Source: Eubacteriales bacterium
Lineage (GTDB): Bacteria; Bacillota; Clostridia; Oscillospirales; CAG-382
Direction of reading: 5' to 3'
Assembly (NCBI GenBank): GCA_045657425.1
Contig: JAZOTA010000004.1
Coordinates: 13,908-77,907, forward strand
Length of the DNA stretch: 64,000 bases
The notes under the pieces are model-generated. The model was given only the letters and a program-made list of their open reading frames with translations, had not been told where the DNA came from and ran no database searches. Below are positions 1 through 64,000 of this stretch, piece by piece (positions within the stretch are counted from its first letter, which is position 1; every line of letters begins with the position of its first letter). The translations under genes were made by a program, and so were the position numbers.

Positions 1-210
1 AAATATTTCAATAATTCTGCCCTTAGGCACACCGCCTATTCCTAATGCAACGTCAAGAGAAAGCGAACCGGTGGGAACGCTTTTAACTTCCATACCTGCA
101 TTTTCGCCAAGGCGCATTATAGAACCCTTGCCGCATTGCTTTTCAATCTGCGCAAGTGCGGTTTCAAGAGCGATTTTTTTACTGTCGTTTTTCGTATCTT
201 TGATTGCCAT
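1..210 (-). CDS. recA: Recombinase RecA, N-terminal 70 codons only (gene runs off the left edge of the window)
   Basis: Absent from the ORF track because it is truncated. Manual minus-strand translation from the ATG at 210-208 gives [70 protein letters not shown], the canonical RecA N-terminus. GGAGG lies 9 nt upstream of the ATG. Confidence 0.9.
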
Positions 211-227
211 AAAGCACAACCTCCATG

Positions 228-241
228 CGAACTTTTGTTCT
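228..241. promoter_or_regulatory. LexA/DinR SOS (Cheo) box upstream of recA
   Basis: cgaacttttgttct matches the Firmicute SOS-box consensus CGAAC-N4-GTTCG at 13 of 14 positions. It sits between the predicted -10 and the recA ribosome-binding site. Confidence 0.7.
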
Positions 242-245
242 ATTA

Positions 246-274
246 ATGATATCATACATTAATCTAAAAGTCAA
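246..274 (-). promoter_or_regulatory. Candidate sigma-A promoter of recA
   Basis: Minus strand reads TTGACT (274-269), a 17-nt spacer, then TATCAT (251-246), immediately upstream of the SOS box. Confidence 0.45.
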
Positions 275-443
275 TTAAATTTTCATAAAAATACCCTTAA
301 TTATTCTTTAAGTTACATATTTAGTCAAAACTATATTAAATTTTCACAAATTAGATTTTTTTTGTTAAATAAGTCAATATACAAATCAAAAATTTTTAGT
401 TAAAATAAGTGTACATAAATTAGCAAATGCAAGGAGTGTAATT

Positions 444-1556
444 ATGGCGCAGAATCAACACCATGGAAAAATGGGGCTCATCGTTCTTAAAAGCTGTGCT
501 CAGCTTGGCAGTGAAGTGGACCAATTTATTCGTCAATTGAGAAATGAAGATGACGGAGAAAGCTACATCATTCCCATCGAGGAAGTTCGTTTTAGCAACG
601 GTGAAGGTAAAGTAAAGATCCAAGACTCTGTCAGAGGCAGAGATATTTATATCCTTTGCGATATCGGCAACTATAGTTGCACCTACAACCTCTTCGGTTA
701 CGAAAACAGAATGAGCCCCGATGATCACTTCCGTGATATCAAGCGCGTTCTTTCGGCAATCGGCGGCAAAGCAAGCAGAATTACAGTTTTGATGCCCCTT
801 CTCTATTCCTCGCGTCAGCACAAGAGAAAAGGCAGAGAATCGCTTGACTGTGCACAGGCACTTGAAGAACTTCAAAATCTCGGCGTAGATTGCATCCTCA
901 CATTTGATGCTCACGATTCTACCATTTATAACGCTATCCCCGGCACTTCCTTTGAAAATATCTACCCCACCTATTCGATGCTCAAGCGCTTCATTCAAAA
1001 CGAAGGCGATGATATTTTCAAGGATAACATGACCGTTATTAGCCCCGATACCGGTGCTATGGACAGAGCTATTTATTACGCAAACGTTCTCGGCCTCGAC
1101 GTCGGCATGTTCTATAAGAGAAGAGACCATTCGAGAATCGTTAACGGCAAGAACCCGATCGTTCAGCACGAATATATCGGCGGTCCTCTTGAAGGCAAGC
1201 GTGTTCTCATTATCGACGACATGATCGCTTCCGGTGAATCTGTTATCGACGTTATCAACGAAATCCAAAAGCAAAACGTAAGCGACGTTTATGCTGCGGT
1301 TTCCTTCGCATTCTTCACAAGCGGTCTTGAAAAGTTCGACAAACTCTATGAAGAAGGCAAGCTCAAGAAACTGTATTCCACCAACCTCACCTACGCTCCC
1401 AAGGAATTGCTTGAACGTCCTTGGTTCGTACAGGTTGACATGTCCAAGTTCATTGCAAAGATCCTTTGCACTCTTAACAATGACGAATCTATCTCGCCCC
1501 TTCTCGACAGTGCGGCAAGAATCCGTCGTCTTTTAAAGAGATATAACCAAGGTTAA
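444..1556 (+). CDS. prs: Ribose-phosphate pyrophosphokinase (PRPP synthetase family)
   Basis: 370-aa ORF with AAGGAG upstream. PRPP-synthetase-like motifs are present: TFDAHD, and the ribose-5-P/PRPP loop VLIIDDMIASGESV. Confidence 0.8.
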   Translation: MAQNQHHGKMGLIVLKSCAQLGSEVDQFIRQLRNEDDGESYIIPIEEVRFSNGEGKVKIQDSVRGRDIYILCDIGNYSCTYNLFGYENRMSPDDHFRDIKRVLSAIGGKASRITVLMPLLYSSRQHKRKGRESLDCAQALEELQNLGVDCILTFDAHDSTIYNAIPGTSFENIYPTYSMLKRFIQNEGDDIFKDNMTVISPDTGAMDRAIYYANVLGLDVGMFYKRRDHSRIVNGKNPIVQHEYIGGPLEGKRVLIIDDMIASGESVIDVINEIQKQNVSDVYAAVSFAFFTSGLEKFDKLYEEGKLKKLYSTNLTYAPKELLERPWFVQVDMSKFIAKILCTLNNDESISPLLDSAARIRRLLKRYNQG

Positions 1557-1578
1557 TTTGTATATTAGCGAAAATATG

Positions 1579-1607
1579 TTGACAAAACTGTTTTTGCATG
1601 ATATAAT
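1579..1607 (+). promoter_or_regulatory. Sigma-A promoter of the rpsF-ssb-rpsR operon
   Basis: TTGACA (1579-1584), a 17-nt spacer, then TATAAT (1602-1607). Confidence 0.6.
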
Positions 1608-1684
1608 GATTAAGATATGAAAACTTTTAGTTTTCTCCTTACTCCATCATCAAGATGGAGTCAAAGTCCAGAAGGAGGTGTAGA
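1608..1684 (+). promoter_or_regulatory. Structured 5' leader of rpsF (possible S6:S18 autoregulatory leader)
   Basis: Hairpin ctccatc/gatggag at 1642-1660. In addition, ctcctt (1635-1640) is complementary to the Shine-Dalgarno aaggag (1672-1677). Confidence 0.35.
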
Positions 1685-1972
1685 ATGATGACTAAGTACG
1701 AAACAATTTTCGTTGTCAACAGCGCTCTCGGCGAAGAAGCCGTTAAAGCACTTGTTGAAAAGTTTACCTCGCTCATCGGCGCCAACGCAGAAGTTGAAAC
1801 CGTTAACGAGTGGGGCAACAGAAGATTTGCGTACCCCATCGAAGATTTGACTGAAGGCTATTATGTTCTCGTTAAATTCGCATCGGCTCCCGATTTCCCG
1901 AGCGAACTTTCCAGAATTTATAATATCACCGACGGCATTCTTCGTTCGCTCATCGTAAATTGCGAACAGTAA
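1685..1972 (+). CDS. rpsF: 30S ribosomal protein S6
   Basis: MMTKYETIFVV...WGNRRFAYPI...GYYVLVKF is the S6 signature. The start is moved from the track's 1655 to the ATG 6 nt after GGAGG. Confidence 0.9.
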   Translation: MMTKYETIFVVNSALGEEAVKALVEKFTSLIGANAEVETVNEWGNRRFAYPIEDLTEGYYVLVKFASAPDFPSELSRIYNITDGILRSLIVNCEQ

Positions 1973-2005
1973 TGAATTCATTCGCTGAATAAGTGAGGTA
2001 ACATT

Positions 2006-2440
2006 ATGGCATTCAACAGAGTTATCCTTGTTGGCAACCTTGTCGCCGACCCCGAATTGAAGACAACCACAAACGGCACAAACGTTACGAGATTCCGCAT
2101 TGCTGTTAACAGAAGCTTTACTCGTACAGGTGAACAGCCCAAGACCGATTTCTTTGATATCGTCGCTTGGCGTCAAACTGCTGAATTTGTTTCTCGTTAT
2201 TTTACAAAAGGCAGACCGATTCTCGTTTCCGGTACTCTTCAAAACAACAATTGGACCGACAACAATAATGTTAAGCATTATACCGTTGAAATTGTCGCTG
2301 ATGAGGTATCTTTCGTAGATCGCAAGAGCGACAGTATGCCCGGACAACCCTCTATGTCTAATGGAGCACCTACTTACAGCACCCCCTCGGTAGATTCGGG
2401 ATTTGAGGATCTTTCCGCAGATGACGAACTGCCCTTCTAA
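2006..2440 (+). CDS. ssb: Single-stranded DNA-binding protein
   Basis: MAFNRVILVGNLVADPELKTT..G..VTRFRIAVNR OB-fold N-terminus and the acidic C-terminal tip DDELPF. Conserved rpsF-ssb-rpsR context. Confidence 0.9.
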   Translation: MAFNRVILVGNLVADPELKTTTNGTNVTRFRIAVNRSFTRTGEQPKTDFFDIVAWRQTAEFVSRYFTKGRPILVSGTLQNNNWTDNNNVKHYTVEIVADEVSFVDRKSDSMPGQPSMSNGAPTYSTPSVDSGFEDLSADDELPF

Positions 2441-2461
2441 AAAAATTATAAGGAGAATAAC

Positions 2462-2794
2462 ATGGAAAACGAACAGGTAGTTGCTACCGAAGAGACCGTT
2501 GCTCCCGCTGCTGAACAGAACGAAGTTAGAGAAGCTAGAGAACCTCGTGAACAGCGCGACGGCGCACGTGCTCCCTTCCGTAACAAGAGAAGAAAGAAAG
2601 TTTGCGCTTACTGCGCTGACAAAGTAGATTTTATCGATTATAAGGATACTATGCGTCTTAAGAAGAACCTTTCTGAACGCTACAAGATTCTTCCCCGCAG
2701 AGTTACCGGTACTTGCGCTCGTCCCCAAAGACAGCACAGCATCGCTGTTAAGAGAGCAAGACACCTCGCGCTCATCCCTTATATCACCGACTAA
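2462..2794 (+). CDS. rpsR: 30S ribosomal protein S18 with an approximately 35-aa Glu/Arg/Ala-rich N-terminal extension
   Basis: Core KKVCAYC...IDYKD...[42 protein letters not shown] is S18. There is no internal Met that would allow a shorter start. Confidence 0.9.
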
Positions 2795-2803
2795 ATAATC
2801 CAT

Positions 2804-2836
2804 GCGGACAACCAATCGGTTGTCCGCACTTTTTTG
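2804..2836 (+). terminator. Rho-independent terminator after rpsR
   Basis: gcggacaacc-aatc-ggttgtccgc followed by acttttttg. Confidence 0.8.
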
Positions 2837-2843
2837 AGGCATT

Positions 2844-3635
2844 ATGTTTAATATAATTAAAGATATATTAAAATCAGAAGGAATTGACCACGTCGGAATG
2901 ATTCCTTTAATCGAATGCGAAATTATTAATGAAAGAATTTTGCCCAAAGATGCAAAAAGTGTAATAGTATTTTCGATTCCCTACCGCTCAACAAAAAACA
3001 CCGCAAACGACGGATTTTCGGAATATGCAAGAATTTATGATTACCATAAATTTGCACAAGAGCTTTATGAACGCACAATTGATTTAATGAGTAAGAAAAC
3101 CGGCTATAATTTTTACGGTTTTTGCGATCACTCACCGATAAACGAAAAGCTCGCAATTTCAAAAAGCGGCCTTGGTGTTATCGGCAGGAATTCTCTTTTT
3201 ATTGATAATAAATACGGCTCGTTTGTTTTTATAGGTTCAATTCTCACCGATGCAGAATACTTTGAAGGTATTGCAAATATCGATGTTTGCATTAACTGCC
3301 AAAAATGCGTCGTTGCTTGCCCAAACGGAGCAATAAATAATATCGGAATTGACCGCACAAAATGTCTGTCCGCCATCTCCCAAAAGAAAAGCAAAACAGA
3401 CGAAGAAAAGGCAATACTTAAAAAGCACAACATTGTATGGGGCTGTGATATTTGCCAAAACGTTTGTCCATATAACGAAAAGGCAACAATATCGCCAATA
3501 AAACGCTTTAAAGACACCCGTGTTGATAAAATAGATAAGGATTTTATTGAATCCTTAAGCGAAGAAGAGTTTAAAAAATACGCTTTTTCTTACAAAGGCA
3601 GAAAAATCATAACCGATAACATTGAATTTAAATAA
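2844..3635 (+). CDS. queG: Epoxyqueuosine reductase-like 4Fe-4S protein (short QueG-type)
   Basis: Two ferredoxin-type cluster motifs, CINCQKCVVACP and WGCDICQNVCPYN, in the QueG arrangement. At 263 aa it is shorter than classical QueG. Confidence 0.55.
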   Translation: MFNIIKDILKSEGIDHVGMIPLIECEIINERILPKDAKSVIVFSIPYRSTKNTANDGFSEYARIYDYHKFAQELYERTIDLMSKKTGYNFYGFCDHSPINEKLAISKSGLGVIGRNSLFIDNKYGSFVFIGSILTDAEYFEGIANIDVCINCQKCVVACPNGAINNIGIDRTKCLSAISQKKSKTDEEKAILKKHNIVWGCDICQNVCPYNEKATISPIKRFKDTRVDKIDKDFIESLSEEEFKKYAFSYKGRKIITDNIEFK

Positions 3636-3698
3636 TACTTGCTTGACTACCAACGAATTGAATGATATAATATAGAAAATATTAATTGGAGTACAAAT

Positions 3699-4262
3699 AT
3701 GGACGTAAACGCACAAATAAAGCAAATTGCCGATAGAATTAAATATCTTCGCGATGCAGTTGATATGACTGATATTGAGGTTGCGAATGCTTTGGGCATC
3801 ACTGTTGAAGAATACGCAAAATACGAAAACGGCGAAAAGGATATTCCCATAAGCGTTATTTACTCTACTGCTGCTGCATTGGGTGTAGACCCTACCGAAT
3901 TGATTCTTGGCGAAGCGCCCCGTATGGCTGAATATTGCATTACACGCAAAGATGCCGGCATTATGATTGAGCGTTATCCCGGTTATTCATTTGAAGCGCT
4001 TGCACACAATTTTATCGGCAGAGATAAAGAGCCGATGATAGTTACGCTCTCGTCCGCGCAAGAACACGCGGCATTAGTTTCGCATAGCGGACAGGAATTC
4101 AACTACGTCCTTGAAGGAAAAATCGGCATTACTCTTGGAAACAGAACCTTCGAATTAAGCGCAGGTGATTCAGTTTATTTTATGCCGTCTATTCCCCACG
4201 GACAATTTGCGATAACCGAAACTGCAAAATTCCTCACGATAATTGATAAAGAAAATGGCTGA
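3699..4262 (+). CDS. XRE-family HTH regulator with C-terminal cupin domain
   Basis: N-terminal HTH_3-like IADRIKYLRDAVDMTDIEVANALGITVEEYAKYENGEK. C-terminal cupin motifs HSGQEFNYVLEG and GDSVYFMPSIPH. Confidence 0.75.
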   Translation: MDVNAQIKQIADRIKYLRDAVDMTDIEVANALGITVEEYAKYENGEKDIPISVIYSTAAALGVDPTELILGEAPRMAEYCITRKDAGIMIERYPGYSFEALAHNFIGRDKEPMIVTLSSAQEHAALVSHSGQEFNYVLEGKIGITLGNRTFELSAGDSVYFMPSIPHGQFAITETAKFLTIIDKENG

Positions 4263-5079
4263 TTTTAAAAAGAAAAAGCAATACGGCCAAAACTTTTTGA
4301 CCAACGTTGCGATACCAAAAAGAATAGCCGCAGAAAGCGGCATTACATCCGATGATTGTGTAATCGAGGTCGGACCCGGATTCGGAATTCTCACACGCGA
4401 GTTGTCTGCAATTGCACACAAGGTTGTTGCAATTGAAATCGATACCGAGTTAATGGACATTCTTCCGCAAAAGCTTGCCGATTGCAATAACGTTAAGATC
4501 ATCAACGCGGATATACTCAAAATTGATGTTGAAGAACTTATCAAGACCGAATTTGAGGGCAGAAACGTTTGCGTTTGCGCTAACCTTCCCTATTACATAA
4601 CAACCGATATTGTTATGAAGCTATTAGAGGGAAATTTTGGTTTTAAGACCATTACAGTTATGGTCCAAAAAGAGGTTGCAGAGCGTTTTTGCTCGCCTGC
4701 GGGTTCCGACGGTTACGGCGCAATTACCGCTTCAATCGGTTATTACGCCTCGGTCAAGCGCTTATTTACGGTAAAAGCTGGTTCTTTCGATCCAAGGCCA
4801 AAGGTCGACAGCGCGGTAATCCGTTTTGATTTGTACAAAGTGCCGCCCGTTTCACCTAAAGATAAGAAGCTTTTCTTCGATGTTATCAAAGCCGCTTTCT
4901 CGCAACGCAGAAAAACGCTTTCAAATGCCTTGATATCGTCATTCGGTTCAAAGCTGACTAAACAAGATTGCAACGAAATTATTGTTGAATGCGGCTTTTC
5001 GGAAACCGTACGCGGCGAAGAATTAGATATTTTCGCTTTTTCAAAAATAGCAGACGCGATTTTCAACCGTTTAAATTAA
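4255..5079 (+). CDS. rsmA: 16S rRNA (adenine1518/1519-N6)-dimethyltransferase
   Basis: KKKQYGQNFL, SAM motif VIEVGPGFGILT, and NLPYYITT. Start taken at MADFKKK (4255), overlapping the upstream stop. Confidence 0.9.
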   Translation: MADFKKKKQYGQNFLTNVAIPKRIAAESGITSDDCVIEVGPGFGILTRELSAIAHKVVAIEIDTELMDILPQKLADCNNVKIINADILKIDVEELIKTEFEGRNVCVCANLPYYITTDIVMKLLEGNFGFKTITVMVQKEVAERFCSPAGSDGYGAITASIGYYASVKRLFTVKAGSFDPRPKVDSAVIRFDLYKVPPVSPKDKKLFFDVIKAAFSQRRKTLSNALISSFGSKLTKQDCNEIIVECGFSETVRGEELDIFAFSKIADAIFNRLN

Positions 5080-5092
5080 ATATACGCTAATT

Positions 5093-5125
5093 AAAAGACC
5101 GTATCGAATCGATACGGTCTTTTTT
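5093..5125. terminator. Bidirectional terminator between convergent rsmA and the GHL10 lipoprotein gene
   Basis: aaaa-gaccgtatcga-a-tcgatacggtc-tttttt, a perfect 11-bp stem flanked by A and T runs. Confidence 0.8.
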
Positions 5126-5133
5126 GTTATCTA

Positions 5134-8100
5134 CTACCTTGTATTTAAACGAAGCGCCGAAATCTTGAGCCAATATTCAAGTGATTCAAACTCGAAAATA
5201 ATAGAATCGGTTTCTTTGTTCTCGCCGCATTTGTTTAAAATATTCGCCTTTACAGACGCCAGCTTCGACATTGCCTTGTTGCACCAAGTAATTTTTTGCG
5301 TAACCGATGCATTTTCAACGTTAAATTCACCCGAGAATTTAATAATTTCATCACATTGCGATTTAATATAAGCAATGTCATCTGCATTTAGGATTTGATA
5401 AAGATCAGATAAATTATCAGCTTTTGCTTTGATATACTCCATCTGTGCAGATGCGGTTATCGAAAGCTTGTTGGTTTGTACCGCAGGAGCACGGAATGCG
5501 CCCTCGGTAATCGGCTTATAATAAGACTTTGACGTGATTGATGCAAGTGCGAAAATCGAAACACCGTCAGCGCCTTTTTTGATAACGTCATCGAGCTGGA
5601 TGGCAAAATTGTTATCGGTGGTTTCAAGGAAAGCTGCAATGCCTGCCGAATAGAAAATTTTATCTTCGGTAATGGAATTATAGCTCTTTACACTTGGTGA
5701 AACAGAATTGTTATCCACACCGTATGACATAGAAAACACTTCGTCAAGATATCCCTTATTAATTATCGACCGGACGTCTTGAAAAATATCGTTTTTCGCC
5801 ATATTTATGTCAGGATAGGTAGCCGCTGACAACCAAAGATCGGGTTTGTTTTCACGAATCATATCATAAACCTCGCCGATAAAGCTTACTATGATATTAC
5901 ATCTAAAGTCAACCCACTTTTTATGCTCGGCGGAATTCTTAACAAAGGTTCTCGGATCTTTTGTAATGCCCGTTTCTTTGGAAAATGCATCGATAATATC
6001 CTGATTGTATCCAAAATCATCGGTGCCGTAATTCAATTCGGGCATTCTTACGTAGTCAAGATGCAAACCGTCGAGATCGTAATTAGTAACCAGCTGTTCA
6101 TAAACGTTTAAGATAAGATCTCTGCATTCTCTATCGTTAGGATTAAGGAAGATAAAATAATTATCATTAGCCGTATAATAGAAATAATCTCTTCCCTTTA
6201 TGTCAACAAGATACTTATCCTTATAGCGATCAAATGATTGGTTGTAATAATTTCTGCCGTCTTTATAGTAATAACCAACGAAGAAATTATGAACCCAAGC
6301 GTGTACCTCGATACCGTTTTCGTGACCTATTCTTATAAACGCTTCAAGAACATCAAAATTTGTGCTGTTGGGATATTTTGCAATTCCATCAACTTCAACC
6401 TTTGAGCCTATACAATAACCCTCATACCAGGTTTCAAGATACAATGCGTTTATATTTAGTTCCTTCATTTTCAGTACCGTCGCTCTGACCTCATCATCGC
6501 TTTTTTCGGTACCGCGATACCAAACCGCACGATTTTCAACACCGTTCGATTCATAGAACGAATATTGGAGCTTTTCGCAAGTTGAAATAACAGATTCGGC
6601 TTTCAAAAGTGCGGTTTCAAAATCAAACGATTCGAATGCATCTTCAGCTTCGGCTATAACGTTATCCATAAGAGAAAACTGCGCAGAAATGTTCTTATAA
6701 TCAAGATTAAAAAACGCTTTTTTAGCCGCATCTAATTTATCGCACACCAACGCATAATCGTGTTTAGCATTTACAAGACGCTGTTGAGGTGTTTTTATAA
6801 GCACAACATTGTTATTTTTAATATCAAAAACAACGGTTTGACCAATCGCAAACGCTTCTTCAAGCGCAACCTTGTTCGTGCCGTGTCCGGATAAAACAAA
6901 GCCGTCTTTAGGAATCGACATGTTCCCGTCATAACCATCAGAAACAGCAATACCGTTTTTATCAATCGCTATTTCATAACCGTAAGGATTTGTTTGCGTG
7001 GAGGGCTTGTCCTTATACAAAATTAAAGTGTTTTCTTTTCTGACGCCATTAACTCCGTCAATTTTTAAAGTCTCTACCTCGTAAATGTCTCCGCCAAAAC
7101 CAATCGACGCATTATCGCCGACTTTGACATGTTTAATCGCTTTGTAAAATTCAGAATCCTTATGAATACTTAATACAAATCCGTTTTGAGGGATTTTGCT
7201 GTCGCCTTTACCGACGTTAACACTTATTACCTTTCCGTCTTCAACGACAATTTCACTGCCGTAAACGTTTGAACCGGTGGTTTTGCCGTATTCGGAAGTA
7301 TAGATAACCGAAACACCCTCGGGCGCACGTACACCGTTTTCAAAATCGAACGCAAAATACTTACCGTTGATTTCAACATATTTATTAGGAATGGTAACAT
7401 AATCAATATAACAAGTATCGATCTTTTTACCAACTTCAAATTCGTCTAATTTTGAGATAGCATCATCACCGACAAGTGTGATGACAAAACCGCTTCCCTC
7501 GGGAATGAGCGATCTTTCGCCTTCTTTGCCGATTGTAACAACGTAATCGTTAACAATAACAATATCAATACGTTTAGAGTCAATTTTAGGCGTTACAGAA
7601 GATGTAGATTTGCTGTCAAAAAAATAAACACCGTCGCTCTTAATGTTAGAAACATTTAGATTGTCACTATTCAGTTCAACAACACCGCTTTTCATAACAA
7701 CTGCGGATTTATCACTGTAAGAATTGCATTTATTCAAATTTGAAAACGCTATCCTTTCAACGTTATTAAAATAATGTTCTGCAAAGGAAATGTTATATTC
7801 ACCGGTAAATACAAACATCACTTCCCCTTTTTTAGCGGCATCGATTCTATCCTTCTTTTTAATTGACATAATCTTACAGCTATAGTTGGTTGCAGCTTTC
7901 GCAGTTACAGTGATATTATCAATTGAAATATCGCATCCCTTAAATTTATCGGTTATGTAATATATCTTGTTTTCCGAAAATCCATACTCTGGATCAACCA
8001 AGCTAACGCGCCTTGTTGCGGTCGATATTAAATAATCGGGTGCGATCGTTGCAAGGTCGGTTCTTTCAATATCTGCACAAATACTTTCAAAACCATCCGC

Positions 8101-8532
8101 CTTAATAAGCTGTCCAACGTTCAATCTCACGTCTTTAAGCATCTCCGTCGGGATAGAAAGAGCAAAGCCGTTAAAAGGAATAACGCCGTTTTTTGTTTCT
8201 TCGGTTCGACCTACTACATCAAATTCGTAACCGTCATCGGTTAAAGCGGCGCGAACAGAAATAATTGTCCTGTTTTGCGCTTCTTCGCCGACAACATGTG
8301 AATATTTTCCGTTCAAACGGTAATCCTTGGTATATAAAACAACGTCATCACTAACAGGAGAACAGTTAACTTTATTAATTTCAAATATCTTCGTGCCGAT
8401 TTTTACTGTAAAATCATAATCAGACGAAGGCGCGTCGGAGGACGCACTTTCGTCTGCATTATTACTTTCACACGCAACCAAATTCACAAAGATAAAAAGA
8501 AATGCAAGAAATATGCAAATTAATCTTTTCAT
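5134..8532 (-). CDS. Large lipoprotein (1132 aa): four repeated beta-rich modules, a GHL10-type (family-10 glycosyl-hydrolase-like, YngK-like) TIM-barrel domain and a helical tail
   Basis: Lipobox FVNLVAC. GHL10-like block AVWYRGTEKSD...LNINALYLETWYEGYCIG...GIEVHAWVHNFFVGYY...LDGLHLDYVRMP. Confidence 0.55.
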   Translation of the reverse strand: MKRLICIFLAFLFIFVNLVACESNNADESASSDAPSSDYDFTVKIGTKIFEINKVNCSPVSDDVVLYTKDYRLNGKYSHVVGEEAQNRTIISVRAALTDDGYEFDVVGRTEETKNGVIPFNGFALSIPTEMLKDVRLNVGQLIKADGFESICADIERTDLATIAPDYLISTATRRVSLVDPEYGFSENKIYYITDKFKGCDISIDNITVTAKAATNYSCKIMSIKKKDRIDAAKKGEVMFVFTGEYNISFAEHYFNNVERIAFSNLNKCNSYSDKSAVVMKSGVVELNSDNLNVSNIKSDGVYFFDSKSTSSVTPKIDSKRIDIVIVNDYVVTIGKEGERSLIPEGSGFVITLVGDDAISKLDEFEVGKKIDTCYIDYVTIPNKYVEINGKYFAFDFENGVRAPEGVSVIYTSEYGKTTGSNVYGSEIVVEDGKVISVNVGKGDSKIPQNGFVLSIHKDSEFYKAIKHVKVGDNASIGFGGDIYEVETLKIDGVNGVRKENTLILYKDKPSTQTNPYGYEIAIDKNGIAVSDGYDGNMSIPKDGFVLSGHGTNKVALEEAFAIGQTVVFDIKNNNVVLIKTPQQRLVNAKHDYALVCDKLDAAKKAFFNLDYKNISAQFSLMDNVIAEAEDAFESFDFETALLKAESVISTCEKLQYSFYESNGVENRAVWYRGTEKSDDEVRATVLKMKELNINALYLETWYEGYCIGSKVEVDGIAKYPNSTNFDVLEAFIRIGHENGIEVHAWVHNFFVGYYYKDGRNYYNQSFDRYKDKYLVDIKGRDYFYYTANDNYFIFLNPNDRECRDLILNVYEQLVTNYDLDGLHLDYVRMPELNYGTDDFGYNQDIIDAFSKETGITKDPRTFVKNSAEHKKWVDFRCNIIVSFIGEVYDMIRENKPDLWLSAATYPDINMAKNDIFQDVRSIINKGYLDEVFSMSYGVDNNSVSPSVKSYNSITEDKIFYSAGIAAFLETTDNNFAIQLDDVIKKGADGVSIFALASITSKSYYKPITEGAFRAPAVQTNKLSITASAQMEYIKAKADNLSDLYQILNADDIAYIKSQCDEIIKFSGEFNVENASVTQKITWCNKAMSKLASVKANILNKCGENKETDSIIFEFESLEYWLKISALRLNTR

Positions 8533-9788
8533 TCGTAATCAACCTTTTTGCGTTTGTATAATTTAATTTTGTTAGCAATATAGAGCGCTAAAATAATGGA
8601 AATAACAACGGCGCAAATAATATATACCGTGTAATTGCTGCTTTCCTCGGTTATAGTGGCACCGAGAGCAGTCCATTTATCAGCCATATACCCTTTTGTT
8701 TCCTCGGGAAGATTTACAAAAGAATCGGTAAATACCTTTTCGGAGGATTCATAAAGAATCTTATATGCATCGGGGTGCAATTCTTCCAAGAAAGCTATGT
8801 AATCCTCATTTTCTACAACGGCTGTATTGGGAGAAGCATAATACATATACTCCGCATTTGCCTGTGCAATCGCAGGATCCATAAGGAAATTAATGTAAAG
8901 CTCAGCCGCTTCTTTGTTCTTGGAATTCTTCAAAATACAAGCGGCATCAATGAACATATTGGTGCCTTCCTTGGGGTAATAGAAAGCAAGGTCTTCATTG
9001 TTTCCGTACATCGTGAAAAAGTCACCCGCATAATAGGGAGCAACGTACGCTTCGCCGCTTTCCATCTTATTGAAGACTTCATCCATAACGTAGCTTTGAA
9101 GAAACTCTTTTTGTTCCGCAAGAAGCTCATACGCTCGATCCCAAACCCCTTTATCGGTGCTGTTGATGTCAAGCTTATCATAAAACTGTGCAGTAGCAAA
9201 AGCATCACGCGAATTATTGAAGTTAAGTATTTTTCCCGTATATGTGTCATCCCACATCAAAGACCAGCTGTCGGGCTCGCCTTTAATTTCTTGAGAATTA
9301 TAAATTATGCCAACCATACCAACGTTATAAGGAACGCTGAATTTGTTTTGGGGGTCATACTTAGTGTTTTTATATTTTTCGTCTATATACTCATAATTGG
9401 GAATGTTGTCAAAATTCAATTCTGCCAACATATCCTCCTCAATAAGACGGCCGATCATATAATCGGAAGGTATGATTACGTCATAATCAACGCCGCCGCC
9501 CGAAAGCTTCGCATAAAGACTTTCATTGGAATCATAATTATCGTAAACAACTTTAATTCCGGTAAGCTTTTCAAACTCCTCGTTAACATCTATCGAGCCA
9601 TCGGAACCGTCGGAAATATAATAACCCCAATTATAAACACTGAGTTCAACACCTTCAAATCTTGAATAATCAATATTCAAAGTGTTTTCGTCATATTCAA
9701 TTTCAATATATTCATACGCTTCGGCGCATCCCGAAAACGATGCTAAAGCAAAAAGCGCAATAAATACAAAGGAAAAAAATCTTTTCAA
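8529..9788 (-). CDS. potD: Spermidine/putrescine ABC transporter substrate-binding lipoprotein with an extra C-terminal TM helix
   Basis: Lipobox ASFSGC. PotD-like body (VYNWGYYI, DVIIPSDYMI, PYNVGMVGIIYN). Located downstream of potABC. C-terminus is YTVYIICAVVISIILALYIANKIKLYKRKK. Confidence 0.75.
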   Translation of the reverse strand: MKRFFSFVFIALFALASFSGCAEAYEYIEIEYDENTLNIDYSRFEGVELSVYNWGYYISDGSDGSIDVNEEFEKLTGIKVVYDNYDSNESLYAKLSGGGVDYDVIIPSDYMIGRLIEEDMLAELNFDNIPNYEYIDEKYKNTKYDPQNKFSVPYNVGMVGIIYNSQEIKGEPDSWSLMWDDTYTGKILNFNNSRDAFATAQFYDKLDINSTDKGVWDRAYELLAEQKEFLQSYVMDEVFNKMESGEAYVAPYYAGDFFTMYGNNEDLAFYYPKEGTNMFIDAACILKNSKNKEAAELYINFLMDPAIAQANAEYMYYASPNTAVVENEDYIAFLEELHPDAYKILYESSEKVFTDSFVNLPEETKGYMADKWTALGATITEESSNYTVYIICAVVISIILALYIANKIKLYKRKKVDYE

Positions 9789-9805
9789 TTCTTAATCCCC
9801 TCAAA

Positions 9806-10609
9806 TTATTTTTGTTTAGTATGGGCATTCTTATCTTTGCCAACAAAATTAATAAGCACAAGCAATACCAAAACCGCAACAATAATAACGGTATTTGCGG
9901 CATACAACGTAGGACGCACACCTTTTTTTACTGCGGAATAGATATAAATCGGGAGAGTTTCAAATCCCGTACCTTTTACGAAATAGCTTATAACAAAGTC
10001 ATCCAAAGATAACGTAAACGCCATAAGCATACCCGAAATTACACCGGGTAATATACACGGAAGCTCAACCTTGAAAAAGGACATCAAAGGAGTACATCCA
10101 AGGTCCATTGCGGCTTCGGGTAAATGCCTATCCATTTGCTTGATCTTGGGCAATATCGAAAGAATAACGTAAGGTAAGCTAAACGTAATATGAGCTATTA
10201 GCATTGTCCAGAAATTAAGCGACGACTGCATGCCGATAAGAGTGCCGGTGAAAACGAACAAAAGCATCATCGAAACACCGGTAACGATATCGGGATTCAT
10301 CATAGGAATATTGGTTACAGAAAGCAGACTTTTTCTTAAATATCTGCTTCGCATACGGCTGATTCCTACAGCGGCGGCGGTACCGAGCACACCCGAGATC
10401 GCGGCAGTTGTAACAGCGAGAATCAAAGTGTTTTTAAATGCATCGATAACCTTAGAGTTGTTAAACGCTTCTTGATAAAATCTGAACGAAAAACCTGTAA
10501 ACTCACTCAAGCTGTTACTTGAGTTAAATGAAAATACGATCATCACGATTACAGGCGCATACAAAAGCAAAAAGATGATAATTGTGTAGATTTTAGACAA
10601 GGTCTTCAA
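9806..10609 (-). CDS. potC: Spermidine/putrescine ABC transporter permease
   Basis: Six-TM BPD-transport permease with EAAMDLGCTPLMSFFKVELP (EAA loop). TTG start overlaps the potB stop (TTGA). Confidence 0.8.
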   Translation of the reverse strand: MKTLSKIYTIIIFLLLYAPVIVMIVFSFNSSNSLSEFTGFSFRFYQEAFNNSKVIDAFKNTLILAVTTAAISGVLGTAAAVGISRMRSRYLRKSLLSVTNIPMMNPDIVTGVSMMLLFVFTGTLIGMQSSLNFWTMLIAHITFSLPYVILSILPKIKQMDRHLPEAAMDLGCTPLMSFFKVELPCILPGVISGMLMAFTLSLDDFVISYFVKGTGFETLPIYIYSAVKKGVRPTLYAANTVIIVAVLVLLVLINFVGKDKNAHTKQK

Positions 10610-11439
10610 AGAATCATACCTCCGTCTTCTTCATCATCGGAAAACTTATTGATAACCGCAATCGAAAGCATAATGATAATCATCAAAATAAACGAAATCG
10701 CACTACCAAAATTCCAATTTTCACTATTCAAAAACGAATCCTCGATAACCTCACCAATAAGACGGTTATCGGTTCCGCCCAATTTTTTAGAAATATAGAA
10801 CGTACTGATTGCAGGAACGAACACCATGGTTATTCCCGAAACGATACCACTCTTGGAAAGCGGCAAAATAACCTTCATAATAACTTGGAATTTGTTACAA
10901 CCAAGGTCTTGTGAAGCCTCGATAACATTCTTATCAAGCTTAGAGATAACGGTATAAATAGGCAACACCATAAAGGGCAAATAGTTATAAACCATACCCA
11001 AAATAACCGCAAACGGAGTATTGATCATATGAATCGGGTCATCCAAAAGACCGAGCGCGGTGTTGATAACGCCCGTATCCTCAATAAGATTACCCAAAGA
11101 GTAGGTTCTGATAACGAGATTAGTCCACATAGGCAACATAATAAGCATAATTGCCAACTTTTGCGTTCTGGGTTTTGATTGCGAAACAAAATATGCCAAA
11201 GGAAATGCAATCAAAAGACAAATCACGGTAGCAAGAAATGCATAAGCAACCGAACGTGAAAATATTGATAAATATTCCTTTTCGGCTAACTTTTCTATGT
11301 TTTGAAACGTGAATGAGCCCGTACCGTCTGTAAACGTGTAGTAAACTACCATAATCAAAGGTATTACGATAAACAGCACCGACCAGACGGTATAGGGTGC
11401 CGCTACGAACCTTTGAAGTAGCGATGAGCGTCTATTCAT
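10606..11439 (-). CDS. potB: Spermidine/putrescine ABC transporter permease
   Basis: BPD-transport permease with [23 protein letters not shown] loop. Overlaps potA by 8 nt. Confidence 0.8.
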
Positions 11440-12595
11440 TTTCTTCCTCTATGTTTTCGGAGAGTTTATCCAATTCATCACTGTACGAGCTATAATCGCC
11501 GAATACACCCGAATATTCGCTTTTCTTCATAATGTGAATTGCATCAGGTTCAATATAAAGGCCAATATTAGCTCCGACAGGTTCATAATCGGTTGTTTGA
11601 ATCATCCACTTAAAGCCATTGATATCAACGATGATTTCAAAATGAACGCCTTTGAAGGTTACACTGGTAACCTCACCGGAAAGCATTCCCTTTTCAACAG
11701 GCACAACGTCAACGTCTTCAGGTCTGATAACAACGTCAACGGGTTCATTCTTTTCAAAGCCCTTATCCAGGCAATCGAAGGTCTTACCCGCAAAAGATGC
11801 CTTAAAGTCTTCGAGCATAACACCGTCAATAATGTTACTTTCGCCAATGAAATCGGCAACAAAAGCGTTTTCAGGCTCGTTATAAATATCAAGCGGAGAA
11901 CCGATTTGCTGAATTTTACCGTTATCCATTACAACGACAACGTCAGACATCGAAAGAGCTTCCTCTTGATCGTGAGTAACGTAAACAAACGTAATGCCAA
12001 GACGTTGCTGAATATTTTTAAGCTCAACCTGCATATCCTTGCGGAGCTTAAGGTCGAGTGCTCCGAGCGGTTCATCCAACAAAAGAACGCGGGGTTTTAC
12101 CGCCAAAGCGCGCGCAATAGAAACTCGTTGCTGCTGACCGCCGCTTAACGAGTTGATATTACGTTTACCGAAACCTTTAAGATTAACGAGTTCAAGCATC
12201 TCATTAACTGTATTTTTAATTTCTGTTTCATCTTTTTTCTGCACGCGAAGACCAAACGCTACGTTCTCAAACACATTAAGATGAGGAAATAGCGCATATT
12301 TTTGGAAAATAGTATTAATCTGACGTTGATAAGGCGGAACGTCATTAATTTTTTCACCTTCAAACAAAACTTCGCCGCTATCCGGCTTTACAAAACCGCC
12401 CAAAATTCTTAACGTGGTGGTTTTGCCGCAACCTGAAGGACCCAAAAGAGTAACAAACTCTTTTTCATTGATATCCAGACTCAAATTGTCAAGTATTTGT
12501 TCATCGTCAAACTTAACAGAAATGTTATTGAGACGCACCAATGCGCCGTGTTCAAGTTCGTTCAATTCTTTTTCTCCGACATATAATATAGTCAT
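11432..12595 (-). CDS. potA: Spermidine/putrescine ABC transporter ATP-binding protein
   Basis: Walker [10 protein letters not shown], signature LSGGQQQRV, Walker [12 protein letters not shown], plus a PotA-type C-terminal regulatory domain. Confidence 0.9.
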
Positions 12596-12694
12596 ATATT
12601 ATTTCCATAATACATATTATTAATAATACAAATTATTTACACTTTTGTCAATACTTTACCATAATATTTCTCTAAATGAAAGAAATCGACAAAC

Positions 12695-13414
12695 ATGAAA
12701 AACGGCTTTAATTTATGCTCACTATTTTTCAAGGGAATGTTAATCGGTTCAGGCGCTGTTATACCGGGTTTAAGCGGCGGTACAATGGCAGTTGTCACCA
12801 ATACTTTTGAAGTTATCGTTGAATCTGTCGCAAATCTATTCAACCATATAAAACGCTCATTATATATACTTGTGCCGATTGCTTTAGGTGCAATTATTTC
12901 AATATTATTTTTGTCTTTACCGCTTAATTATTTTAGTGTTGAATTCCCTTTATTATCAAAGATAACTTTTTTACTAATTTCGTTATTTAGCATATTTTTC
13001 TTTGCGAAAAGCAGCATTGAAATTACGATAAATATTGGAAAAGTATTATCCTTTATCTCGGGAATATTAATTTCATTTTCAATTTCGTATATGACCGAGT
13101 ATATTTGTGTTTTTGACATTGAAAGCAAGCCGATATTTTTGATACTTATCGGCTTTCCGCTTGCAATTGCACTTGTTTTACCGGGAATAAGTTTTTCATA
13201 TATGCTTTTATTCTTTGGTATATATGAAAAGACGTTATCTGCAATACATACTTTGGATTTACATTACCTTATTTTCCTTTTTATAGGCGTTGCGTTAGGA
13301 ACTTTTATGTGTTCAAAATTATTATTAAAGCTCATAGAAACCCATAAACAAGAAACATATTCATTTGTGCTGGGATTTGTAGTTAATTCGATGATAGATA
13401 TGTTGATCAATTAA
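12695..13414 (+). CDS. DUF368-family polytopic membrane protein (family recently linked to undecaprenyl-phosphate recycling)
   Basis: N-terminal signature GMLIGSGAVIPGLSGGTMAV and a multi-TM body. At 239 aa it is somewhat short for the family. Confidence 0.6.
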   Translation: MKNGFNLCSLFFKGMLIGSGAVIPGLSGGTMAVVTNTFEVIVESVANLFNHIKRSLYILVPIALGAIISILFLSLPLNYFSVEFPLLSKITFLLISLFSIFFFAKSSIEITINIGKVLSFISGILISFSISYMTEYICVFDIESKPIFLILIGFPLAIALVLPGISFSYMLLFFGIYEKTLSAIHTLDLHYLIFLFIGVALGTFMCSKLLLKLIETHKQETYSFVLGFVVNSMIDMLIN

Positions 13415-13498
13415 CATTTATTAACAATTAGTTAACAACTTAAGCTCCTAAATATGTTATCATAAATCAATATTTATAATTTCTTTTAGGAGATAAAT

Positions 13499-14548
13499 AT
13501 GATTACGAAAAATTTGGCAAACGCCGTTGAAGATATCGGCTTTACTTATGTAGAGGGAGCTAATTCCGACAAAAGCCACGCTTATGCAGTATACGGCGAC
13601 TATCTTGTAACAGTATATGAAGAATCGGGAAAGAAGGTTGCATATTTCAACTTCCGATTTTCCGACAGTGAAGAAAATGACTTGAAAAAATATGATATGT
13701 CCGAAAGCTTTTCGGCTGATTTGGAAGAATATTCCGTACATGATTACTCCATCGACGAAGACGGTATGAGAGTAGTTTGTAACGGCAATATTCCCGTTTT
13801 TCTCAAGCTTATCGACAGATGTATTTCGCTTCTCAAGGATAACGAAATCAGAGGCATTGAATACTGCTCGAAATGCGGCAATAAATTTGGCTCACGCAAG
13901 CCCAAAAAGGTTACCGACGGCATAGAAAACCACTTAATGTGCGAACATTGCGCTTTGGAAACTGTTGAAGAAGTTGCAAATCGCGTTGTTAACGATGAAG
14001 AAGACGCAAAAAAAGGTTCTACAGGTAAAGCCATTTTGTTTTCTTCCCTTTTCGCTCTTGTCGGCGCATTTCTCTATTTCGTGCTTTATTATTGGCTCTC
14101 CCCTGCTATGAGCGAAAGTGGACTTAACGAAATCCGTTATATCTTCTGCGTTGCCGGCTTCATTACCTCGATGCTTGCATATTTCGGTTACGTTATGTTC
14201 CATAAAAAAGCGTCTGTTTGCGCTTATGTAACTGTAACAGTCAATGCGTTGTTGTTTTCTGCAATCGGCCAATATCTTGGTATTGTGTTTGAATTTATTG
14301 CAAAAGAAGGTTTTTCGCTTTCCGCGTTGTCCAATAAGCATTTTTGGCTCGTTCATCTCCGCAATACCATCCCTGCAGATCTTGCAACAAAGTTTGCCGA
14401 TTCTAATTATTCAGGAGTCTTTTGGAAAATGCTCGTTATCAGTCTTTGCTTTGCTGCAGTCGGATCGGCAATTTTCCTCCTTTCGCTTCGCGACAAAACT
14501 GCAAAGAAGCCCGAAACTGTTGAAATTGAAACTATAACCATTAAATAG
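13499..14548 (+). CDS. Hypothetical protein: cytoplasmic domain, CxxC...CxxC zinc ribbon and an approximately 5-TM C-terminal half
   Basis: 349-aa ORF with AGGAG upstream. CSKCGNKF...CEHCA, then hydrophobic segments from ILFSSLFALVGAFLYFVLYYWL onward. Confidence 0.5.
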   Translation: MITKNLANAVEDIGFTYVEGANSDKSHAYAVYGDYLVTVYEESGKKVAYFNFRFSDSEENDLKKYDMSESFSADLEEYSVHDYSIDEDGMRVVCNGNIPVFLKLIDRCISLLKDNEIRGIEYCSKCGNKFGSRKPKKVTDGIENHLMCEHCALETVEEVANRVVNDEEDAKKGSTGKAILFSSLFALVGAFLYFVLYYWLSPAMSESGLNEIRYIFCVAGFITSMLAYFGYVMFHKKASVCAYVTVTVNALLFSAIGQYLGIVFEFIAKEGFSLSALSNKHFWLVHLRNTIPADLATKFADSNYSGVFWKMLVISLCFAAVGSAIFLLSLRDKTAKKPETVEIETITIK

Positions 14549-14585
14549 TTAAATATACAAATTTCTACAACCTAATAAAGTATTT

Positions 14586-14633
14586 ATGACCTCCGATTTG
14601 GGAACACTTTTAGTGAAACCAAACGGAGGTCAT
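14586..14633 (+). promoter_or_regulatory. RBS-sequestering hairpin directly upstream of sigG
   Basis: atgacctccg(a)tttgg pairs with ccaaacggaggtcat: 10 + 5 bp with one bulge and a 17-nt loop. The GGAGG at 14625-14629 lies entirely in the 3' arm, and the ATG is at 14636. Confidence 0.5.
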
Positions 14634-14635
14634 TT

Positions 14636-15409
14636 ATGTTCAATAAAGTCGAAATATGCGGTGTTAACACCTCAAAGCTGAAGGTGCTTTCAGAAGAAGA
14701 AAAAAGAGAACTGCTTTTTGAAATTAAGTCAGGTAATAAAAAAGCCCGAGAGGAGCTTATAAACGGTAATTTACGATTAGTATTAAGCGTTATACAAAGC
14801 TTTAAGAACCGAAACGAAAACCCCGACGATTTATTTCAGGTCGGTTGCATCGGACTTATAAAAGCAATCGATAATTTCGATCCAACGCTTGAAGTGAAGT
14901 TTTCAACCTATGCTGTGCCAATGATAATCGGCGAATTACGAAGGCACTTACGTGATTATAACGCAGTAAGAGTACCGAGATCGCTGCGCGATATCGCCTA
15001 TCGTGCATTAAAAGCAAAAGAGCTATTATCAACGAAGATGTCCAACGAGCCAACTGTTGAAGACATAGCCAAGGAATTAAACGAAGATACGAAAACCATA
15101 TCAAAGGCGCTCGATGCTATACTTGATCCGATTTCACTTTATGACCCGATTTATAACGATAACGGTGACACACTTTATATTTTCGACCAAATAAAAGACG
15201 ACAACGAAAACGACGAAAGCTGGACCGATAATATAGCCATCAAAAGCGCAATATCGCATTTAGGCGACAGAGAACGTCAAATACTCTTAATGCGCTTTTA
15301 TGCCGGAAAAACTCAAACCGAAATTTCAAAAGAAATCGGCATATCACAAGCACAGGTAAGCAGACTTGAAAAAAGTGCTTTGGACAAAATGAGAAAACAA
15401 ATGAGTTAA
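14636..15409 (+). CDS. sigG: Sporulation sigma factor SigG (forespore, late)
   Basis: NKVEICGVNTSKLKVL...LINGNLRLVLSVIQSF...DDLFQVGCIGLIKAIDNFD...VKFSTYAVPMIIGELRRHLRD...ISQAQVSRLEK closely follows B. subtilis SigG as I recall it, rather than SigF. Confidence 0.85.
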   Translation: MFNKVEICGVNTSKLKVLSEEEKRELLFEIKSGNKKAREELINGNLRLVLSVIQSFKNRNENPDDLFQVGCIGLIKAIDNFDPTLEVKFSTYAVPMIIGELRRHLRDYNAVRVPRSLRDIAYRALKAKELLSTKMSNEPTVEDIAKELNEDTKTISKALDAILDPISLYDPIYNDNGDTLYIFDQIKDDNENDESWTDNIAIKSAISHLGDRERQILLMRFYAGKTQTEISKEIGISQAQVSRLEKSALDKMRKQMS

Positions 15410-15411
15410 AA

Positions 15412-15436
15412 ATGGCTGCGTTAATTACGCAGCCAT
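15412..15436. terminator. Hairpin between convergent sigG and the cupin isomerase gene
   Basis: atggctgcg-ttaatta-cgcagccat. The U-tract is weak. Confidence 0.45.
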
Positions 15437-15441
15437 AGTCA

Positions 15442-16116
15442 TTATTTTGCTTTAGGATACTCGTTGCAGAGCAAATAAATGGGTTCCTCGTCTTCTTCAA
15501 TAGTGGGAAAACGGCCTTGATTTTCATAAAAACGATTATCAACATTATCGTCGTTAACCATAGATACTTCACCGATAAGCACCTTACCAAAGCCCTTTTC
15601 TGCCCAAAAAGCGTGATACTGTCTTTGAGGAAGCGTAATACTTTCACCGGGAGTCAAGCGGATCTTTGTGCCGGCAGGAACGATTTCGGTATGTCCGTCA
15701 ATATAAACGGTAACGTCTGTATCGGCAAGCTGATCGTCTTCTGTTGCGTTATAAACCTCAACAATAAGATTTCCTCCGCAGCGGTTTATAATGTCCTCCA
15801 TCTTATTGTGATGAAAATGCATTGGCGAATATTGGTCTTCGTCAGAAATAAGCAGCTTTTCTGCATAGCTTTTCCAGGGCTTATTTATATTACCGTTACG
15901 AATAGTAAACAAAAACAAGCCGATGTTTCTAAAGTCGCCGTGACCGTAATCGGTAACGTCCCAACCGAGCATATTTTCACGAATTTCATCATATTCGTGA
16001 CCTTTTTCTTGCCATTCTTCGGGTGTGAAATATGCGAACTTGGGAAGCTTAAAGTTCATTTTATCGATAAATTCAATATTTTCAAGCAAAATCTTGTTAA
16101 TTTCAGAACGTTTCAT
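15442..16116 (-). CDS. D-lyxose/D-mannose ketol-isomerase family cupin protein
   Basis: 224 aa. GWDVTDYGHGDF, KLLISDEDQYSPMHFHHNKMEDIINRCGG and the length fit the YdaE-type D-lyxose isomerase family. Confidence 0.65.
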   Translation of the reverse strand: MKRSEINKILLENIEFIDKMNFKLPKFAYFTPEEWQEKGHEYDEIRENMLGWDVTDYGHGDFRNIGLFLFTIRNGNINKPWKSYAEKLLISDEDQYSPMHFHHNKMEDIINRCGGNLIVEVYNATEDDQLADTDVTVYIDGHTEIVPAGTKIRLTPGESITLPQRQYHAFWAEKGFGKVLIGEVSMVNDDNVDNRFYENQGRFPTIEEDEEPIYLLCNEYPKAK

Positions 16117-16258
16117 ATCAAAGCTCCTTATTATTATACCGAAATTATAACAAAGCGAATTACTAATGTCAACAATATAAATTCAAAAATTTTTCTTGAA
16201 AAACATATTCACAAATGCATTTTTTTGTGATAAAATACTGCAAAAGGAGGTTGGAATT

Positions 16259-17296
16259 ATGAAAATGACGTTCAGATGGTACGGTGAAAAGGATTGTATT
16301 CCCCTTTCGTACATAAAACAAATTCACGGCATGACGGGTGTTGTAACCGCTGTATACGACGTTCCTGTCGGTGAAGTTTGGCCCTTGGAATCGCTGCAAA
16401 AGCAAAAAGCTCTGTGCGATGAAGCTGGACTCGAAATGGAAGTTATTGAAAGTATTCCCGTCCATGAGGATATTAAACTCGGACTTCCCACAAGAGACCA
16501 TTATATTGAAGTTTATAAGCAAAACATCATCAATTGCGGCAAAGTGGGTGTAAAGTGTGTTTGTTACAATTTTATGCCCGTATTTGACTGGTTACGCACA
16601 AATCTTTATTTTCAACATAAAGACGGCGCTAACTCTTTATCCTATAGTGAAGACGATTTTGCAAAATTAGACCCCAGAAATCTGCATCTTCCCGGTTGGG
16701 ATGAAAGCTATTCTCCCGAAGAGCTTAACGAGCTTTTAGATAAGTATAAAGACGTTACAAGAGAACAGCTTTTCGACAACCTCGTTTATTTTCTAAACGC
16801 CATTATGCCTGCATGTGATGAGGCCGGCATCAACGTGGCAATTCACCCGGACGATCCGCCTTGGGCAGTTTTTGGGCTCCCGCGTATTATTTCGACCGAA
16901 CAAGACCTCGAAAACCTTTTAAATGCTGTTCCTAACCCCCATAACGGCCTAACCTTCTGTACAGGTTCACTCGGTGCAGGTCGATTCAATGACCTTGTAA
17001 ATATTTCCGCAAAATTTGCAAAACGCATTTATTTTGCACATCTCCGTCAGTTAAAATATATTAACGAAACCGATTTTTACGAAAACGGTCACCAAACTGC
17101 AAGCGGCAATATCGATACTTATGAAATCGTCAAAGCGCTTGTTAAAAACGGCTTCACCGGTTATGTACGTCCCGACCACGGAAGAAACGTTTGGGGCGAA
17201 GATGCAAAACCCGGTTACGGTCTTTTTGATAGAGCAATGGGTGCAACCTATTTAACCGGCTTATTTGAAGCAATCGAAAAAGATAACGAGGTTTAA
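16259..17296 (+). CDS. uxuA: Mannonate dehydratase
   Basis: MKMTFRWYGEKD start after GGAGG, followed by the typical UxuA body. The track start at 16196 is rejected. Confidence 0.9.
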   Translation: MKMTFRWYGEKDCIPLSYIKQIHGMTGVVTAVYDVPVGEVWPLESLQKQKALCDEAGLEMEVIESIPVHEDIKLGLPTRDHYIEVYKQNIINCGKVGVKCVCYNFMPVFDWLRTNLYFQHKDGANSLSYSEDDFAKLDPRNLHLPGWDESYSPEELNELLDKYKDVTREQLFDNLVYFLNAIMPACDEAGINVAIHPDDPPWAVFGLPRIISTEQDLENLLNAVPNPHNGLTFCTGSLGAGRFNDLVNISAKFAKRIYFAHLRQLKYINETDFYENGHQTASGNIDTYEIVKALVKNGFTGYVRPDHGRNVWGEDAKPGYGLFDRAMGATYLTGLFEAIEKDNEV

Positions 17297-17297
17297 A

Positions 17298-17885
17298 ATG
17301 ATCAACGATTTTAAATTTATTCCCGTCGTAGTTATCAATAATATAAACGAAACTGCACACATTTTAGGCGAGCTCTGCAAGGGTGGACTTCCCTGCGCAG
17401 AAATCACCTTCCGTACAGCTTGTGCGGCAGATGCAATCAAGCTCGGCAAAGAGCTTTATCCCGAAATGTGCATTGGTGCAGGCACTGTTATCAATCTTGA
17501 TCAGTGTATCAAGGCGCTCGAAGCAGGCGCGGAATTCATTGTTTCGCCCGGTCTTTCCGAGGAAGTTGCCGTATACTGTGTTAAAAACAACGTTCCTTAC
17601 TTCCCCGGTTGTGTTACCCCTACCGAAATTATGAAAGCCATATCTCTCGGTATTACAACCGTTAAATTTTTCCCTGCAGGTATTTACGGCGGCTTGAAAG
17701 CAATGAAAGCTCTTGCGGCACCGTTTCCGCAAATCAAATTTGTTCCTACCGGCGGTGTTGATATGAACAACATCGAGGAATACCTTGCTTTCGACAAGAT
17801 TCAAGCAATCGGCGGTTCATTTATTATGAAAGGAAACATTGCGGAAAATACCGCAGCGTTAATGGAAAAGATCAATGGCAAATAA
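17298..17885 (+). CDS. eda: 2-dehydro-3-deoxy-phosphogluconate (KDPG) aldolase
   Basis: FIPVVVINN...GGLPCAEITFRT...GAGTV...FVSPG...KFFPA...FVPTGGV, the Eda/KdgA pattern. Start at MINDF (17298). Confidence 0.85.
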   Translation: MINDFKFIPVVVINNINETAHILGELCKGGLPCAEITFRTACAADAIKLGKELYPEMCIGAGTVINLDQCIKALEAGAEFIVSPGLSEEVAVYCVKNNVPYFPGCVTPTEIMKAISLGITTVKFFPAGIYGGLKAMKALAAPFPQIKFVPTGGVDMNNIEEYLAFDKIQAIGGSFIMKGNIAENTAALMEKINGK

Positions 17886-18900
17886 AATCATCACCTTTGG
17901 CGAGCTTATGCTTCGTCTTGCCCCCGAAGGATATTTAAGATTTGTTCAGTCCGATAAATTTGAAGCAACCTTTGGCGGTGCCGAAGCAAACGTAGCTGTC
18001 AGCCTTGCAAACTATGGCGAAAACGTTGCTTTTGTCACAAAATTGCCCGCTCACGAAATCGGTCAAATGGCAGTCAATTCGCTTCGCAAATTTGGTGTTG
18101 ACACAAATAAGATCGCACGCGGCGGCAACCGTGTTGGTATTTATTACTGCGAAAAAGGCGCTTCGCAACGTCCCAGTAAGGTAATATATGACCGCGCAGG
18201 TTCTGCTATTGCGGATGCAACCTCTTCAGATTTTGATTGGAAATCCATCCTTGAAGGCGCAAAATGGTTTCACGTAACCGGCATTACCCCCGCTCTTAGC
18301 AAAAATGCCGCTGAAATCACTATCGAAGCTTGCAAAACCGCAAAAGAAATGGGAATCACCGTTTCGACAGACCTTAACTATCGCAAAAAGCTTTGGACAA
18401 AAGAAGAAGCAAAAGCTGTTATGACAGAGGTTTGCAAATACGTTGATTACTGTATCGCAAATGAAGAAGACGCAAAAGACGTTTTCGGCATCGAAGCCGA
18501 AAACACCGATATCGAAAGCGGCAAGCTCAACCGTGAGGGATATATCAGCGTTGCAAAGCAGCTTACCGAAACGTTTAATTTCAAGGGCGTAGCAATCACC
18601 TTGCGTGAAAGCATCAGCGCAAACGACAACAAATGGAGTGCGATGCTTTACACCGACGGCGAAGCATATTTCTCTCGCAAGTACGATATGCATATTGTTG
18701 ACCGTGTAGGTGGCGGCGATAGCTTTGGTGCAGGACTAATTTACAGCATTATCAATGGATTTGATAATCAAAAAGCAATCGAATTTGCGGTTGCGGCTTC
18801 CTGCTTGAAGCACAGTATCGAAGGCGACTACAATATGGTTTCTGTTGCTGAAGTCGAAAACCTCGCAAAGGGCTCAGGCTCGGGCAGAGTACAAAGATAA
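17875..18900 (+). CDS. kdgK: 2-dehydro-3-deoxygluconokinase
   Basis: PfkB-family kinase: ITFGELMLRL, GGAEANVAVSLA, DRVGGGDSFGAG. Overlaps eda by 11 nt. Confidence 0.85.
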   Translation: MANKIITFGELMLRLAPEGYLRFVQSDKFEATFGGAEANVAVSLANYGENVAFVTKLPAHEIGQMAVNSLRKFGVDTNKIARGGNRVGIYYCEKGASQRPSKVIYDRAGSAIADATSSDFDWKSILEGAKWFHVTGITPALSKNAAEITIEACKTAKEMGITVSTDLNYRKKLWTKEEAKAVMTEVCKYVDYCIANEEDAKDVFGIEAENTDIESGKLNREGYISVAKQLTETFNFKGVAITLRESISANDNKWSAMLYTDGEAYFSRKYDMHIVDRVGGGDSFGAGLIYSIINGFDNQKAIEFAVAASCLKHSIEGDYNMVSVAEVENLAKGSGSGRVQR

Positions 18901-18921
18901 TTCCTATAATACATAAAAAAC

Positions 18922-18948
18922 AAAGGCAGGTCGATTGACCTGCCTTTT
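18922..18948. terminator. Bidirectional terminator between kdgK and oadA
   Basis: aaa-ggcaggtc-gatt-gacctgcc-tttt. Confidence 0.75.
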
Positions 18949-18956
18949 ATTTTGTT

Positions 18957-20372
18957 TTATTTTACTTCGCGGATATTAACGTTATATTTGTTGCCGGAAG
19001 CATTTGCAAGAGCGTTGGCGATAGTAACGCCTTCATCTCTCTTTTCGAAGAACTTAAGAGCAACCTGATCGAAGAGCGCATAGGAAAGAACGTCTTCTTC
19101 CTGTTGTGCCTTGGAGCCAAGCTTTGCCTTAAGAGTTTCGAGTTCGGGCTTGATTTCGTCTGCAGGACGGCAAGTAATTTGCTTTTCGTCGCCGATAATC
19201 TTCTTAACGAAAGAAGGATCGATCTTGCAAGGAGTCTTACCGTAATCGCCTCTTACCATACCCTTGAATTCCTTGGTAACGTTCTTATATCTTTCACCAA
19301 GAAGAACGTTAAATACTGCTTGAGTACCAACGATCTGAGAGGTAGGAGTTACAAGAGGAGGATAACCTGCATCTTCTCTTACGCGCGGAACTTCTTCAAG
19401 AACTTCTTGGAGCTTTTCGCTTGCGCCTGCTTGCTTAAGCTGAGAAAGGAGGTTGGAAAGCATTCCGCCGGGAACCTGATACATAAGAGCATTTACGTTA
19501 ACCTTGAGAAGCTTAGGATCGAGCTGACCGTTAGCAATATACTTTTCACGGAGTGCATCGAAGTGCTTGGAAATCTTATCAAGCTGTGCAAGGTCGATAC
19601 CGGTATCGTAAGGAGTACCCTGAAGGGTTGCTACCATAGGTTCGGTTGCAGGCTGAGAAGTACCAAGTGCGAGAGGAGAAAGTGCACAGTCAACAACGTC
19701 AACGCCTGCTTCGATTGCCTTAAGAAGAGTCATAGAAGCAAGACCGCTGGTGTAGTGGGTGTGAAGCTGTACGGGAATCTTAACGATCGACTTGATAGCG
19801 GTTACGAGATCGTATGCATCGTAGGGCTTAAGAAGACCGGACATATCCTTGATACAGATGCTGTCTGCGCCCATTTCTTCGAGCTGTTTAGCATACTTAG
19901 CGAAGTATTCGTTCGAGAAAACAGGGCCGGTTGTATAGGAAACAGCTGCTTGAACGTGACCTTTTTCTTTTTTGGTTGCGTCAATAGCAGTCTTAAGGTT
20001 ACGGGGATCGTTAAGAGCGTCAAAAATTCTGATGATATCAATACCGTTAGCTACGCACTTTTGAACGAAGTATTCAACAACGTCATCTGCATAGTGTCTG
20101 TAACCGAGAATGTTCTGACCTCTGAAAAGCATTTGGAGAGGTGTGTTGGGACAGTTGTCCTTGATGATACGAAGTCTCTGCCAAGGATCTTCGTTAAGGA
20201 AACGGAGGCAGGAGTCGAAAGTAGCTCCGCCCCATGCTTCGAGAGAGTGATAACCAACTTTATCAAGCTCGGGAAGAATTTCCAACATTTCGTCGGTGGT
20301 CATTCTGGTAGCTATAAGAGACTGGTGGGAGTCACGAAGAATAGTTTCAGTAATTTTAACTTGTTTTGCCAT
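18957..20372 (-). CDS. oadA: Oxaloacetate decarboxylase alpha subunit / 5S-type carboxyltransferase, without a biotinyl domain
   Basis: ITETILRDSHQSLIATRM...LEAWGGATFD...HTHYTSGLA, a pyruvate-carboxyltransferase TIM barrel. The 471-aa protein ends without an AMKM motif. Confidence 0.8.
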   Translation of the reverse strand: MAKQVKITETILRDSHQSLIATRMTTDEMLEILPELDKVGYHSLEAWGGATFDSCLRFLNEDPWQRLRIIKDNCPNTPLQMLFRGQNILGYRHYADDVVEYFVQKCVANGIDIIRIFDALNDPRNLKTAIDATKKEKGHVQAAVSYTTGPVFSNEYFAKYAKQLEEMGADSICIKDMSGLLKPYDAYDLVTAIKSIVKIPVQLHTHYTSGLASMTLLKAIEAGVDVVDCALSPLALGTSQPATEPMVATLQGTPYDTGIDLAQLDKISKHFDALREKYIANGQLDPKLLKVNVNALMYQVPGGMLSNLLSQLKQAGASEKLQEVLEEVPRVREDAGYPPLVTPTSQIVGTQAVFNVLLGERYKNVTKEFKGMVRGDYGKTPCKIDPSFVKKIIGDEKQITCRPADEIKPELETLKAKLGSKAQQEEDVLSYALFDQVALKFFEKRDEGVTIANALANASGNKYNVNIREVK

Positions 20373-20394
20373 TTTAAAAACACCTTTCAGTTAA

Positions 20395-21606
20395 TTAGCC
20401 GAACATAGCAATGAATACGCCTGCAGCTACTGCAGAGCCGATAACGCCGGCAACGTTAGGTCCCATAGCGTGCATAAGAAGGAAGTTCGAGGGATTTTCT
20501 TTCTGGCCGACCATCTGAGAAACGCGTGCCGCCATAGGAACTGCGGAAACGCCTGCAGAACCGATAAGCGGATTGATTTTGCCCTTTGTGAGGAAGCACA
20601 TAAGCTTACCGAAGAGCGTACCGCCAATGGTCGCGAACGCAAACGCGCAAAGACCAAGTACAATAATGAACAGAGTTTCCTTTTGGAGGAAGTTAGCCGC
20701 ATTAGCGGTAGCGCCAACAGAAACACCAAGCATTACAGTTACAATGTTCATAAGCTCGTTCTGAACCGTCTTGGAAAGTCTTTCAGCAACACCGGAAACA
20801 CGAAGAAGGTTACCGAGCATAAGCATACCGACAAGTGCGGTTGCAGAAGGAAGAATAAGGCTTACGATAAGAGTAACAACAATCGGGAAAATAACTTCTT
20901 CAACCTTGGAAACGTTACGAAGCTGACCCATAACGATCTGACGTTCCTTTTTGGAGGTGAATGCCTTCATGATAGGAGGCTGAATGAAAGGAACGAGAGC
21001 CATATAAGAATAAGCAGCAATTGCTATTGCACCGAGAAGATGCGGAGCAAGTGTTTTGGTAACATAAATTGCGGTAGGACCGTCTGCACCACCGATGATA
21101 CCGATAGATGCCGATTCTGCAACGGTAAAGCCAAGCATAAGTGCACCAAAGAATGCCGCAAAAACGCCGAGCTGTGCAGCTGCACCGAGAAGAAGACTCT
21201 TGGGGTTTGCGATAAGAGGCTTAAAGTCGGTCATCGCGCCTACACCCAAGAAGATGAGCGGCGGGAAAATACCAAGCTTTACGCCAAGATAGAGATAGTC
21301 AATCAAACCACCTTCGTGTCCGAGACGTCCCCAATCAATACCATCGGCATTGATAAAGATATCGCTGTGGAACACAGCATCGCCGATAGGACCGGGTATG
21401 TTTACGAGAAGCATACCGAAAGCAATCGGAAGAAGAAGGAGCGGTTCAAACTTTTTGACTACCGCAAGATAGAAAAGCGTACCAACGATAACATACATTA
21501 TCATGGTGCCTATATCAAACGGGAATGTAATTCCCCAATAGGTTGTTTCAGAGAAGAGTTCCGCAAAACCGGAACTTTCATACAAACCTAACAAAGCATC
21601 TTTCAT
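20395..21606 (-). CDS. oadB: Na+-translocating decarboxylase beta subunit
   Basis: 403-aa polytopic membrane protein of OadB/GcdB/MmdB type (IGIIGGADGPTAI, MGPNVAGVIGSAVAAG). Confidence 0.85.
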   Translation of the reverse strand: MKDALLGLYESSGFAELFSETTYWGITFPFDIGTMIMYVIVGTLFYLAVVKKFEPLLLLPIAFGMLLVNIPGPIGDAVFHSDIFINADGIDWGRLGHEGGLIDYLYLGVKLGIFPPLIFLGVGAMTDFKPLIANPKSLLLGAAAQLGVFAAFFGALMLGFTVAESASIGIIGGADGPTAIYVTKTLAPHLLGAIAIAAYSYMALVPFIQPPIMKAFTSKKERQIVMGQLRNVSKVEEVIFPIVVTLIVSLILPSATALVGMLMLGNLLRVSGVAERLSKTVQNELMNIVTVMLGVSVGATANAANFLQKETLFIIVLGLCAFAFATIGGTLFGKLMCFLTKGKINPLIGSAGVSAVPMAARVSQMVGQKENPSNFLLMHAMGPNVAGVIGSAVAAGVFIAMFG

Positions 21607-21649
21607 AATCTGACCCTTTCTTTTTTATCTTTTCGAGATTCGGTTTTAA

Positions 21650-22045
21650 TTAACCGATAACGAAAAGGAGGTCGCCGGTGTTAACAGAGGAACCTTTGGT
21701 TGCAACAACGGAAGCGATAGTACCGTCTTGAGGTGCAACGATTTCGTTTTCCATCTTCATTGCTTCGAGAATGCAAAGAACATCGCCGCTCTTTACGCTT
21801 GCGCCTGCAGAAACCTTGATGTCAAGAACAGTACCGGGAAGAGGAGCGTTTACTTTAACTCCGTCAGCGGGTGCTGCTGCGGGTGCAGGTGCAGGTGCTG
21901 CTGCGGGTGCGGGTGCCGCTGCGGGAGCAGGTGCTGCTGCAGGTGCTGCTGCAGGTGCGGTAGCAACGCTTGCATTAAGAGCAGTTTCTTCAACGATTAC
22001 TTCATAACCGGTGCCGTTTACGGTAACGATATACTTTTTAGCCAT
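21650..22045 (-). CDS. Stand-alone biotin carboxyl carrier protein with Ala-Pro linker
   Basis: C-terminal biotinyl domain with EAMKMENEI, preceded by (A/P)n linker APAAAPAAAPAPAAAPAPAAAPAPAPAAAP. Confidence 0.85.
   Translation of the reverse strand: MAKKYIVTVNGTGYEVIVEETALNASVATAPAAAPAAAPAPAAAPAPAAAPAPAPAAAPADGVKVNAPLPGTVLDIKVSAGASVKSGDVLCILEAMKMENEIVAPQDGTIASVVATKGSSVNTGDLLFVIG
21868..21962. repeat. GCN/CCN low-complexity triplet repeat encoding the Ala-Pro linker of the BCCP
   Basis: gctgctgcgggtgcaggtgcaggtgctgctgcgggtgcgggtgcc... on the plus strand. It lies in frame inside the minus-strand CDS. Confidence 0.85.
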
Positions 22046-22107
22046 GATTAAATTCTCCTTATATTTTGAAAAAATTTACTTAGTTTTCAATTTTGTGTCG
22101 GTTATTT

Positions 22108-22806
22108 TTAACCAATCACAAAGAGCAAATCACCGGTATTAACCGACGAGCCTTTAGTTGCAACGACAGAAGCGATTGTACCGTCTTGAGGCGCTACGAT
22201 TTCGTTTTCCATCTTCATAGCTTCAAGAATACAAAGAATGTCGCCACTCTTAACGGTTGCACCAACCGAAACCTTAACGTCAAGAACAGTACCCGGAAGA
22301 GGAGCGTTGATCTTAACGCCGTCTGCAGGAGCAGCTGCAGGTGCAGGAGCGGCCGCAGGAGCGGGAGTTGCCGCAGGTGCAGGAGCTGCTACGGGAGCAG
22401 GTGCCGCAACTTGAGCAGGTTGGGACACAACGGTTTTCTGACCGTTGATAGGGGAAATTGAAAGTACCTTAAAGTTAACTTCGCTTTGTCCGCGCGAAGC
22501 GGCGATAGCGGCAGTTGCAATAGCAACGATCTTTTCTTCTTCAGAAGCGCTTGCCGAATTGATCGGAGCGGAAGAAGCAGAAACAGATTCAGCGGTATTA
22601 GTTACGGGAGCTTTATTAGCTTTCTTATCATCCTTTTGAGATGCAAAAATCAACTTGAACAGCTGAAGAATCAACATCAAAATCAAAAGAACGCCGAAAA
22701 CCACACCCATACCGATGCCAACAACCTGCAATCCGAACATTACTTTATCGCCCATTGCAGCATTATCGATGCCTTCGCCAAACTTTAAAAGAGTGGTAAA
22801 ATTCAT
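22108..22806 (-). CDS. Fusion of an OadG-like membrane anchor (gamma/delta subunit) with a second biotinyl carrier domain
   Basis: N-terminal OadG-like TM GLQVVGIGMGVVFGVLLILMLILQLF, then an Ala-Pro linker. The C-terminal biotinyl domain has its last 42 aa identical to the neighbouring BCCP. Confidence 0.7.
   Translation of the reverse strand: MNFTTLLKFGEGIDNAAMGDKVMFGLQVVGIGMGVVFGVLLILMLILQLFKLIFASQKDDKKANKAPVTNTAESVSASSAPINSASASEEEKIVAIATAAIAASRGQSEVNFKVLSISPINGQKTVVSQPAQVAAPAPVAAPAPAATPAPAAAPAPAAAPADGVKINAPLPGTVLDVKVSVGATVKSGDILCILEAMKMENEIVAPQDGTIASVVATKGSSVNTGDLLFVIG
22325..22412. repeat. Second Ala-Pro-coding triplet repeat (linker of the OadG-BCCP fusion)
   Basis: gcaggagcagctgcaggtgcaggagcggccgcaggagcgggagttgccgcaggtgcagg... 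Confidence 0.85.
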
Positions 22807-23006
22807 AGACTTTGTTTCCTTTCTTCAGGGAAGAAACCCATTCTCCCCTATTATATTTTTCTATGATAATAATACATCTAAACTATTGAAAAATCAAGTT
22901 TTTTTATCTATCGGGAACAAAATCTATATTTCGCCCTATGCCAATACAATATGTTGTTATTTTTTGTTAATTATGACGATAACGGTAACATCTTGTTGAA
23001 CAAAGA

Positions 23007-23030
23007 AAAGCGGACAAAACCGTCCGCTTT
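23007..23030 (-). terminator. Terminator of the first SBP-like lipoprotein gene
   Basis: Minus strand reads aaagcggacgg-tttt-gtccgcttt followed by tctttgtt. Confidence 0.6.
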
Positions 23031-23076
23031 CTTAATAATAACCGTAAATGAAAATCTATTTAAATTTATACTTATG

Positions 23077-24561
23077 TCACGAATATGTTTCGACAAGAAT
23101 CTGTATTTCAGTTTCGGCTTGCTTTTTACGTGCCGCAATGCCCGATACTATGTCAGAACCGCGACTTTTAGTTAAATCGTAAAACATAGTTACAAGCTTA
23201 CCAAAGTTGTAGCATTCGCCGATATCATAAACTATATTGTCGAATATGATGTCAAGCATCTCTTCACTTTCGTCATCGCGAAGATCCTTGTATCTGAGGT
23301 TTACTTCATAGTAAGCAACTGTGATAAAGTTCTTGGCCCATGCAGAATATGCCTCGACCATATATGCAGAAAATTCAGGGTCTTGTGCACTTATGGGAAT
23401 AGCAATACCTGCCGTTTCACCGGTTGTACAGTAGCTGTTATAATTTTCCTGTGTATCGTCGATCAACGGCATAGGAAGAACGCCGAATTCAATTTCACTG
23501 AGTTTTCTGAGCTTGGTAGTCGCAGAGAAGCCGGACGGTCTGAACAATGCTCTACCCTCGTAGAAAACTGCGAACGAGGTTTCCCAAATAGGAGCTTCAC
23601 ATTCCTCGGCATAGAGCAACCAATTTGCATTCGCAAATACGTCAAGTAATTTTTTCGAAAGATTTATAGAACGCTCGGTCGTGCCAATTTGTAAAACGGG
23701 CATATCATCGCTATCCTTGCCGCAAATCAATTCACCCGAAGCACCGTAAAAATTAAAGGGATCACTGTAAGACGAAACCATACCGTAAACATTATCGTCA
23801 GAGTAGCTTCCGTCTGCAGTGCTGATATTGGTAACGGTCTTTGCGCATTCTACGAGCTTATCAAACGTCCATTTTTTATCTCTTACAAGCTGATAAAAAT
23901 CGGTCTCGGAAAAATATTTTTGAGCCATTTCTTTATTGAAAAGAATTGAGGGCGAATTAACCTTGTTCAAAATAGTAATGTCACCGGTGGTGAAATACAA
24001 TTGTTCGCCGATAGAAAATGCTTCCGAGCAGTTTCTATCGTACCAAGGTGCATTTGTATCAAATTCTTTCAACGATCTTAAATCGTGCAAATATTCTTGC
24101 GATGCCAAAGTAGAAAGATTTTTAAGCGTAGGCATAATCGCATCGTACGTGCCGAGATTTGATTGACAGTCCGTCTGAATATCATTGAAAATAGTATCGC
24201 TTTTTACAACTTCAAGATTCACGTTATAAAGACGCTCAACTGTATCGTTTCTCTTCTGAACAGCGTCGTCAAGAAGCTCGCCGTAAAGAGTGCTATCAGT
24301 CGTAAAATCGTCGGATTGGTACGTACCCGCAATCGCTCCTCTTACGATAATCGTAAAGGTTTTACCTTGCATATCCTTGACTTCGTGCTTGGGAACATAA
24401 TTACCGTTTTTGTCAAGATAATCACTGTTTTCGTCTTTTTCAGACGAAATATCGGAAATGTTGTTTGTCGAAGAAGATTCTGCCACATCAGTTGATTCGC
24501 ATGCCGCAAAGGAAGAGATGGCAAAACACAAAAGAAGAAGGATAATGATTGATTTTTTCAT
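23077..24561 (-). CDS. Lipoprotein, large family-1 extracellular solute-binding-like (LipO/YtcQ-like), paralogue A
   Basis: Lipobox ISSFAAC and 494 aa. SBP-like alternating pattern with aromatic-rich sugar-binding-type blocks. Family assignment was made by eye only. Confidence 0.45.
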   Translation of the reverse strand: MKKSIIILLLLCFAISSFAACESTDVAESSSTNNISDISSEKDENSDYLDKNGNYVPKHEVKDMQGKTFTIIVRGAIAGTYQSDDFTTDSTLYGELLDDAVQKRNDTVERLYNVNLEVVKSDTIFNDIQTDCQSNLGTYDAIMPTLKNLSTLASQEYLHDLRSLKEFDTNAPWYDRNCSEAFSIGEQLYFTTGDITILNKVNSPSILFNKEMAQKYFSETDFYQLVRDKKWTFDKLVECAKTVTNISTADGSYSDDNVYGMVSSYSDPFNFYGASGELICGKDSDDMPVLQIGTTERSINLSKKLLDVFANANWLLYAEECEAPIWETSFAVFYEGRALFRPSGFSATTKLRKLSEIEFGVLPMPLIDDTQENYNSYCTTGETAGIAIPISAQDPEFSAYMVEAYSAWAKNFITVAYYEVNLRYKDLRDDESEEMLDIIFDNIVYDIGECYNFGKLVTMFYDLTKSRGSDIVSGIAARKKQAETEIQILVETYS

Positions 24562-24652
24562 ATTCAGCTCCTTAACTGTTTTTTCATATTTTATAATATT
24601 TGTTGATAAAAAAGCAATAGCAAATTATATTTCAATTATCTTAACAAAATGC

Positions 24653-24679
24653 AAAGCCGCGGGATTAACCGCGGCTTTT
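24653..24679 (-). terminator. Terminator of the second SBP-like lipoprotein gene
   Basis: aaagccgcgg-gattaa-ccgcggcttt. On the minus strand it is followed by gcattttgtt. Confidence 0.6.
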
Positions 24680-24693
24680 CTCAAAAAATTCAA

Positions 24694-26163
24694 TTAATCA
24701 GTGTAAGTTTCAATAAGCTGTTCGATTTCAACTTCCGCCTGAGCTTTTCGGGTATCAAGTGTAGAAACAACGTCGGCACTTCCCTCTTTTACAAGGTCGT
24801 TAAAAATTGCAGAAACTTTACCAAATTTGAAGCATTCTCCAATATCATAAACGATGTTATCGAAAATGATATCAAGCATTTCTTCACTTTCATCGTCACG
24901 AAGATCTTTATAACGAAGATTTACTTCGTAATATGCAGGAGTAAGATAATTCTTTGCCCATGCAGAATAAGCATCGATCATATAAGCAGAAAATTCGGGA
25001 TCCTGCGCACAGATAGGAATTGCAATACCCGCAGTCGCACCGGTACCGCAGAAGCTGTAATACGAATCCTGAGTATCATCCATCATAGGAACAGGAAGAA
25101 CACCGAACTCGATTTCGCTGAGCTTTCTAAGCTTTGTCGTTGCGCTAAAATACGAAGGTCTGAACAAAGCTCTGCCTTCATAGAAAACTTCAAAAGAGGT
25201 TTCCCAAATAGGATCTGCGCATTTTTGTGCATGAATCAACCAGTTTGCATCCTTGTAGGTTTCGAGTATCTTCTGTGCAAGTGTTATAGATCTTTCGCTA
25301 GAACCGAAAGAAAGGTACGGAAGGTCATTGCTGTCCTTATCACAGAATTTTTCGCCCGAAGCGCCAAAGAAAACGATCGGATCGCCATACGCAGTGACCA
25401 TACCGTAAGTATTTTCATCAGAATAACTGCCGTCCGCCGTAGAGATGTTAGCGACGCCCTTGGCACATTCAACAAGAGTATCAAACGTCCATTTTTTATC
25501 TCTTGCAAGCTGATAAAAATCGATTTCGGGATAATACTTTTGAGCCATTTCCTTATTGAAAAGGATGGAAGGAGTATTCACCTTATTAAGAATGGTAAGG
25601 TCGCCGGTAGTGAAAAACACCTTGTTGTTGATAGAGAATGCTTCGGTACAGTTTTTATCATACCAAGGAGCATTAATATCAAAGCCTTCGATAGTGTTCA
25701 AGTCATAAAGATATTCTTGAGATGCAAGCGAAGAAAGGAAAGAAAGCGAAGGCATAATAGCATCGTAAGTACCAAGATTGGATTGGCAGTCAAGAAGAAT
25801 GTCATTGTTGATGGTATCGGACTTTATAACATCAAGAGTTACGTTGTAAAGCTTTTCAACCATGTCGTTTCTCTTTTTAACCGCATCGTCGATAAGTTCG
25901 CCGTACATATGGCTTTCGGTGGTAAAGTCGTCGGAAACATAAGTGCCTTCACCGCCGATAACGATAACGGTAAAGGTTCTGCCGCCCAAGTCTTTAACTT
26001 CGTGGTTAGGCGTAAAGAGTTCGTCGGATTTAGATTCGTCGCCGGAATTCTCTCCTGCAGTTGAGCTATCGTCGGTTTCGGTAGTTTCTTCGCTCTGACA
26101 TGCGATAAGAGAAAAAAGCATAAGAGCAACAAGAAGAATGAGCGCTAATAATCTTTTTTTCAT
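24694..26163 (-). CDS. Lipoprotein, solute-binding-like, paralogue B (tandem duplicate of 23077-24561)
   Basis: Lipobox FSLIAC and 489 aa. Shares long identical runs with paralogue A, for example YYEVNLRYKDLRDDESEEMLDIIFDNIVYDIGEC. Confidence 0.45.
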   Translation of the reverse strand: MKKRLLALILLVALMLFSLIACQSEETTETDDSSTAGENSGDESKSDELFTPNHEVKDLGGRTFTVIVIGGEGTYVSDDFTTESHMYGELIDDAVKKRNDMVEKLYNVTLDVIKSDTINNDILLDCQSNLGTYDAIMPSLSFLSSLASQEYLYDLNTIEGFDINAPWYDKNCTEAFSINNKVFFTTGDLTILNKVNTPSILFNKEMAQKYYPEIDFYQLARDKKWTFDTLVECAKGVANISTADGSYSDENTYGMVTAYGDPIVFFGASGEKFCDKDSNDLPYLSFGSSERSITLAQKILETYKDANWLIHAQKCADPIWETSFEVFYEGRALFRPSYFSATTKLRKLSEIEFGVLPVPMMDDTQDSYYSFCGTGATAGIAIPICAQDPEFSAYMIDAYSAWAKNYLTPAYYEVNLRYKDLRDDESEEMLDIIFDNIVYDIGECFKFGKVSAIFNDLVKEGSADVVSTLDTRKAQAEVEIEQLIETYTD

Positions 26164-26187
26164 AATAACCTCTCTATAAATTCTTTA

Positions 26188-27027
26188 TTATACTCCGGAA
26201 TATGCGGCAAAGCCGCCGTCGACAGGAATAACCGTGCCATTAACAAATCCAGATGCATTATCATCGCACAAATAAATAAGAGTACCGACAAGCTCTTTCG
26301 GATCGCCGAATCTTCCCATAGGGGTGGCGTTAATTATCTTTTCAGATCTTGCAGTAGGATTTCCGTCAGCATCGAATAACAAGGACTTGTTTTGAGCAGT
26401 AACAAAAAATCCGGGTGCGATAGCATTTACACGTATTCCAACCTTTGAAAAATGAACCGCCAACCACATCGTAAGGTTAGAGACCGCACTTTTTGCAGCA
26501 GAATACGCAGGTATCTTCGTGAGCGGTCGATATGCATTCATCGAGGATATGTTAATTATTACACCGCCGTTTTTACACATTTCCGCGGAAAACACTTGAG
26601 TAGGAAGCAAAGTTCCAAGGAAATTCAAATCGAAAACAAAACCGATTCCTTTGGGATCAAGATCGAAAAAGGTTTTAACGTCATCGCATTTTTCAAGATC
26701 CTCCGGAAACAGATATTCTTTATCGGTAGTAGCTTTGGGATTGTTACCGCCTGCACCGTTGATAAGGATATCAATACTTCCGAATTTTTCAAGAACCTTA
26801 TTCTTTGCTTCTGTTAAATTTTCTTTATCCAAAACGTTAGCGGAAATTCCTATCGCGTTTCCGCCGTTTTGATTTATCTTTTCCGCTACCGCCTTTGCGT
26901 TTTCTTCATTTAAATCAAGCACGGCAACGTTTGCGCCGTGTTCCGCGAGTGCTTCACAGAAAGTAGAGCAAAGAACACCGCCGCCGCCTGTTACTATCGC
27001 GGTCTTTCCAGAAAACAATTTTTCCAT
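26188..27027 (-). CDS. SDR-family oxidoreductase (resembles the SDR-type mannonate/fructuronate or gluconate-5 dehydrogenases)
   Basis: TGGGGVLC Rossmann motif, NGAGG, and the catalytic S...YSAAK. The substrate is inferred only from the nearby uxuA/kdgK genes. Confidence 0.75.
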   Translation of the reverse strand: MEKLFSGKTAIVTGGGGVLCSTFCEALAEHGANVAVLDLNEENAKAVAEKINQNGGNAIGISANVLDKENLTEAKNKVLEKFGSIDILINGAGGNNPKATTDKEYLFPEDLEKCDDVKTFFDLDPKGIGFVFDLNFLGTLLPTQVFSAEMCKNGGVIINISSMNAYRPLTKIPAYSAAKSAVSNLTMWLAVHFSKVGIRVNAIAPGFFVTAQNKSLLFDADGNPTARSEKIINATPMGRFGDPKELVGTLIYLCDDNASGFVNGTVIPVDGGFAAYSGV

Positions 27028-27033
27028 AATGTA

Positions 27034-27828
27034 TTAACCAAGCTTTAAGCCAAGAGTGTTGAGCTTATCCTTAAGGAAGCCAACAGCCATACCGATATCT
27101 TTCGCAGGATCCTCGCCGCATTCACGTTCAACTGTAAGGTATCCGTCGTAACCGATATCGTTAAGAGCCATGAGATATTTATCCCAATCAACGCCGCCCT
27201 GTCCAAGAGGAACCTCAAGCCAACCGTGAGGAGTCTTGTCGGTAACAATGCCGTCTTTTGCGTGGGTATGAACGATATAATCCTTAAGAGTGTATACGCC
27301 TGCCACAGGGTCATCCTTTGCAACCATTACAAGGTTTGCAGGGTCATAGTTTACACGAAGTCCCTTTGCGCTGAGAGAATCGAGGAAGGATTTAAGAACA
27401 ACCGCTTTTTCAGTACCGGTTTCAGCAGCAAATACAGAGCCGATGCTATCCGCATAGGCTGCCAATTCAGCAGCATTCTTTCTAATCTTTTCCATTCTCG
27501 CATCTTCGGTTTCATAAAGATGTCCGATATGAGTTGTTACGATATGACAGTTAAGCTCTTTCGCTTTGTCAAGAACTCTCTTGGATTTTTCAACAATGGT
27601 ATCATCGTCAAGGTCAAGACCAAAGTCACCGCAAATCGCAGAGAAGATCATACCGTTGGAATTCATGATGTCGTTAACCTCTTTAACCTTTGCATCATCA
27701 AGATCCCATGCATTGAAAATACCGGTTGTCATATATTTTTGAACGCCGGTAGCTCCAATCTTCTTCGCGTTAATAATGCTGTTTTCAAACGTGTCACCAA
27801 CGAAGTCGGCGATAAGACCAATTTTCAT
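27034..27828 (-). CDS. Sugar-phosphate isomerase/epimerase (xylose-isomerase-like TIM barrel)
   Basis: 264 aa. AP-endonuclease-2/TIM-barrel pattern: VTTHIGH, AAETGTE, YDPANL, HTHAKD, LTVERE. Confidence 0.7.
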   Translation of the reverse strand: MKIGLIADFVGDTFENSIINAKKIGATGVQKYMTTGIFNAWDLDDAKVKEVNDIMNSNGMIFSAICGDFGLDLDDDTIVEKSKRVLDKAKELNCHIVTTHIGHLYETEDARMEKIRKNAAELAAYADSIGSVFAAETGTEKAVVLKSFLDSLSAKGLRVNYDPANLVMVAKDDPVAGVYTLKDYIVHTHAKDGIVTDKTPHGWLEVPLGQGGVDWDKYLMALNDIGYDGYLTVERECGEDPAKDIGMAVGFLKDKLNTLGLKLG

Positions 27829-27881
27829 AACTTTAACCTTTCTAAAATTGAAATTGTATTTAAATTTAGATCAACAATAAT

Positions 27882-28469
27882 CTATTCCCTTTCGATTATC
27901 GAATCGATAGGCAATCCGAATGAATCAAGGAAGTTACAAAGAAAATAATCAGCCTCCTGACAATTCATCTCCGTAATTGTGTTTAAAAGACGCTCGCCTG
28001 CGATCTCAAATTCACGATTTCCGTAATTCTTTTCTTCAAGGCATTTTATGTAAGCGGAAATGCGGTCCGCGGCTTTTATAATAACGCTTTCGTCGTCGGT
28101 ATGGCGGAATATATCAAGATAAGTTTCTCTATATTCCTGCGGAAGCATTTCGGTAAGCTTTTTAATAGACGCCGCTTCAACCGAAGAATACGCCTCTCTC
28201 GTTTCGGGACTGTAATATTTAACGGGAGTCGGTATATCGCCGGTTAAAATCTCGGGCACATCGTGAAAAATGGCTTTTACCGTAATGCGGTCGCAATCAT
28301 AGCTTTTGCCGAAATTCTCGTTTCCGATTACAGCAAGCGCGTGAGCAAGAAAGCCGACTTCCAAGGAATGCGAGGATAAATAGTCGGGTATAATCGAATG
28401 CATAATACCCCAACGCTTTATATGCTTCATACGAAAAAGCATCGAGTAAAACCCCTTATCCATCGCCAC
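27882..28469 (-). CDS. HD-domain 5'-deoxynucleotidase (YfbR-like)
   Basis: RW....SHSLEVGFLAHALA and FHDVPEILTGDIPTPVK, the YfbR-type HD motifs. Confidence 0.7.
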   Translation of the reverse strand: MAMDKGFYSMLFRMKHIKRWGIMHSIIPDYLSSHSLEVGFLAHALAVIGNENFGKSYDCDRITVKAIFHDVPEILTGDIPTPVKYYSPETREAYSSVEAASIKKLTEMLPQEYRETYLDIFRHTDDESVIIKAADRISAYIKCLEEKNYGNREFEIAGERLLNTITEMNCQEADYFLCNFLDSFGLPIDSIIERE

Positions 28470-28610
28470 TCTCCTAAATTAATAATTACTCATATTCTAA
28501 CATAATTTGTGTCAATTTCAATAGTTTTTTAAAAATTTACGCAGTAACATAAAAAAATCATTTGCATATATTGAAAAACAAATGATAAATGATATAATAA
28601 GGTGATACTG

Positions 28611-29387
28611 ATGAATTTTTATAAAATACACGCAATGGGAAACGATTTTTGTATTTTCGGAAGTCCTTTCGATAAAAACGTTCCCGACAAAGAGTTTATT
28701 TGCAACATTTGCGATAGACATTACGGTGTAGGTTGTGACTGCGCGGTTTTTATAGGTCGTTCAGACGTTGCAGATTATTTTATGCATGTGTATAACCCAA
28801 ACGGATTCGAGGCAGAGATTTGCGGCAACGCACTGCGTTGCTCGGCAAAATATATTTGCGAAAACGGTTATTTCAAAAAGCGCAATTTCGCCGTACAAAC
28901 AAACTCGGGAATAAAAAATGTTTCTTTCGGTGAAGATGGCATAACGACAGAAATCGGCAATGCAATCGTTAACGAAGTGAATTACATCAATGTTGCAGGT
29001 GTTAACATCCCTTACGTTTCAATATCGCTGGGCAATCCGCACTGCGTGGTTTTTGTTAAAGAATTAACCGACGAAGACTTTGCGTTTTTAGGAAAAAGCA
29101 TCGAAAATCATCCCAATTTCCCTTTTGGGACTAACGTTGAGTTCGCATATATTTCAGATCAAAATATTATAGAAATGCGTGTTTGGGAACGAGGCATCGG
29201 CGAAACACACTCTTGCACCACCGGTAGCTGTGCCTGTGTTGCTGCCGCAAACCATTTAGGTCACAGCTTTACCGAATGCGACGTAATACAGCGCGGCGGA
29301 ACCATAACCGTTTATACCGACGAAAACGGTATAATGAGCGTCACGGGCGACTGCACAACGGTTTTCAAAGGAACTCTTTTAAAATAG
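28611..29387 (+). CDS. dapF: Diaminopimelate epimerase
   Basis: MNFYKIHAMGNDF, first catalytic Cys in CGNALRC, second in HSCTTGSCA. Confidence 0.85.
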   Translation: MNFYKIHAMGNDFCIFGSPFDKNVPDKEFICNICDRHYGVGCDCAVFIGRSDVADYFMHVYNPNGFEAEICGNALRCSAKYICENGYFKKRNFAVQTNSGIKNVSFGEDGITTEIGNAIVNEVNYINVAGVNIPYVSISLGNPHCVVFVKELTDEDFAFLGKSIENHPNFPFGTNVEFAYISDQNIIEMRVWERGIGETHSCTTGSCACVAAANHLGHSFTECDVIQRGGTITVYTDENGIMSVTGDCTTVFKGTLLK

Positions 29388-29399
29388 CGGAGGTTTAAT

Positions 29400-30866
29400 A
29401 TGAATTTAAACGAAATTTTAAACGGAATCGATTGCAAAGTTTTCGGCAAGACCGAAGGCGTTACGGTCGGCAATATCATATATGATTCGCGCAAAGCCGC
29501 ACAAAATCTTTTATTCGTTTGCATTAAGGGATTTAAATCCGACGGACATTCTTATGTAAACGAAGTGTATCAAAAAGGCGTTCGCATATTTGCCGTTATG
29601 GATGATGTCGATTTACCCGAAGATGCAATTATAATAAAAACCAACGACACTCGCAAGTTTTTAGCTCTCGCAAGCGCGAATTATTTCAATCGTCCTGCCG
29701 AGAAATTAAACACGATAGCCATTACCGGTACAAAAGGCAAAACCAGCATTTCGTTTATGCTCAAAAGCATATACGAAGCGGCAGGTCATAAGGTTGGTGT
29801 CATCGGCTCTACTGGTATATATATCGGTGATAATTTTTACGATTCTGCTAATTCCACGCCCGAATCATATCTGTTGCACCAATATTACCGTGAAATGCTT
29901 GATAACGGATGCGATACCGCAATTATTGAGGCAACCTCGCAGGGATTTAAGCTTGACAGAACTTACGGTCTGAAATTCAACACCGGTATTTTTTCCAACC
30001 TCTCTCCCGACCATATCGGCGAAAACGAGCACAAGGATTTTGAAGAATACCTTGGTTGCAAGAAGATGATTTTTGATCAATGTGAAACGGTTGTCGTAAA
30101 TGCCGATTCGGACAACTATGAAAAGATTATCGAAGGCGCTTCTTGCCGAATTAAGACAATCAGCGGCAACAAAACCGCCGATTTCACCTTTGATTCCCCA
30201 TTGTTTTCAATGTCGGATGACGGTTTAAAGACAGTGTTCAATTGCAAGGAAAATGACACAGTGAACGAAATCGGCATTAATACACCCGGCTTCTTCTCTC
30301 TTTATAACGCAACCTTGGCGATTGCCGTTGCAAGGTGTGACGGCATTTTGTATGACTGCATAAAGGAGGGTCTTGCAAAAACCTTTGTTAAAGGCAGAAT
30401 GGAAATTGTTCCGACAAATACCGACTATACGGTTATTATTGATTTCGCACACAATGAATTTAGCTGCAAAACTCTGTTTGAAACCATAAAGCTTTATAAT
30501 CCGTCGCGTATTATTTCGGTATTCGGTTGCGGTGGAAACAGAAGCAAGCTCCGTCGCTATGCTATGGGCGAAGTCATTGGAGCAAATTCGGACCTATCAA
30601 TTATCACTTCCGACAACTCAAGGTTTGAAAAGGTAGAAGACATAATCGATGACATTTTAATCGGAATGCACAAAACAGACGGAAAATATGTCATTCTTCC
30701 CAAGCGCCGTGATGCAATAAAAGAAGCCCTACGAATTGCTTCGAAGGGCGACATAGTTTTACTTATCGGTAAAGGACACGAAATGTACGAAGAAATCGAA
30801 GGGATTCAATATCCGTTTGATGAACGAGAGGTAGTTTTCGAATCGCTTAAAGAACTTCGGCAGTAA
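29400..30866 (+). CDS. murE: UDP-N-acetylmuramoyl-L-alanyl-D-glutamate--2,6-diaminopimelate ligase
   Basis: Mur ligase P-loop ITGTKGKTS, and the DAP-type DNSR motif near the C-terminus (TSDNSRFE). Adjacent to dapF. Confidence 0.9.
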   Translation: MNLNEILNGIDCKVFGKTEGVTVGNIIYDSRKAAQNLLFVCIKGFKSDGHSYVNEVYQKGVRIFAVMDDVDLPEDAIIIKTNDTRKFLALASANYFNRPAEKLNTIAITGTKGKTSISFMLKSIYEAAGHKVGVIGSTGIYIGDNFYDSANSTPESYLLHQYYREMLDNGCDTAIIEATSQGFKLDRTYGLKFNTGIFSNLSPDHIGENEHKDFEEYLGCKKMIFDQCETVVVNADSDNYEKIIEGASCRIKTISGNKTADFTFDSPLFSMSDDGLKTVFNCKENDTVNEIGINTPGFFSLYNATLAIAVARCDGILYDCIKEGLAKTFVKGRMEIVPTNTDYTVIIDFAHNEFSCKTLFETIKLYNPSRIISVFGCGGNRSKLRRYAMGEVIGANSDLSIITSDNSRFEKVEDIIDDILIGMHKTDGKYVILPKRRDAIKEALRIASKGDIVLLIGKGHEMYEEIEGIQYPFDEREVVFESLKELRQ

Positions 30867-31491
30867 GACGATTTATAAGAAAACCTTTTTCCGAAAAATT
30901 CTTTTCATATTCGGTTTCTATATTGTCTTTATTGAAAATACGGTCACTGTGCAGATCAAAGCAAACGTCCGATACTTTAAAGCCGTTTTCAACAAAGCTT
31001 TCAAGCGAATAATCAAACAGACCTTTATTGTCTGTCTTAAAGAATATCTTGCCCTTCGGGGCAAGTATTTTTTTATACTTTTCCAAGAACAACGGGCTTG
31101 TCAAACGACGCTTTGCATTGCGTTTTTTGGGCCACGGATCGGAAAAGTTCAAATACAAGCGCGAAACAGAACCCTCGGGTATGATATCCGCAATGTTTTC
31201 GGCGTTTGCATTCAAAAAACAAATATTTTTCGTACCTTCCCTTTCGGCTTTTTCCATTGCCATCATAAGCACGTCGGGTACAAGCTCGACAGCCAAAAGA
31301 CGTTTATCGGGATATTGCTCGGAAAGGCCAATTATAAACGCGCCTTTTCCGCAACCTATTTCAAGGAACAATTCAGAATCAAATGAAAACGATTTATCAA
31401 GGTCAACAACACCATTTTCGTTTTGGTGTACGAAAAGATGCTCAACCTTTTGCATTCTTTTATCCCTGTTCTTTTTTGGTCTCATTCTCAT
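30847..31491 (-). CDS. trmB: tRNA (guanine46-N7)-methyltransferase
   Basis: LEIGCGKGAFI SAM motif and LNFSDPWPKKRNAKRRL. Start placed at MRMRPKK (31491). Confidence 0.85.
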   Translation of the reverse strand: MRMRPKKNRDKRMQKVEHLFVHQNENGVVDLDKSFSFDSELFLEIGCGKGAFIIGLSEQYPDKRLLAVELVPDVLMMAMEKAEREGTKNICFLNANAENIADIIPEGSVSRLYLNFSDPWPKKRNAKRRLTSPLFLEKYKKILAPKGKIFFKTDNKGLFDYSLESFVENGFKVSDVCFDLHSDRIFNKDNIETEYEKNFSEKGFLINRLTAEVL

Positions 31492-31613
31492 AAAAAGACA
31501 CCTCGTTTTTTGCAAATTAATTAATCTACAAAATATAATAACCAAAATTTACAATAAAGTCAATGAATATTTATTTTTAGTCAGAGCAAAATATATTACA
31601 AGGAGGATGAATT

Positions 31614-31829
31614 ATGATACTTGACAGAATAGCATTATTCCTTTGTATTGTCGGCGCTATCAACTGGGGTTCTATCGGACTTTTCAGCTTTGATATCGTT
31701 GCATGGATATTCGGCGGACAAGGCGATATCTTCAGCAGAATCGTTTATACGCTCGTAGCAATAAGCGGACTCTGGCTTACTTCTCTCTTCTTCAGAAGCA
31801 GAGAAACTACACCCGCACTTGAATCGTAA
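31614..31829 (+). CDS. DUF378-family small membrane protein
   Basis: IALFLCIVGAINWGSIGLFSFDIVAWIFGG matches the DUF378 signature. 71 aa with two TM segments. Confidence 0.7.
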   Translation: MILDRIALFLCIVGAINWGSIGLFSFDIVAWIFGGQGDIFSRIVYTLVAISGLWLTSLFFRSRETTPALES

Positions 31830-31844
31830 CGAATAAGGTTATTA

Positions 31845-31880
31845 AATATCGCTTCCGTTTGGGAGCGATATTTTTTTACT
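31845..31880 (+). terminator. Rho-independent terminator
   Basis: aaatatcgcttcc-gttt-gggagcgatattt followed by a T run. Confidence 0.7.
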
Positions 31881-31948
31881 TTAACATAAATTTGACAATT
31901 CATTCTCAATATGTTATCATTACAGCATAATTTTTTCGGAGGACCGAA

Positions 31949-33862
31949 ATGAGTGTTTTAGTGTGTAGCGGCGTATCTTTGTCTTATGGCGCAGACGTCA
32001 TTCTTGACAATATAACATTTTCCGTAAACCCCGGCGACAAGGTAGGCGTTATCGGTGTTAACGGCGCGGGAAAGTCAACTTTGTTTTCTATAATCAGAGG
32101 CAATCTCGAAACAACAAAAGGTGACGTTTTTATTTCAAACGGAGCAGAAATCGGTTGTTTGGAACAAATCAACGACGCCCATCGCTTCAACTGTACTATT
32201 TTTGAAGCCGCTATTTCCGCATATTCTCATCTTATCGACCTTGAAAATAAAATTGCTTCTCTTCGCGAAAGAATGGAAAGCGGTGATGAAACCGCAATCA
32301 AGGCCTTTGTTACGGAAACCGAACAATTCAACCGATTGGGCGGTAATGAATACGTCGGTAAAACAAAGTCTATGCTCGCAAAATTCGGTTTTAACGAAGG
32401 TGACCTTAGCAAAAACGCCGATTCTTTAAGCGGCGGTCAAAAGACGAAATTACTGCTTGTTAAGTTGCTTTTAACCGATCCGGATATAATGCTTCTCGAC
32501 GAGCCGACAAACCATTTGGACCACACAGCTCGCGAGTGGCTCGAAAATTATATTAATTCATCAAAAAAGACATTCCTTATTATATCCCACGACAGATACT
32601 TTCTTGACAGAACCACAACAAAAACACTTGAAATATCACACGGTATTTCGGAAATGTACGACGGCAACTACACAACGTTCCGTGCAAAGAAAAAGGCACT
32701 TGACGAGGCAAAGCTTAAGCATTATAACCTGCAACAAAAAGAAATCGCAAGGCTTGAAGCGTTTATTGAAAACCAACGCAAATGGAACCGCGAAAAGAAC
32801 ATAATCGCCGCAGAAAGCAGACAAAAGACCATTGACAAAATGGTCAAGCTTGAAAAACCGAAGGAAAAAGAAAAAGGTATTCAGTTCAAAATATCCAATT
32901 CGGGTGCTATGAGCAACGACGTTCTTTCGGTACGTTCGCTATCAATGTCTTATCCCAACAACGATCTTTTCAACGATCTTTCCTTTGAGCTGAAACGTGG
33001 AGAGCGTCTTTTTGTAATCGGCGAAAACGGTTGCGGAAAGTCAACTTTAATTAAGATTCTCACAGGAAGAGAAACGCAAAAAAGCGGTATTTTTGAGCTT
33101 GGTTATAATCAAACTATCGGATATTACGACCAGGAACAGCAATTACTTGATCAAAACAATAGTGTGCTTGATGAAATCTGGAGCGTATATTCCGATAAAA
33201 CCAACACACAAATACGTTCGATGCTTGCCCAATTCGGTTTTAGGGGCGATGACGTTTTCAAAAGCATTTCGGTTCTCAGCGGCGGTGAACGTGCTCGTCT
33301 TTCTATTGCAAAGATGGTCGCTTGCGGCGTAAGCTTGCTTATACTCGACGAACCCACCAATCACCTTGATATTGATTCCTGCGAAACCTTGGAAAACGCA
33401 CTGCGCGAGTATGACGGTACCATAATTACCGTTTCTCACGACAGATATTTTATTCAAAATCTCGCGACCGCGATACTTGAAATTGACAAAACGGGATTCG
33501 ATTGCGGATATTCGTTTAAAAGATGTACTTACAGCGAATATATCGAAAAGTGCAAGAAAAACGAAGTAGTTATCGAAAAGCGTGATGAAGGCGCAGGCAA
33601 AAGCAATTTCGAAGAAGCGAAACAGCGCAAAAACCAATATAGGTCTGCAAAAAATCGACTTTCTTCAACCGAAAAGGAGATTGCAGATCTCGAAAATCAG
33701 CTTTCTGAATTAAAGCTTAAAGAAAACGACGAAGCGATAACAAGCGATTACGTCGCGCTTAATGCGCTTTTTGAAAGCAAGAATGAGTTGGAAGAAAAGA
33801 TAGATAAGCTGTATGAAGAGCTCGAGCGGCTTGAAAGCATAATTTCATCTTACGAAGAATGA
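31949..33862 (+). CDS. ABC-F family ATPase (two ABC domains, no TM domain, coiled-coil C-terminal extension)
   Basis: Two Walker A motifs (GVNGAGKST, GENGCGKST), two signatures (LSGGQKTK, LSGGERAR), an inter-domain linker and a C-terminal coiled coil. Confidence 0.85.
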   Translation: MSVLVCSGVSLSYGADVILDNITFSVNPGDKVGVIGVNGAGKSTLFSIIRGNLETTKGDVFISNGAEIGCLEQINDAHRFNCTIFEAAISAYSHLIDLENKIASLRERMESGDETAIKAFVTETEQFNRLGGNEYVGKTKSMLAKFGFNEGDLSKNADSLSGGQKTKLLLVKLLLTDPDIMLLDEPTNHLDHTAREWLENYINSSKKTFLIISHDRYFLDRTTTKTLEISHGISEMYDGNYTTFRAKKKALDEAKLKHYNLQQKEIARLEAFIENQRKWNREKNIIAAESRQKTIDKMVKLEKPKEKEKGIQFKISNSGAMSNDVLSVRSLSMSYPNNDLFNDLSFELKRGERLFVIGENGCGKSTLIKILTGRETQKSGIFELGYNQTIGYYDQEQQLLDQNNSVLDEIWSVYSDKTNTQIRSMLAQFGFRGDDVFKSISVLSGGERARLSIAKMVACGVSLLILDEPTNHLDIDSCETLENALREYDGTIITVSHDRYFIQNLATAILEIDKTGFDCGYSFKRCTYSEYIEKCKKNEVVIEKRDEGAGKSNFEEAKQRKNQYRSAKNRLSSTEKEIADLENQLSELKLKENDEAITSDYVALNALFESKNELEEKIDKLYEELERLESIISSYEE

Positions 33863-33919
33863 ATATTTTGCTCCTGTTGATTATATAAATTTATCAAGAA
33901 ATCAAAGGGAGCGATTTAT

Positions 33920-34390
33920 ATGTTTGTATTCACTATGAAAGCTTCGGGCTTGAAATTTTTCGGAGTTTTGGCGCTGTCGGTAGCTTTACTCACAACAGCA
34001 ATCGGTATTTTACCGTCGGTCAATGCCGCCGCAGACGTTGCGTCTGTTGCCACGGATTTTAAAAATATTTCTACAGAACAGGATATGGTTAATTTCCTCT
34101 CGCAATTCGGTCATACAGTCGATCCGAAGCCGATCGAGGTTTTTGAAATTGAAATCCCCAAAGAATTCAACAGTGTTTTTGAATCATATAACGAGATTCA
34201 ACGTGCGCAGGGCCTTAATCTCAAGCGCTATCTCGGCAAGGATGCAACCGTATATATTTATAATGTAACAAACAGCGAATACGAGGGCGAGGTATTGGCA
34301 ACGCTTTTCATCCGCAATGGCAGAATTATCGCAGGCGACATTTGTTCCAATGAAGGCGAAGGATTTGTCAACGGTTTCGGAATTCGGTAA
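33920..34390 (+). CDS. DUF4830-like secreted or membrane-anchored protein
   Basis: N-terminal signal/TM, then FLSQFGHTVDPKPIEVFEIEIPKEFNSVFESYNEIQRAQGLNLKRYLGKDATVYIYNV, which follows the DUF4830 pattern as I recall it. Confidence 0.5.
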   Translation: MFVFTMKASGLKFFGVLALSVALLTTAIGILPSVNAAADVASVATDFKNISTEQDMVNFLSQFGHTVDPKPIEVFEIEIPKEFNSVFESYNEIQRAQGLNLKRYLGKDATVYIYNVTNSEYEGEVLATLFIRNGRIIAGDICSNEGEGFVNGFGIR

Positions 34391-34516
34391 ATATTATGCA
34401 AAATAGATAAAGTACAAGGTAAAATTTTGGGTAATTAATCACTTACATTTATCGTTAATTTTTGATATTATTGTACGTGATAGAAAATGAGGAATACCCT
34501 CAAATGGAGGTTTCAA

Positions 34517-35638
34517 ATGGCAAGTGTATTATTTAAGCACATTTACAAAAGATTCCCCGGCGGCGTAACCGCTGTATCCGATTTCACTCTTGAAATTCAG
34601 GATAAGGAATTTGTTATTTTCGTTGGTCCTTCGGGCTGTGGTAAAACCACCACTCTCCGTATGATCGCAGGTCTTGAAGAAATCACCGAAGGTGAACTCT
34701 TCATCGAAAACAAGAGAGTTAACGACGTTGCTCCTAAGGACAGAGATATCGCGATGGTTTTCCAGAACTACGCTCTTTATCCTCACATGTCTGTTTTCGA
34801 CAACATGGCATTCGGTCTTAAACTCCGTAAGGTAAGAAAAGAAGAAATCAAGCGCCGCGTTGAAGAAGCAGCAAGAATTCTTGATATCACCCACCTTCTC
34901 GACAGAAAGCCGAAAGCACTTTCCGGTGGTCAGAAGCAGCGTGTTGCACTCGGTCGTGCAATCGTTCGTGAACCTAAGGTATTCCTTCTCGACGAACCTC
35001 TTTCCAACTTGGACGCTAAGCTCCGTGCTACCATGAGAACCGAGCTTACCAAGCTCCACAACAAGCTCCAAACAACCTTTATCTACGTTACCCACGACCA
35101 GGTCGAAGCTATGACCATGGCAACCCGTATCGTAGTTATGAAGGACGGTATCATCCAACAGGTAGATACTCCTCAAAACCTTTACGACTTCCCTTGCAAT
35201 ATCTTCGTTGCAGGCTTTATCGGAACTCCTCAAATGAACTTCGTAAACGCAACCATCACCAAGCCCAAGGGACAGGATGATTGCTTCCTCGAATTCGAAA
35301 ACGTTAAGTTCAAGCTTCAACCCGAAAAGTTTGAAGATACCAATCTTGCTGACTACATCGGCAAAGAAGTTATCGCAGGTCTCCGTCCCGAACTTCTCCA
35401 TGACGAACCCGTTTACATGGAAAAATTCAAGGATACCATTATTGAAGCAAACGTTGAATTCACCGAACTTATGGGTGCAGAAATTTATCTCTACCTCAAC
35501 GTTGGTCAAGAAACCAGCCTTGTTTCCCGCGTTTCTTCTCAGTCCACCGCTAAAGCAGGCGATGTTATTAAGATTGCTGTTGATACCTCCCGTATCCACA
35601 TTTTCGACAAAGAAACCGAACAGATTATCTGCCACTAA
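34517..35638 (+). CDS. MsmK/MalK/UgpC-type sugar ABC transporter ATP-binding protein (orphan)
   Basis: MASVLFKHIYKRF..., [35 protein letters not shown], and a MalK-type C-terminal TOBE-like domain. Start at 34517 after GGAGG. Confidence 0.85.
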   Translation: MASVLFKHIYKRFPGGVTAVSDFTLEIQDKEFVIFVGPSGCGKTTTLRMIAGLEEITEGELFIENKRVNDVAPKDRDIAMVFQNYALYPHMSVFDNMAFGLKLRKVRKEEIKRRVEEAARILDITHLLDRKPKALSGGQKQRVALGRAIVREPKVFLLDEPLSNLDAKLRATMRTELTKLHNKLQTTFIYVTHDQVEAMTMATRIVVMKDGIIQQVDTPQNLYDFPCNIFVAGFIGTPQMNFVNATITKPKGQDDCFLEFENVKFKLQPEKFEDTNLADYIGKEVIAGLRPELLHDEPVYMEKFKDTIIEANVEFTELMGAEIYLYLNVGQETSLVSRVSSQSTAKAGDVIKIAVDTSRIHIFDKETEQIICH

Positions 35639-35656
35639 TTCAATCAATAAAAGACC

Positions 35657-35684
35657 CGTCCGCATTTCGCGGACGTTTTTCTGT
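35657..35684 (+). terminator. Rho-independent terminator
   Basis: cgtccgc-atttc-gcggacg-tttttctgtttt. Confidence 0.8.
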
Positions 35685-35749
35685 TTTATATTGCCTAATT
35701 TTTAATCTGTGTACTGCCAAGGCGTAGCCTTAACAATATATCAAACAAT

Positions 35750-36370
35750 TTATTCACTGTAAAATTCATCGATAAGATGTTTTATCATTTTTGCAGTCCC
35801 TTTTATGCCCAAAAGACTGCTATCGATATTCATATGGTAATTTTTGGGATCGCCCCAGCCCTTACCGGTGTAAAAATTATAGTAGGATGCTCGCTTTTTA
35901 TCTTCCTTTGCAATTCTTTTTCTTGCGGCAACTTCATCCATACCGTATTGCTCGACCAAATTTTTCACACGTTCTTCCGTCGGTGCATGGATAAATATTT
36001 TCAAAACGCCTTCATAATCACTTAAAATATCGTCTGCGCATCTGCCGATAATAATGCAGTCGCCTTCAGCGGCGATTTTTTTGATTTCTTGAGATTGAAT
36101 ATTGAAAACACGGTCGGTAAGAACCTGATTATTCATACCAAAATGCGGAATATTTCCGCTATAGCTTGATATAGCCAAGGAATACAAAAAGCTCGACGTT
36201 GCCTGCTCATCGGCTTTTTCAAAAGTATCAATGGGAATGCCGTGTTTTTCCGCAATCTTAACAAGTGCATCACGATCATAACAAGGAATTCCGACAAGCT
36301 CGGACAACTGCATTCCGATTTCGGACCCCATAGACGCAAACTGTCTGCCAATTGTAATTATTTTTCTCAT
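35750..36370 (-). CDS. Cytidylate-kinase-like family protein
   Basis: MRKIITIGRQFASMGSEIGMQLSELVGIPCYDRD is the typical N-terminus of the CMK-like (AAA_28-type) family. Confidence 0.65.
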   Translation of the reverse strand: MRKIITIGRQFASMGSEIGMQLSELVGIPCYDRDALVKIAEKHGIPIDTFEKADEQATSSFLYSLAISSYSGNIPHFGMNNQVLTDRVFNIQSQEIKKIAAEGDCIIIGRCADDILSDYEGVLKIFIHAPTEERVKNLVEQYGMDEVAARKRIAKEDKKRASYYNFYTGKGWGDPKNYHMNIDSSLLGIKGTAKMIKHLIDEFYSE

Positions 36371-36530
36371 AACGCCCTCCAAAACACAACATTATCATAT
36401 TAACTAAATGATAGTTAATTTTATCATAAATATCATTTATTTGCAAGTAATTTTTTAAAAATCAATTGAAAATCAGAATTATATATGATATAATGTATCT
36501 GTATATTTTTGCGATTGAGAATGATAATTT

Positions 36531-37195
36531 ATGAAATTTAAATATCTTTTGTTTGATCTCGACGGGACGTTGATAGATACCACCGAAGGTGTTTTAAAGT
36601 CTGCCCAAAATGCACTGAAAAGCTTTGGAATTTTCGTTGAAACCGAAAATCTAATGAACTTTTTTGGTCCGCCTTTACAGTATTCGTTTTCAACACTTTA
36701 CGGTCTGTCCGATGCAGATACCAATAAGGCAGTCGAAATTTATAACGAACGCTATAATAAATTCGGTATAGCGAATCACATATTTTCCCCGAGATCAAAG
36801 CACTTCTTCCTAAATTGAAAGAAGCCGGTTATATTCTCGGTGTTGCTACCTCAAAGCCGCAAGACCAAGCAATCGAAATGTTAAATTATCATTCCGTCTA
36901 CGATTATTTTGACTTTATATCCGGCGCAAGTGCAGACGGTAGCATTAGCAAAAAGGACGAGGTTATTAAGGAAGCATTAAGACACTTCAGAATCACCGAT
37001 GAGCTTGATAAGGTTCTTATGATCGGCGATATGAAATTTGATATTATAGGCGCAAAAAAATGCGGTATAGATTCTTTTGGAATCTATACCGGTACTGCTT
37101 GCACAGATGAGCTTGAAAACGAAGGCGCCAACTATGTAGCGTATAGTTTCGACGAGCTTGAAAACAAATTACTCGTTGATTTTTTGAACAATTAA
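36531..37195 (+). pseudogene. HAD-superfamily phosphatase (PGP/PpaX-like) interrupted by a -1 frameshift in a T4C4 run
   Basis: ORF 36531-36818 carries motif I (FDLDGTLIDT). The frame starting at 36761 carries the rest (GVATSK, GDMKFDI). The two frames join naturally around 36780-36791 (atattttcccc): ...NHIF|PEIKALLPKLKEAGY. Confidence 0.7.
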
Positions 37196-37698
37196 TCTTT
37201 GTTTTCTTGCAGTTCTTTTTTACTTAGGAATTTATCATTTCCAACATCGGTTATACGCGAAATAAACTCGGCATATTTTCGTTTTGTTGAACGTGTATTA
37301 TACAACAAAAGTATGCCAATGATAATAGATGCACCAAGCAAAACATTAACCGTTACCGGCGATTCTCCGCGATCGATAACAATATATCTAATATAAGCCA
37401 ACAATGCTATTATCAACGCAATTGCAATATAGTCAATAACAGATTTTGCAAAAATCCCGCTTATCTCGCTTCCCTTTTCGGTTTTTGCAATTTTGCCGTA
37501 AAAAACACAAGAAAACGGTTCACGCTTTGAACGTGCTCGGCGAACAAGCCGCACCTTATCGTCTTTACGTTTGGAAACGTAAATCAGATCCATAACGTCG
37601 TCAGAGCCCGCAAAACGCGCAGGCGATGTAAATTCATCCCAACGACTTGTCAATTCTTCTTTAGAAAAACAGCTGTTAAATTTATGCACAATTAACAC
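37192..37698 (-). CDS. Hypothetical two-TM membrane protein
   Basis: 168-aa ORF with a GTG start beside GAGGTG. Hydrophobic segments IDYIAIALIIALLAYIRYIVI and VNVLLGASIIIGILLLY. No recognisable family. Confidence 0.4.
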   Translation of the reverse strand: MLIVHKFNSCFSKEELTSRWDEFTSPARFAGSDDVMDLIYVSKRKDDKVRLVRRARSKREPFSCVFYGKIAKTEKGSEISGIFAKSVIDYIAIALIIALLAYIRYIVIDRGESPVTVNVLLGASIIIGILLLYNTRSTKRKYAEFISRITDVGNDKFLSKKELQENKD

Positions 37699-37777
37699 CT
37701 CTGAATTTTTATAGTTGAATTATAACACACGCACAAACGCAAGTCAATCGCATATTTTTCGGAAAGGGGGAGAATGT

Positions 37778-38605
37778 ATGCATCGATTAATCAAAGGAAT
37801 CAAGTACTTTGGACGCAAAATTTCTGCAAGCAGAATCAGCGCATATTCGGCACAAACCGCCTACTTTATGTTCCTCTCTCTCATTCCGCTTATAATGCTA
37901 CTGCTATCGTTATTGCAATTACTCGGTGATACAGGCGAAACGGTCACACAAACGATCAGCGAGGTTATGCCCGGTGTATTGGGCGAATTCATTAACGACT
38001 TTATAAACGAAATAATGTCCGACGGAAGGTTAACACTCACGATCGTCTCTGCAGCGTTGTTACTATGGTCGGCATCGCGCGGAGTCTTCTCGATAATCGG
38101 CGGTTTAAACTCGGTTTACGAGATAAAAGAAACAAGAAAATATCTTTGGGTGCGTTTTCTTTCAATAGTTTATACTCTGGCTTTTATAGTCATTGTTTGC
38201 GGTGTTCTGCTTATTATTGTCTTCGGTGACACGCTTATTAATCTTTCGAACTCTTTTTTCCCAAACCTAAAGGGATTGGTTTATATCATCGCTTCCCTTC
38301 GCTTCATTTTGGGATTCATAATATTGGTTTTGTTTTTCTCAATCATATACAAGAGTATGCCTTGCAAAAAGATGAAATTTGTCGACCAAATTCCGGGCGC
38401 CGTTATTTCGGGTGCAGGTTGGGTTTCGTTTTCGATTCTCTTCTCTTTCTACGTTGACAATTTCAGCAACTACGCTAACGTTTACGGCTCGTTGACCGCC
38501 ATTATCGTTTTAATGCTTTGGCTGTATACCTGTATGTATATAATGTTCATCGGTGCAGAAATCAACTGCATTCTGTCTTCAAAGGTCAACAATCAAAAGA
38601 AATAA
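37778..38605 (+). CDS. YihY/BrkB-family membrane protein
   Basis: SAYSAQTAYFMFLSLIPLIMLL and the ending YGSLTAIIVLMLWLYTCMYIMFIGAEIN are YihY hallmarks. Start at MHRLIKG (37778) after GGGGGAG. Confidence 0.75.
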   Translation: MHRLIKGIKYFGRKISASRISAYSAQTAYFMFLSLIPLIMLLLSLLQLLGDTGETVTQTISEVMPGVLGEFINDFINEIMSDGRLTLTIVSAALLLWSASRGVFSIIGGLNSVYEIKETRKYLWVRFLSIVYTLAFIVIVCGVLLIIVFGDTLINLSNSFFPNLKGLVYIIASLRFILGFIILVLFFSIIYKSMPCKKMKFVDQIPGAVISGAGWVSFSILFSFYVDNFSNYANVYGSLTAIIVLMLWLYTCMYIMFIGAEINCILSSKVNNQKK

Positions 38606-38656
38606 GACAACTGACGTTTTGACATTTACACTTTTATAAATTCAAGAGGATTAATT

Positions 38657-40069
38657 ATGATTTTTGCAGATTTGTTTTTTATGTTTGCATTCTTACCTTT
38701 ATGCTTTTTGTTCTACTTTATGTTCAAAAGCTTAAAGGCAAAAAACTGGGTACTTATCGTATTCTCGCTGGTCTTTTATGCGTGCGGTGAACCGATTAAG
38801 ATTTTGTTGTTTGTCAGCAGTGCGGCAATTAACTATTTCCTCGCATTATGGATGGACAAGGCGCGCGGAACCAAATATTGCAAAATGGCAATGTCACTTT
38901 CGCTCATCTACAACATAGGTATGCTTGGTTTATTTAAATACACCGATTTCATTATCGGAAACATAAACGGCATTTTCGGCTCTTCTATTCCGCTTCTCAA
39001 GCTCGCACTGCCTCTTGGCATTAGCTTCTACACATTCCAGATTATGTCCTATATGATCGACGTATATTGGGAAAAAGTTCCGGTTCAGAAGCATTTCAAC
39101 AAATTATTGTTATACATTTCCCTCTTCCCGCAATTGGTTGCAGGCCCGATCGTGCGTTACCAAACAATTGCCGATGAAATCGATAACCGTACAACCACTT
39201 TAAAAGACGTTATCGAAGGCGGCTTGCGTATCATCGTCGGTCTTTCCAAAAAGGTTCTTTTGGCTAACAATTTGAACCTGATTGTTGCAAAGTGCTTTGG
39301 CGAAAACGTTTCCGAGGCGTCAGTTGCCGCAACTTGGTTTGGCGTTATCGCTTATTCGATGCAGGTTTATTTCGACTTCTCCGGTTATTCGGATATGGCA
39401 ATCGGTATCGGCAGAATATTCGGCTTCCACTTTGACGAAAACTTCAAGCACCCCTTTATGTGCCGTTCTATTTCGGAATTCTGGCAAAGATGGCATATTT
39501 CGCTTGGCAGTTTCTTCCGCGACTACCTCTTGTATCTACCGATTTTTGGCAAAAGACGTGCAGTTTTGTCGTTGTTCCTCGTTTGGTTTACCACAGGTCT
39601 TTGGCACGGCGCAAGCTGGAACTATGTAATTTGGGGACTTTATTTCGGTGTATTCATCTTCATCGAAACGTTAATAGGCAAAAAGCGTCTTAAAAATGCG
39701 CCTACTGCATTAATGCACATATACAACAAGCTCGTAATACTTATCGGCTTCGGTATCTTCAAGTTTGAAAACTCAAGCGACCTTATCAACTTCTTCAAAA
39801 ATCTCGTAGGCGCTAACGGCAACATTCTGTATAACGATGACTTTTTCACGGTAGTTACTACCAACGTCTTTATATTCTCAATCGCGCTTATCGCTTGCTT
39901 CCCAATCATCCCTTATCTCAGAAAACGACTTGAAAACTCAAGCCCAATTGTTTATTCGATTGGCTTGATAACCGCAACTATTTTGGCGATTCTCCTCTTG
40001 TTTATCAACACAAGCGTTCTTGTCAAAACCTTCAGCAGTAACAATCCTTTCCTTTATTGGAACTTTTAG
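38657..40069 (+). CDS. MBOAT-family membrane O-acyltransferase (DltB/AlgI/PatA-like) ending in a DltX-like aromatic hexapeptide
   Basis: 470-aa polytopic protein. Catalytic-His context SEFWQRWHISLGSFFRDYLLY. The extreme C-terminus is PFLYWNF. Confidence 0.9.
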   Translation: MIFADLFFMFAFLPLCFLFYFMFKSLKAKNWVLIVFSLVFYACGEPIKILLFVSSAAINYFLALWMDKARGTKYCKMAMSLSLIYNIGMLGLFKYTDFIIGNINGIFGSSIPLLKLALPLGISFYTFQIMSYMIDVYWEKVPVQKHFNKLLLYISLFPQLVAGPIVRYQTIADEIDNRTTTLKDVIEGGLRIIVGLSKKVLLANNLNLIVAKCFGENVSEASVAATWFGVIAYSMQVYFDFSGYSDMAIGIGRIFGFHFDENFKHPFMCRSISEFWQRWHISLGSFFRDYLLYLPIFGKRRAVLSLFLVWFTTGLWHGASWNYVIWGLYFGVFIFIETLIGKKRLKNAPTALMHIYNKLVILIGFGIFKFENSSDLINFFKNLVGANGNILYNDDFFTVVTTNVFIFSIALIACFPIIPYLRKRLENSSPIVYSIGLITATILAILLLFINTSVLVKTFSSNNPFLYWNF

Positions 40070-40079
40070 GTGATAAAAT

Positions 40080-41501
40080 ATGAAAAATTTCACTATCAAA
40101 TTATGCGCTATTCTTTTAGCGCTGACACTTTTGTTCATGTTCGTCTTTTGCGTATTTCTTCCGCGCGAAACCGAATCCAACTACACAACATTAAAGGAAT
40201 GGCCCGAATTTTCCTTTGAAGATCTGTTTTCGGGCAAGTATTTTAAAGGCATCAGCGACTACTTTTCCGATACTATTTACGGTCGCGATACATTTGTAGA
40301 CTTTGAAACAAAGATCAACGGTCTTTACGGCTTGGAGGAAGAAGAAAAAATCATTACACTCAAGCCCGATGAATCCGTTCCCGACCAGGAACAGTCAGTT
40401 TCAGATGAAACATCTACCGAAACAGAAAGCTCGCAGATAGAAAGCAGTGATAGCTCCGATTATTCCTCGGAAGCACCCGAAAGCAGCTTTACCCCCGACG
40501 AATCCGAACCCGAAATCGAATCACAACCCGAAGAGTCGAAGCCCGAACAAGGCGGCGGACTTGCTGAAATTTCCGGTTCAATCCTTATTATCGGCAACCG
40601 TGCTATGGAAATTTACTACGGAAATCAAAATGGCGCGCTCCGTTACGCAAATATTCTGAACAATTTTGCCGAAAAGCTTGACCCCTCGGTTAACGTTTAC
40701 TCTATGGTAATTCCCAAATCAAGCGCTTATTATATCGGTCAAGCATCTCAACAAAAGTATCAAAAGCTTGCCGGCTGTAACAAGAACGATATCGATACCA
40801 TTTCCAACACACTTTCTGACAAGGTAATCGACGTAAACATTTACGACATTCTCGGTCGCCACGCAAATGAAGAGATCTACGCACGCACCGACCACCACTG
40901 GACCGCTTTGGGCGCATATTACGCATCCAGCGTTTTCGCTCAAAAAGCAGGTGTTGCGTTTGACGATATCTCAAACTTTGAAGAGGTAAGAAGACCCGGT
41001 TACCTCGGAACCTATTACTACGTATTTTCATCCAAAGACAACAACGCTGTACTTCAAAACAACCCGGAAGATTTTCTCTCGTTTATTCCCGATACCAAAT
41101 ATACCGTCGAATATTACTCGTCGAGCGGTTTTTCAAACGGCGCAATCAATGAAAGCAAACTTAGTGCACACAACGGCTTTTTCTTTGAAATTTCCGATAA
41201 AAAGATCGGCAGCTGGTATTCAACCTTCATTTTGGGTGATACCTATTGTGTTAAAGCAAAATCCGAAGAATGCAAAAACGGCAGAAAGCTTCTTATCATC
41301 AAGGATAGCTACGGCAACGCGCTCGCACCGTTTATGATTGAAGGATTCGAAGAAGTTTATGTTGTTGACGGCAGAAAATACGCCAAGAACTTAAAAGAAA
41401 CCATTAATGAATTCGGCATTACCGACGTCTTGTTTGCAGAAGTTACCTTCTCTGCAGTGGGCAAGGATTATTTAAACGCACTTGAGGAGATTTGTAAATA
41501 A
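40080..41501 (+). CDS. DHHW-family (AlgJ/AlgX/DltD-like SGNH) extracytoplasmic acyltransferase, N-terminal TM anchor
   Basis: TM LCAILLALTLLFMFVFCVFL, then a Ser/Glu/Pro-rich acidic linker. Motifs: YARTDHHWTALGAYYAS and IIKDSYGNALAPF. Confidence 0.8.
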   Translation: MKNFTIKLCAILLALTLLFMFVFCVFLPRETESNYTTLKEWPEFSFEDLFSGKYFKGISDYFSDTIYGRDTFVDFETKINGLYGLEEEEKIITLKPDESVPDQEQSVSDETSTETESSQIESSDSSDYSSEAPESSFTPDESEPEIESQPEESKPEQGGGLAEISGSILIIGNRAMEIYYGNQNGALRYANILNNFAEKLDPSVNVYSMVIPKSSAYYIGQASQQKYQKLAGCNKNDIDTISNTLSDKVIDVNIYDILGRHANEEIYARTDHHWTALGAYYASSVFAQKAGVAFDDISNFEEVRRPGYLGTYYYVFSSKDNNAVLQNNPEDFLSFIPDTKYTVEYYSSSGFSNGAINESKLSAHNGFFFEISDKKIGSWYSTFILGDTYCVKAKSEECKNGRKLLIIKDSYGNALAPFMIEGFEEVYVVDGRKYAKNLKETINEFGITDVLFAEVTFSAVGKDYLNALEEICK

Positions 41502-41503
41502 CC

Positions 41504-42928
41504 ATGAAAAAATTAGCACTTTTGCTTCTTCCTATTTTACTCTGTATAATTCTTATCGCTTGTGATACTGGGACCGAAAACGTTTCGAGTATTTCCGATA
41601 TTTCCGAAGCCGAAAGCTCAAACGGAAACGAATCAGACGTTTCGATAACCGAAACCTCGGAAGATAGCACAGGCACCGATAATAACAGTTCCGCAACCGA
41701 AGAGAGCTCCGAACCGACCGAAAGCAGCAATGTCGAACCTGCTACTATTCAAAAAGAGCTTGATGTTACTGTAACTGTTCACGGTACCACCGCCCTTGGA
41801 AATGCAGGCCTTTCGGTTAAATCCGGTTATTCAAAGAACCAAAAAATTACTGTTGAAGGTGAAAAAGACCTCATCGACTCTTTGGATGCTTCTAAAATCA
41901 GTGCCGAGATTGATGTATCCGGTACATCTACTATGGGAACCTTTGATTTTTTGATTATCTACAAAGTACCCGAAAACGTTAAAATCGTAAGCACCTCTGC
42001 AGAATATCTTTCTTTGGAAATTGTTAAAAAGCCCGAAGAAACCGTTACTCCGCCCAGCAATACTGCGTATATCACCAACGGCATAATAATCGCCGGTAAC
42101 AGAGGTATGGAGCAGTTCGGCGGCACTGTAGCAAGTGGCGAAAAGACTGCGCAAAAGCTTAATGAATTCAAAAAAGCAGTCGGCGCAGATATAAACGTTT
42201 ATATTATGGCTTGCCCTTCGGCAGGAGCCTTTTATGCACCCGAAAAATACCCTAACAACATCAAAAATCACATTAACTGCTTTAACGGCATCAAAGACAA
42301 TCTTGTAGACGTTAAATTTGTTGATACTTTAACTGCATTGGGCGCTCACACGGACGAATACATCTATCTCCGCACCGACTTCCACTGGAGCGGTTTGGGC
42401 GCTTATTATGCCGCAAAGGAACTTGCGAAGGTTGCAGGTACTCCTTTTGACGACATCTCTACTTATACCGAACACAGTGTTGACGGACTTAAAGGCAGTC
42501 TTGTTAGTTATGCACCCGTTCTGGCTAATTATCCCGACACCTTATATTGGTACGTTCCCAGCCGTCAGCATACAGTTACGTACTACAGTGCAACAAACTT
42601 TAAGAATCCCATTACCGGAAGAACCTTGTTTTCAAACAACAACGGATACTCAAAGTTCATCTACGGCGACTCGTATACCACTCACATTCAGTCTGACGTG
42701 AACAACGGAAGAAAACTCCTTATTTTCAAGGATAGCTACGGAAATGCGCTCGCACCTTACGTACTTTCCTCTTTTGAAGAAGTTTATATAGCAGATTACC
42801 GAAAATTCACTCTCAACGCACTCGAGTTCATTGAGGAACACGACATTACAGACGTTTGCTTTGCAATGTCCGCTTTTGCGACATCCGGCAGCAAACGCGA
42901 TTATATTACAAAACTTCTGAAATATTAA
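41504..42928 (+). CDS. Second DHHW-family acyltransferase: lipoprotein with an inserted YbbR-like domain (motif variant DFHW)
   Basis: Lipobox IILIAC and an acidic S/E linker. YbbR-like segment ITVEGEKDLIDSLDASKISAEIDVSG. Motifs: YLRTDFHWSGLGAYYAA and IFKDSYGNALAPY. Confidence 0.75.
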   Translation: MKKLALLLLPILLCIILIACDTGTENVSSISDISEAESSNGNESDVSITETSEDSTGTDNNSSATEESSEPTESSNVEPATIQKELDVTVTVHGTTALGNAGLSVKSGYSKNQKITVEGEKDLIDSLDASKISAEIDVSGTSTMGTFDFLIIYKVPENVKIVSTSAEYLSLEIVKKPEETVTPPSNTAYITNGIIIAGNRGMEQFGGTVASGEKTAQKLNEFKKAVGADINVYIMACPSAGAFYAPEKYPNNIKNHINCFNGIKDNLVDVKFVDTLTALGAHTDEYIYLRTDFHWSGLGAYYAAKELAKVAGTPFDDISTYTEHSVDGLKGSLVSYAPVLANYPDTLYWYVPSRQHTVTYYSATNFKNPITGRTLFSNNNGYSKFIYGDSYTTHIQSDVNNGRKLLIFKDSYGNALAPYVLSSFEEVYIADYRKFTLNALEFIEEHDITDVCFAMSAFATSGSKRDYITKLLKY

Positions 42929-42938
42929 GGAGAATATT

Positions 42939-44726
42939 ATGCCTGTAACTGCATATCCCTTTGATATTGATGCGCTTACCGACCATCGCAAAAGAACAAG
43001 ACGTGAGCTTATAAACGATGGCAGCAAACGCATAAAAAAGAAAATTGCCGTTTTAGGCGGATCCACAACCAACGATTTTATCAAGACCTTGGAGGTGTTT
43101 TTGCTTTCCGAAGGTATTGAGCCTGAATTTTACGAATCCGAATATAACCGTTTCTGGCAGGATGCGATGTTCGAAAATCCCGAGCTTTCGGAGTTTGCTC
43201 CGGACATCATCTATGTTCACACAAGCTATAGAAATATTGCTTCGTTTTTACCCGAAACGACCGATTCTGCCGAAGAAATTGAGTCCAAGATTAACGAGCG
43301 ATATTCCTATTACGAAAAAATGTGGAACCGCTTGGCAAGCGTATATTCCTGCCCGATAATTCAAAACAATTTCGAGCTTCCGCCTTACCGCCTTTTCGGT
43401 AACCGCGATTGCTATGATATTCACGGTGCAGTCAACTTTATAACCCGTTTGAATTTGCGTTTTGCTGAATATGCTCAGCAAAACCAGGGCTTTTACATTT
43501 GCGATATCAATTATATTGCTTCCTGCTTCGGTCTTGACAAATGGTTTGATGACCAAGCGTGGTATATGTATAAATATGCCTGCTCGCTTGATGCAGTTCC
43601 TTACGTCACAAAGAACCTTTCAAATATTATCAAATCTATCTTTGGCAAAAATAAAAAGGTTTTAGCGCTCGACCTCGACAACACCCTTTGGGGCGGCGTC
43701 GTTGGCGATGACGGAGTTGAAGGAATTGAAATCGGCGAAGAAACTGCCACCTCGGAATGTTACAAAGCATTTCAGGAATACGTTAAAAAACAAAAAAGCA
43801 TCGGTATTATGTTGACTGTTGCTTCGAAAAACGACCACGAAAACGCAATCGCAGGCCTTAATCACCCCGAGGGTGTGCTTCGCCCCGATGACTTTATCGT
43901 CATTAAAGCAAATTGGGAAACCAAGGACAGAAACCTTGTTGCAACAGCGAGCGAAATGGACCTCGGCATCGATTCCTTCGTCTTTGCGGACGATAACCCC
44001 ACCGAGCGCGCGCTTGTTGAACGCAGCATTAAAGGCATCGCTATTCCTGTATTCGACGTGCCCGCCGATTATATTCGCACCATCGACAGAAACGGATATT
44101 TCGAGGTTACCAACTTTTCCGCAGACGACTTGAAGCGTAACGATATGTATAAGGCAAACGTCAAGCGCGCTGAGCTTTCAACAGAGTTTGCGGACTACAC
44201 CGAATATCTGTTGAGCTTGGATATGAGAGGCGAAATCAAACCGTTTTCTCCCGTTTTTATGCAACGCATTACCCAATTGACCAACAAATCCAACCAGTTT
44301 AACCTTACAACTAAACGTTACACTCAACCCGAAATCGAATCGGTCGCAAACGACGGCAAGCACATTACCCTTTATGGTAAGCTTTCCGACACCTTTGGTG
44401 ATAACGGCGTTGTTTCGGTTGTTATTGGTCAAATCAAGGACAATATTTGCGATATAGACCTTTGGCTTATGAGCTGCCGTGTTCTTAAAAAGAATATGGA
44501 ATATGCAATGCTTGATACTCTTGTAAAAGAGTGCAAAGATAGGTCTATTGACACGATAATAGGTCACTACTACCCCACCGCAAAGAACGGAATGGTCAAA
44601 AACCTCTTTAATGATTTCGGTTTCGAAAAAACATTTGAAGGCGAAGACGGCACGACCGAATGGAAGCTTTCGCTTACCGATTATCAAAACAAAAACAACG
44701 TAATTAAAGTTAATCTGGAGGAATAA
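42939..44726 (+). CDS. FkbH-like HAD-IIIC family protein (predicted acyl/glyceryl loader for the adjacent ACP)
   Basis: HAD motif I in KVLALDLDNTLWGGVVGDDGVEGIEIG. The C-terminal GNAT-like part carries the FkbH-type cysteine motif DLWLMSCRVLKKNME. Confidence 0.8.
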   Translation: MPVTAYPFDIDALTDHRKRTRRELINDGSKRIKKKIAVLGGSTTNDFIKTLEVFLLSEGIEPEFYESEYNRFWQDAMFENPELSEFAPDIIYVHTSYRNIASFLPETTDSAEEIESKINERYSYYEKMWNRLASVYSCPIIQNNFELPPYRLFGNRDCYDIHGAVNFITRLNLRFAEYAQQNQGFYICDINYIASCFGLDKWFDDQAWYMYKYACSLDAVPYVTKNLSNIIKSIFGKNKKVLALDLDNTLWGGVVGDDGVEGIEIGEETATSECYKAFQEYVKKQKSIGIMLTVASKNDHENAIAGLNHPEGVLRPDDFIVIKANWETKDRNLVATASEMDLGIDSFVFADDNPTERALVERSIKGIAIPVFDVPADYIRTIDRNGYFEVTNFSADDLKRNDMYKANVKRAELSTEFADYTEYLLSLDMRGEIKPFSPVFMQRITQLTNKSNQFNLTTKRYTQPEIESVANDGKHITLYGKLSDTFGDNGVVSVVIGQIKDNICDIDLWLMSCRVLKKNMEYAMLDTLVKECKDRSIDTIIGHYYPTAKNGMVKNLFNDFGFEKTFEGEDGTTEWKLSLTDYQNKNNVIKVNLEE

Positions 44727-44729
44727 ATT

Positions 44730-44966
44730 ATGGCACAAAATATTAACGAAAGACTTAACGAAGTATTCCAAAACGTTTTTGATGACGAAGACATCACCGT
44801 TGATCGCGAAACTACCGCTGACGATATTGAAGATTGGGACAGTCTTGAGCACATTCGTCTTATCGCGGCTGTTGAACGTGAATTCGGTATGAAATTCACC
44901 ATGAAAGAAGTCAGCGCAATGAAAAACGTTGGCGAAATGATGGACATCATCGCTGAAAGAGCATAA
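44730..44966 (+). CDS. Acyl carrier protein (discrete, DltC-like role predicted)
   Basis: 78 aa and acidic, with phosphopantetheine-attachment context DIEDWDSLEHIRLIAAVEREFG. Starts 3 nt after the FkbH-like stop. Confidence 0.85.
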   Translation: MAQNINERLNEVFQNVFDDEDITVDRETTADDIEDWDSLEHIRLIAAVEREFGMKFTMKEVSAMKNVGEMMDIIAERA

Positions 44967-44988
44967 CCAAAACCGATAAACAATAACT

Positions 44989-45026
44989 AAAGAGGAATTG
45001 TTCATATACGAGCAATTCCTCTTTTT
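44989..45026 (+). terminator. Rho-independent terminator closing the MBOAT-ACP operon
   Basis: aaagaggaattg-(12 nt loop)-caattcctcttt followed by tt. Confidence 0.8.
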
Positions 45027-45128
45027 AAATAACAGCTGTGATATGCTTTATAAAATTCCCGATGAATGCAAAGAAGAAAACACAAGAGCAAAGACGCGAA
45101 ATTCGTAGCTTAAAATAATATTTACAAA

Positions 45129-45164
45129 AATCCCGTGCATACCAATTGTGATATGCACGGGATT
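45129..45164 (-). terminator. Terminator of typA
   Basis: Minus strand reads aatcccgtgcat-(loop)-atgcacgggatt followed by tttgtaaa. Confidence 0.7.
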
Positions 45165-45177
45165 AATTGTTATTACA

Positions 45178-47022
45178 CTATTTTTCTGCAGCCGCTTTCT
45201 TTGCTCTGCTTTCCGCTTTCATTCTTAATTCTTTATTAAGAATACGCTTGCGGATACGGATCGATTGAGGCGTTACCTCGATAAGCTCGTCATCTGCAAT
45301 AAATTCAATCGCTTCTTCAAGCGACATAATGATAGGCGGAGTGAGAATAAGCTTTTCATCGGCACCTGCGGAACGAATTGCGGTAAGCTGCTTTTTCTTG
45401 CAGGGATTAATCGCCATATCTTCACCCTTGGGGTTAATACCAACGACCATACCTTCATATACATTCATACCGGGGCCTACGAACAAATTACCGCGGTCTT
45501 GCGAGTTATAGCAACCGTAAGAGGTTGTTTCGCCATCTTCACTTGCAATAAGCGAACCGGTAAAGCGAATCTGAATATCGCCTTTAAAGGGCTTGTATCC
45601 TTCAAAAATGGAGTTAAGAATACCTTCGCCGCGAGTGGCGGACATAAACATATTTCTGTAACCGATAAGGCAACGCGCGGGAATCGAATATTCGATCTTC
45701 ATACGAGTGCCGTTACCGTTAGGGTTCATTTGAAGAAGATCGCCTTTACGTCTGCTCAGCTCTTCAACAACAGTACCAACATAATCATTGGGAACGTCAG
45801 CAGTAACAAGCTCAAAGGGCTCACACTTAACGCCGTCAATCTCTTTAAAGAGAACGCGCGGAGTCGAACAGCAAAGCTCAAAACCTTCACGGCGCATATT
45901 TTCAACAAGAATCGAAAGGTGCATTTCGCCACGACCTGCAACGTTAAAGCAATCGGTAGTGTCACCTTCGTTTACACGAAGTGAAACGTCCTTCAAAAGC
46001 TCCTTGAATAATCTGTCGCGTAATTGACGCGAGGTTACAAACTTACCTTCTCTACCTGCAAACGGAGAATCATTAACCGAGAAGGTCATTTCCATTGTAG
46101 GTTCGCCAACCTTAACAAATTCCAAAGGTTCGGGACAAGTAACGGACGTAATGGTATCACCAATAGTAATATCTTCAGCACCCGAGAAGCACACGATGTC
46201 GCCCATATTAGCGGTTTGAACGGGTACACGGTTAAGACCGTCGATCTGATAAAGCGAAACAATTTTCGTTTTCTTAGGTGTAGCACCGGAGTGATAGTTG
46301 GTAATAAATACCTCCTGTCCCTGCTTGATAGAACCGCGTTCGATTCTACCGATACCTATACGACCTACATATTCATTATAGTCGATTGAAGAAACGAGCA
46401 ATTGCAATTCACCGTCAGGATCACCTTCGGGTGCAGGAATATGAGAAAGAATGGTTTCGAAAAGGGGTTGGAGATCCTTACCCGCTTCATAGGGAGAAAG
46501 CGAAGCAGTGCCGGCTCTTCCGGAACAGAACAGCGTGGGGCTTTCGAGCTGTTCATCGCTTGCGTCGAGGTCAAAAAGAAGCTCGAGAACTTCATCCATA
46601 ACCTCTTCGATTCTTGCATCGGCGCGGTCGATTTTATTGATAACAACGATAACCTTATGGTTAAGCTCGAGCGCTCTTTGCAAAACGAATCTGGTTTGAG
46701 GCATAGGTCCTTCAGCCGCATCGACCAAAAGGATAACACCGTTTACCATTTTAAGAATACGCTCAACCTCGCCTCCGAAATCGGCGTGTCCCGGGGTGTC
46801 GATAACGTTAATTTTAACGTCTTTATAGTGGATGGCAGTGTTTTTTGCGAGAATGGTAATACCGCGCTCGCGCTCGAGAGCGTTATTATCCATAACGCGA
46901 TCCTCGGTAACCTGATTTTCGCGGAATACGCCGCCTTGCTTAAGCATTTCGTCAACAAGAGTAGTTTTGCCGTGGTCAACGTGAGCGATAATTGCGATAT
47001 TTCTTAAATCTTCTCTAACCAT
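45178..47022 (-). CDS. typA: Translational GTPase TypA/BipA
   Basis: [36 protein letters not shown], and 614 aa with the BipA-specific C-terminal domain. Confidence 0.95.
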
Positions 47023-47202
47023 AATGCCCCTCTGATAGCAGAATAATTTATAATACTATAAAATTATACACAAAAATACAGTATTCGCAATGTGCATTTT
47101 CAATAATATTTATTCTACTTGTATTTTCCTCTTTATTTTATTGTCCAAAAGTGATATAATGTATTGATACGTTTATAAAATACATTTTGGCAGGTGTTTT
47201 AA

Positions 47203-48564
47203 TTGAACATAACTAAGCTTAATAATAAATCAAAGCTTTATTTCCTCGGTATCGGCGGCATAAGCATGTCTGCGATAGCAATGATACTTAAGGGAAACGG
47301 GTTTTCAATTTCCGGATATGACAGGACGCTCGGCGACGTTACCGACAAGCTCGAAAATAACGGCATAAAGGTCTATTCCGAGTTTGATATCTCTCAGATT
47401 AATGGCTGTGATGCGATAGTTTATTCCGCAGCATTCGGCACAGATCACCCGATATATCAGGCGGTATCACAAACCGGCATTGAGCTTTATTCCCGTGCAG
47501 AGATTTTGGGGGCTATCGCAAACCTTTACAAAAACTCGATCGCTGTTGCCGGCACTCATGGTAAATCGACAACGAGCGGTATGCTCGGTCACGTGCTTTT
47601 AAACGCGACCGCTTGCGACCCCACTGTTGTGGTCGGTGCGGTTATGCGTGACGTCGGATCTACATACAGAGTCGGCAAGGATGATAACTTTGTTTTCGAG
47701 GCTTGCGAATACAAGGACAGTTTTCTTTCGTTTTTCCCGAAGATCGCGGTCGTGCTTAACGTTGCGCTTGATCATACAGATTATTTCAGTGGAATCGGTC
47801 ATATGCGCGAATCGTTCATTCAATTTATGAACAACGGCGGTAGCGAGGGCTATGCTGTTTATAACTACGACTGCGAAAACTGCAGAATTTGCGCCGAACA
47901 GCATATCGGTACAAATATTACTTTTAGCGCAAACGGCGATATTAATGCAGATTATTGTGCAAAGAACGTTGAAATAATATCCGGCTTTGCTTCATTCGAC
48001 GTTTACAAAAACAGAGAATTTTACATTTCGCTCAAGCTTTCTGCGCCCGGCGAGCACAACATTTCCAATTCTCTTGCTGTAGTCGCTTGTTGTGACCTTA
48101 TCGGCATTGCAAAAGAAGATATCGTTAAAGGCATCGTAAGCTTTGCAGGCGTAGGCAGACGCTTCGAATACAAGGGCAGCTTTTGCGGTGCAGACGTTTA
48201 TGACGATTACGCGCACCATCCCGATGAAATCAAGGTTACCTTGAACGCTGCAAAGGGAATTGCTCGCGGTAAGGTCGTTGCGGTATTCCAGCCTCATAAT
48301 TATTCGCGTCTTCGCGATCTGTTTGATGAATTCAAGACGTCGTTTGACGATGCGGATATACTTATTCTCTGCCCTCTTTATGCGGCAAGAGAGGCATGCG
48401 GAACCGAGGTTTCTTCGGAATTGCTTTCGAAAGAAATTTCACATTCTTTTTATTTCGAAACGTTTGATGATATAAAAGAGCACTTAAAAAAGATTCTCAA
48501 TCCCGGCGATTTACTCCTTATAATGGGCGCAGGCGACATTGCGAAGCTTGCAAACAGCATTTGA
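47203..48564 (+). CDS. murC: UDP-N-acetylmuramate--L-alanine ligase
   Basis: YFLGIGGISMSAIA, the Mur ligase P-loop VAGTHGKSTT, and YAHHPDEI. Apparent TTG start. Confidence 0.9.
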   Translation: MNITKLNNKSKLYFLGIGGISMSAIAMILKGNGFSISGYDRTLGDVTDKLENNGIKVYSEFDISQINGCDAIVYSAAFGTDHPIYQAVSQTGIELYSRAEILGAIANLYKNSIAVAGTHGKSTTSGMLGHVLLNATACDPTVVVGAVMRDVGSTYRVGKDDNFVFEACEYKDSFLSFFPKIAVVLNVALDHTDYFSGIGHMRESFIQFMNNGGSEGYAVYNYDCENCRICAEQHIGTNITFSANGDINADYCAKNVEIISGFASFDVYKNREFYISLKLSAPGEHNISNSLAVVACCDLIGIAKEDIVKGIVSFAGVGRRFEYKGSFCGADVYDDYAHHPDEIKVTLNAAKGIARGKVVAVFQPHNYSRLRDLFDEFKTSFDDADILILCPLYAAREACGTEVSSELLSKEISHSFYFETFDDIKEHLKKILNPGDLLLIMGAGDIAKLANSI

Positions 48565-48607
48565 CAAGAAAATGAATTAATTTTTTGACGAAAAATCAAA
48601 AAAAGAC

Positions 48608-48636
48608 TTGACAAACTCAAAAATCTGTTATATAGT
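48608..48636 (+). promoter_or_regulatory. Sigma-A promoter of rpmB
   Basis: TTGACA (48608-48613), a 17-nt spacer, then TATAGT (48631-48636). Confidence 0.5.
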
Positions 48637-48680
48637 AAGTTGTTCGAATTTGTACGGAAAATCTTGTGGAGGTGGAATAG

Positions 48681-48869
48681 ATGGCAAAGTGTTCAGTTTG
48701 CGGAAAGGGCGTTACGTTCGGTTGCAACGTTTCCCACTCGCACAGAAAAACCAACAGAAGTTGGAAGCCCAACATCAGAAGAGTAAAGGCTAATCTCAAC
48801 GGTACCGTAAAGCACGTTTACGTTTGCTCCCGCTGCCTTAGAAGCGGCAAGGTTACCAGAGCTATATAA
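48681..48869 (+). CDS. rpmB: 50S ribosomal protein L28
   Basis: MAKCSVCGKG..FG.NVSHSHRKTNR.WKPNI..VKA...G....V.VC.RCLRSGKV is L28. Confidence 0.9.
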   Translation: MAKCSVCGKGVTFGCNVSHSHRKTNRSWKPNIRRVKANLNGTVKHVYVCSRCLRSGKVTRAI

Positions 48870-48891
48870 GCCAACCTTAACTCAAAAAAGC

Positions 48892-48922
48892 GAAGCGGTA
48901 TTTTTATACCGCTTCATTTTTT
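48892..48922. terminator. Bidirectional terminator that overlaps the last codons of the convergent GNAT gene
   Basis: gaagcggta-ttttta-taccgcttc-attttttt. The 3' arm encodes ...NEAV* of the minus-strand gene. Confidence 0.7.
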
Positions 48923-49500
48923 TCTTTTATTCTGTTGTACATCTCATCGGTCATAATATAATGAACAATGTCACGGTACTGTCCCTTTATCTCCATTTCC
49001 GAATAACCGATTCTGTCAAGTGAAAATCCGACACGCTCGGCAAGCTTTTTTGAAGATGAGTTTTCGTTAATAATGCGAAGGTTTGCGCTTTGGAGATTTA
49101 AAACCTCAAACGTAAGCTTCAGTACCGCACGTACCGATTCGGTCATATACCCTTTGTTCCTATAATACGGAGAAAGCACGTACCCGATCTCACAGCTTTT
49201 TTCGCGTGTATCTATATTTGCGTATCCGCAGGTTCCAATCATCTTACCGGTGTCCTTGATTATTATCGCCCAATCGGCATATAATCCCCTTAAATACCGC
49301 TTTTGTAGAAATTCGATATACCCTTTTGTAACATCTATATTGATGTGAGGACTCCACAAAAGATATTCGCAAACGTCTTCTATGGAAGAATACTCAAACA
49401 TATCCTCGGCATCCGACGGTGCGATATAGCGAAGAATAAGCCGCTCGGTCTCCAAAGGTATTGATTTTAACAACGTTTTCCTTAATTTCCTTGCAGTCAT
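48904..49500 (-). CDS. GNAT-family N-acetyltransferase (RimJ/RimL-like)
   Basis: LETERLILRY...EIGYVLSPYYRNKGYMTE...A.N..S.KLAERVGF, the typical RimJ/L-type Acetyltransf_3 pattern. Confidence 0.8.
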   Translation of the reverse strand: MTARKLRKTLLKSIPLETERLILRYIAPSDAEDMFEYSSIEDVCEYLLWSPHINIDVTKGYIEFLQKRYLRGLYADWAIIIKDTGKMIGTCGYANIDTREKSCEIGYVLSPYYRNKGYMTESVRAVLKLTFEVLNLQSANLRIINENSSSKKLAERVGFSLDRIGYSEMEIKGQYRDIVHYIMTDEMYNRIKEKNEAV

Positions 49501-49640
49501 ACCGCACCTCCTTTTTGTTAATTATAACCGATAAATGCTCATTTTTCAATAGAAACAGCACGACGATCTAAATTTTCATTTGTTTTACAAAATCTTCAAA
49601 TAAATATATAATACTTCTTTATTAATTTCGAATAATTAAC

Positions 49641-49669
49641 TTGACATATTCATCGAAAAGTAGTATAAT
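49641..49669 (+). promoter_or_regulatory. Sigma-A promoter of the 845-aa lipoprotein gene
   Basis: TTGACA (49641-49646), a 17-nt spacer, then TATAAT (49664-49669). The track's ORF start at 49641 is actually the -35 box. Confidence 0.6.
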
Positions 49670-49712
49670 GCGCTTATGTGTAAATATCTGTTTTTTAGGA
49701 GGAACGCCTACT

Positions 49713-52247
49713 ATGAAAAAAGGCATCTTATGTATTCTTCTGTCAATTCTTATGCTTGTTCCGATGTTCGCATCCTGTTCAAGCGAAGTAGTTATCGAAG
49801 ATATTGAAGCCAAAGTTTATACTCTCTACACTATCAAAGATAAAGAAACGACACCTGAAGCCATCAGACAGGTTGAACTTGCGCTTAACCGCATTTTGTT
49901 CCACCGTTTGGGCGTCATCCTCAAGCTTGTTATGGTTGATGAGGAGGAATATGATCAGCTCATTACCGACAAGTATGCTGAAATGGAAGAATATCAGCTT
50001 GCAAAGAAAAACAAGAACAACAAGGATGAATCCTCTAAAGCCGATAGTTCCGACGAAGAGGTTTCTGTCGACGTTCTTACCGGTGATGATATTCTCGACA
50101 TCCTCGAAGAGGGCGGACAAATTCCCCTCGAAGAGCCCAGACTTGATATTTTCCTTGTAAGAGGATACGACAAGTATTACGACCTTGCTACAAACGGAAA
50201 GCTTGTTTCTCTCGACGAAAAGCTTAACAACGAAGGTAAATCGCTCAAGTCTTCTATTCACTCTACTTTGTTCACAGCTGCAAAGGTTGGTTTGAAGACA
50301 TACGGCGTTCCCGTTAACAACGCAATCGGCGAATACACTTATCTCGTATATGATGCTGAACTTTTGGCTCAGCACAATATCGACCCTAACACTCTTACTA
50401 CGTTGGAAGACCTTCGCGATTATCTCGAAATCGTTGCTAAAAACAATCCCGACGTAGTTCCTTTGAAGAACATTAAGGAATCGACCGCGTTCAACTTCCT
50501 TAGCACTCCCGGCTTCCCTGCACTCGTTCAATTGACCGACCTTGGAACCCGTCGTGTAATCAACGCATATAAAGATTCTCAATTCAAAGATTATTATGCA
50601 ATGATCGCAAGATATCAGGCGCTTGGCTATATTTCTGATGATTTTGCATCTGCTGCAGAAACCGATGATGTTCCCAGATACGCAGTTCGTTTTGAAAGCG
50701 GTACTATCGACTCCATCACCAAGAATCTCCAGAAGGAGTATGGTAAGGAACAGAAGTTTGAATTTACCGAATTTTCTCCTCCTATCGCTACAAATGAAAA
50801 TACAATTGATAATATTTTCTGCGTATCCGAATTTGTATCTTCTACCGACGAACTTACCGACGTAATCGAAATCATGGAAGCTATCAACACCGATGCTCAA
50901 CTTATGAACATCCTCACCTACGGTGTTGAAAACGTACACTACCAACTCGATGATGACGGCTTTGTTGTTAGAAAAGAAGACAGCGTTCAAATCACTAATC
51001 CCGAAAACCCCGATGAAAAGATCGTAGTTAAGAATGTTTATATTGTAGACCCCAACCACGTTGGTAACTGCTTTATCACCCACATTCTTAAGGATACCGA
51101 ACACGATACAACAAACGCAAACCTTTGGATCGACGCTATTAAGCAAAACCAAGATGCAATCGTTTCACCCTCGCTTGGTTTCACCTCCAACCCCAAGAAA
51201 TTCTCTTACAAGGTTACAGTTGAAATTGACGATCCCAAGAACCCCGGACAAAAGATCCAGCAGGAAGATACCGTTGATATTTACGAACCCGATTACATCG
51301 AGGTTATCAACGAAGTTATAGCTAAGCACTACCCCGCCCTCCTTTCCGGTACCGCTGTAGAGATTAATTATGAAGAGATCTACACAAAAGCAGAAGCGGA
51401 AATCGTCGCAGATTTCGTTGACAGAGTTGACGAACAATTCGAAGAAAACGTTCTTAAACCTATGTTCGCAGAAATGATGCGCGAAGAAGTAACAAAAAAT
51501 CAAAGCAAACAGATTCGCGAAGAAGCTGAAGCGGTTGTTAGAGAAGACCTTCACGACGACGTTAGAAAGAAGCTTAAGAATAAGCTCACCTCTAAGTTGA
51601 AGGCAGAAAATCCTGAAGCAAGCAGCTCTGATATTTCCAAGATGGTAAATGAACTGCTTACCGAAGAGTATATTAATGAAAACTTCGCTTCCTACTACAG
51701 CGAAGAAGAAGTTCAAGACAAAATTGAAAGCACATTCATAAACTATCTTGATTCCGCAATCGATGATGCAATCGACGAAATCGAAGATACCGATGAATAT
51801 GCAAAAGCATTTGAAAATCTCCAAAACTCTGAAGAATATAAGAATCAACTCAACCTTATGTTGACTTATGACGCTCCCAACAAGATTCTCGCACGTGTAG
51901 ACGAATATATTGCTGAGGAAATTGCAGTATATACCGATAACATCATTGCAGAAATCGAAACCGCTATCGAAGCAGCTGTTAACAAATTTGTTGAGGAAAA
52001 TTCTGAAATTCTTAATCTTACCGCAGAACAGATTTATTTAGAAATCGGTTACTACGAAGAAGAAAAGGTTGAAACCGAAGGCGAAGAAGCTGATGCAGCA
52101 ACAGAAGAAAGCGCAGCTGAAGGTGAAGAAGGCGAAGAAGAGAAGAAGTTAGTACCTAAGTACGAAACTTGGTTCGACTTTGTGTTCACCGAAAAGATCC
52201 AAAACACCTACTATCAAATCTTCGGTGACCCCGACAAAGTAGCATAA
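49713..52247 (+). CDS. Lipoprotein: solute-binding-like domain followed by an approximately 300-aa highly acidic helical region and a short conserved C-terminal tail
   Basis: Start MKKGILCILLSILMLVPMFASC (lipobox) after AGGAGG. SBP-like N-terminal two-thirds. The C-terminal third is Glu/Asp-rich with heptad-like spacing and ends WFDFVFTEKIQNTYYQIFG. Confidence 0.5.
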   Translation: MKKGILCILLSILMLVPMFASCSSEVVIEDIEAKVYTLYTIKDKETTPEAIRQVELALNRILFHRLGVILKLVMVDEEEYDQLITDKYAEMEEYQLAKKNKNNKDESSKADSSDEEVSVDVLTGDDILDILEEGGQIPLEEPRLDIFLVRGYDKYYDLATNGKLVSLDEKLNNEGKSLKSSIHSTLFTAAKVGLKTYGVPVNNAIGEYTYLVYDAELLAQHNIDPNTLTTLEDLRDYLEIVAKNNPDVVPLKNIKESTAFNFLSTPGFPALVQLTDLGTRRVINAYKDSQFKDYYAMIARYQALGYISDDFASAAETDDVPRYAVRFESGTIDSITKNLQKEYGKEQKFEFTEFSPPIATNENTIDNIFCVSEFVSSTDELTDVIEIMEAINTDAQLMNILTYGVENVHYQLDDDGFVVRKEDSVQITNPENPDEKIVVKNVYIVDPNHVGNCFITHILKDTEHDTTNANLWIDAIKQNQDAIVSPSLGFTSNPKKFSYKVTVEIDDPKNPGQKIQQEDTVDIYEPDYIEVINEVIAKHYPALLSGTAVEINYEEIYTKAEAEIVADFVDRVDEQFEENVLKPMFAEMMREEVTKNQSKQIREEAEAVVREDLHDDVRKKLKNKLTSKLKAENPEASSSDISKMVNELLTEEYINENFASYYSEEEVQDKIESTFINYLDSAIDDAIDEIEDTDEYAKAFENLQNSEEYKNQLNLMLTYDAPNKILARVDEYIAEEIAVYTDNIIAEIETAIEAAVNKFVEENSEILNLTAEQIYLEIGYYEEEKVETEGEEADAATEESAAEGEEGEEEKKLVPKYETWFDFVFTEKIQNTYYQIFGDPDKVA

Positions 52248-52255
52248 TTAATATA

Positions 52256-52285
52256 AAAAGAGTCGTTTTCAAAACGACTCTTTTT
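52256..52285. terminator. Bidirectional terminator
   Basis: aaaaagagtcgtttt-c-aaaacgactcttttt. Confidence 0.8.
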
Positions 52286-52288
52286 ATA

Positions 52289-53398
52289 TTAATTTAACAT
52301 CTCGGCATACCTTAAATAATTTTCAAAACGCTCTTCGTTCTTGATTGCTTCAAAAGAATTCCATTCTAAACTTCTAAAAAACCAATTTTTATACGAGCGT
52401 TTTCGTTCGGTTTTATTAAACGGACGAATTACATTCGGATATAGAATACATCCGGTCTCAAGTGTATTGCCACAACCACTTTCGTAAGCTTTAATTATTT
52501 CAACAATTTCATCCAAATGCTTATACGCAATCTCATAGTTGCCCGCTCTTGCTTTTTCTGCCGCCAATTGAATATTTGCCTGTAAAAGATAATTTGTAAG
52601 CGGAATAGGATACAGATTATCCTCATACATACAGTGAATCATATCATACATTAACTGAAAAATCTTAAGCGACGTTGAATTATCCCAACTCGCACGCCAC
52701 AAACAATGCGCCAATCGTTCGATATCCCAAAATAGCCAATATATCGAGTCTGAAATTGATTCTCTATAATACTCAATTGCTTCTTCATACTTTTTTTCGC
52801 GATGTAGCAAATTACCTTGCATACGCGCCTTGTTGTAACGGCAATACGGCAGATAATTAATTTCTTTTTCCGCTTTCTTGAACTCGCCGGAGCTCATATA
52901 TACATCCGCAAGAATAGCATGTGAACATATATTTGAATCGGAACCATTCTTTTCCCCCAACTTGCGTAATTCATCAGCAAATGTTTCCGCCTTTGAAATC
53001 AATTCATTTTTTTCATCCTCAGACATATTCTTACCTTGAATTGCCAAAAGCTGCGCGATGCACTGAATCGTTCTTGATATAGTATCGATACTGTAAGGAT
53101 ACATTTTTGCTTTTTCTAAATAAATTCTATATCTTTCACTTACATCATTAGCCGCGCCGCATGCTTCATCCAACTCATCCAATATCTCCTCGTTTGATTT
53201 AACGCTATTTCCAAGCAATTCATCGGTTGTAATACCAAATAGTCGCGATATCGGTATAATGAGTGTTATATCCGGCATTGCGGATGCACTTTCCCATTTC
53301 GATACAGCTTGAGGTGTTACCATCAATTTGTTCGCAATTTCTTCCTGAGTGTAACCAACACGTTTTCTATTTTCTTTAAAGACTTCTGCAAAACCCAT
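52289..53398 (-). CDS. XRE-family HTH regulator with a large TPR-like helical C-terminal domain
   Basis: HTH_3 N-terminus RKRVGYTQEEIANKLMVTPQAVSKWESASAMPDITLIIPISRLFGITTDELLG. About 300 aa of helical repeats follow (AEKEINYLPY..., YEEAIEYYRESI...). Confidence 0.7.
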   Translation of the reverse strand: MGFAEVFKENRKRVGYTQEEIANKLMVTPQAVSKWESASAMPDITLIIPISRLFGITTDELLGNSVKSNEEILDELDEACGAANDVSERYRIYLEKAKMYPYSIDTISRTIQCIAQLLAIQGKNMSEDEKNELISKAETFADELRKLGEKNGSDSNICSHAILADVYMSSGEFKKAEKEINYLPYCRYNKARMQGNLLHREKKYEEAIEYYRESISDSIYWLFWDIERLAHCLWRASWDNSTSLKIFQLMYDMIHCMYEDNLYPIPLTNYLLQANIQLAAEKARAGNYEIAYKHLDEIVEIIKAYESGCGNTLETGCILYPNVIRPFNKTERKRSYKNWFFRSLEWNSFEAIKNEERFENYLRYAEMLN

Positions 53399-53500
53399 TT
53401 TTAATCTCCTAATTATCGAATGTATTGTTTATATTTTATAGCATTCATTGAGAAATTTCAAGCAACTTGTCTTTTTAAAAATGACAACCGTGGGTTAACA

Positions 53501-53529
53501 AAAAAGGTGCGTTTGATACGCACCTTTTT
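53501..53529 (-). terminator. Terminator of the CofE-like gene
   Basis: aaaaaggtgcg-tttgata-cgcaccttttt. Confidence 0.75.
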
Positions 53530-53532
53530 ATA

Positions 53533-54726
53533 TTATGCAGTGTAGTTATCGAAATATCCTTGAATCCAAACGATGGGAGTACCCTTATCACCGCTGCCCG
53601 AGGTAAGGTCGCAAAGCGAACCGATGAGGTCGGTAAGTCTGCGAGGAGTAGTGCCTTGAGAAGCCATTTTACCTACAAGGTCGCCATCCTTTTTACGAAT
53701 GTATTCACTGATAGCATCCTTGAGTTCTTGGCCGGAAAGATGCTTGAAATCGTTATCTGCAAGATACTTGAGCTTTACTTCGTTGGGTTGACCTTCAAGG
53801 CCGGGAGTGTATGCAGGGGAAACAACAGGGTCAGCAAGCTCCCAAATCTTTCCTACAGGGTCCTTAAAGGCACCATCGCCATAAACCATTACTTCAACAT
53901 TCTTGCCGGTCTTTTCGTTAAGCATAGAAGCGATAGAATCAACAACCGCTTGGCAATCACGCGGGAAAAGCTTAACGGTATCTTCGGTAGCCTTGTTGCT
54001 TCCGAGAAGGCCGTATTCGCGGTTAAAGCCCGAGCCGTTGACAGACTCGGTAAGAATATCGTCAAGACCGAAAACTGTTTTCGCGCCTGCCGCTTTAAGA
54101 AGGCGTTTGCTTCTGACGCGGGTGTGAATATCGCAGGTAAGAACCGAATCGGTATAATCAAGAATCTTGCGGCAATCGTTAGCAAGAACGATCTCGACTT
54201 CGCAATCCTGAGATTCGATAAGTTCACGGTAATATTCGATATAATCAACACCGGTAAAGGGGTGCTTTACGATGCCGAAAAGCTCGCGATATTTTGCTTC
54301 GGTAAGAACGTCGGTCCAAGGATTAACGCCTGCGGCATCCAAGGAATCGTAATCGATCAAGTGGTTGCCAACTTCATCCGAGGGATAGGAAAGCATAAGC
54401 ACAACCTTCTTTGCGCCGCGTGCGATACCTTTAAGGCAGATAGCAAAACGATTACGCGAAAGAATGGGGAAAATTACACCAACAGCGCCTTCGGGGAATT
54501 TAGCACGAATATCGTCAGCAATCTGGTCAACGGAAGCATAGTTACCCTGTGCGCGAGCAACAACCGCTTCGGTAACCGCAACAACGTCACGGTCGAGAAT
54601 TTGAATGTTTTCACTTTCAGCCGCAGTAAGAACGCTTTCTGCAACAATTTTAGCTATATCATCACCCTGTCTGATAATAGGAGCGCGCACTCCTCGGGAC
54701 ACGGTACCAATGAATCTTTCGTTCAT
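53533..54726 (-). CDS. F420-0:gamma-glutamyl ligase (CofE)-like domain protein with a C-terminal extension; function unknown here
   Basis: N-terminal half (RAPIIRQGDDIAKIVAESVL...VVAVTEAVVARAQGN...) resembles the CofE/F420-ligase fold family. Assignment made by eye only. Confidence 0.45.
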   Translation of the reverse strand: MNERFIGTVSRGVRAPIIRQGDDIAKIVAESVLTAAESENIQILDRDVVAVTEAVVARAQGNYASVDQIADDIRAKFPEGAVGVIFPILSRNRFAICLKGIARGAKKVVLMLSYPSDEVGNHLIDYDSLDAAGVNPWTDVLTEAKYRELFGIVKHPFTGVDYIEYYRELIESQDCEVEIVLANDCRKILDYTDSVLTCDIHTRVRSKRLLKAAGAKTVFGLDDILTESVNGSGFNREYGLLGSNKATEDTVKLFPRDCQAVVDSIASMLNEKTGKNVEVMVYGDGAFKDPVGKIWELADPVVSPAYTPGLEGQPNEVKLKYLADNDFKHLSGQELKDAISEYIRKKDGDLVGKMASQGTTPRRLTDLIGSLCDLTSGSGDKGTPIVWIQGYFDNYTA

Positions 54727-54830
54727 TTTAAAACCTCCAAAAACATATTGACATTTCTGTATTTATATTATAATATAAATCATATCATAAGTCAATCAAT
54801 TAATCATAATGCTTTGCATAAGGAGAGCTT

Positions 54831-55727
54831 ATGGATATTAAGTTAGATCAATATAAGATATTTTACGAGGCGGCAATTTGCGGAAGCTTTTCCGAAGCTG
54901 CAAAAAAATTGTTTATCACACAAAGCGCAATCAGTCAACAGATACGTTCTTTAGAAAATGAGCTTGGCGTTATGCTTTTTGCAAGAGGTCGCAAGGGCGC
55001 AAAGCTTACCGCTCAAGGCGATTTACTTTTCGGCTACGTTAAGCGCGCTATAGAAGAAATACAAAACGCGGAGGCACTTTTTACAAGGATGAAAACTCTT
55101 GATGAGGGCAATTTAAGAATAGGAGCAGGCGATACTATTACCAGACATTTTTTGATGGATGCGCTTGAACTGTTTCATAACACTTACCCTTCAATTAAAA
55201 TCGAAATTGTAAATCGTGTTACTAACGAAACGCTCAGCCGATTAATAGCCGGTAAGATCGACGTTGCTTTCGTAAGTTTACCGATTGACAATAACAAATA
55301 TCCGGCCGTTGATATTAAAGAAATAGGCACGCTGCATGAAGCGTTTATTGCCGGCAGTAAATATAGGCATTTACTTGATCAAACGCTGTCAATAAACGAC
55401 ATCGCTTCCCTTCCGCTTGCGATGCTTGAACCAAAATCCAACACCCGATACAATACCGATATGTTTTTTCAATCGCACGGTTTGAAATTAAATCCCGAAT
55501 TCGAGTTAGGATCTTATGATTTACTATTTGATTTTGCAGAGAAAAATCTAGGCATAGCTTGTATTACCGAAGAGTTTTCCAATAACGTAAAATACAAAAA
55601 TATATTCAGACTAAAAACTGATTTCTCAATGCCAGAAAGAAGCATCGGCATTTGTACGTTGGCAAACGTTCCGCCTTCTCCCGCAGTTTGCAGATTAATC
55701 GAAATAATTGAAAGCATATCCAAATAA
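54831..55727 (+). CDS. LysR-family transcriptional regulator
   Basis: LDQYKIFYEAAICGSFSEAAKKLFITQSAISQQIRSLENELGVMLFAR, the LysR HTH, plus a substrate-binding domain. Divergent from the CofE-like gene. Confidence 0.9.
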   Translation: MDIKLDQYKIFYEAAICGSFSEAAKKLFITQSAISQQIRSLENELGVMLFARGRKGAKLTAQGDLLFGYVKRAIEEIQNAEALFTRMKTLDEGNLRIGAGDTITRHFLMDALELFHNTYPSIKIEIVNRVTNETLSRLIAGKIDVAFVSLPIDNNKYPAVDIKEIGTLHEAFIAGSKYRHLLDQTLSINDIASLPLAMLEPKSNTRYNTDMFFQSHGLKLNPEFELGSYDLLFDFAEKNLGIACITEEFSNNVKYKNIFRLKTDFSMPERSIGICTLANVPPSPAVCRLIEIIESISK

Positions 55728-55730
55728 AGC

Positions 55731-55754
55731 AACGCCGCGTAAAAACGCGGCGTT
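55731..55754. terminator. Terminator between convergent LysR gene and hypothetical gene
   Basis: aacgccgcg-taaaaa-cgcggcgtt. Confidence 0.7.
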
Positions 55755-55762
55755 ATTCTTAC

Positions 55763-56857
55763 TTATAGATAGTAATTGCTTTGGTTTAATGCATTTGCAG
55801 TTTCGACAGCTTCGTTGTCGGCATTACCGGTATTTCCACCGTTACCGGTTGCGTTTGACAACGGGCCGAATTCAATAAATAATCTTATACCGAACACAAG
55901 AAGATAAAGCAAACCGACTGCAATCAAAAGCTTTGGTATAATCATTAGCTTTCGAGCTTCGTTGTACTTCTCTTCATTGGCAATATTCTTCATTGCCTTT
56001 TCATATTGCTCTATCTTTCTTTGCGTTTCCTCTTTTGATTCAAGATACTTGTTTTGTTTAAATCTTGATTTATCGTGTAGTGTAACTTCTTTTGGATCTT
56101 TTACAATTTGTGTTTTTGTTTCTTCAAGTATTTCGTCAACAATCGATTTCTTTTGCCATTCTTTTTCACGGCCGCATTTTTCACAAACGTCCGAAACATT
56201 TGGATTTTTATTACCACAACAGCACAACCAGACTGTATTGCCAAACTGTGGCATTACTTTTGTCGGGTATTTTTCCTCGGCAGCACGATAAATATTAACT
56301 CTTGAATATACCATCTTTGTGATATCGTCAAGGTCTTTATACTTTTTAGAATCACCTGCAACAACAGTGTTTATTTCCACAACCTCTCCGCCTGCGTATT
56401 CAACCGAAAGCAAAACCAGCTCGATTTTTGTAAAATAACTTTCCGGTAAAGGTATGTAAACACAGGAGCCAAAAGACTCGCTCTTATTAATCGTAAGCTT
56501 TTTATTAGCTTCTTTAAACTTTAAGTCAACGTCATCCTTGCTGATAATACCAAACGTTAACAAATCGTGTGAATATTCAAAATCAATATGAGTATAAGGA
56601 ATATTCTGATTAAGGTAACAATTTACTCGAACGTTAAGCTTCCGCAAAGGTTTTTCGGTAATGTTTTTAAATATAAACGAAGCAAAAACATCATAAGTAT
56701 CACGGTCAGAAACAATATAACCTTCTTCAATCTCAACGGGGCTATCGGGTAGAATAAAAGGATATTCAAGATATTTTACAACTCGAAGCGACCTCATTCT
56801 ATCGTGTTTCTGTCTTAAAATATGTTCTTTTTCAATTGGTTTAGAATTATTTCTCAT
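55763..56857 (-). CDS. Hypothetical protein: beta-rich N-domain, CCC...CxxC zinc ribbon, charged helix and C-terminal TM
   Basis: WLCCCGNKNPNVSDVCEKCGREKEW zinc-ribbon motif and TM IIPKLLIAVGLLYLLVFGIRLFI. No family recognised. Confidence 0.45.
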   Translation of the reverse strand: MRNNSKPIEKEHILRQKHDRMRSLRVVKYLEYPFILPDSPVEIEEGYIVSDRDTYDVFASFIFKNITEKPLRKLNVRVNCYLNQNIPYTHIDFEYSHDLLTFGIISKDDVDLKFKEANKKLTINKSESFGSCVYIPLPESYFTKIELVLLSVEYAGGEVVEINTVVAGDSKKYKDLDDITKMVYSRVNIYRAAEEKYPTKVMPQFGNTVWLCCCGNKNPNVSDVCEKCGREKEWQKKSIVDEILEETKTQIVKDPKEVTLHDKSRFKQNKYLESKEETQRKIEQYEKAMKNIANEEKYNEARKLMIIPKLLIAVGLLYLLVFGIRLFIEFGPLSNATGNGGNTGNADNEAVETANALNQSNYYL

Positions 56858-56867
56858 TTTTCCCTAC

Positions 56868-57671
56868 CTAAAATTGAAAATAATGTTCAACATCGTTCAA
56901 AATACCGCGTCTTGTATAAGCATCTACAAATTCAAAGGGCGTATTATCGGGATTTCTTAAAGCGCATCCTTGGGCGTATTCAATACGTTTATACTTGACA
57001 GTCAATTCAAGAGGCGTTTCAATTGTAAACGGCTTTGCATTGTCGATATCCTTTACAGCTTCGCAAACCATATTATAAATTTCATCGCATACTGCTTCGG
57101 GGTGCTTGCTTATACAGTTATTCCACGCAAGCGATTGCTTTGTAACAACTGTTTTAACCCAAGGAAACGACTCTTTTGCTTGTGCAACACAAATGTCGTC
57201 CGAAGAAACAAAAAGCGTTTTAACCTGTCTTTTGCCTGCGATAGCGGCATCAATTTGAAGTTCGCCCACTTCTTGACCGTTGATTTGATGCGATACAAAG
57301 GTCGACGAAGAATAAACGTGTGCCAGTGTGGCTTTGGGAGTATCATAAGCGTGATAACCAATAAACAGTATACCGTCAAAGCTGTCATCAACGCCCGGAA
57401 AACGCAAACGGCTACCTGCACCAATGATAAATTTACAACGTTTATCAAAGGCGGTATAATCGAGATTAATGCCGCTTCCGTGACAATCCCAAATAACAAC
57501 CTCCTCAGCACCGCTATCAAACAATGCTTTTGCGGCAGCGTTTGCCTCACGCAGTCCCTGCTGTGCTGCGAATTGGTAATTCTTGGTTCCATCGGCAAGG
57601 CCTTGTCCGTATGAACCGACAACACATGCCAAGCCCTCTAAATCTACACTTATACAATATTTAGCTCCCAT
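56868..57671 (-). CDS. M55-family D-aminopeptidase (DppA-like)
   Basis: MGAKYCISVDLEGLACVVG..., VVIWDCHGSG, GYHA..., the DppA-type self-compartmentalising peptidase pattern. Confidence 0.65.
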   Translation of the reverse strand: MGAKYCISVDLEGLACVVGSYGQGLADGTKNYQFAAQQGLREANAAAKALFDSGAEEVVIWDCHGSGINLDYTAFDKRCKFIIGAGSRLRFPGVDDSFDGILFIGYHAYDTPKATLAHVYSSSTFVSHQINGQEVGELQIDAAIAGKRQVKTLFVSSDDICVAQAKESFPWVKTVVTKQSLAWNNCISKHPEAVCDEIYNMVCEAVKDIDNAKPFTIETPLELTVKYKRIEYAQGCALRNPDNTPFEFVDAYTRRGILNDVEHYFQF

Positions 57672-57745
57672 AGTGCACACCGCCTATTGAAAAATTATTT
57701 TTTTTAAGTATAATGATAATATAAAAGAACAGAAAGGTTTAAATT

Positions 57746-58525
57746 ATGGAAAAAAGCGAACTCAAAAAGATAAAACTGTTTGTTTTAGATATGGACGGTA
57801 CAATTTATTTGGGCGAAAAAATTCTTCCCGGTGCTATTGAATTTGTCAAAACCGCACGCGAAAGCGGAAGAAAGGTTGCGTTTTTTACAAATAACGCTTC
57901 CAAAAATCCTATGAATTACGTTGACAAGCTAAACCGTATGGGGTTTGGTGCAACAAGAAGCGACATTGTTACCGCAGGTGACGTTACCATTGAATATTTA
58001 AAGCGCAATCACCCGAACGAAGCGGTATATCTCGTCGGCACTCCGGCACTTGAGCAATCTTTTATTGAATCGGGAATAACTCTTTCCGAAAAAGCTAATA
58101 TCGTAGTCAGCTCGTTCGACACAACCTTAACCTACGAAAAGCTTGTTATCGCATGCGATCTTATCAGAAACGGTGCAAAGTTTTATTGCACTCACCCCGA
58201 CTTTAATTGCCCGACAGAAAACGGCTTTATCCCTGATAGCGGTGCAATTGCGGCATTAATTACCGCTTCCACAAACGTTGAGCCGAAATATTTCGGAAAG
58301 CCCTTCAAGGAAACAGCGGATATGATTTCCGAGCTTTACGGTGTTCCGTTCGCAGAAACCGCAATAGTAGGCGACAGACTTTATACCGACATCGCTTTAG
58401 GCAAAAACAACGGTCTAATGTCGGTTTTGGTACTATCGGGCGAAACTAAAATTGAAGACGTTAACGAAACCAATGCGCCCGACATTATACTTGACGGCAT
58501 TGGCGAGATCGTCAAATATTTTTAA
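57746..58525 (+). CDS. HAD-IIA family hydrolase (NagD/YutF-like sugar-phosphatase)
   Basis: FVLDMDGTIYLG, FFTNNASK, VGDRLYTDIALGKNNGLMSVLVLSGET. Confidence 0.8.
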   Translation: MEKSELKKIKLFVLDMDGTIYLGEKILPGAIEFVKTARESGRKVAFFTNNASKNPMNYVDKLNRMGFGATRSDIVTAGDVTIEYLKRNHPNEAVYLVGTPALEQSFIESGITLSEKANIVVSSFDTTLTYEKLVIACDLIRNGAKFYCTHPDFNCPTENGFIPDSGAIAALITASTNVEPKYFGKPFKETADMISELYGVPFAETAIVGDRLYTDIALGKNNGLMSVLVLSGETKIEDVNETNAPDIILDGIGEIVKYF

Positions 58526-59627
58526 AGCAGCCCAATCTTAAACCGTTGACAGATTCACCTCTGCCAACACTAACGACGACGCCAAATGACTCTGCCGGTA
58601 TTTCTGCCATAGAGTCAAACGTTAAGGTTTCACCGCACAATCTGTTTATAATACGCTGGGTGTTCTCTCCTACGGGGAGAACATCTTTTATTATACCCAT
58701 ACGTTTTTTCTCGTTTAAATAATAAGCAAGCTGACCGAAATGCGCTTTATCGGGCATACCGTTTATATCATTATTTACTCTCAAAAGGTATAGATAATCA
58801 CCGTCATTTATATTCGGGCGGCCAACCGCAACAGTTGCGTTATCCTCGTGTGTAAAAACAAATCTTACAGGCGCATTTTTGAGATATGTGAGTGCACTGT
58901 AATAACCGAGTGCTCGTGCGCAAACGTTTTCGAAGCTTCCTCCCAAACCAAAACGAATAATATTATTCGTCGAAACAGTGTTACAAAGTGCGAGAGAAAA
59001 TACTGCATTATATCCCGAAATAAATGCTTTGAAATGATCACCGTTAAGATTGAGCGATATTTTTTCAGCATTATTAATAACCGATCTGTCGATCGACGAA
59101 ATCACCTCGTTACCCGACGTCAGCAATATTTTTTCGGTCGTTATAACTTCCCCTGCTTTTTGGATATTAACAGCATTCTTCTTTGCAAGGTTGAAAAGCT
59201 TTTGCGCCTTTTTAGGTTTAGCAACCAAAAAGCGCTTTGTTTCTGCCGCAGAAAGACTTTGTCCCACTGCGTCAAGGTCAACTGTAATACCGTTATGCAA
59301 CGTAAAGAGCGAATAAATTCCGCAATATGAATTTTTAAAAAGCTTTTTTGACAAGCTCTTATTTGCGATAGAACGGTGATCGTATGCGAAAATAACGTTA
59401 CTCGCATTTTCATCGGGCTCTTTATCCTTAATGACCGCTTCCGCGCAATTGATAATATCCATCACGGTAAAAGAATCGGCGCATTCAATATCTTTTATAA
59501 AACGGGAAAACACACTACTGATTCTAAGCTCGTTAATGTTTACAGATCCAATCTTTTTGTATAGCACCGAGTGCAATCCGCAAGAAAGATCATCAGCAAT
59601 ATTTATGTTTTCATAATTTGCGTTCAT
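58512..59627 (-). CDS. Hypothetical protein (distant PurM/AIR-synthase-related-like impression only)
   Basis: 371-aa ORF, last gene of the comEC-holA-Toprim-mtaB co-oriented chain, with a 15-nt gap after mtaB. No secure motif seen. Confidence 0.35.
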   Translation of the reverse strand: MNANYENINIADDLSCGLHSVLYKKIGSVNINELRISSVFSRFIKDIECADSFTVMDIINCAEAVIKDKEPDENASNVIFAYDHRSIANKSLSKKLFKNSYCGIYSLFTLHNGITVDLDAVGQSLSAAETKRFLVAKPKKAQKLFNLAKKNAVNIQKAGEVITTEKILLTSGNEVISSIDRSVINNAEKISLNLNGDHFKAFISGYNAVFSLALCNTVSTNNIIRFGLGGSFENVCARALGYYSALTYLKNAPVRFVFTHEDNATVAVGRPNINDGDYLYLLRVNNDINGMPDKAHFGQLAYYLNEKKRMGIIKDVLPVGENTQRIINRLCGETLTFDSMAEIPAESFGVVVSVGRGESVNGLRLGCFKNI

Positions 59628-59642
59628 TTGTGTTCCTCCAAG

Positions 59643-60917
59643 TTAAAATTTCACACCATGTAATATATCACCATCGTGGGAAACTATTCTAATTTCAACT
59701 ATTTCGCCAACACAGCAGTTTTCCGCACAAAAGGATGCTTCCAAAAACTGCTCTGTATGGCCAAACGCCTTACCTTCCACTATCTTTTCGATGAGAACTG
59801 ACACGTTTTGATTGATTTTAGAGTTAAGTATTCGGTGTTTTGTTTCCGCGCAAGCTGCGATAAGACGCGAATTGCGTTCCGCGCGTTCGTTTTTAGGTAC
59901 CTTATCAGCCATTTCTGCCGCAATTGTACCGGGACGTTCAGAATAAGGAAAAGAATGCACGTGAAAAACATTAAGTTCTTTCAATGCTTCAACCGTTTCG
60001 ATAAACTCACTTTCGGTTTCACCGGGAAATCCGACAATAATATCGGCGGAAAGCATACAATTTGGAATATACTCCCTGACAAGTGCAACCCTATCACAAA
60101 TATCCTTTTTGCGATATGGCCGCTTCATATCAGTCAGCACAGAATCATTGCAGGATTGAAGCGAAAGATGAAGATGAGGCATAAAATTATCGATTCTCGA
60201 AATATGCGACAAAAACTTTTCGGTAATAATATTCGGCGACAGCGAACCTAATCTTAATCGCTTTACGCCTTCAACCGATGCGACCTTTTCAATCAATTCA
60301 TAAAGCGGAATCTTGTTGTATGCGCCGACCTCAATGCCTGTAAGAATTATTTCGGAATAACCGTTTGCAACAAGCCGTTTCGCCTCTGAAACAACGTTTT
60401 CGGGGCATCTTGAACGAACCGAACCGCGGCATTTAGGTATAATACAATAGGTGCATTTACCGTTACAACCGTCTTGTATCTTTATAAAAGCTCTACACTC
60501 TGAAAACAAAGCATCCTCACCGCTTATATAAAGCTCCTCATAAGGTGCATTGTCCATCGGTTTTACAAAATCGCCTGCTACGTCGACATTGCCAAGGATA
60601 ATATCGACAACTCTTCCCTTGTCATTGTTACCGCCGACATATATTACGTTATCCAAATCAATAAAACTGTTTTGAAGCTGCGCCGCACATCCGATGACAA
60701 GGACCTTGCCCATCGATGCCAAACGCCTTATCAATTGACGGCTTTTTCTTTCACTTTCGCTCGTAACCGCACAAGTGTTGATAACGTAAAAATCGCATTT
60801 GCCTTTTTTTGAAATTATACAGCCGTTTTCGCGCAGTCTTTCGGCAATAGCGCAGGATTCATACATATTCACACGACATCCGAGTGTGTAAATACCAACC
60901 GTGATATTATTTTTCAT
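59643..60917 (-). CDS. mtaB: Radical-SAM tRNA methylthiotransferase, MtaB-type
   Basis: N-terminal UPF0004 cysteines (YTLGCRVNMYE...NTCAVT), the radical-SAM motif CNGKCTYCIIP, and a C-terminal TRAM-like domain. Confidence 0.75.
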   Translation of the reverse strand: MKNNITVGIYTLGCRVNMYESCAIAERLRENGCIISKKGKCDFYVINTCAVTSESERKSRQLIRRLASMGKVLVIGCAAQLQNSFIDLDNVIYVGGNNDKGRVVDIILGNVDVAGDFVKPMDNAPYEELYISGEDALFSECRAFIKIQDGCNGKCTYCIIPKCRGSVRSRCPENVVSEAKRLVANGYSEIILTGIEVGAYNKIPLYELIEKVASVEGVKRLRLGSLSPNIITEKFLSHISRIDNFMPHLHLSLQSCNDSVLTDMKRPYRKKDICDRVALVREYIPNCMLSADIIVGFPGETESEFIETVEALKELNVFHVHSFPYSERPGTIAAEMADKVPKNERAERNSRLIAACAETKHRILNSKINQNVSVLIEKIVEGKAFGHTEQFLEASFCAENCCVGEIVEIRIVSHDGDILHGVKF

Positions 60918-61497
60918 TATTTATCCTCGACACGGCAGAAGTATACTCTTCTTCCGTGCACAACAAATTTATAGCATCAAGTAATGCTTTAGCAGTTAAT
61001 GTTTTGGGGAAATTTAAAAGCTCCGCTAACCTTTTGCGTCTTTCCGATGAATTATTTGTACCCGAAAAGCCATCCTCATAAAATCGTGCTTTTGTAATTT
61101 CGGTTTGATTTCTTACTGTTTCACCGACAAACGGTAACAACAGCTCACGCAAAACAGAAGAATCTATGCCTTCAACACCAAGTATACCGTCGGCAGACTC
61201 TTTTAATTTACGACGTTCTTTTCCGGCAATTGCCGGCGTATACACGTTATATATATTGCCTTTTAAAATACCTTTTAATTTGGAACGAAGAAAGTTGCCC
61301 GCACGGTCACTATCTGCCAATAAAACAACTCCCTTTTCGTTGGAGAGGCGCTTTAGCAAGTCCTTTTTTTCTTCATTTTTAAATATCGAAAAGCCATCAA
61401 GCGTTATTATGGGAGATGAAACAACAAGACTTAATTTTGCCTTATCATATTTTCCCTCGACAATGACGGGATATTTCAAATTAAGCTTTTCTTCCAT
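60907..61497 (-). CDS. Toprim-domain protein (RNase M5-like / DUF4093-type)
   Basis: YPVIVEGKYDKAKL and VVLLADSDRAGNFLRSKLKG, the Toprim E...DxD signature. Confidence 0.6.
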   Translation of the reverse strand: MEEKLNLKYPVIVEGKYDKAKLSLVVSSPIITLDGFSIFKNEEKKDLLKRLSNEKGVVLLADSDRAGNFLRSKLKGILKGNIYNVYTPAIAGKERRKLKESADGILGVEGIDSSVLRELLLPFVGETVRNQTEITKARFYEDGFSGTNNSSERRKRLAELLNFPKTLTAKALLDAINLLCTEEEYTSAVSRINNEK

Positions 61498-62545
61498 AAG
61501 TACAGATCCTATAAAAAGCAAGTTCGAGTATTCTTAACGGATTGCCCCTGTAGCTCTTAATTTTTTTATCGGCTAAATTAAGCTCATTAATAGCAAAATT
61601 CAGAACACTTACGTCGGTTTTGCCGACTGCAGCCGCCTTTTTTTGGCATATCCAATCTTTGATTTTTGTTTCTTTTGAAATTGCGTCAAGATTTTTGCCC
61701 GAATCGATACCTAATTTTACCATAAGCATTTCGGCATATTCCTTTGCAAGCAATCCCAATGCAATAGAAATCGAATCACGGTCTAAATTAAGACTGTATA
61801 AAATCTTGTTAGCTAAAACTATATCCCTTTTATTAAGCGCATTGACTATATCGAAATACTTATATGCGCTGTTTGAACAGCAGTATTTTCTTACGTCATA
61901 AACGCTTATAGGCGTACCGTCGTAAACCTCTGCAAGTTTTAAAATCTCACCCTGCAAAATATACATATCACTTCCGCAAACGTTAATCAGTTCTCGCGGC
62001 ACAGCAAAATCATATTTAACGTTTTTGGCATTCAGGTGGCGTGTAATCCAGGTTGTGAGCTTATCGCTCTTCTCATTATCAAATTCGACAACCAAGCCGT
62101 TGTCGCGCACGGCTTTGATGAACGCTAGTATACTTCCTTTTTTTCCCTTTTCCTTTTCCTTATCTTTGTCCTTTTCTGCTTTCTCGATATTATCGTTATG
62201 TCTTAAAACAACAAGAATGGTAAGATAATCGGGGATATCAGAGAAAATACGTGAATACTCTTCGATATCGTTTTCGACAAATTTGGCAGATTCAACATCG
62301 GTGATTTCAATCAGCTTTGTTTCCCACATATACGGCAAGGAGTAAATCGCATCTTCCAAATCGCTCAAGCTATCGTTTGCCGCGCTGAAATATATATGAT
62401 TAAATTCAGGCAACGGCGATGAATCGACCTTATTCCTAATCAGCGCAGCATAGTGGTCCTTTGTATATTCTTCGGCACCGCAAAACAGAAAAACGCCCGA
62501 AATATTATTCTCTTTTATTTTATTTTTTAATATATCAAGGCTCAT
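61481..62545 (-). CDS. holA: DNA polymerase III delta subunit
   Basis: 354 aa. Begins ...GVFLFCGAEEYTKDHY..., with typical HolA length and conserved position downstream of comEC. Confidence 0.75.
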   Translation of the reverse strand: MSLDILKNKIKENNISGVFLFCGAEEYTKDHYAALIRNKVDSSPLPEFNHIYFSAANDSLSDLEDAIYSLPYMWETKLIEITDVESAKFVENDIEEYSRIFSDIPDYLTILVVLRHNDNIEKAEKDKDKEKEKGKKGSILAFIKAVRDNGLVVEFDNEKSDKLTTWITRHLNAKNVKYDFAVPRELINVCGSDMYILQGEILKLAEVYDGTPISVYDVRKYCCSNSAYKYFDIVNALNKRDIVLANKILYSLNLDRDSISIALGLLAKEYAEMLMVKLGIDSGKNLDAISKETKIKDWICQKKAAAVGKTDVSVLNFAINELNLADKKIKSYRGNPLRILELAFYRICTYGRKA

Positions 62546-64000
62546 AAATTATACTGTCGCTTTCGCCGTCTTTTATAATAATTCTTAATCTGTTTGTAAA
62601 CGTATCAACGTATCCGTCGAATGAAGAGCTTGCAACCGACGCTTCCTTAAAATAAGCATCGTTATATGAAGCGTCAAACAAATACTCCTCGGAAAAGTCA
62701 TTAAAAATCGCAACGTCACAATGACTTACGGGCGGAAAACCGTCAATGAAAATATTAACCGAAACGTCTTTACCTTCAACCGAAAAATATGAGCCGAAAC
62801 TTAACTTTTCATCGTGGATAAAATTAATCTCTATATCGTCTGATTTAAAATTCAACTCACTATCAAACTCAATTATATCATAATTCCTTTTGTTTGCCAA
62901 CAATTTTATTTCATTATATATATTAAATTCGTAAAAATTTTTAGGTTTTGGCAAAAACACTTGCGAAATCGATGTTCTTCCACTGAAAAAACCGAAGTTT
63001 TTAAATGTATAGTCATTATATTTTGTCAAAACGTATTTATCAACAGAGGTCAGTCCGTTTTCATAAACGACCGTCGGCTCCGAAGTATAACCGCCTACGT
63101 CAAAATACACGCTCGTTTCTTCATTGCTAAAGAATACGTATTCCCCATCGGATTCTCCGTATTCAATAAGCGTAACACCTTGCAATGAATAGTTGTTCAA
63201 TATCCCGCAAAACGCAATAGAAAAGCAAAACGCAACCGCCGAAATTGAAAACGCCTTCAACCGATTTCGATGCAAAAACAAAAGAGAAACAATCATTGCC
63301 AGTGAAATAATATACGGTATAAATATCCATTCAACGTATGAAGACAGCTTACCAATATCGGCTTTGTGTATCAGTTCACTAATGTCTGTTATAAAATCAA
63401 AAATATATCCTGCAGGTTTTCCAATAAATACTGCTATAGGCATAGAAAAAGATGAGACCAAAAACGCTATTACAGCAAACACCAAGCCGTATGAAAACAT
63501 CGGCACAACGATTATGTTGATCAGCGGAGATACGTATGAAACCGAATCAAACGTTATAATAATTACGAAAAATGAAAATACAGTTGTAGCAAAGGACATT
63601 AAAGCGGGTGTAATCACTGCATTCAATGCCGTATACAGTATTTTTGCAATCTTCTTCTCGGAAATCTCGCCTTTAATTTTGAAAAACTCATATATACGGT
63701 CCAAAATGGGCTCGCTAACCAAAATTGCCAAGCTTGCAAGAAAGGATAATTCCAAGCTCAAAGAAAACAGTGAATATGGATTAATTAACAGCAAAGCGCC
63801 GAGAACAATAAACAGCGTTGTAATACTGTCGGCTCGCTTTAAAAACATTTTCGACATCATTATTGCAAGGAGCATTATAGATGCGCGGGTAACACTTGGC
63901 GTAAAACCAACAAACGCCGCATATAACAATACAACTGCAGACGAAATGCAGCTTGCCGCTTTTCTGCTTACGGAGAGCATAACCAAAAGCCGATGAAAGG
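62535..64000 (-). CDS. comEC: ComEC/Rec2 DNA-uptake channel protein, C-terminal part (gene continues beyond the right edge)
   Basis: Competence-domain signature VVLLYAAFVGFTPSVTRASIMLLAIMM followed by further TM helices. The C-terminal approximately 215-aa soluble domain lacks an HxHxDH motif. Confidence 0.8.
   Translation of the reverse strand, partial: FHRLLVMLSVSRKAASCISSAVVLLYAAFVGFTPSVTRASIMLLAIMMSKMFLKRADSITTLFIVLGALLLINPYSLFSLSLELSFLASLAILVSEPILDRIYEFFKIKGEISEKKIAKILYTALNAVITPALMSFATTVFSFFVIIITFDSVSYVSPLINIIVVPMFSYGLVFAVIAFLVSSFSMPIAVFIGKPAGYIFDFITDISELIHKADIGKLSSYVEWIFIPYIISLAMIVSLLFLHRNRLKAFSISAVAFCFSIAFCGILNNYSLQGVTLIEYGESDGEYVFFSNEETSVYFDVGGYTSEPTVVYENGLTSVDKYVLTKYNDYTFKNFGFFSGRTSISQVFLPKPKNFYEFNIYNEIKLLANKRNYDIIEFDSELNFKSDDIEINFIHDEKLSFGSYFSVEGKDVSVNIFIDGFPPVSHCDVAIFNDFSEEYLFDASYNDAYFKEASVASSSFDGYVDTFTNRLRIIIKDGESDSIIYEP

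Follow-up and report, generated by a model that had tools for sequence, protein, structure and literature searches.

A candidate acyl-ACP-fed MBOAT/DHHW O-acylation operon with an FkbH-like loader, predicted to act on a cell-wall glycopolymer

Background

D-alanylation of teichoic acids by the Dlt system (DltA, DltC, DltB, DltX, DltD) starts with a cytoplasmic loader that charges a small phosphopantetheinylated carrier protein. The MBOAT then carries the acyl group over the membrane to the Tyr of an FXYXXF motif, and an extracytoplasmic protein of the SGNH superfamily hands it to the wall polymer (PMC12148441). This acyl-shuttle motif, defined together with its role in the same paper, is fused to the end of the MBOAT in PatA, AlgI and PatA1, whereas in Dlt it resides on the separate microprotein DltX (PMC12148441). 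PatA1/PatB1 of Bacillus cereus/anthracis, which O-acetylates the secondary cell-wall polysaccharide, pairs an FXYXXF-fused MBOAT with an SGNH-type transferase, and PatA/PatB, AlgI-J-F-X, WssH-I and CcsH-I make up the wider group around it. There is neither a carrier protein nor a loader in this group; acetyl-CoA is used, as shown for PatA-type MBOATs, or presumed to be, and a 2025 mechanistic paper describes all MBOAT/SGNH pathways except Dlt as devoid of a carrier protein (PMC12148441).

The glyceryl-ACP synthases of the FkbH/OzmB/ZmaN type carry an FkbH domain, composed of a HAD-IIIC phosphatase and a Cys-bearing C-terminal acyltransferase domain, and are encoded next to the gene of a dedicated ACP. 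ZmaN, from the zwittermicin cluster, is reportedly a characterised enzyme making glyceryl-ACP from 1,3-bisphosphoglycerate and, to our knowledge, all characterised FkbH-domain enzymes use this substrate. The characterised enzymes of verified length, ZmaN (359 aa) and BafAIV (367 aa), are short forms (~360 aa) without the FkbH_N domain, and enzymes of this type accompany FkbK/FkbI-type dehydrogenases and PKS/NRPS genes. Long-form FkbH proteins with an adjacent ACP occur in loci building surface glycans, such as BF1531 (Bacteroides fragilis capsule, PDB 3SLR), Cj1302 (Campylobacter jejuni flagellar glycosylation) and the nonulosonic-acid loci. The literature searched contained no biochemical characterisation of these pairs and no assay of any long-form protein with the FkbH_N domain. 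Dlt-like carrier-protein-dependent envelope acylation also exists outside teichoic acids: AlmE-AlmF-AlmG adds glycine to lipid A in Vibrio cholerae with a DltA-like adenylase and a cytoplasmic-side enzyme of the lipid A acyltransferase family, and employs no MBOAT, SGNH partner or FkbH. FkbH domains have been described as glycerate-loading (PMC10143770).

Results

Organization of the operon

The analysed window is a stretch of 64,000 nt of DNA from the genome of a gut member of the Clostridia. Five co-oriented genes, coding for an MBOAT, two DHHW proteins, an FkbH-like protein and an ACP, occupy positions 38657-44966 (+) of it and are closed by a terminator:

38657..40069, + strand: MBOAT, a PatA/AlgI-type membrane O-acyltransferase, 470 aa (PF03062, E 1.2e-23)
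40049..40066, + strand: C-terminal acyl-shuttle motif FLYWNF (FXYXXF), the last six MBOAT residues, read from the sequence
40080..41501, + strand: DHHW1, 473 aa (PF14286 DHHW, E 8.5e-62)
41504..42928, + strand: DHHW2, 474 aa (PF14286 DHHW, E 1.8e-28)
42939..44726, + strand: long-form FkbH-like loader, 595 aa, three domains (TIGR01686, 257.9 bits)
44730..44966, + strand: dedicated ACP, 78 aa (PF00550 PP-binding, 22.4 bits vs the 20.8 cut-off)
44989..45026, + strand: intrinsic terminator hairpin at the operon end (perfect 15-bp stem, then a U run)

The intergenic gaps of 10, 2, 10 and 3 nt in the ORF list match exactly those given in the first-pass annotation, and a GGAGG-like ribosome-binding site precedes each of the five start codons. 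The single strong terminator claimed there was upheld by folding, the hairpin having a free energy of -20.7 kcal/mol (z = -7.4 vs shuffles, with 0 of 200 shuffles equally stable); it separates the ACP gene from typA/bipA, which is convergent. The output of a simple terminator scan did not include this hairpin. The 51 nt that separate the MBOAT gene from its upstream neighbour contain no canonical sigma-70 promoter, and the operon may be co-transcribed with that neighbour, a BrkB/YihY-family gene (37715-38605). Profile-HMM searches (Pfam, TIGRFAM) assigned the five proteins to the families originally named for them, including the two extracytoplasmic DHHW paralogues, the FkbH-like HAD-IIIC protein and the carrier protein, and all the motifs quoted for them were found again in the translations.

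The MBOAT and its terminal motif

The MBOAT contains the motif FWQRWHISLGSFFRDY. Its catalytic His residues, His280 in RWHISL (nt 39488-39505) and His317 in LWHGAS (nt 39599-39616), are invariant among 16 aligned cassette MBOATs, as are F465 and Y467 of the terminal motif, with F470 nearly so. A terminal FXYXXF also closes the MBOATs of the Sinorhizobium, Tistrella, Sphingobium, Halocynthiibacter and gammaproteobacterial MAG cassettes described below. By analogy with known systems, Tyr467 is predicted to be the covalent acyl acceptor, and since FLYWNF is fused to the MBOAT C-terminus no DltX is needed.

The nearest solved structures are those of DltB (6BUG/8JEM, E about 7e-23, with an alignment covering only aa 119-344). 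A DltB-type identity was considered and ruled out by the fused FXYXXF and by the score of 148.8 bits with the TIGR04091 DltB model, well under its equivalog cut-off of 375 bits. Of the initial label "AlgI/DltB-type MBOAT", the MBOAT and AlgI-type parts were retained and the DltB-type part was dropped.

The DHHW transferases

In DHHW1 a membrane anchor at the N-terminus and an acidic linker rich in Ser and Glu precede an acyltransferase domain of the DHHW (circularly permuted SGNH) type; the protein matches PDB 4NZK (EUBSIR_00411, E 3.9e-60) and B. cereus PatB1 (5V8D, E 1.6e-8). Its motifs TDHHW (aa 270-274), KDSYGN and DGRKY are counterparts of D200-H201-H202, S337 and D357/R359 of PatB1 (PMC9487903), and the matching residues are invariant in the DHHW alignment. 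From this correspondence a triad of Asp271/His273/Ser410 and an oxyanion Arg432 are predicted.

DHHW2 starts with a lipoprotein-type signal (LIAC lipobox at aa 17-20), after which come an acidic linker, a weakly matching YbbR-like segment (PF07949 YbbR, E 1.2e-5) and a DHHW domain; the protein also matches PF16822 AlgX (E 2.4e-8). Its motifs are TDFHW (aa 291-295), KDSYGN and DYRKF, and the longer string KDSYGNALAP is common to both paralogues. With PatB1 as the reference, the Ser/His/Asp triad, the oxyanion Arg and an export signal are present in DHHW1 and DHHW2 alike. In TDFHW a Phe replaces the first His of the DHHW motif, the position at which the H201A substitution abolished the transferase activity of PatB1 (PMC9487903). 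The Phe variant is limited to close relatives of DHHW2, more distant orthologues having DHHW.

The FkbH-like loader and the carrier protein

The loader scored above the cut-offs of both the FkbH-domain model (TIGR01686, 257.9 vs 146.65 bits) and the HAD-SF-IIIC model (TIGR01681, 60.9 vs 35.75 bits), and carries the motifs LDLDNTLWGG and LMSCRVL. An FkbH_N domain (aa 35-232, PF21211 FkbH_N, E 1.3e-17) is followed by a HAD-IIIC phosphatase (~aa 239-395; D245/D247, S296-K297-N298, K329, D351-D352) and a GNAT-fold acyltransferase domain (~aa 430-595) with S512-C513-R514 at nt 44469-44483. D245xD247, S296, K329, D351-D352 and S512-C513-R514 are invariant in 50 homologues from Clostridia and Proteobacteria. 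Alignment with ZmaN revealed the same HAD catalytic residues and S-C-R cysteine, in a core only about 25-27 % identical. The protein matches 3SLR (E 2.3e-51; TM 0.91). In its AF2 model (pLDDT 88.4) Foldseek recognizes the fold of 3SLR for the N-terminal part plus HAD and that of GNAT acetyltransferases for the C-terminal domain, and the modelled Cys513 lies where GNATs bind the pantetheine arm.

The phosphopantetheine attachment site of the ACP is predicted from its sequence to be Ser38 in DWDSL (nt 44832-44846), within the DWDSLEHI motif. The protein resembles the "putative acyl carrier protein" 2LML (E 4.8e-17); its matches to the ACP equivalog models are weak, every one under the cut-off. 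The (D/Q)WDSL motif is common to this ACP and those of the proteobacterial cassettes.

Conservation of the cassette

The gene combination recognized in the first-pass annotation proved to be conserved: in 31 of 37 related clostridial loci FkbH is immediately followed by an ACP gene, and an MBOAT is found within 3 kb in 18 of the 22 with enough flank. The window order recurs in cultured Acutalibacter intestini, and other Clostridia show FkbH-ACP-(MaoC or VOC)-MBOAT-partner. The cassette is not specific to Clostridia. Sinorhizobium meliloti pSymB, Sphingobium and Halocynthiibacter have the order MBOAT-partner-ACP-FkbH with an SGNH-like partner; in Tistrella the cassette is divergently arranged and includes a methyltransferase; and in a gammaproteobacterial MAG it comes with methyltransferases and a hotdog-fold protein and adjoins glycosyltransferases. 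In Clostridia, Alphaproteobacteria and one gammaproteobacterial MAG, at least five gene orders thus unite the four functions, and the ACP abuts the MBOAT directly in several cassettes. That the order is shuffled between phyla speaks strongly for cooperation of FkbH/ACP with MBOAT/SGNH. The flanks of several related cassettes carry glycosyltransferases, a Wzx flippase, Glyphos_transf/LicD or capsule genes.

FkbH homologues 55-60 % identical occur in six loci with no ACP or MBOAT nearby, Subdoligranulum has FkbH-ACP with no MBOAT within 7 kb, and capsule and nonulosonic-acid loci contain FkbH-ACP pairs without an MBOAT; an MBOAT is therefore no obligatory companion of the loader. Together, FkbH and ACP make up a portable donor module, whose presence in surface-glycan loci suggests a general "glycan acyl-donor module".

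Discussion

The operon shares with Dlt the scheme of loader, carrier protein, MBOAT and SGNH-superfamily partner, but differs from it in several respects. An FkbH/HAD-IIIC/GNAT loader stands instead of the adenylation enzyme, DltX is absent, the partner is a permuted DHHW protein instead of DltD and is present in two copies, and a hydroxyacyl group is predicted as cargo in place of an amino acid. The fused FXYXXF therefore indicates that a PatA/PatB-type machine has acquired a carrier-protein donor, and not that the adenylase of a Dlt operon was exchanged. The first-pass annotation, a Dlt-like operon with FkbH for the adenylase, was supported as regards the parts of a carrier-fed acylation system and is refined here in its comparison with Dlt. 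The locus resembles CcsH/CcsI as a clostridial MBOAT/DHHW pair, AlgJ/AlgX in having two paralogous transferases, and PatB1, the founding DHHW enzyme, in its catalytic residues, but here an ACP and an FkbH loader are translationally packed into the operon. Unlike FkbH/OzmB/ZmaN, the loader is a long form that is accompanied by neither oxidising enzymes nor a PKS, and its product is predicted to be used by the MBOAT. BF1531, Cj1302 and the nonulosonic-acid loci contain cytoplasmic (hexapeptide-repeat) or AT3 acyltransferases or sugar-nucleotide enzymes and no MBOAT/SGNH exporter.

The explanation that we favour, with somewhat more belief than doubt, is an MBOAT/SGNH trans-membrane O-acylation machine fed by a dedicated acyl-ACP, not by acyl-CoA, and delivering glyceryl to a wall glycopolymer; we infer glyceryl as the acyl group and a cell-wall glycopolymer as the acceptor. 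Judging from the FkbH family, Cys513 of the GNAT-like domain would capture the acyl-phosphate of 1,3-bisphosphoglycerate, the HAD-IIIC domain would strip the 3-phosphate, and the D-glyceryl (2,3-dihydroxypropanoyl) group would be handed to the Ser38-bound phosphopantetheine arm of the ACP. An ATP-dependent adenylase would be unnecessary because the glycolytic acyl-phosphate would provide the activation energy. The intact phosphatase site implies a donor with both an acyl-phosphate and a phosphoester, which among common metabolites suggests 1,3-bisphosphoglycerate, and since the window cassette encodes no FkbK/FkbI-type dehydrogenase, glyceryl would escape oxidation to hydroxymalonyl. On the model of DltC-DltB and PatA, glyceryl-S-ACP would dock at the cytoplasmic face of the MBOAT and the acyl group would travel, with the help of His317/His280, through the tunnel to Tyr467 at the outer face. 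If PatB1 is a guide, the acyl-Tyr would be attacked by Ser410 of membrane-anchored DHHW1 and/or Ser411 of lipoprotein DHHW2, the two possibly forming a relay comparable to AlgJ and AlgX. The final acceptor would be a hydroxyl on a wall glycopolymer, for instance peptidoglycan, a secondary cell-wall polysaccharide, an exopolysaccharide or a teichoic-acid-like polymer. Points against this reading are the Phe in the TDFHW of DHHW2, the low identity of the loader to ZmaN and the FkbH homologues that stand alone or have no MBOAT.

It is also conceivable, although unlikely, that FkbH/ACP feed the MBOAT with a group other than plain glyceryl, such as lactyl, pyruvoyl, O-methylglyceryl, hydroxymalonyl or another small hydroxyacyl unit, or one whose phosphorylated precursor is not 1,3-bisphosphoglycerate. 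The long forms make up a large, uncharacterised family, in which 5,063 representatives of 50%-identity clusters were counted at E<=1e-30, and the identity of the loader to characterised enzymes is low. In relatives, a MaoC dehydratase, VOC/glyoxalase-like proteins, methyltransferases or a hotdog-fold protein are encoded between loader and MBOAT, which shows that the ACP-bound unit is edited in some lineages and that the final acyl group varies by lineage; the dehydratase, methyltransferase and epimerase-like VOC proteins would fit a hydroxyacyl-ACP intermediate. The window operon, however, has no such tailoring genes (MaoC, VOC, methyltransferase, hotdog-fold), its loader retains all FkbH catalytic residues, the phosphatase nucleophile included, and the substrate of the characterised enzymes together with the reported glycerate loading argues for glyceryl.

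Rather improbable is the coexistence of two separate neighbouring systems, a PatA1/PatB1-type O-acetyltransferase using acetyl-CoA and an unrelated cytoplasmic supply of glyceryl-ACP serving, for example, the acylation of a nucleotide sugar or lipid. By the precedent of PatA the window MBOAT might likewise use acetyl-CoA, MBOAT and DHHW pairs such as PatA1/PatB1 and CcsH/CcsI occur without FkbH/ACP, and the FkbH-ACP pairs of the capsule and nonulosonic-acid loci, which lack an MBOAT, are accompanied by cytoplasmic acyltransferases. Chance adjacency is nevertheless no explanation for at least five gene orders across phyla, in several cases with the ACP abutting the MBOAT; moreover, the window genes lie 2-10 nt apart under one terminator and the operon encodes no further acyltransferase able to take acyl-ACP.

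A non-glycan acceptor (a membrane lipid, lipoprotein or secreted small molecule, placing the operon in lipid remodelling or a natural-product pathway) is very improbable, for although MBOATs elsewhere acylate lipids or natural products, as in the FkbH-using cyanobacterial aeruginosin clusters, and no polymer-synthesis genes flank the operon within the window, the sole characterised DHHW-family member acylates secondary cell-wall polysaccharide, DHHW2 matches the domain of the alginate acetyltransferase AlgX, related cassettes adjoin the glycan-associated genes listed above, and no PKS or NRPS genes are present near the operon within the window.

A full-text literature search turned up no known modification to which this architecture had been assigned, in agreement with the initial remark that a characterised envelope modification made in this way was not known. 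Acylation of a wall glycopolymer from glyceryl-ACP would represent an undescribed, widespread route by which a glycolysis-derived glyceryl ester is placed on bacterial surface polymers.

Organization of the operon and its surroundings

The operon comprises five co-oriented genes and one terminator hairpin, placed in the window as follows.

Features of the operon
38657-40069, + strand: MBOAT gene, ORF of 470 aa
40080-41501, + strand: DHHW1 gene, ORF of 473 aa
41504-42928, + strand: DHHW2 gene, ORF of 474 aa
42939-44726, + strand: FkbH-like gene, ORF of 595 aa
44730-44966, + strand: ACP gene, ORF of 78 aa
44989-45026, + strand: operon terminator hairpin, 15-bp perfect stem, then a U run; -20.7 kcal/mol, z = -7.4

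The intergenic gaps are 10, 2, 10 and 3 nt long, the ACP start lying 3 nt past the FkbH stop codon, and a GGAGG-like ribosome-binding site is present for all five genes. The hairpin, which separates the ACP gene from convergent typA/bipA, was absent from the output of a simple terminator scan and was found by folding. The ORF list and the hairpin folding confirmed the layout described in the first-pass annotation, with its co-oriented genes, short gaps and strong terminator. A second, GC-richer hairpin (ATCCCGTGCATA...TATGCACGGGAT) was seen at 45128-45167, just downstream of typA/bipA (45178-47022, minus strand); the two hairpins are approximately 100 nt apart, so each of the convergent transcription units owns a terminator. 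The Rfam scan of the window gave no match and no riboswitch or leader was found upstream of the operon, nor was a convincing sigma-70 promoter found upstream of the MBOAT gene.

The neighbours of the operon are housekeeping genes (typA, murC and a gene for an ABC ATPase). The upstream BrkB/YihY gene was rejected as a part of the system since its synteny is limited to close relatives and one further recovered locus (L019) and it is missing from distant cassettes. The HAD-family phosphatase gene at 36531-37195 (+ strand) is broken into overlapping ORFs (36531-36818 and 36815-37195) by a one-base frameshift at or near the TTTTCCCC run at approximately 36783-36790, where frame 0 ends as ...NHIFSPRSKHFFLN* and frame +2 goes on as ...HIFPEIKALLPKLKEAGYILGVATSK...; the break marks either a true pseudogene or a misassembled homopolymer. 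The product of the 868-aa ORF at 49641-52247 (+ strand) begins like a lipoprotein and is very acidic and rich in Glu in its C-terminal part; no Pfam match was obtained at E<=0.01.

The MBOAT protein

Profile searches assigned all five proteins to the families proposed from the sequence alone, and every motif quoted with that proposal was present. The MBOAT matched PF03062 (E 1.2e-23), and among 16 cassette MBOATs His280 (RWHISL), His317 (LWHGAS), F465 and Y467 are invariant, the last two belonging to the C-terminus ...NNPFLYWNF. The motif recognizable in this C-terminus, the acyl shuttle, is said to have been defined by Schultz et al. in 2023. In the bacterial MBOAT/SGNH mechanism the acyl group passes from a cytoplasmic thioester to the invariant Tyr of the six-residue acyl shuttle FXYXXF, then to the SGNH serine and to the polymer, and in Dlt the FXYXXF motif resides on the microprotein DltX (Anderson, Schultz et al., J Biol Chem 2025, PMC12148441).

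The MBOAT had been called AlgI/DltB-type, and only the AlgI side of this description was retained. Its solved relatives are DltB structures only (6BUG and 8JEM, E about 7e-23, aligned over aa 119-344), but with 148.8 bits it fails the 375-bit cut-off of the DltB equivalog model TIGR04091. Together with the FLYWNF form of FXYXXF fused to the end of the protein, this makes it a PatA/AlgI-type MBOAT. The catalytic His and the C-terminal FXYXXF Tyr are common to the PatA/PatB, PatA1/PatB1, AlgIJFX, WssHI and CcsHI systems, whereas the Dlt MBOAT lacks the fused motif and is accompanied by a separate DltX; the gaps of 2-10 nt leave no room in this operon for a DltX-like microprotein gene.

The extracytoplasmic partners DHHW1 and DHHW2

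Both partners matched PF14286 (DHHW), with E 8.5e-62 for DHHW1 and 1.8e-28 for DHHW2, and DHHW2 additionally matched the AlgX domain and, weakly, YbbR. The relative of DHHW1 in PDB is 4NZK (EUBSIR_00411 of Eubacterium siraeum, E 3.9e-60), an uncharacterised structural-genomics entry. The final transferase of Dlt belongs to the DltD family, for which no match was obtained among the five operon proteins in the profile search. In PatB1 of B. cereus the catalytic triad consists of Ser337, His202 and Asp200, the latter two within D200-H201-H202-W, and the oxyanion hole is provided by Arg359 held by Asp357 (PMC9487903). The corresponding motifs are T-D271-H-H273-W, K-D-S410 and D430-G-R432 in DHHW1 and T-D-F-H-W, K-D-S411 and D-Y-R in DHHW2. 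Since D-x-H-W, KDS and D-x-R are kept in both, matching the PatB1 residues, both proteins appear to be catalytically equipped and would be the counterparts of the extracytoplasmic SGNH-superfamily partner, with its Ser/His/Asp triad, of the PatA/PatB class.

The two paralogues differ at the position of PatB1 H201, which is occupied in DHHW2 by Phe293 (codon within nt 42374-42388), giving TDFHW instead of TDHHW. The H201A substitution in PatB1 abolished the transferase activity and left about half of the esterase activity (PMC9487903). The Phe variant of DHHW2 is limited to close relatives of the window (loci L001-L003, L005, L006, L009, L017, L032 and L038), remoter orthologues having DHHW, which hints that the paralogues have split their roles. 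DHHW1 has an N-terminal membrane anchor and DHHW2 a lipoprotein signal with the LIAC lipobox, and acidic Ser/Glu-rich linkers occur in both. The combination of an anchored enzyme with a paralogue that has an additional domain is reminiscent of AlgJ and AlgX.

The FkbH-like loader and its carrier protein

The FkbH-like protein matched FkbH_N (PF21211), HAD-SF-IIIC and TIGR01686 (257.9 bits against a cut-off of 146.65). It was aligned with ZmaN, encoded in the zwittermicin cluster of a B. thuringiensis plasmid, and with its homologues in S. meliloti, C. perfringens and further Clostridia. D245-x-D247, S296-K297-N298, K329, D351-D352 and S512-C513-R514 were invariant in this alignment and remained so in a 50-sequence alignment covering Clostridia and Proteobacteria. 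The AlphaFold model built from the latter, which is of good confidence (pLDDT 88.4, pTM 0.74), was compared with known structures by Foldseek. Residues 1 to approximately 395 matched 3SLR (BF1531 of Bacteroides fragilis; TM 0.91), an uncharacterised structural-genomics entry that also matches the N-terminal and HAD part in sequence (E 2.3e-51). For the C-terminal domain the matches were GNAT acetyltransferases, RimI and Ard1 among them, at E about 1e-7, the closest having a target-normalised TM of 0.68-0.75, and in the predicted model Cys513 lies directly past the central strand, at the GNAT pantetheine-arm site. At 50% identity the FkbH family comprises 13,773 cluster representatives at E <= 1e-3, 10,283 at 1e-10 and 5,063 at 1e-30; the best 150 are nearly all long forms, i.e. 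proteins with the FkbH_N domain, aligned over the full length.

The ACP matched PP-binding with 22.4 bits (cut-off 20.8), the DSL serine being Ser38 in DWDSL, and fits generic ACP models, not a DltC model. Its relative in PDB, 2LML (E 4.8e-17), is again an uncharacterised structural-genomics entry. The (D/Q)WDSL signature was found in the ACPs of all MBOAT-linked cassettes examined in other phyla.

The characterised FkbH/OzmB/ZmaN family converts 1,3-bisphosphoglycerate to glyceryl-S-ACP. The HAD-IIIC motifs, the Cys-bearing C-terminal domain (of GNAT fold here) and the dedicated adjoining ACP of these synthases are all found in the operon, and FkbH domains have been described as glycerate loaders (PMC10143770). 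By analogy with this family chemistry, Cys513 of the GNAT-like domain would take the acyl-phosphate of 1,3-bisphosphoglycerate, the HAD domain would strip the 3-phosphate, and glyceryl would then go to the ACP. That the phosphatase nucleophile is strictly conserved speaks for a donor with both an acyl-phosphate and a phosphoester, and as FkbK/FkbI-type enzymes are absent, the unit loaded here should remain glyceryl. With just about 25-27% identity to ZmaN, the long-form enzymes could in principle load some other cargo onto the same machine, and we regard this as unlikely.

Conservation of the cassette and its variants

The closest loci in the genome collection come from ruminant-gut Clostridia/Oscillospiraceae MAGs, with identity up to 97%. 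Among the loci recovered using the FkbH protein (38 in total), the ACP gene immediately follows FkbH in 31 of 37, and an MBOAT gene lies within 3 kb in 18 of the 22 having enough flank. The order MBOAT-DHHW-DHHW-FkbH-ACP is kept exactly down to approximately 60% FkbH identity, and versions at 56-58% identity, including that of the cultured isolate Acutalibacter intestini M00204, have a single longer DHHW gene. In other Clostridia the order is FkbH-ACP-MBOAT-partner, sometimes inside a glycosyltransferase/Wzx locus and sometimes with an inserted MaoC-type dehydratase or glyoxalase/VOC gene. In other phyla a four-gene cassette encodes an MBOAT (approximately 522 aa), a Pfam-less partner (approximately 390 aa), an ACP (approximately 81 aa) and a long FkbH (approximately 630 aa), and rearranged versions also occur.

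Cassettes in other phyla
Sinorhizobium meliloti pSymB: four-gene cassette, HB773_17245-17260 of CP050512.1, adjoining a GT2 gene and capsule genes
Sphingobium aquiterrae: four-gene cassette
Halocynthiibacter: four-gene cassette, adjoining GT2/Glyphos_transf, LicD and cytidylyltransferase genes
Tistrella mobilis pTM1: rearranged cassette with a methyltransferase gene
Gammaproteobacterial MAG: rearranged cassette with two methyltransferase genes and a hotdog-fold protein gene, beside GT1/GT2/ABC genes

The conservation looked for in this neighbourhood survey was thus found, and the spread is wider than Clostridia, as the cassette is also present in Alpha- and Gammaproteobacteria. The MBOATs of all the cassettes in other phyla terminate in FxYxxF. 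In the partner proteins an N-terminal TM helix is followed by an 'hhhGxS' block and, at the C-terminus, by DxxH. This is the canonical SGNH/DltD order, and at the level of motif order these proteins may be called SGNH/DltD-like. Alignments of the proteobacterial (A4, approximately 390 aa) and clostridial (A6, approximately 350-440 aa) partners had no Pfam or PDB sequence matches and did not match DHHW in profile-profile alignment; compared with each other, they matched weakly around the G-x-S block (4% probability). The S. meliloti protein of approximately 409 aa encoded between MBOAT and ACP (L042:2386-3615, CP050512.1, QND28147.1) is annotated as a 'TonB-dependent receptor' and has no Pfam match. 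With its TM helix, FLVGGS and DPGH it looks like an inner-membrane-anchored SGNH/DltD-like protein, and the annotation is probably wrong.

An MBOAT system and an FkbH-ACP system could be separate and neighbours by chance, as PatA uses acetyl-CoA and each half exists alone elsewhere. The linkage is, however, repeated in rearranged orders and forms a tight operon in the window; the occurrence of five gene orders across three bacterial classes makes adjacency by chance improbable and argues that the ACP and the loader serve the MBOAT. Two unconnected systems are therefore quite unlikely, and it is likely that FkbH and ACP feed the MBOAT.

In variant FkbH-ACP cassettes the space between the loader and the acyltransferase is occupied, depending on the cassette, by genes for SAM methyltransferases, for a hotdog-fold protein, for a MaoC-type dehydratase or for a glyoxalase/VOC protein that is possibly an epimerase (L026:12015-12434; L036:12134-12550; L049:5139-6074; L051:3062-3727, 6408-7334 and 7644-7997; L054:10729-11133). 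Dehydratase, VOC and methyltransferase genes are expected if the ACP-bound unit is a hydroxyacyl edited in some lineages, and they suggest lineage-specific editing, e.g. to O-methylglyceryl or a dehydrated product. In the Lachnospiraceae locus L036 (12560-21118) a single FkbH-ACP pair has three MBOAT genes downstream of it, and a Pfam-less TM/GxS/DxxH partner comes after at least two of these; the arrangement is possibly a multi-acceptor array fed by one donor module.

The FkbH-ACP module outside MBOAT cassettes

FkbH and its ACP make up a portable module, which was also found without an MBOAT in Subdoligranulum, on a plasmid of C. perfringens and in nonulosonic-acid (NeuB/PseB) loci. In a B. 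fragilis-type capsule locus (L053), UpxZ and a ferredoxin/FrhB/hexapeptide-acyltransferase fusion precede BF1531 (FkbH), the ACP and a Wzx-like MatE gene, and in a Prevotella-like contig (L054) FkbH-VOC-ACP lies beside two AT3 acyltransferases, GtrA, UbiA and a sulfatase-family gene; neither has an MBOAT. Taken with the MBOAT cassettes, these two loci show the module with three acyltransferase classes. An FkbH-domain gene, Cj1302, is also known from the flagellar glycosylation locus of C. jejuni (PMC7099621).

Solitary FkbH homologues of 55-60% identity occur in six Lachnospiraceae/Clostridium loci (L021, L024, L025, L027, L028 and L033), with no ACP or MBOAT seen within approximately 10 kb. 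Among those with flanks read, L024, L025 and L028 contain an 80-aa ORF that is GrcA-like by eye from its N-terminal sequence, and L025 and L028 also hold a 695-aa ORF resembling pyruvate formate-lyase, judged likewise by eye.

Proposed pathway and its relation to known systems

In the proposed pathway glyceryl-S-ACP would dock on the MBOAT as DltC does on DltB, and a His-assisted transfer would place the acyl group on Tyr467. The DHHW serine would then take it and esterify a wall glycopolymer. The energetic cascade from thioester through Tyr ester and Ser ester to polymer alcohol (PMC12148441) would be kept, with substrate-level activation from glycolysis standing in for the ATP-driven adenylation of Dlt. 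We consider the evidence to tilt slightly in favour of the chain as a whole, with glyceryl for cargo and a glycopolymer for acceptor. A non-glycan acceptor found little support and is very improbable. A natural-product cluster was rejected: methoxymalonyl/hydroxymalonyl-ACP pathways involve an FkbK-type 3-hydroxyacyl dehydrogenase, an FkbI-type acyl dehydrogenase and PKS/NRPS, whose genes are present in the PKS-type contrast loci (short FkbH, 3-hydroxyacyl- and acyl-CoA-dehydrogenase homologues, megasynthases), whereas none occurs in the operon or its flanks.

The proposed glyceryl-transfer pathway resembles Dlt in its carrier-protein donor, the predicted 78-aa PP-binding protein corresponding to the small phosphopantetheinylated carrier in the Dlt operon. 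DltA is an AMP-forming adenylation enzyme, whereas no AMP-binding/adenylation match was found in the five proteins and the loader is of FkbH/HAD-IIIC type. At the gene level the operon also differs from the PatA/PatB class, which uses an acyl-CoA donor and no carrier, in encoding an ACP and a loader that are linked to MBOATs across phyla. The system thus works like Dlt and, by its fused-shuttle MBOAT and DHHW partners, like PatA1/PatB1, and is a strict member of neither. The reading of the operon as an envelope acylation machine was supported and was refined as to MBOAT type, taxonomic spread and the portability of the donor module.

Gellan carries an L-glyceryl ester; no paper linking this ester to the cassette was found. 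In the full-text literature covered, which leaves out most subscription journals, no paper was found in which an MBOAT/SGNH envelope pathway is coupled to FkbH or to any ACP. A 2025 summary confines the carrier protein to Dlt and lets all other MBOAT/SGNH systems use acyl-CoA (PMC12148441), a rule to which the cassette would be an exception. The modules are known, and their combination predicts a new donor and new ester chemistry.

We give even chances to a broader proposal, in which carrier-protein-dependent MBOAT/SGNH pathways would comprise a second class, widespread in Clostridia of the gut and in Proteobacteria of soil and marine habitats, with this operon as its founding member. The portable FkbH-ACP module would divert the acyl-phosphate of 1,3-bisphosphoglycerate, with neither ATP nor CoA, into glyceryl or tailored hydroxyacyl esters of surface glycopolymers, and in Bacteroides capsule loci and nonulosonic-acid loci this module would be used for the acylation of glycans in the cytoplasm. 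Genetically tractable Sinorhizobium meliloti (pSymB) and the cultured Acutalibacter intestini are hosts suited to direct testing. If true, the proposal would give a function to three orphan entries from structural genomics, 3SLR, 4NZK and probably 2LML, as well as to thousands of 'HAD-IIIC family phosphatase' annotations.

Acyl decorations of wall polymers (D-alanyl, acetyl) govern resistance to lysozyme and cationic peptides, autolysin activity, phage adsorption and host recognition. The pathway, if correct, would link central glycolysis directly to envelope modification, through a chemistry so far tied to no gene set, and would bring an ester chemistry new to bacterial surfaces, including those of the abundant gut Oscillospiraceae.

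Follow-up and report, generated by a model that had tools for sequence, protein, structure and literature searches.

The MBOAT encoded at positions 38657-40069 of the window (the whole stretch of 64,000 nucleotides analyzed, from a Gram-positive-type gut Clostridia MAG) terminates in the hexapeptide FLYWNF, and these last six residues, F465-L-Y467-W-N-F470, probably constitute a tyrosine acyl shuttle acting in cis. The tail is a known feature of bacterial MBOATs of the PatA/AlgI type, so the sequence-only reading, which likened it to the C-terminal acyl shuttle of DltX, is correct in its interpretation and not new; as fusion of the motif in PatA/AlgI-type MBOATs has already been published, the tail itself is no discovery. 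The unusual part is instead the operon context, in which genes for a pair of DHHW transferases, a putative FkbH loader, and an acyl carrier protein (ACP) accompany that for the MBOAT.

The C-terminal hexapeptide and the absence of DltX

The MBOAT ORF of 470 amino acids, like all window features described below on the + strand, combines a catalytic core with the fused shuttle tail and is assigned to the AlgI/PatA type from the Pfam MBOAT domain (PF03062, 84.4 bits) together with AF2 and Foldseek results. A GAGGA ribosome-binding site precedes its ATG. The C terminus reads ...SSNNPFLYWNF* (ATILAILLLFINTSVLVKTFSSNNPFLYWNF), with the hexapeptide (residues 465-470) encoded by ttc ctt tat tgg aac ttt at 40049-40066, the Tyr467 codon at 40055-40057, and a TAG stop codon directly following at 40067-40069. 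The ORF and its codons thus confirm FLYWNF as the last six residues of the protein, and the F-[IL]-Y-x-x-F pattern recognized in them conforms to FXYXXF, the motif described as an "acyl shuttle" (PMC12148441). This motif is separate in DltX and C-terminally fused in PatA/AlgI-type MBOATs (PMC12148441), which bears out both the DltX hexapeptide and its fusion to other bacterial MBOATs as the sequence-only reading had stated them; one DltX has the motif FLYFGF (PMC11035591), and the Pfam-confirmed DltX ORFs present in two of five control DltB loci end in FIYNEF and YIYNAF.

The reading had also held that no DltX-like small ORF accompanies the MBOAT, and none was found. The profile search of the 80%-complete genome gives no match to DltX (PF12459) at E<=1, and there is no tailed micro-ORF at 37000-45300, where besides the MBOAT just two frames, of 10 and 48 codons and lacking a hydrophobic helix, have an aromatic-x-Y-x-x-aromatic end; the gap upstream of the MBOAT is 51 nt. 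The absent DltX gene is consistent with an in-cis shuttle, which would make a separate DltX microprotein unnecessary. The helix-plus-tail segment of the MBOAT itself has no match to the PF12459 model, so the likeness to DltX is one of motif and architecture without detectable homology. None of the five true DltB controls has the tail; their lengths are 384-393 amino acids, except for one of 467. Elsewhere in the assembly a hydrophobic ORF of 33 codons ending in FIYRLF (contig C44, 5354-5455, minus strand) was considered as a DltX candidate and is taken as a chance match because it is intergenic, lies beside a 158-amino acid ORF read as a sigma factor, and has no MBOAT or SGNH gene nearby.

Fold, topology, and conservation of the tail

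Foldseek places DltB (6bug_C) first among the matches to the AF2 model of the MBOAT (pTM 0.86), followed by PORCN and HHAT. Against the DltB equivalog TIGR04091 the protein scores 148.8 bits, under the 375-bit cut-off, and at the level of sequence the MBOAT is AlgI/PatA-like rather than DltB-like. The DltB profile alignment stops at residue 344 of 470, and beyond it the AF2 model contains an extra TM helix running from outside to inside (residues 394-413; 39836-39895), a short K/R-rich peripheral helix with the sequence LRKRLENS... that is predicted to be cytoplasmic (residues 417-426; 39905-39934), and a second extra TM helix running from inside to outside and bearing the tail (residues 430-458; 39944-40030). 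This last helix is the top hydropathy peak of the protein (2.54) and corresponds to the final hydrophobic helix that had been placed before FLYWNF, with the tail beyond it modeled at low confidence (pLDDT ~55). PatA likewise carries its motif on two TM helices that are missing from DltB, and the peripheral helix 417-426 corresponds to PatA helix α16 (PMC12148441).

The catalytic MBOAT histidine, His317 (motif LWHG, codon 39605-39607), corresponds in the alignment to the histidine in the GFWHG motif of DltB (6bug/8jem), His336, which is located at the bottom of an extracellular funnel (PMC11035591). Four TM helices, an even number of crossings, lie between His317 and the tail, and the K/R-rich loops 341-349 and 414-429 are on the cytoplasmic side, a positive-inside pattern that holds over 135 sequences, with a mean K+R of 2.9 for loop 414-429. 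Given four crossings after an extracellular His317 and the cytoplasmic position of these loops, the tail is predicted to lie outside the cell on the side of the catalytic His317, the extracytoplasmic location for which a topology prediction had been proposed as a check.

Tyr467 is invariant in an alignment of 49 sequences with identities down to 42%, as are His317 and a second conserved histidine, His280 (motif RWHISL, codon 39494-39496), whose motif aligns with RWHMSL of DltB. The F.Y..F end is present in 115 of 120 close homologues and in 136 of 150 representatives at 38-56% identity, and the Tyr column of the 135-sequence alignment contains Tyr in 131 cases and Phe in 2. In these 135 sequences the mean top-residue frequency is 0.77 over the last 10 residues compared with 0.14-0.36 in residues 371-460, making the C terminus a conservation island behind ~90 poorly conserved residues. 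Conservation among orthologues, another check put forward with the original reading, therefore holds for the tyrosine and for the motif as a whole.

These data bear on two explanations in which the tail carries no acyl group. A hydrophobic membrane-protein C terminus might chance to fit F-x-Y-x-x-F, as the pattern is short and chance alone would give ~0.4 matches in the long ORFs of the genome. Across the whole 1.9-Mb assembly, an F.Y..F C terminus occurs in just 3 of 3547 ORFs of at least 100 amino acids, where composition predicts 0.41, and one of the three, a soluble-looking protein of 352 amino acids ending in FDYLIF, is a match of the kind that such coincidence would produce, as is the intergenic FIYRLF ORF. 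The remaining two, however, are the only two MBOATs of the genome, the second being a paralogue on contig C87 with a tail of the same kind, and the motif is retained among the 150 relatives while the preceding 90 residues drift; the probability of coincidence is negligible, and by sequence conservation it is in practice refuted. Alternatively, the aromatic tail might never be acylated and serve only to plug or cover the funnel or to dock the DHHW protein, in which case the DHHW serine or the polymer would receive the acyl group straight from the donor. The tail is rich in aromatic residues, the aromatic cluster around the DltB active site would bind such a peptide (PMC11035591), and DltX tail peptides are ligands of DltD and DltE (PMC13653941). 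A hydrophobic plug would nevertheless tolerate Phe, which hardly ever replaces the tyrosine, and in PatA auto-acetylation depends on the motif tyrosine, with the hexapeptide in acetylated form able to act as donor (PMC12148441), making a tail that is never acylated highly improbable.

Operon neighbors and linkage to a carrier protein

Upstream of the MBOAT by 51 nt is a gene for a BrkB/YihY-family membrane protein (37715-38605; PF03631, 197 bits), which may belong to the operon unit; it is immediately 5' of the MBOAT in 12 of 18 loci in which the MBOAT gene comes first and also in loci L041 and L042. Downstream, the first DHHW gene starts 10 nt after the MBOAT and the second 2 nt after the first. 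DHHW1 (40080-41501) is a DHHW/AlgX-like SGNH-type transferase with an N-terminal TM anchor (Pfam DHHW, 210 bits), contains the motifs TDHHW and KDSYG, matches PDB entry 4NZK at E 3.9e-60 and Bacillus cereus PatB1 (5V8D) at E 1.6e-8, and is the protein likely to take over the acyl group carried by Tyr467. Entry 4NZK is an uncharacterized structure from Eubacterium siraeum. DHHW2 (41504-42928) has a YbbR-like domain and a lipoprotein-like N terminus (DHHW 100, ALGX 34, and YbbR 26 bits) with the motifs TDFHW and KDSYG. Both DHHW proteins match the ALGX Pfam family, DHHW1 below its cut-off, and one source names a homologue AlgI.

The FkbH-domain/HAD-IIIC protein of 595 amino acids (42939-44726), a putative carrier-protein loader, scores 257.9 bits against TIGR01686 (cut-off 146.65) and also matches TIGR01681 and Pfam FkbH_N. 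It is followed by an ACP of 78 amino acids (44730-44966; Pfam PP-binding) with a DSL phosphopantetheine-attachment site. This protein has generic ACP matches alone, all under the NCBIfam cut-offs, with the putative ACP 2LML as best PDB match; it was considered as a DltC-like carrier, and neither the NCBIfam nor the PDB matches show a resemblance to DltC. No AMP-binding (DltA) or DltD domain was found among the operon genes with Pfam and NCBIfam, the five-gene unit encodes no cytoplasmic acyltransferase or glycosyltransferase able to use acyl-ACP, and the assembly yields no second FkbH or ACP. A hairpin followed by a T-run (AAGAGGAATTG...CAATTCCTCTTTTT, 44989-45026), read from the sequence, closes the operon. 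A scan of 37400-45300 for promoter and terminator consensus sites returned no more sites than shuffled sequence and missed this hairpin, and is thus uninformative on the operon boundaries.

Linkage of FkbH-ACP genes with an MBOAT gene recurs in other genomes, at 26 loci and in two gene orders. The order MBOAT-DHHW(-DHHW)-FkbH-ACP occurs in 18 loci and is repeated in three further orthologues, and FkbH-ACP-(MaoC)-MBOAT occurs in 5 loci, the MBOATs of which are only ~30% identical to the one described here. In locus L033 the two ORFs abut, with 11003 as the last position of the ACP and 11004 as the first of the MBOAT. The motif tyrosine is kept in 25 of 25 linked MBOATs. The x positions of the motif (Trp468 and Asn469) were considered as a marker of the FkbH-linked subgroup and rejected, because FkbH-linked MBOATs also end in FLYFRF, FLYATF, FIYGGF, and FIYFQF. 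Among 38 FkbH loci, 7 have no MBOAT within 9 kb (L023, L026, L027, L029-L031, and L035). Among the loci collected here, carriers of the operon are mostly Clostridia MAGs of gut or rumen origin, and the cultured relative Acutalibacter intestini has an MBOAT of this kind too (locus L032). Within the limited collection of literature searched, no description of an FkbH/ACP-with-MBOAT/SGNH arrangement was found.

Proposed relay, acyl donor, and relation to known systems

In the proposed mechanism a thioester in the cytoplasm would donate an acyl group to the MBOAT by way of the transmembrane tunnel of the enzyme, and catalysis by His317 would place this group on the hydroxyl of Tyr467, which is expected to sit in a flexible tail where the last TM helix reaches the outside. 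The acylated tail could then swing to the active-site serine of the DHHW (AlgX/PatB1-like) transferase encoded by the neighboring gene, which would esterify a cell-wall polymer. An acyl-Tyr467 intermediate is likely by homology to PatA and DltX: PatA auto-acetylates its motif tyrosine, its Tyr-to-Phe variant is dead, and the acetylated hexapeptide donates to PatB (PMC12148441).

In fold, histidine, two extra helices, FXYXXF end, predicted outside tail, and adjacent SGNH partner, the MBOAT agrees with the fused-motif class (PatA/AlgI/PatA1/WssH/CcsH type). The MBOAT of the PatA/PatB systems for peptidoglycan O-acetylation in Campylobacter jejuni and Neisseria gonorrhoeae likewise has two extra C-terminal TM helices, separated by a peripheral helix in the cytoplasm, and ends in FXYXXF (PMC12148441), which in NgPatA is FIYANF; the tyrosine of this motif undergoes auto-acylation and passes the acyl group to a partner of the SGNH type (PMC12148441). 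PatA and the present MBOAT share a catalytic histidine and an N-out/C-out topology, the latter predicted here. In contrast, the PatA partner is PatB (DUF459) and not a DHHW/AlgX-type pair, the C. jejuni and N. gonorrhoeae hosts differ from the Gram-positive-type Clostridia MAG here, PatAB has no FkbH and ACP genes, and its donor is acetyl-CoA, whereas the present operon is putatively ACP-fed. The PatA1/PatB1 pair of Bacillus cereus/anthracis, which O-acetylates the secondary cell wall polysaccharide, and CcsH/CcsI of Clostridia are also Firmicute examples of an MBOAT paired with a transferase of the DHHW family (PMC9487903, PMC7710045), but with one DHHW protein and no carrier or loader, compared with two DHHW paralogues (one with a YbbR-like domain), FkbH, and ACP here.

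The operon follows the common logic of DltXABCD teichoic acid D-alanylation, namely a cytoplasmic loader, a small carrier, an MBOAT, an outward-facing tyrosine hexapeptide borne by one TM helix, and a serine transferase outside the cell. A small phosphopantetheinyl carrier encoded with the MBOAT is a Dlt trait shared here in the PP-binding protein of 78 amino acids. The components differ in that DltX is a separate microprotein of 40-60 amino acids and the shuttle here is fused to the MBOAT, the loader is the adenylating DltA in Dlt and an FkbH-domain enzyme here, and the transferase is DltD in Dlt and a DHHW protein here. The AlgI/AlgJ/AlgF/AlgX system for alginate O-acetylation, for which acetyl-CoA is taken as the donor, also pairs an AlgI-type MBOAT carrying the fused motif with two AlgX-fold proteins; it differs in having alginate genes, AlgF, and a periplasm, none of which is present here.

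Fused-motif MBOAT pathways are described as using acyl-CoA without a carrier protein (PMC12148441), and here an ACP and its FkbH loader are both in the operon. The balance leans slightly toward this ACP as donor, loaded by FkbH with a glycerate-type hydroxyacyl group, in place of acetyl-CoA, the one pointer to it being the conserved gene linkage. The use of acetyl-CoA by every characterized fused-motif MBOAT, together with the AlgI/PatA-like rather than DltB-like character of the MBOAT, weakens this carrier-fed part of the proposal. The tyrosine shuttle could be real and the MBOAT still be an acetyl-CoA O-acetyltransferase like B. cereus PatA1/PatB1, with FkbH and ACP serving another step such as a cytoplasmic glycerate or lactate substituent. 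Such a division would agree with the carrier-free pathways cited above, with the score far under the DltB equivalog cut-off, with the FkbH relatives in the 7 MBOAT-free loci, which are of polysaccharide type or have FkbH alone, and with the second MBOAT, which has a tail of the same type yet no FkbH or ACP of its own in the assembly. It accounts poorly for a linkage that recurs in 26 loci and in two orders among MBOATs mutually only ~30% identical, for the tight gene junctions with abutting ACP and MBOAT ORFs in L033, and for a five-gene unit offering no cytoplasmic enzyme to use acyl-ACP, and is considered unlikely.

The chances appear even that the operon represents a third configuration for envelope acylation, in which a carrier-fed MBOAT (FkbH to ACP, probably with a glyceryl-type hydroxyacyl group) is combined with an in-cis shuttle and a two-DHHW relay. 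The tail alone is a further case of a mechanism published in 2023-2025 and can be used to annotate the MBOAT and its C87 paralogue as self-shuttling acyltransferases, and Tyr467 provides a single-residue handle and a defined peptide for identification of the acyl group, which makes the chemistry of the operon testable. If ACP is the donor, the arrangement of the shuttle, separate or fused, would not be tied to the type of donor, carrier protein or acyl-CoA, and the same tyrosine relay would move acyl groups beyond acetyl and D-alanyl onto Gram-positive walls. The third configuration, if true, would cut across the division made in the literature, in which a carrier protein goes with a separate DltX and acyl-CoA with a fused motif. 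It would also imply that the walls of Oscillospiraceae and Lachnospiraceae from the gut bear a hydroxyacyl ester not yet described.

The C-terminal hexapeptide of the MBOAT

The MBOAT gene (38657-40069, + strand; Pfam PF03062, 84 bits) encodes 470 amino acids ending in ...IVYSIGLITATILAILLLFINTSVLVKTFSSNNPFLYWNF, with a GAGGA site preceding the ATG and a gap of 51 nt to the upstream gene. The codons ttc ctt tat tgg aac ttt (40049-40066, + strand) specify FLYWNF as the last six residues, directly before the TAG stop at 40067-40069 (+ strand), and both this placement and the 51-nt gap are exactly as given in the sequence-only reading. That reading had taken the hexapeptide for a DltX-like acyl shuttle, and its assignment as an in-cis shuttle motif is supported by the FXYXXF definition in the literature, by selective conservation and by the predicted outward position of the tail.

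DltB moves D-Ala from DltC to the invariant Tyr of the FXYXXF "acyl shuttle" of the microprotein DltX, which passes it on to DltD (Anderson et al., PMC12148441). Other bacterial MBOATs, which are without DltX, have the same motif at their own C terminus, carried on two extra TM helices that DltB does not have; PatA auto-acetylates the motif Tyr, its Tyr-to-Phe variant is inactive, and an acetylated FIYANF peptide is an acyl donor for PatB (PMC12148441). The paper on the DltB structure gives FLYFGF as the DltX motif (PMC11035591), and the DltX ORFs of two true dlt loci from the same phylum, confirmed by Pfam at 74 and 29 bits, terminate in FIYNEF and YIYNAF. The DltX hexapeptide of the sequence-only reading is thus correct, as is its fusion to the C terminus in other MBOAT systems.

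The whole assembly (1.9 Mb, 87 contigs, ~80% complete) has 3547 ORFs that reach 100 amino acids. Three of them have an F.Y..F C terminus, versus 0.41 expected from composition, and two of the three are the genome's only two MBOATs. Close homologues (58-94% identity) end in F.Y..F in 115 of 120 cases; of the five exceptions one is a fragment, and the Tyr is retained in the other four, which are full-length (YLYMSF, YLYFRF, FLYAKNF, and FLYAPY). The motif is also terminal in 136 of 150 cluster representatives at 38-56% identity, the remaining 14 being mostly truncated or chimeric entries or retaining the Tyr. Alignment of homologous C termini, a check proposed with the initial reading, places Tyr467 with His280 and His317 among the invariant columns of 49 sequences, and in 135 sequences the Tyr column contains Y 131 times, F twice, and C once. 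In the larger alignment the commonest residue per column has a mean frequency of 0.77 over the last ten residues, as high as in the catalytic core, compared with 0.14-0.36 over residues 371-460. The extended consensus is [ST]-[YF]-N-P-F-[IL]-Y-F-[RNQ]-F, and the tail in the window reads S-N-N-P-F-L-Y-W-N-F.

The second MBOAT, on another contig of the assembly (C87 252-1637, - strand; locus L001), has 461 amino acids, is 44% identical over 393 aligned residues and ends in SPFLYYIF; the DHHW gene 3' of it runs off the contig end, and no second FkbH or ACP is found in the assembly. A hydrophobic 33-codon ORF on a further contig (C44 5354-5455, - strand) ends in FIYRLF and is probably a chance match; it is intergenic, adjoins a 158-amino acid ORF read as a sigma factor, and has no MBOAT or SGNH gene nearby.

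Predicted topology of the tail

The family profile matches the DltB structures 6bug and 8jem over query residues 11-344 only, with His317 aligned to the WHG histidine and His280 to the RWH histidine. In the AlphaFold2 model (mean pLDDT 84, pTM 0.86), for which the best PDB match is DltB, the helices after His317 span residues 321-340, 350-369, 394-413, 417-426 (short), and 430-458, followed by an unstructured tail of low confidence (pLDDT ~55). The last three reproduce the order of the PatA C terminus, which comprises a TM helix, a peripheral cytoplasmic helix, and the motif-bearing TM helix (PMC12148441). The DltB catalytic His sits at the bottom of an extracellular funnel (PMC11035591), and four crossings after His317 would therefore return the tail to the outside. 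The charge distribution in 135 sequences fits this orientation under the positive-inside rule, with mean K+R of 2.4 in loop 341-349 and 2.9 in loop 414-429, compared with 1.1 (D+E 2.2) in loop 370-393 and 0.66 in the tail. The topology check thus predicts an extracytoplasmic tail.

Operon neighbors and the linked carrier protein

Four genes follow the MBOAT with successive gaps of 10, 2, 10, and 3 nt, all on the + strand. TM-anchored DHHW1 (40080-41501; Pfam DHHW, 210 bits; B. cereus PatB1, 1.6e-8) is closely related to PDB 4NZK (E 3.9e-60), an uncharacterized Eubacterium siraeum protein, and is the probable acceptor of the shuttle's acyl group, for which a solved structure thus already exists. 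DHHW2, with a YbbR-like domain, lies directly 3' of DHHW1, and both proteins retain the D-x-H-W and KDSYG blocks. DHHW proteins partner MBOATs in Bacillus SCWP O-acetylation (PatA1/PatB1) and in a clostridial cellulose locus (PMC9487903, PMC7710045). The 595-amino acid FkbH-domain/HAD-IIIC protein (42939-44726; TIGR01686, 258 bits versus a cut-off of 147), residues 24-395 of which match PDB 3SLR (uncharacterized Bacteroides BF1531, E 2.3e-51), is followed after 3 nt by a 78-amino acid ACP with a DSL site and then by a hairpin with a T-run (44989-45026).

The gene 51 nt upstream of the MBOAT encodes a BrkB/YihY-family membrane protein (37715-38605, + strand). A BrkB/YihY gene recurs directly 5' of the MBOAT in 12 of 18 MBOAT-first loci and in loci L041 and L042, a position suggesting that the protein may belong to the MBOAT system and might, for instance, handle the acceptor polymer. 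The consecutive ORFs 36531-36818 and 36815-37195 (+ strand) look like a single HAD phosphatase gene that a frameshift has broken in two.

Among 38 loci of species-representative genomes that encode FkbH relatives at 53-97% identity, the order MBOAT-DHHW(-DHHW)-FkbH-ACP is present in 18, and 8 are cut by a contig end with DHHW-FkbH-ACP or FkbH-ACP still visible. Five have the order FkbH-ACP-(MaoC-like)-MBOAT, with MBOATs 29-35% identical to that of the window, and seven have no MBOAT within 9 kb. The two ORFs abut in L033, with the last base of the ACP at 11003 and the first of the MBOAT at 11004. A terminal F-[LI]-Y is retained by all 25 linked MBOATs; 22 are strict F.Y..F matches, and the remaining three read FLYAKNF (two proteins) and FLYLQW. 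An independent look-up of three orthologues (58-61% identity) gives MBOAT-DHHW(-DHHW)-FkbH followed by an 80-amino acid gene. That divergent MBOATs share this linkage, and in two different gene orders, argues well for a functional tie of carrier and loader to the MBOAT but does not prove it. FkbH-ACP-MBOAT-type loci include L028 (11015-11434), L038 (11560-18781), and L039 (1328-2851); a MaoC-like dehydratase can separate ACP and MBOAT, L038 has three consecutive MBOATs that all terminate in the motif (FIYQDF, FIYFQF, and FIYFQF), and the 351-373-amino acid proteins 3' of the MBOATs have no Pfam match.

Relation to the Dlt system and proposed acyl transfer

Membership of the Dlt family is argued against by a score below the DltB cut-off, by the absence of DltX from the assembly searched, and by the absence of DltA and DltD among the operon genes. 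The five true DltB proteins above the TIGR04091 cut-off (384-393 amino acids, one of 467) have unrelated C termini, such as FSGHLNRYF. The lack of a DltX-like small ORF, noted initially, holds in a Pfam search of the genome (assembly ~80% complete), and no other frame of the operon region ends in a credible second copy of the motif; the DltX Pfam model gives no match to the MBOAT helix-plus-tail itself, a further point against Dlt membership. Other Bacillota genomes also yielded three short DltB-like MBOATs (416-428 amino acids) that score below the DltB cut-off. In two of these loci a short MBOAT goes with a separate shuttle ORF: they have 3' ORFs of 54 and 58 codons (L050 2691-2855; L051 2452-2628) ending in FIYGGF and FIYTDF, which score below the DltX Pfam cut-off and are probably stand-alone shuttle microproteins placed downstream of the MBOAT, whereas in dlt they are upstream.

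At the sequence level the MBOAT has every feature of the fused-motif PatA/AlgI-type class, the sole departure from the class as published being the carrier protein and loader. By homology, Tyr467 would probably receive the acyl group in a reaction catalyzed by His317 and, carried on the flexible tail, present the ester to a DHHW serine. Synteny tilts somewhat toward an acyl-ACP, made by the FkbH-domain enzyme, as the MBOAT donor. In polyketide FkbH enzymes the acyl unit is glyceryl, and by analogy a glyceryl unit may be loaded on the ACP; the MaoC-like dehydratase, where a locus has one, may process it further. The two DHHW paralogues could form a relay as in AlgJ/AlgX or be two acceptors.

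The shuttle motif itself is known, is shared by nearly all MBOATs of this class and at that level is ordinary. Non-Dlt MBOAT/SGNH pathways are stated to lack a carrier protein (PMC12148441), and no description of an MBOAT linked to FkbH and ACP genes was found in the literature searched; the new point is that an in-cis shuttle is here combined with an apparent carrier-protein feed.

Follow-up and report, generated by a model that had tools for sequence, protein, structure and literature searches.

Genes and signals of the operon

The window (the whole 64-kb stretch of DNA that was analyzed) contains five genes between positions 38657 and 44966, all on the plus strand, in the order MBOAT - DHHW - DHHW - FkbH-like - carrier protein (ACP). 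The features are listed in Table 1. The gaps between the five genes are 10, 2, 10 and 3 nt, in that order. At the last junction (...GGAGGAA TAA att ATG), the stop codon of the FkbH-like gene (44724-44726) is followed after 3 bases by the ATG of the ACP gene (44730), and a GGAGGA ribosome-binding site sits within the 3' end of the FkbH-like gene. A first-pass annotation of this DNA had placed these two coding sequences 3 nt apart, and their coordinates and common strand bear this out. The two DHHW/AlgX-like SGNH genes that lie between the MBOAT and FkbH-like genes were absent from that annotation.

The operon ends with a terminator-like hairpin, whose 3' arm ends in UUU and is followed by UU. 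A scan for promoter and terminator consensus sequences between positions 37000 and 45400 gave counts no higher than those of shuffled sequences, and it missed the hairpin past the ACP gene. On the other side, a co-directional gene encoding a YihY/BrkB-family membrane protein ends 51 nt 5' of the MBOAT gene. This protein was considered as a core component and rejected, because, of the related loci, only the closest (L001) yielded a homologue; from sequence comparison, it is probably not part of the core.

Table 1. Position, strand and supporting matches of the features at the locus
Feature	Position	Strand	Evidence
YihY/BrkB-family membrane protein	37715..38605	+	Pfam PF03631, 7e-58
MBOAT, 470 aa	38657..40069	+	Pfam MBOAT, 1.2e-23
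DHHW-family SGNH-like transferase 1, 473 aa	40080..41501	+	Pfam DHHW, 8.5e-62
DHHW-family SGNH-like transferase 2, 474 aa	41504..42928	+	Pfam DHHW, 1.8e-28
FkbH-like three-domain enzyme, 595 aa	42939..44726	+	TIGR01686, PF21211
Stand-alone ACP, 78 aa	44730..44966	+	Pfam PP-binding, 1.4e-4
Terminator-like hairpin, operon end	44989..45024	+	15-bp stem, -20.7 kcal/mol, z = -7.8 vs shuffles

The FkbH-like enzyme and its carrier protein

The FkbH-like protein has three domains. Residues ~35-232 belong to FkbH_N, which is SGNH-like, and ~240-395 to a phosphatase domain of the HAD-IIIC type; the third, which carries C513, is an acyl-transfer domain with a GNAT fold. The protein matches the FkbH-domain model TIGR01686 at 257.9 bits over residues 239-563 (cut-off 146.65) and TIGR01681 at 60.9 bits (cut-off 35.75), along with the HAD-IIIC and Pfam FkbH_N models and, at 2.3e-51, the structure PDB 3SLR. 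Foldseek comparisons place the C-terminal domain in the GNAT fold and the N-terminal domain among GDSL/SGNH folds, and the motif IAVLGGSTTNDF is found at G40-T44. The protein is 25-28% identical to PKS-associated FkbH homologues. An alignment had been proposed as a check of the HAD aspartates and the SCRV cysteine, and all of the catalytic Asp and Cys residues are present when the protein is compared with ZmaN. The HAD motifs (D245-L-D247-N-T249, S296-K297-N298, K329 and D351-D352) are invariant in an alignment with ZmaN and the Sinorhizobium meliloti and Eisenbergiella tayi homologues, and the active-site cysteine motif (S512-C513-R514-V515) is invariant with ZmaN.

The suggestion that the N-terminal domain could set the choice of substrate was not supported. 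This domain is the Pfam family FkbH_N (PF21211; PDB 3SLR), and it is also present in a tetronate-type FkbH-like protein of Streptomyces whose gene adjoins KS, KASIII and ACP genes. As a known family shared with a homologue in a PKS context, it was rejected as a substrate selector specific to this locus, and there is no sign that it imposes a particular substrate here. We know of no residue that determines substrate choice in FkbH-like enzymes.

In the carrier protein, the phosphopantetheine serine is S38, within the sequence WDSLEH, and D37-S38 is invariant across the FkbH-adjacent ACPs of five other loci. Comparison with NCBIfam gave weak AcpP-type matches, and the DltC model was not among the matches. 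The pairing of the two genes is nearly constant among relatives: an ACP homologue lies no more than 4 kb downstream of the FkbH-like gene in 76 of 80 related loci.

The MBOAT and the two DHHW transferases

The MBOAT protein is a DltB/PatA-like transmembrane acyltransferase. It matches DltB proteins of known structure (PDB 6BUG and 8JEM, ~7e-23) in an alignment that pairs the histidines of WHISL (H280) and LWHG (H317); its score against the DltB model TIGR04091 is 149 bits, under the cut-off of 375. It ends in FLYWNF (F465-L-Y467-W-N-F470), which fits the FxYxxF acyl-shuttle motif defined in PMC12148441. Nearly all of the MBOATs encoded near FkbH-like genes (62 of 63) have FxYxx[F/I] at the C-terminal end.

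The two DHHW proteins belong to the family of Bacillus cereus PatB1, and in each the catalytic residues of the PatB1 type (D-x-H, Ser, D-x-R) are preserved. Transferase 1, which has a membrane anchor at its N-terminus and an acidic linker rich in Ser and Glu, has D271/H273, S410 and D430/R432, and its Ser-to-Asp spacing of 20 residues is that of PatB1 (S337/D357). It matches PDB 4NZK, a protein of [Eubacterium] siraeum, at 3.9e-60 and Bacillus cereus PatB1 (5V8D) at 1.6e-8. In transferase 2 the motif reads DFHW and the corresponding residues are D292/H294, S411 and D431/R433. This second protein has a lipoprotein-type signal (...LIAC, with the lipobox read from the sequence) and a YbbR-like domain; its further Pfam matches are to ALGX (2.4e-8) and YbbR (1.2e-5).

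The combination of an MBOAT with a DHHW SGNH protein is the PatA1/PatB1-type machinery that acylates envelope polysaccharides (PMC9487903, PMC12148441). The FkbH-like/ACP pair had been described as lying outside any polysaccharide context, a view that is contradicted by the presence of this machinery, with two DHHW SGNH proteins, in the same operon. Judged by its gene products as read from the DNA, the locus is an MBOAT/SGNH envelope-acylation system plus a putative carrier-protein loading arm.

Other genes in the window

The window's 57 non-overlapping ORFs with a length of 90 aa or more were all compared with Pfam, and the nine Pfam-negative ones outside the operon, plus one ORF adjoining it, were also compared with NCBIfam. 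No KS, AT, KASIII, glycosyltransferase or acyl-CoA dehydrogenase was detected among these ORFs in the 64 kb, nor were genes for an FkbG-type O-methyltransferase, FkbI-like or FkbK-like proteins, or a FabH-like tetronate synthase. An AMP-binding domain of the kind found in a DltA-type ligase is missing from both the operon and the rest of the window, and the window holds no wall-polymer synthesis genes that would hint at an acceptor. Two methyltransferases are encoded (one KsgA-like, one Methyltransf_4), as is one SDR (26188-27027, minus strand), which lies among sugar-acid genes about 16 kb from the operon; none of the three is plausibly linked to the operon. Of the genes that the earlier statement had declared absent from the window, those for KS, AT, glycosyltransferase and O-methyltransferases of the FkbG type are indeed not there; for dehydrogenases the statement fails, in view of the SDR.

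Conservation of the module in related loci

A relative occurs in at least 580 species-level genomes, and the protein clusters number in the thousands. Among related loci, 46 have 5 kb or more of flanking DNA on both sides; an ACP is found in 44 of these and a same-strand MBOAT within 8 kb in 35; the MBOAT is absent within this distance in the other 11, about a quarter. The combination of FkbH-like protein, ACP and MBOAT occurs in at least three gene orders across Clostridia, with differing fourth partners. It also occurs on pSymB of S. meliloti, in the order MBOAT (ending in FLYQGF) - unknown protein - ACP - FkbH-like. The unknown protein, of 409 aa, is annotated as a "TonB-dependent receptor" and gave no Pfam or PDB match. 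The related loci also include that of E. tayi (DSM 26961), where the order is FkbH-ACP-MBOAT and the genes of the module lie among GT2, DUF6056 and GDSL genes.

Related loci carry tailoring genes between the ACP and MBOAT genes. These encode either transketolase subunits, a VOC protein, or a MaoC dehydratase accompanied by an SDR; there are none inside the operon of the window. In another arrangement ("type B" loci), the MBOAT gene is followed by a gene for a protein of 355-430 aa with no family-level Pfam match and no sequence match in the PDB. One such protein has a weak match to GDSL_2 (E = 0.007). Some FkbH-ACP pairs are found in nonulosonic-acid contexts (with NeuA/B/C-like neighbors), in housekeeping contexts, or without an MBOAT, so the pair does not accompany an MBOAT in every genome. 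Two PKS-linked homologues (one from Streptomyces; the other ZmaN of the B. cereus zwittermicin cluster) are each encoded within their own cluster together with consumer genes.

The first-pass annotation had proposed that the co-transcribed MBOAT consumes the acyl-ACP. The three gene orders, the pSymB module and the lack of a PKS-type consumer in the window back this proposal at the level of sequence, short of proving it.

A proposed acylation pathway

These data suggest that the operon encodes an undescribed pathway, built like Dlt, that places small hydroxy-acid esters on the cell wall. Our preferred reading, to which we give somewhat better than an even chance, is that the five genes at 38657-44966 would make up a single operon whose products acylate an extracytoplasmic polymer of the envelope in four Dlt-like steps. 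We infer the identity of the acyl group, its transfer from ACP to MBOAT, and the acceptor.

In the first step, the FkbH-like enzyme would take a phosphorylated C3 acyl donor in the cytoplasm, most likely 1,3-bisphosphoglycerate, the compound from which FkbH-like enzymes work in published accounts. The HAD domain would dephosphorylate the donor, and the acyl group would be held on Cys513 before its transfer to the ACP, whose phosphopantetheine would carry it as a D-glyceryl thioester; this step is suggested by family membership and the conserved catalytic residues. The glyceryl-ACP would then bind the MBOAT from the cytoplasmic side, in the way that DltC docks on DltB, a step to which the conserved synteny points. 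Based on the precedents of PatA and DltX, the MBOAT may next pass the acyl group to its own Tyr467, in the FLYWNF shuttle motif, at the outer face. Finally, one or both of the membrane-tethered DHHW transferases would accept the acyl group on the catalytic serine (S410 or S411) and esterify a hydroxyl of a wall glycopolymer, for example a secondary cell-wall polysaccharide, teichoic acid or peptidoglycan. Because the operon of the window has no tailoring gene, the unmodified glyceryl group would be delivered. The module family probably delivers several small hydroxy-acyl groups, since related loci insert differing tailoring genes.

A broader reading, which we hold tentatively and which falls a little short of probable, is that FkbH-ACP-MBOAT modules constitute, after Dlt, the second class of transmembrane acylation systems that depend on a carrier protein, a widespread one that decorates envelopes with ester-linked glycerate. 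Many Clostridia of the gut and rumen would be hosts, as would some Proteobacteria; where tailoring genes are present, lactate, glycolate or a similar hydroxy acid would take the place of glycerate. To our knowledge, no glycerate ester on a wall polymer of Clostridia has been reported, and none was found in the searchable literature. Literature searches that paired FkbH or HAD-IIIC with MBOAT, DltB, polysaccharide, or glyceryl and a carrier protein brought up no description of such a module. FkbH and MBOAT are both mentioned in the aeruginosin/suomilide literature, and in one such paper their roles are unrelated.

MBOAT/SGNH pathways set surface charge, lysozyme resistance, susceptibility to phage and antibiotics, and immune recognition. 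The current view recognizes one pathway fed by a carrier protein (Dlt, with D-alanine) and several fed by acetyl-CoA (PMC12148441). If the proposed pathway is correct, it adds a new donor arm, in which a loader taps 1,3-bisphosphoglycerate and the resulting glyceryl-ACP is coupled to an MBOAT. This would be the first MBOAT with a fused shuttle tyrosine to be fed by a protein thioester and not by acyl-CoA. The walls of abundant gut commensals would then probably carry unrecognized ester substituents, hydroxy-acid modifications that are so far chemically undescribed, and FkbH-type enzymes would gain a primary role beyond natural products.

Alternative explanations

The most serious alternative is that the operon combines two independent systems: an O-acetyltransferase of the PatA1/PatB1 type that uses acetyl-CoA, and an FkbH-like/ACP pair that serves an unrelated cytoplasmic acceptor. 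In the cytoplasm, a nucleotide sugar or lipid could, for example, be N- or O-acylated. PatA-type MBOATs with a fused FxYxxF motif auto-acetylate from acetyl-CoA with no carrier protein (PMC12148441). DHHW/MBOAT pairs without FkbH occur as B. cereus PatA1/B1 and in the Clostridial ccs locus, and one related locus (L073) holds a second DHHW/MBOAT pair; some FkbH-ACP pairs adjoin NeuA/B/C-like genes or lack any MBOAT, and the fkbH-domain gene cj1302 of Campylobacter jejuni lies within a flagellar glycosylation locus. However, the FkbH-ACP-MBOAT triad persists over three gene orders and two phyla while the SGNH partners differ or are absent, and it is therefore hard to explain how the MBOAT could be independent of the FkbH-ACP pair. 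The operon of the window also offers no alternative cytoplasmic acyltransferase. We regard the two-system explanation as unlikely.

A second alternative keeps the architecture of the proposed pathway and changes its cargo, so that a phosphoglyceryl, glycolyl or lactyl group, or one from another acyl phosphate substrate, is loaded in place of glycerate. The identity to PKS-associated FkbH homologues is just 25-28%, and the tailoring enzymes of related loci imply chemical diversity in the family. Against this, the HAD and cysteine motifs are invariant with ZmaN, which argues for the same phosphorylated substrate and chemistry; FkbH-like enzymes are described as starting with 1,3-bisphosphoglycerate; and no tailoring gene is present in the operon. 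A different acyl group in this particular operon is accordingly rather improbable, a little more so than two separate systems. In the final alternative, the glyceryl-ACP made by the pair would go into polyketide, tetronate or NRPS biosynthesis encoded elsewhere in the genome. This agrees with the FkbH functions described in the literature consulted, all of which are in PKS, NRPS or tetronate pathways, but is very hard to credit given that KS, AT, KASIII, FkbG, FkbI and FkbK genes are absent from the 64-kb window, that both PKS-linked homologues examined reside in their own clusters, and that close relatives adjoin MBOATs in dozens of species.

Relationship to known systems

The proposed glyceryl pathway would follow the logic of the Dlt system of teichoic acid D-alanylation (DltA, DltC, DltB, DltX and DltD). 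Both would run from a loader to a carrier, then through an MBOAT with an FxYxxF relay to delivery by an SGNH-fold protein, and the MBOAT here aligns to DltB structures, conserved histidines included. The parts nevertheless differ. The loader is of the HAD/GNAT FkbH type, whereas DltA is an adenylating enzyme; the carrier does not match the DltC model, and the MBOAT scores 149 bits against the 375 of the DltB cut-off. The MBOAT carries the shuttle motif at its own C-terminus, in place of a microprotein like DltX (among ORFs of at least 60 aa), and two DHHW-type proteins stand where Dlt has DltD as its SGNH partner. A hydroxy acid, not D-alanine, would be transferred. A 2025 paper (PMC12148441) describes Dlt as the MBOAT/SGNH pathway that has a carrier protein and states that none comparable is present in the others.

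The MBOAT with its fused FxYxxF motif and the DHHW/AlgX-type SGNH proteins with D-x-H, Ser and D-x-R are features shared with PatA1/PatB1 of B. cereus, which O-acetylates the secondary cell-wall polysaccharide; the likeness extends to the related systems PatA/PatB, AlgI/AlgJ/AlgX, WssH/WssI and CcsH/CcsI. Systems of the PatA1/PatB1 type use acetyl-CoA with no carrier (PMC12148441), whereas here an ACP and its loader are part of the operon and are conserved with the MBOAT in many species.

The glyceryl-ACP synthases FkbH, OzmB, ZmaN and Mad7/Mad14, of methoxymalonyl-ACP, hydroxymalonyl-ACP and tetronate pathways, have in common with the present enzyme an FkbH domain that scores above the cut-off, together with the conserved aspartates of the HAD domain and the cysteine of SCRV. 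They also share a stand-alone ACP next door and, in the Streptomyces homologue, FkbH_N. The differences are the low identity given above and the neighbors, which here are MBOAT and SGNH genes and not those for dehydrogenases, an O-methyltransferase, a FabH-like enzyme, KS or AT. The loading module of bryostatin synthase BryA is reportedly DH-KR-FkbH-ACP and is said to convert a glyceryl to a lactyl group. Related loci (not the window itself) have the same set of activities where a MaoC dehydratase and an SDR stand beside FkbH-ACP; in contrast to BryA, those are separate proteins, and an MBOAT, not a PKS, would be the consumer.

Uncharacterized FkbH-like proteins are also known outside PKS contexts. 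BF1531 of Bacteroides fragilis (the protein of PDB 3SLR) shares FkbH_N and the HAD part with the enzyme described here (E = 2.3e-51), and cj1302 of C. jejuni belongs to the flagellar glycosylation locus mentioned above. In genome mining, it is easy to take FkbH-ACP pairs for pieces of biosynthetic gene clusters.

Organization of the operon

The FkbH-like and ACP genes close a tightly packed co-directional row that is headed by a YihY/BrkB gene, with gaps of 10, 2, 10 and 3 nt from the MBOAT gene to the ACP gene. The FkbH-like/ACP junction reads GGAGGAA-TAA-att-ATG and places a ribosome-binding site within the 3' end of the FkbH-like gene; both ORFs of the first-pass annotation, and their 3-nt spacing, are real. 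A 15-bp hairpin (-20.7 kcal/mol, z = -7.8) lies 3' of the ACP gene, and a convergent typA/bipA gene lies beyond it. The two DHHW genes, which the first-pass annotation did not mention, are the key to the locus. Upstream of the row lie two overlapping ORFs (95 and 126 aa) that together make up a HAD_2-type phosphatase; the split reflects a frameshift, pseudogene decay or a sequencing error. A related locus (L001) has an intact 218-aa gene at the equivalent position, upstream of its operon.

Features of the window (positions within the window)
Feature	Position	Strand	Remark
Long ORF	1661-2947		no Pfam/NCBIfam match
VCA0040-like (DUF368) protein	12695-13414	+	
Long ORF	13499-14548		no Pfam/NCBIfam match
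Oxaloacetate-decarboxylase-type operon	18957-22806	-	Na+-translocating
Long ORF	23077-24561	-	no Pfam/NCBIfam match
Long ORF	24694-26163	-	no Pfam/NCBIfam match
SDR	26188-27027		among sugar-acid genes
Mur-ligase-family gene	29400-30866		
HAD_2-type phosphatase, first part	36531-36818	+	
HAD_2-type phosphatase, second part	36815-37195	+	
YihY/BrkB membrane protein	37715-38605	+	
MBOAT	38657-40069	+	
DHHW protein 1	40080-41501	+	
DHHW protein 2	41504-42928	+	
FkbH-like protein	42939-44726	+	595 aa
FkbH_N region	42939-43643	+	residues 1-235
ACP	44730-44966	+	78 aa
Mur-ligase-family gene	47203-48564		
Long ORF	49641-52247	+	no Pfam/NCBIfam match
Long ORF	53560-54846		no Pfam/NCBIfam match
Long ORF	55763-56857		no Pfam/NCBIfam match
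Long ORF	58512-59627		no Pfam/NCBIfam match

The loading enzyme and its carrier

The FkbH-like protein scores 257.9 bits against the NCBIfam FkbH domain TIGR01686 (cut-off 146.65) and also matches HAD-IIIC; the loader is thus a genuine FkbH-domain protein. It was aligned with three homologues, namely ZmaN from the zwittermicin cluster of a B. cereus plasmid and the S. meliloti and E. tayi proteins. The catalytic aspartates and the SCRV cysteine of the first-pass assignment are all conserved in this alignment, which keeps D245-x-D247-x-T249, S296-K297-N298, K329, D351-D352 and S512-C513-R514-V515. In an AlphaFold model (pLDDT 71), the N-terminal and HAD parts match PDB 3SLR (BF1531), and the C-terminal domain bearing C513 matches GNAT acetyltransferases. 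The ACP is a PP-binding carrier protein with its serine in WDSLEH.

The N-terminal domain, Pfam FkbH_N (PF21211, residues 35-232), had been thought a possible determinant of substrate choice at this locus. It is missing from ZmaN, but a 645-aa homologue from Streptomyces has it; the gene for this homologue adjoins ketosynthase, KASIII, ACP and phosphopantetheinyl transferase genes. Long FkbH-like proteins regularly carry FkbH_N; the domain is nothing special to this operon, and its occurrence in a PKS context speaks against a locus-specific selector. The domain modelled alone (pLDDT 78, pTM 0.80) is predicted to have an SGNH-like fold, because its top match is 3SLR, followed by GDSL/SGNH esterases; GGSTT occupies the position of the block-I GDS motif. 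Relatives of 54-82% identity all keep Ser42 (in GGSTT), H94, N143/N144 and D189. FkbH_N may act as an esterase or thioesterase, perhaps in proofreading, or serve only as a scaffold.

The MBOAT and DHHW proteins

In the D-alanylation of teichoic acids (Dlt), the MBOAT passes D-alanine from the carrier DltC to the motif tyrosine of the microprotein DltX (FxYxxF), from which DltD, an SGNH protein, receives it; in PatA and other MBOAT/SGNH systems, this motif is fused to the MBOAT C-terminus (PMC12148441, JBC 2025). The window MBOAT aligns with the DltB structures 6BUG and 8JEM (E about 7e-23), both conserved histidines included, and its last six residues are F-L-Y-W-N-F. It therefore has a PatA-type fused shuttle, yet the operon encodes a carrier protein and a loader.

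The DHHW subfamily of SGNH hydrolases is typified by B. cereus PatB1, which together with the MBOAT PatA1 O-acetylates secondary cell-wall polysaccharide (PMC9487903); acetylation of clostridial cellulose has been proposed for another MBOAT/DHHW pair (PMC7710045). For DHHW1, the E-values are 3.9e-60 against 4NZK, an unpublished structure, and 1.6e-8 against PatB1. Both paralogues keep the D-x-H of the DHHW block (D271/H273 in DHHW1; D292/H294 in DHHW2, a DFHW variant) and the nucleophilic serine (S410 and S411, respectively), and in both the D-x-R oxyanion block follows the serine by exactly 20 residues, the spacing of S337/D357/R359 in PatB1 (PMC9487903). An N-terminal membrane anchor is present in DHHW1, and a lipoprotein-type signal (LIAC) together with a YbbR-like domain in DHHW2.

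Proposed mechanism

The operon contains these parts with their catalytic residues; the identity of the acyl group, the hand-over from ACP to MBOAT, and the acceptor are inferred. The FkbH-like enzyme would convert 1,3-bisphosphoglycerate to glyceryl-S-ACP, as has been proposed for, or assigned to, enzymes of this type (PMC7489565; PMC13122637). The acyl-ACP would then donate to the MBOAT, as DltC does to DltB, and the MBOAT would acylate its own Tyr467. Finally, the DHHW enzymes would load the group on Ser410 or Ser411 and esterify a wall glycopolymer. The group delivered would be plain glyceryl, because the window's operon has no tailoring genes.

Although such a system would work like Dlt, it falls outside the Dlt family, since it lacks DltA, DltC, DltX and DltD and its MBOAT scores 149 bits against the DltB orthologue model, far under the cut-off of 375. 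The MBOAT and SGNH parts fit the PatA1/PatB1 class, from which, as published (PMC12148441), the operon differs by having a carrier protein. Compared with the FkbH family, the loader lacks every known type of downstream consumer. The module is probably an MBOAT-SGNH envelope acylation system in which the donor arm is new. Searches of the freely accessible literature turned up no account of an FkbH-ACP-MBOAT module. The module is widespread in gut Clostridia, and it contradicts the recent generalisation (PMC12148441) that, among MBOAT/SGNH pathways, just Dlt uses a carrier protein.

Related loci and alternative explanations

At 50% identity, the FkbH-like family forms 13,773 clusters (E < 1e-3), 5,063 of them at E <= 1e-30; relatives with both search motifs occur in at least 580 species-level genomes, and the best named matches are from uncultured Clostridia and Oscillospiraceae. 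Synteny was sampled in the 80 top-ranking genome loci (53-67% identity), which span Oscillospiraceae, Lachnospiraceae, Ruminococcus, Christensenellaceae, Bacilli, Synergistales and others. In 76 of the 80, an ACP homologue follows the FkbH-like gene at a distance of no more than 4 kb. Among loci with at least 5 kb of flank on both sides, the ACP is present in 44/46 and a same-strand MBOAT within 8 kb in 35/46, where chance would give a few per cent (a rough estimate by inference, not computed); related loci share ancestry, so that these counts overstate independence.

Besides the window type, MBOAT-DHHW(-DHHW)-FkbH-ACP (order A), the gene orders are FkbH-ACP-(MaoC dehydratase or VOC protein)-(SDR)-MBOAT-unknown anchored protein (B1), FkbH-ACP-MBOAT-HAD (B2), FkbH-transketolase N-transketolase C-MaoC-ACP-MBOAT (B3), and an arrangement embedded among GT2, GtrA-like, GT-C-like and GDSL genes (C), as in Eisenbergiella tayi DSM 26961. 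An FxYxx[F/I] terminus is found in 62 of 63 MBOATs of these neighbourhoods. The module also occurs outside the Firmicutes: on S. meliloti pSymB, genes for MBOAT (ending FLYQGF), an unknown 409-aa protein, ACP and FkbH-like protein follow one another in that order. Conservation of the FkbH-ACP-MBOAT triad despite shuffled order and changing accessory genes is a classic sign of a functional unit.

Alternatively, the operon could combine two independent systems, the MBOAT and DHHW proteins being an ordinary acetyl-CoA-dependent O-acetyltransferase and the FkbH/ACP pair serving something else. PatA-type MBOATs need no carrier (PMC12148441), 11 of the 46 full-flank loci have no nearby MBOAT, and some FkbH-ACP pairs occur in nonulosonic-acid loci; however, the triad persists across gene orders and phyla, which argues against two independent systems. 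Three loci (L022, L047, L071) have DHHW-DHHW-FkbH-ACP with no MBOAT within 8 kb, and a partner MBOAT may be encoded at another site in the respective genome. In two others (L046, L060), which have no nearby MBOAT, the pair adjoins NeuA/NeuB/NeuC-like genes (read by eye), a hint that it serves to acylate nonulosonic acids; a MaoC dehydratase is encoded in L046 as well. These pairs may be comparable with C. jejuni cj1302, an fkbH-domain gene of the flagellar glycosylation locus.

An acyl group other than glyceryl is also possible, since the loader has just 25-28% identity to PKS-linked homologues. Small tailoring enzymes adjoin the ACP gene in related FkbH-ACP-MBOAT loci: MaoC with SDR (L009, L019, L031, L040, L061, L064), transketolase N and C, mostly with MaoC (L018, L037, L065, L077, L078), or VOC/glyoxalase proteins (L012, L057, L059, L066-L068, L074). 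These genes fit the proposed glyceryl mechanism, and their products could turn glyceryl-ACP into other hydroxy-acyl-ACPs. By analogy, dehydration and reduction would yield lactyl-ACP, a conversion proposed for the bryostatin loading module. Several tailoring loci also contain a radical SAM/SPASM gene.

In loci without DHHW, the MBOAT is followed by a protein of a family termed c5 (21 members in 15 loci, e.g. L070:13525-14592 and L018:13407-14696), of 355-430 aa with an N-terminal anchor. The family has no Pfam family match or PDB sequence match, with a weak GDSL_2 match (E = 0.007) in one member; it may be a new SGNH-like partner. The S. meliloti 409-aa protein, annotated as 'TonB-dependent receptor', likewise has no Pfam or PDB match. 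The S. meliloti module (L085, CP140921.1 1050793-1055827) adjoins a recombinase and IS elements, which suggests that this proteobacterial module is carried on a mobile or strain-variable island.

Other genes of the window

The Pfam scan covered all 57 non-overlapping ORFs of 90 aa or more; the ten that had no Pfam match (nine outside the operon, one adjoining it) were scanned against NCBIfam as well. These scans found no gene in the window for a ketosynthase, an acyltransferase, a glycosyltransferase, an acyl-CoA dehydrogenase or an O-methyltransferase of the FkbG type. Use of the FkbH/ACP product by a PKS elsewhere in the genome seems unlikely. The first-pass statement that the window lacks KS, AT, O-methyltransferase and glycosyltransferase genes therefore holds, but its extension to dehydrogenases fails on one SDR gene, which is without bearing on the operon. 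Several long ORFs, the longest of 868 aa, match no model of either Pfam or NCBIfam. Cell-wall-related genes include the two of the Mur-ligase family and one for a DAP epimerase, and Pfam describes the VCA0040-like family as undecaprenyl-phosphate translocase-like. The oxaloacetate-decarboxylase-type operon encodes two biotin carriers in succession, one as a fusion with an OAD gamma domain.
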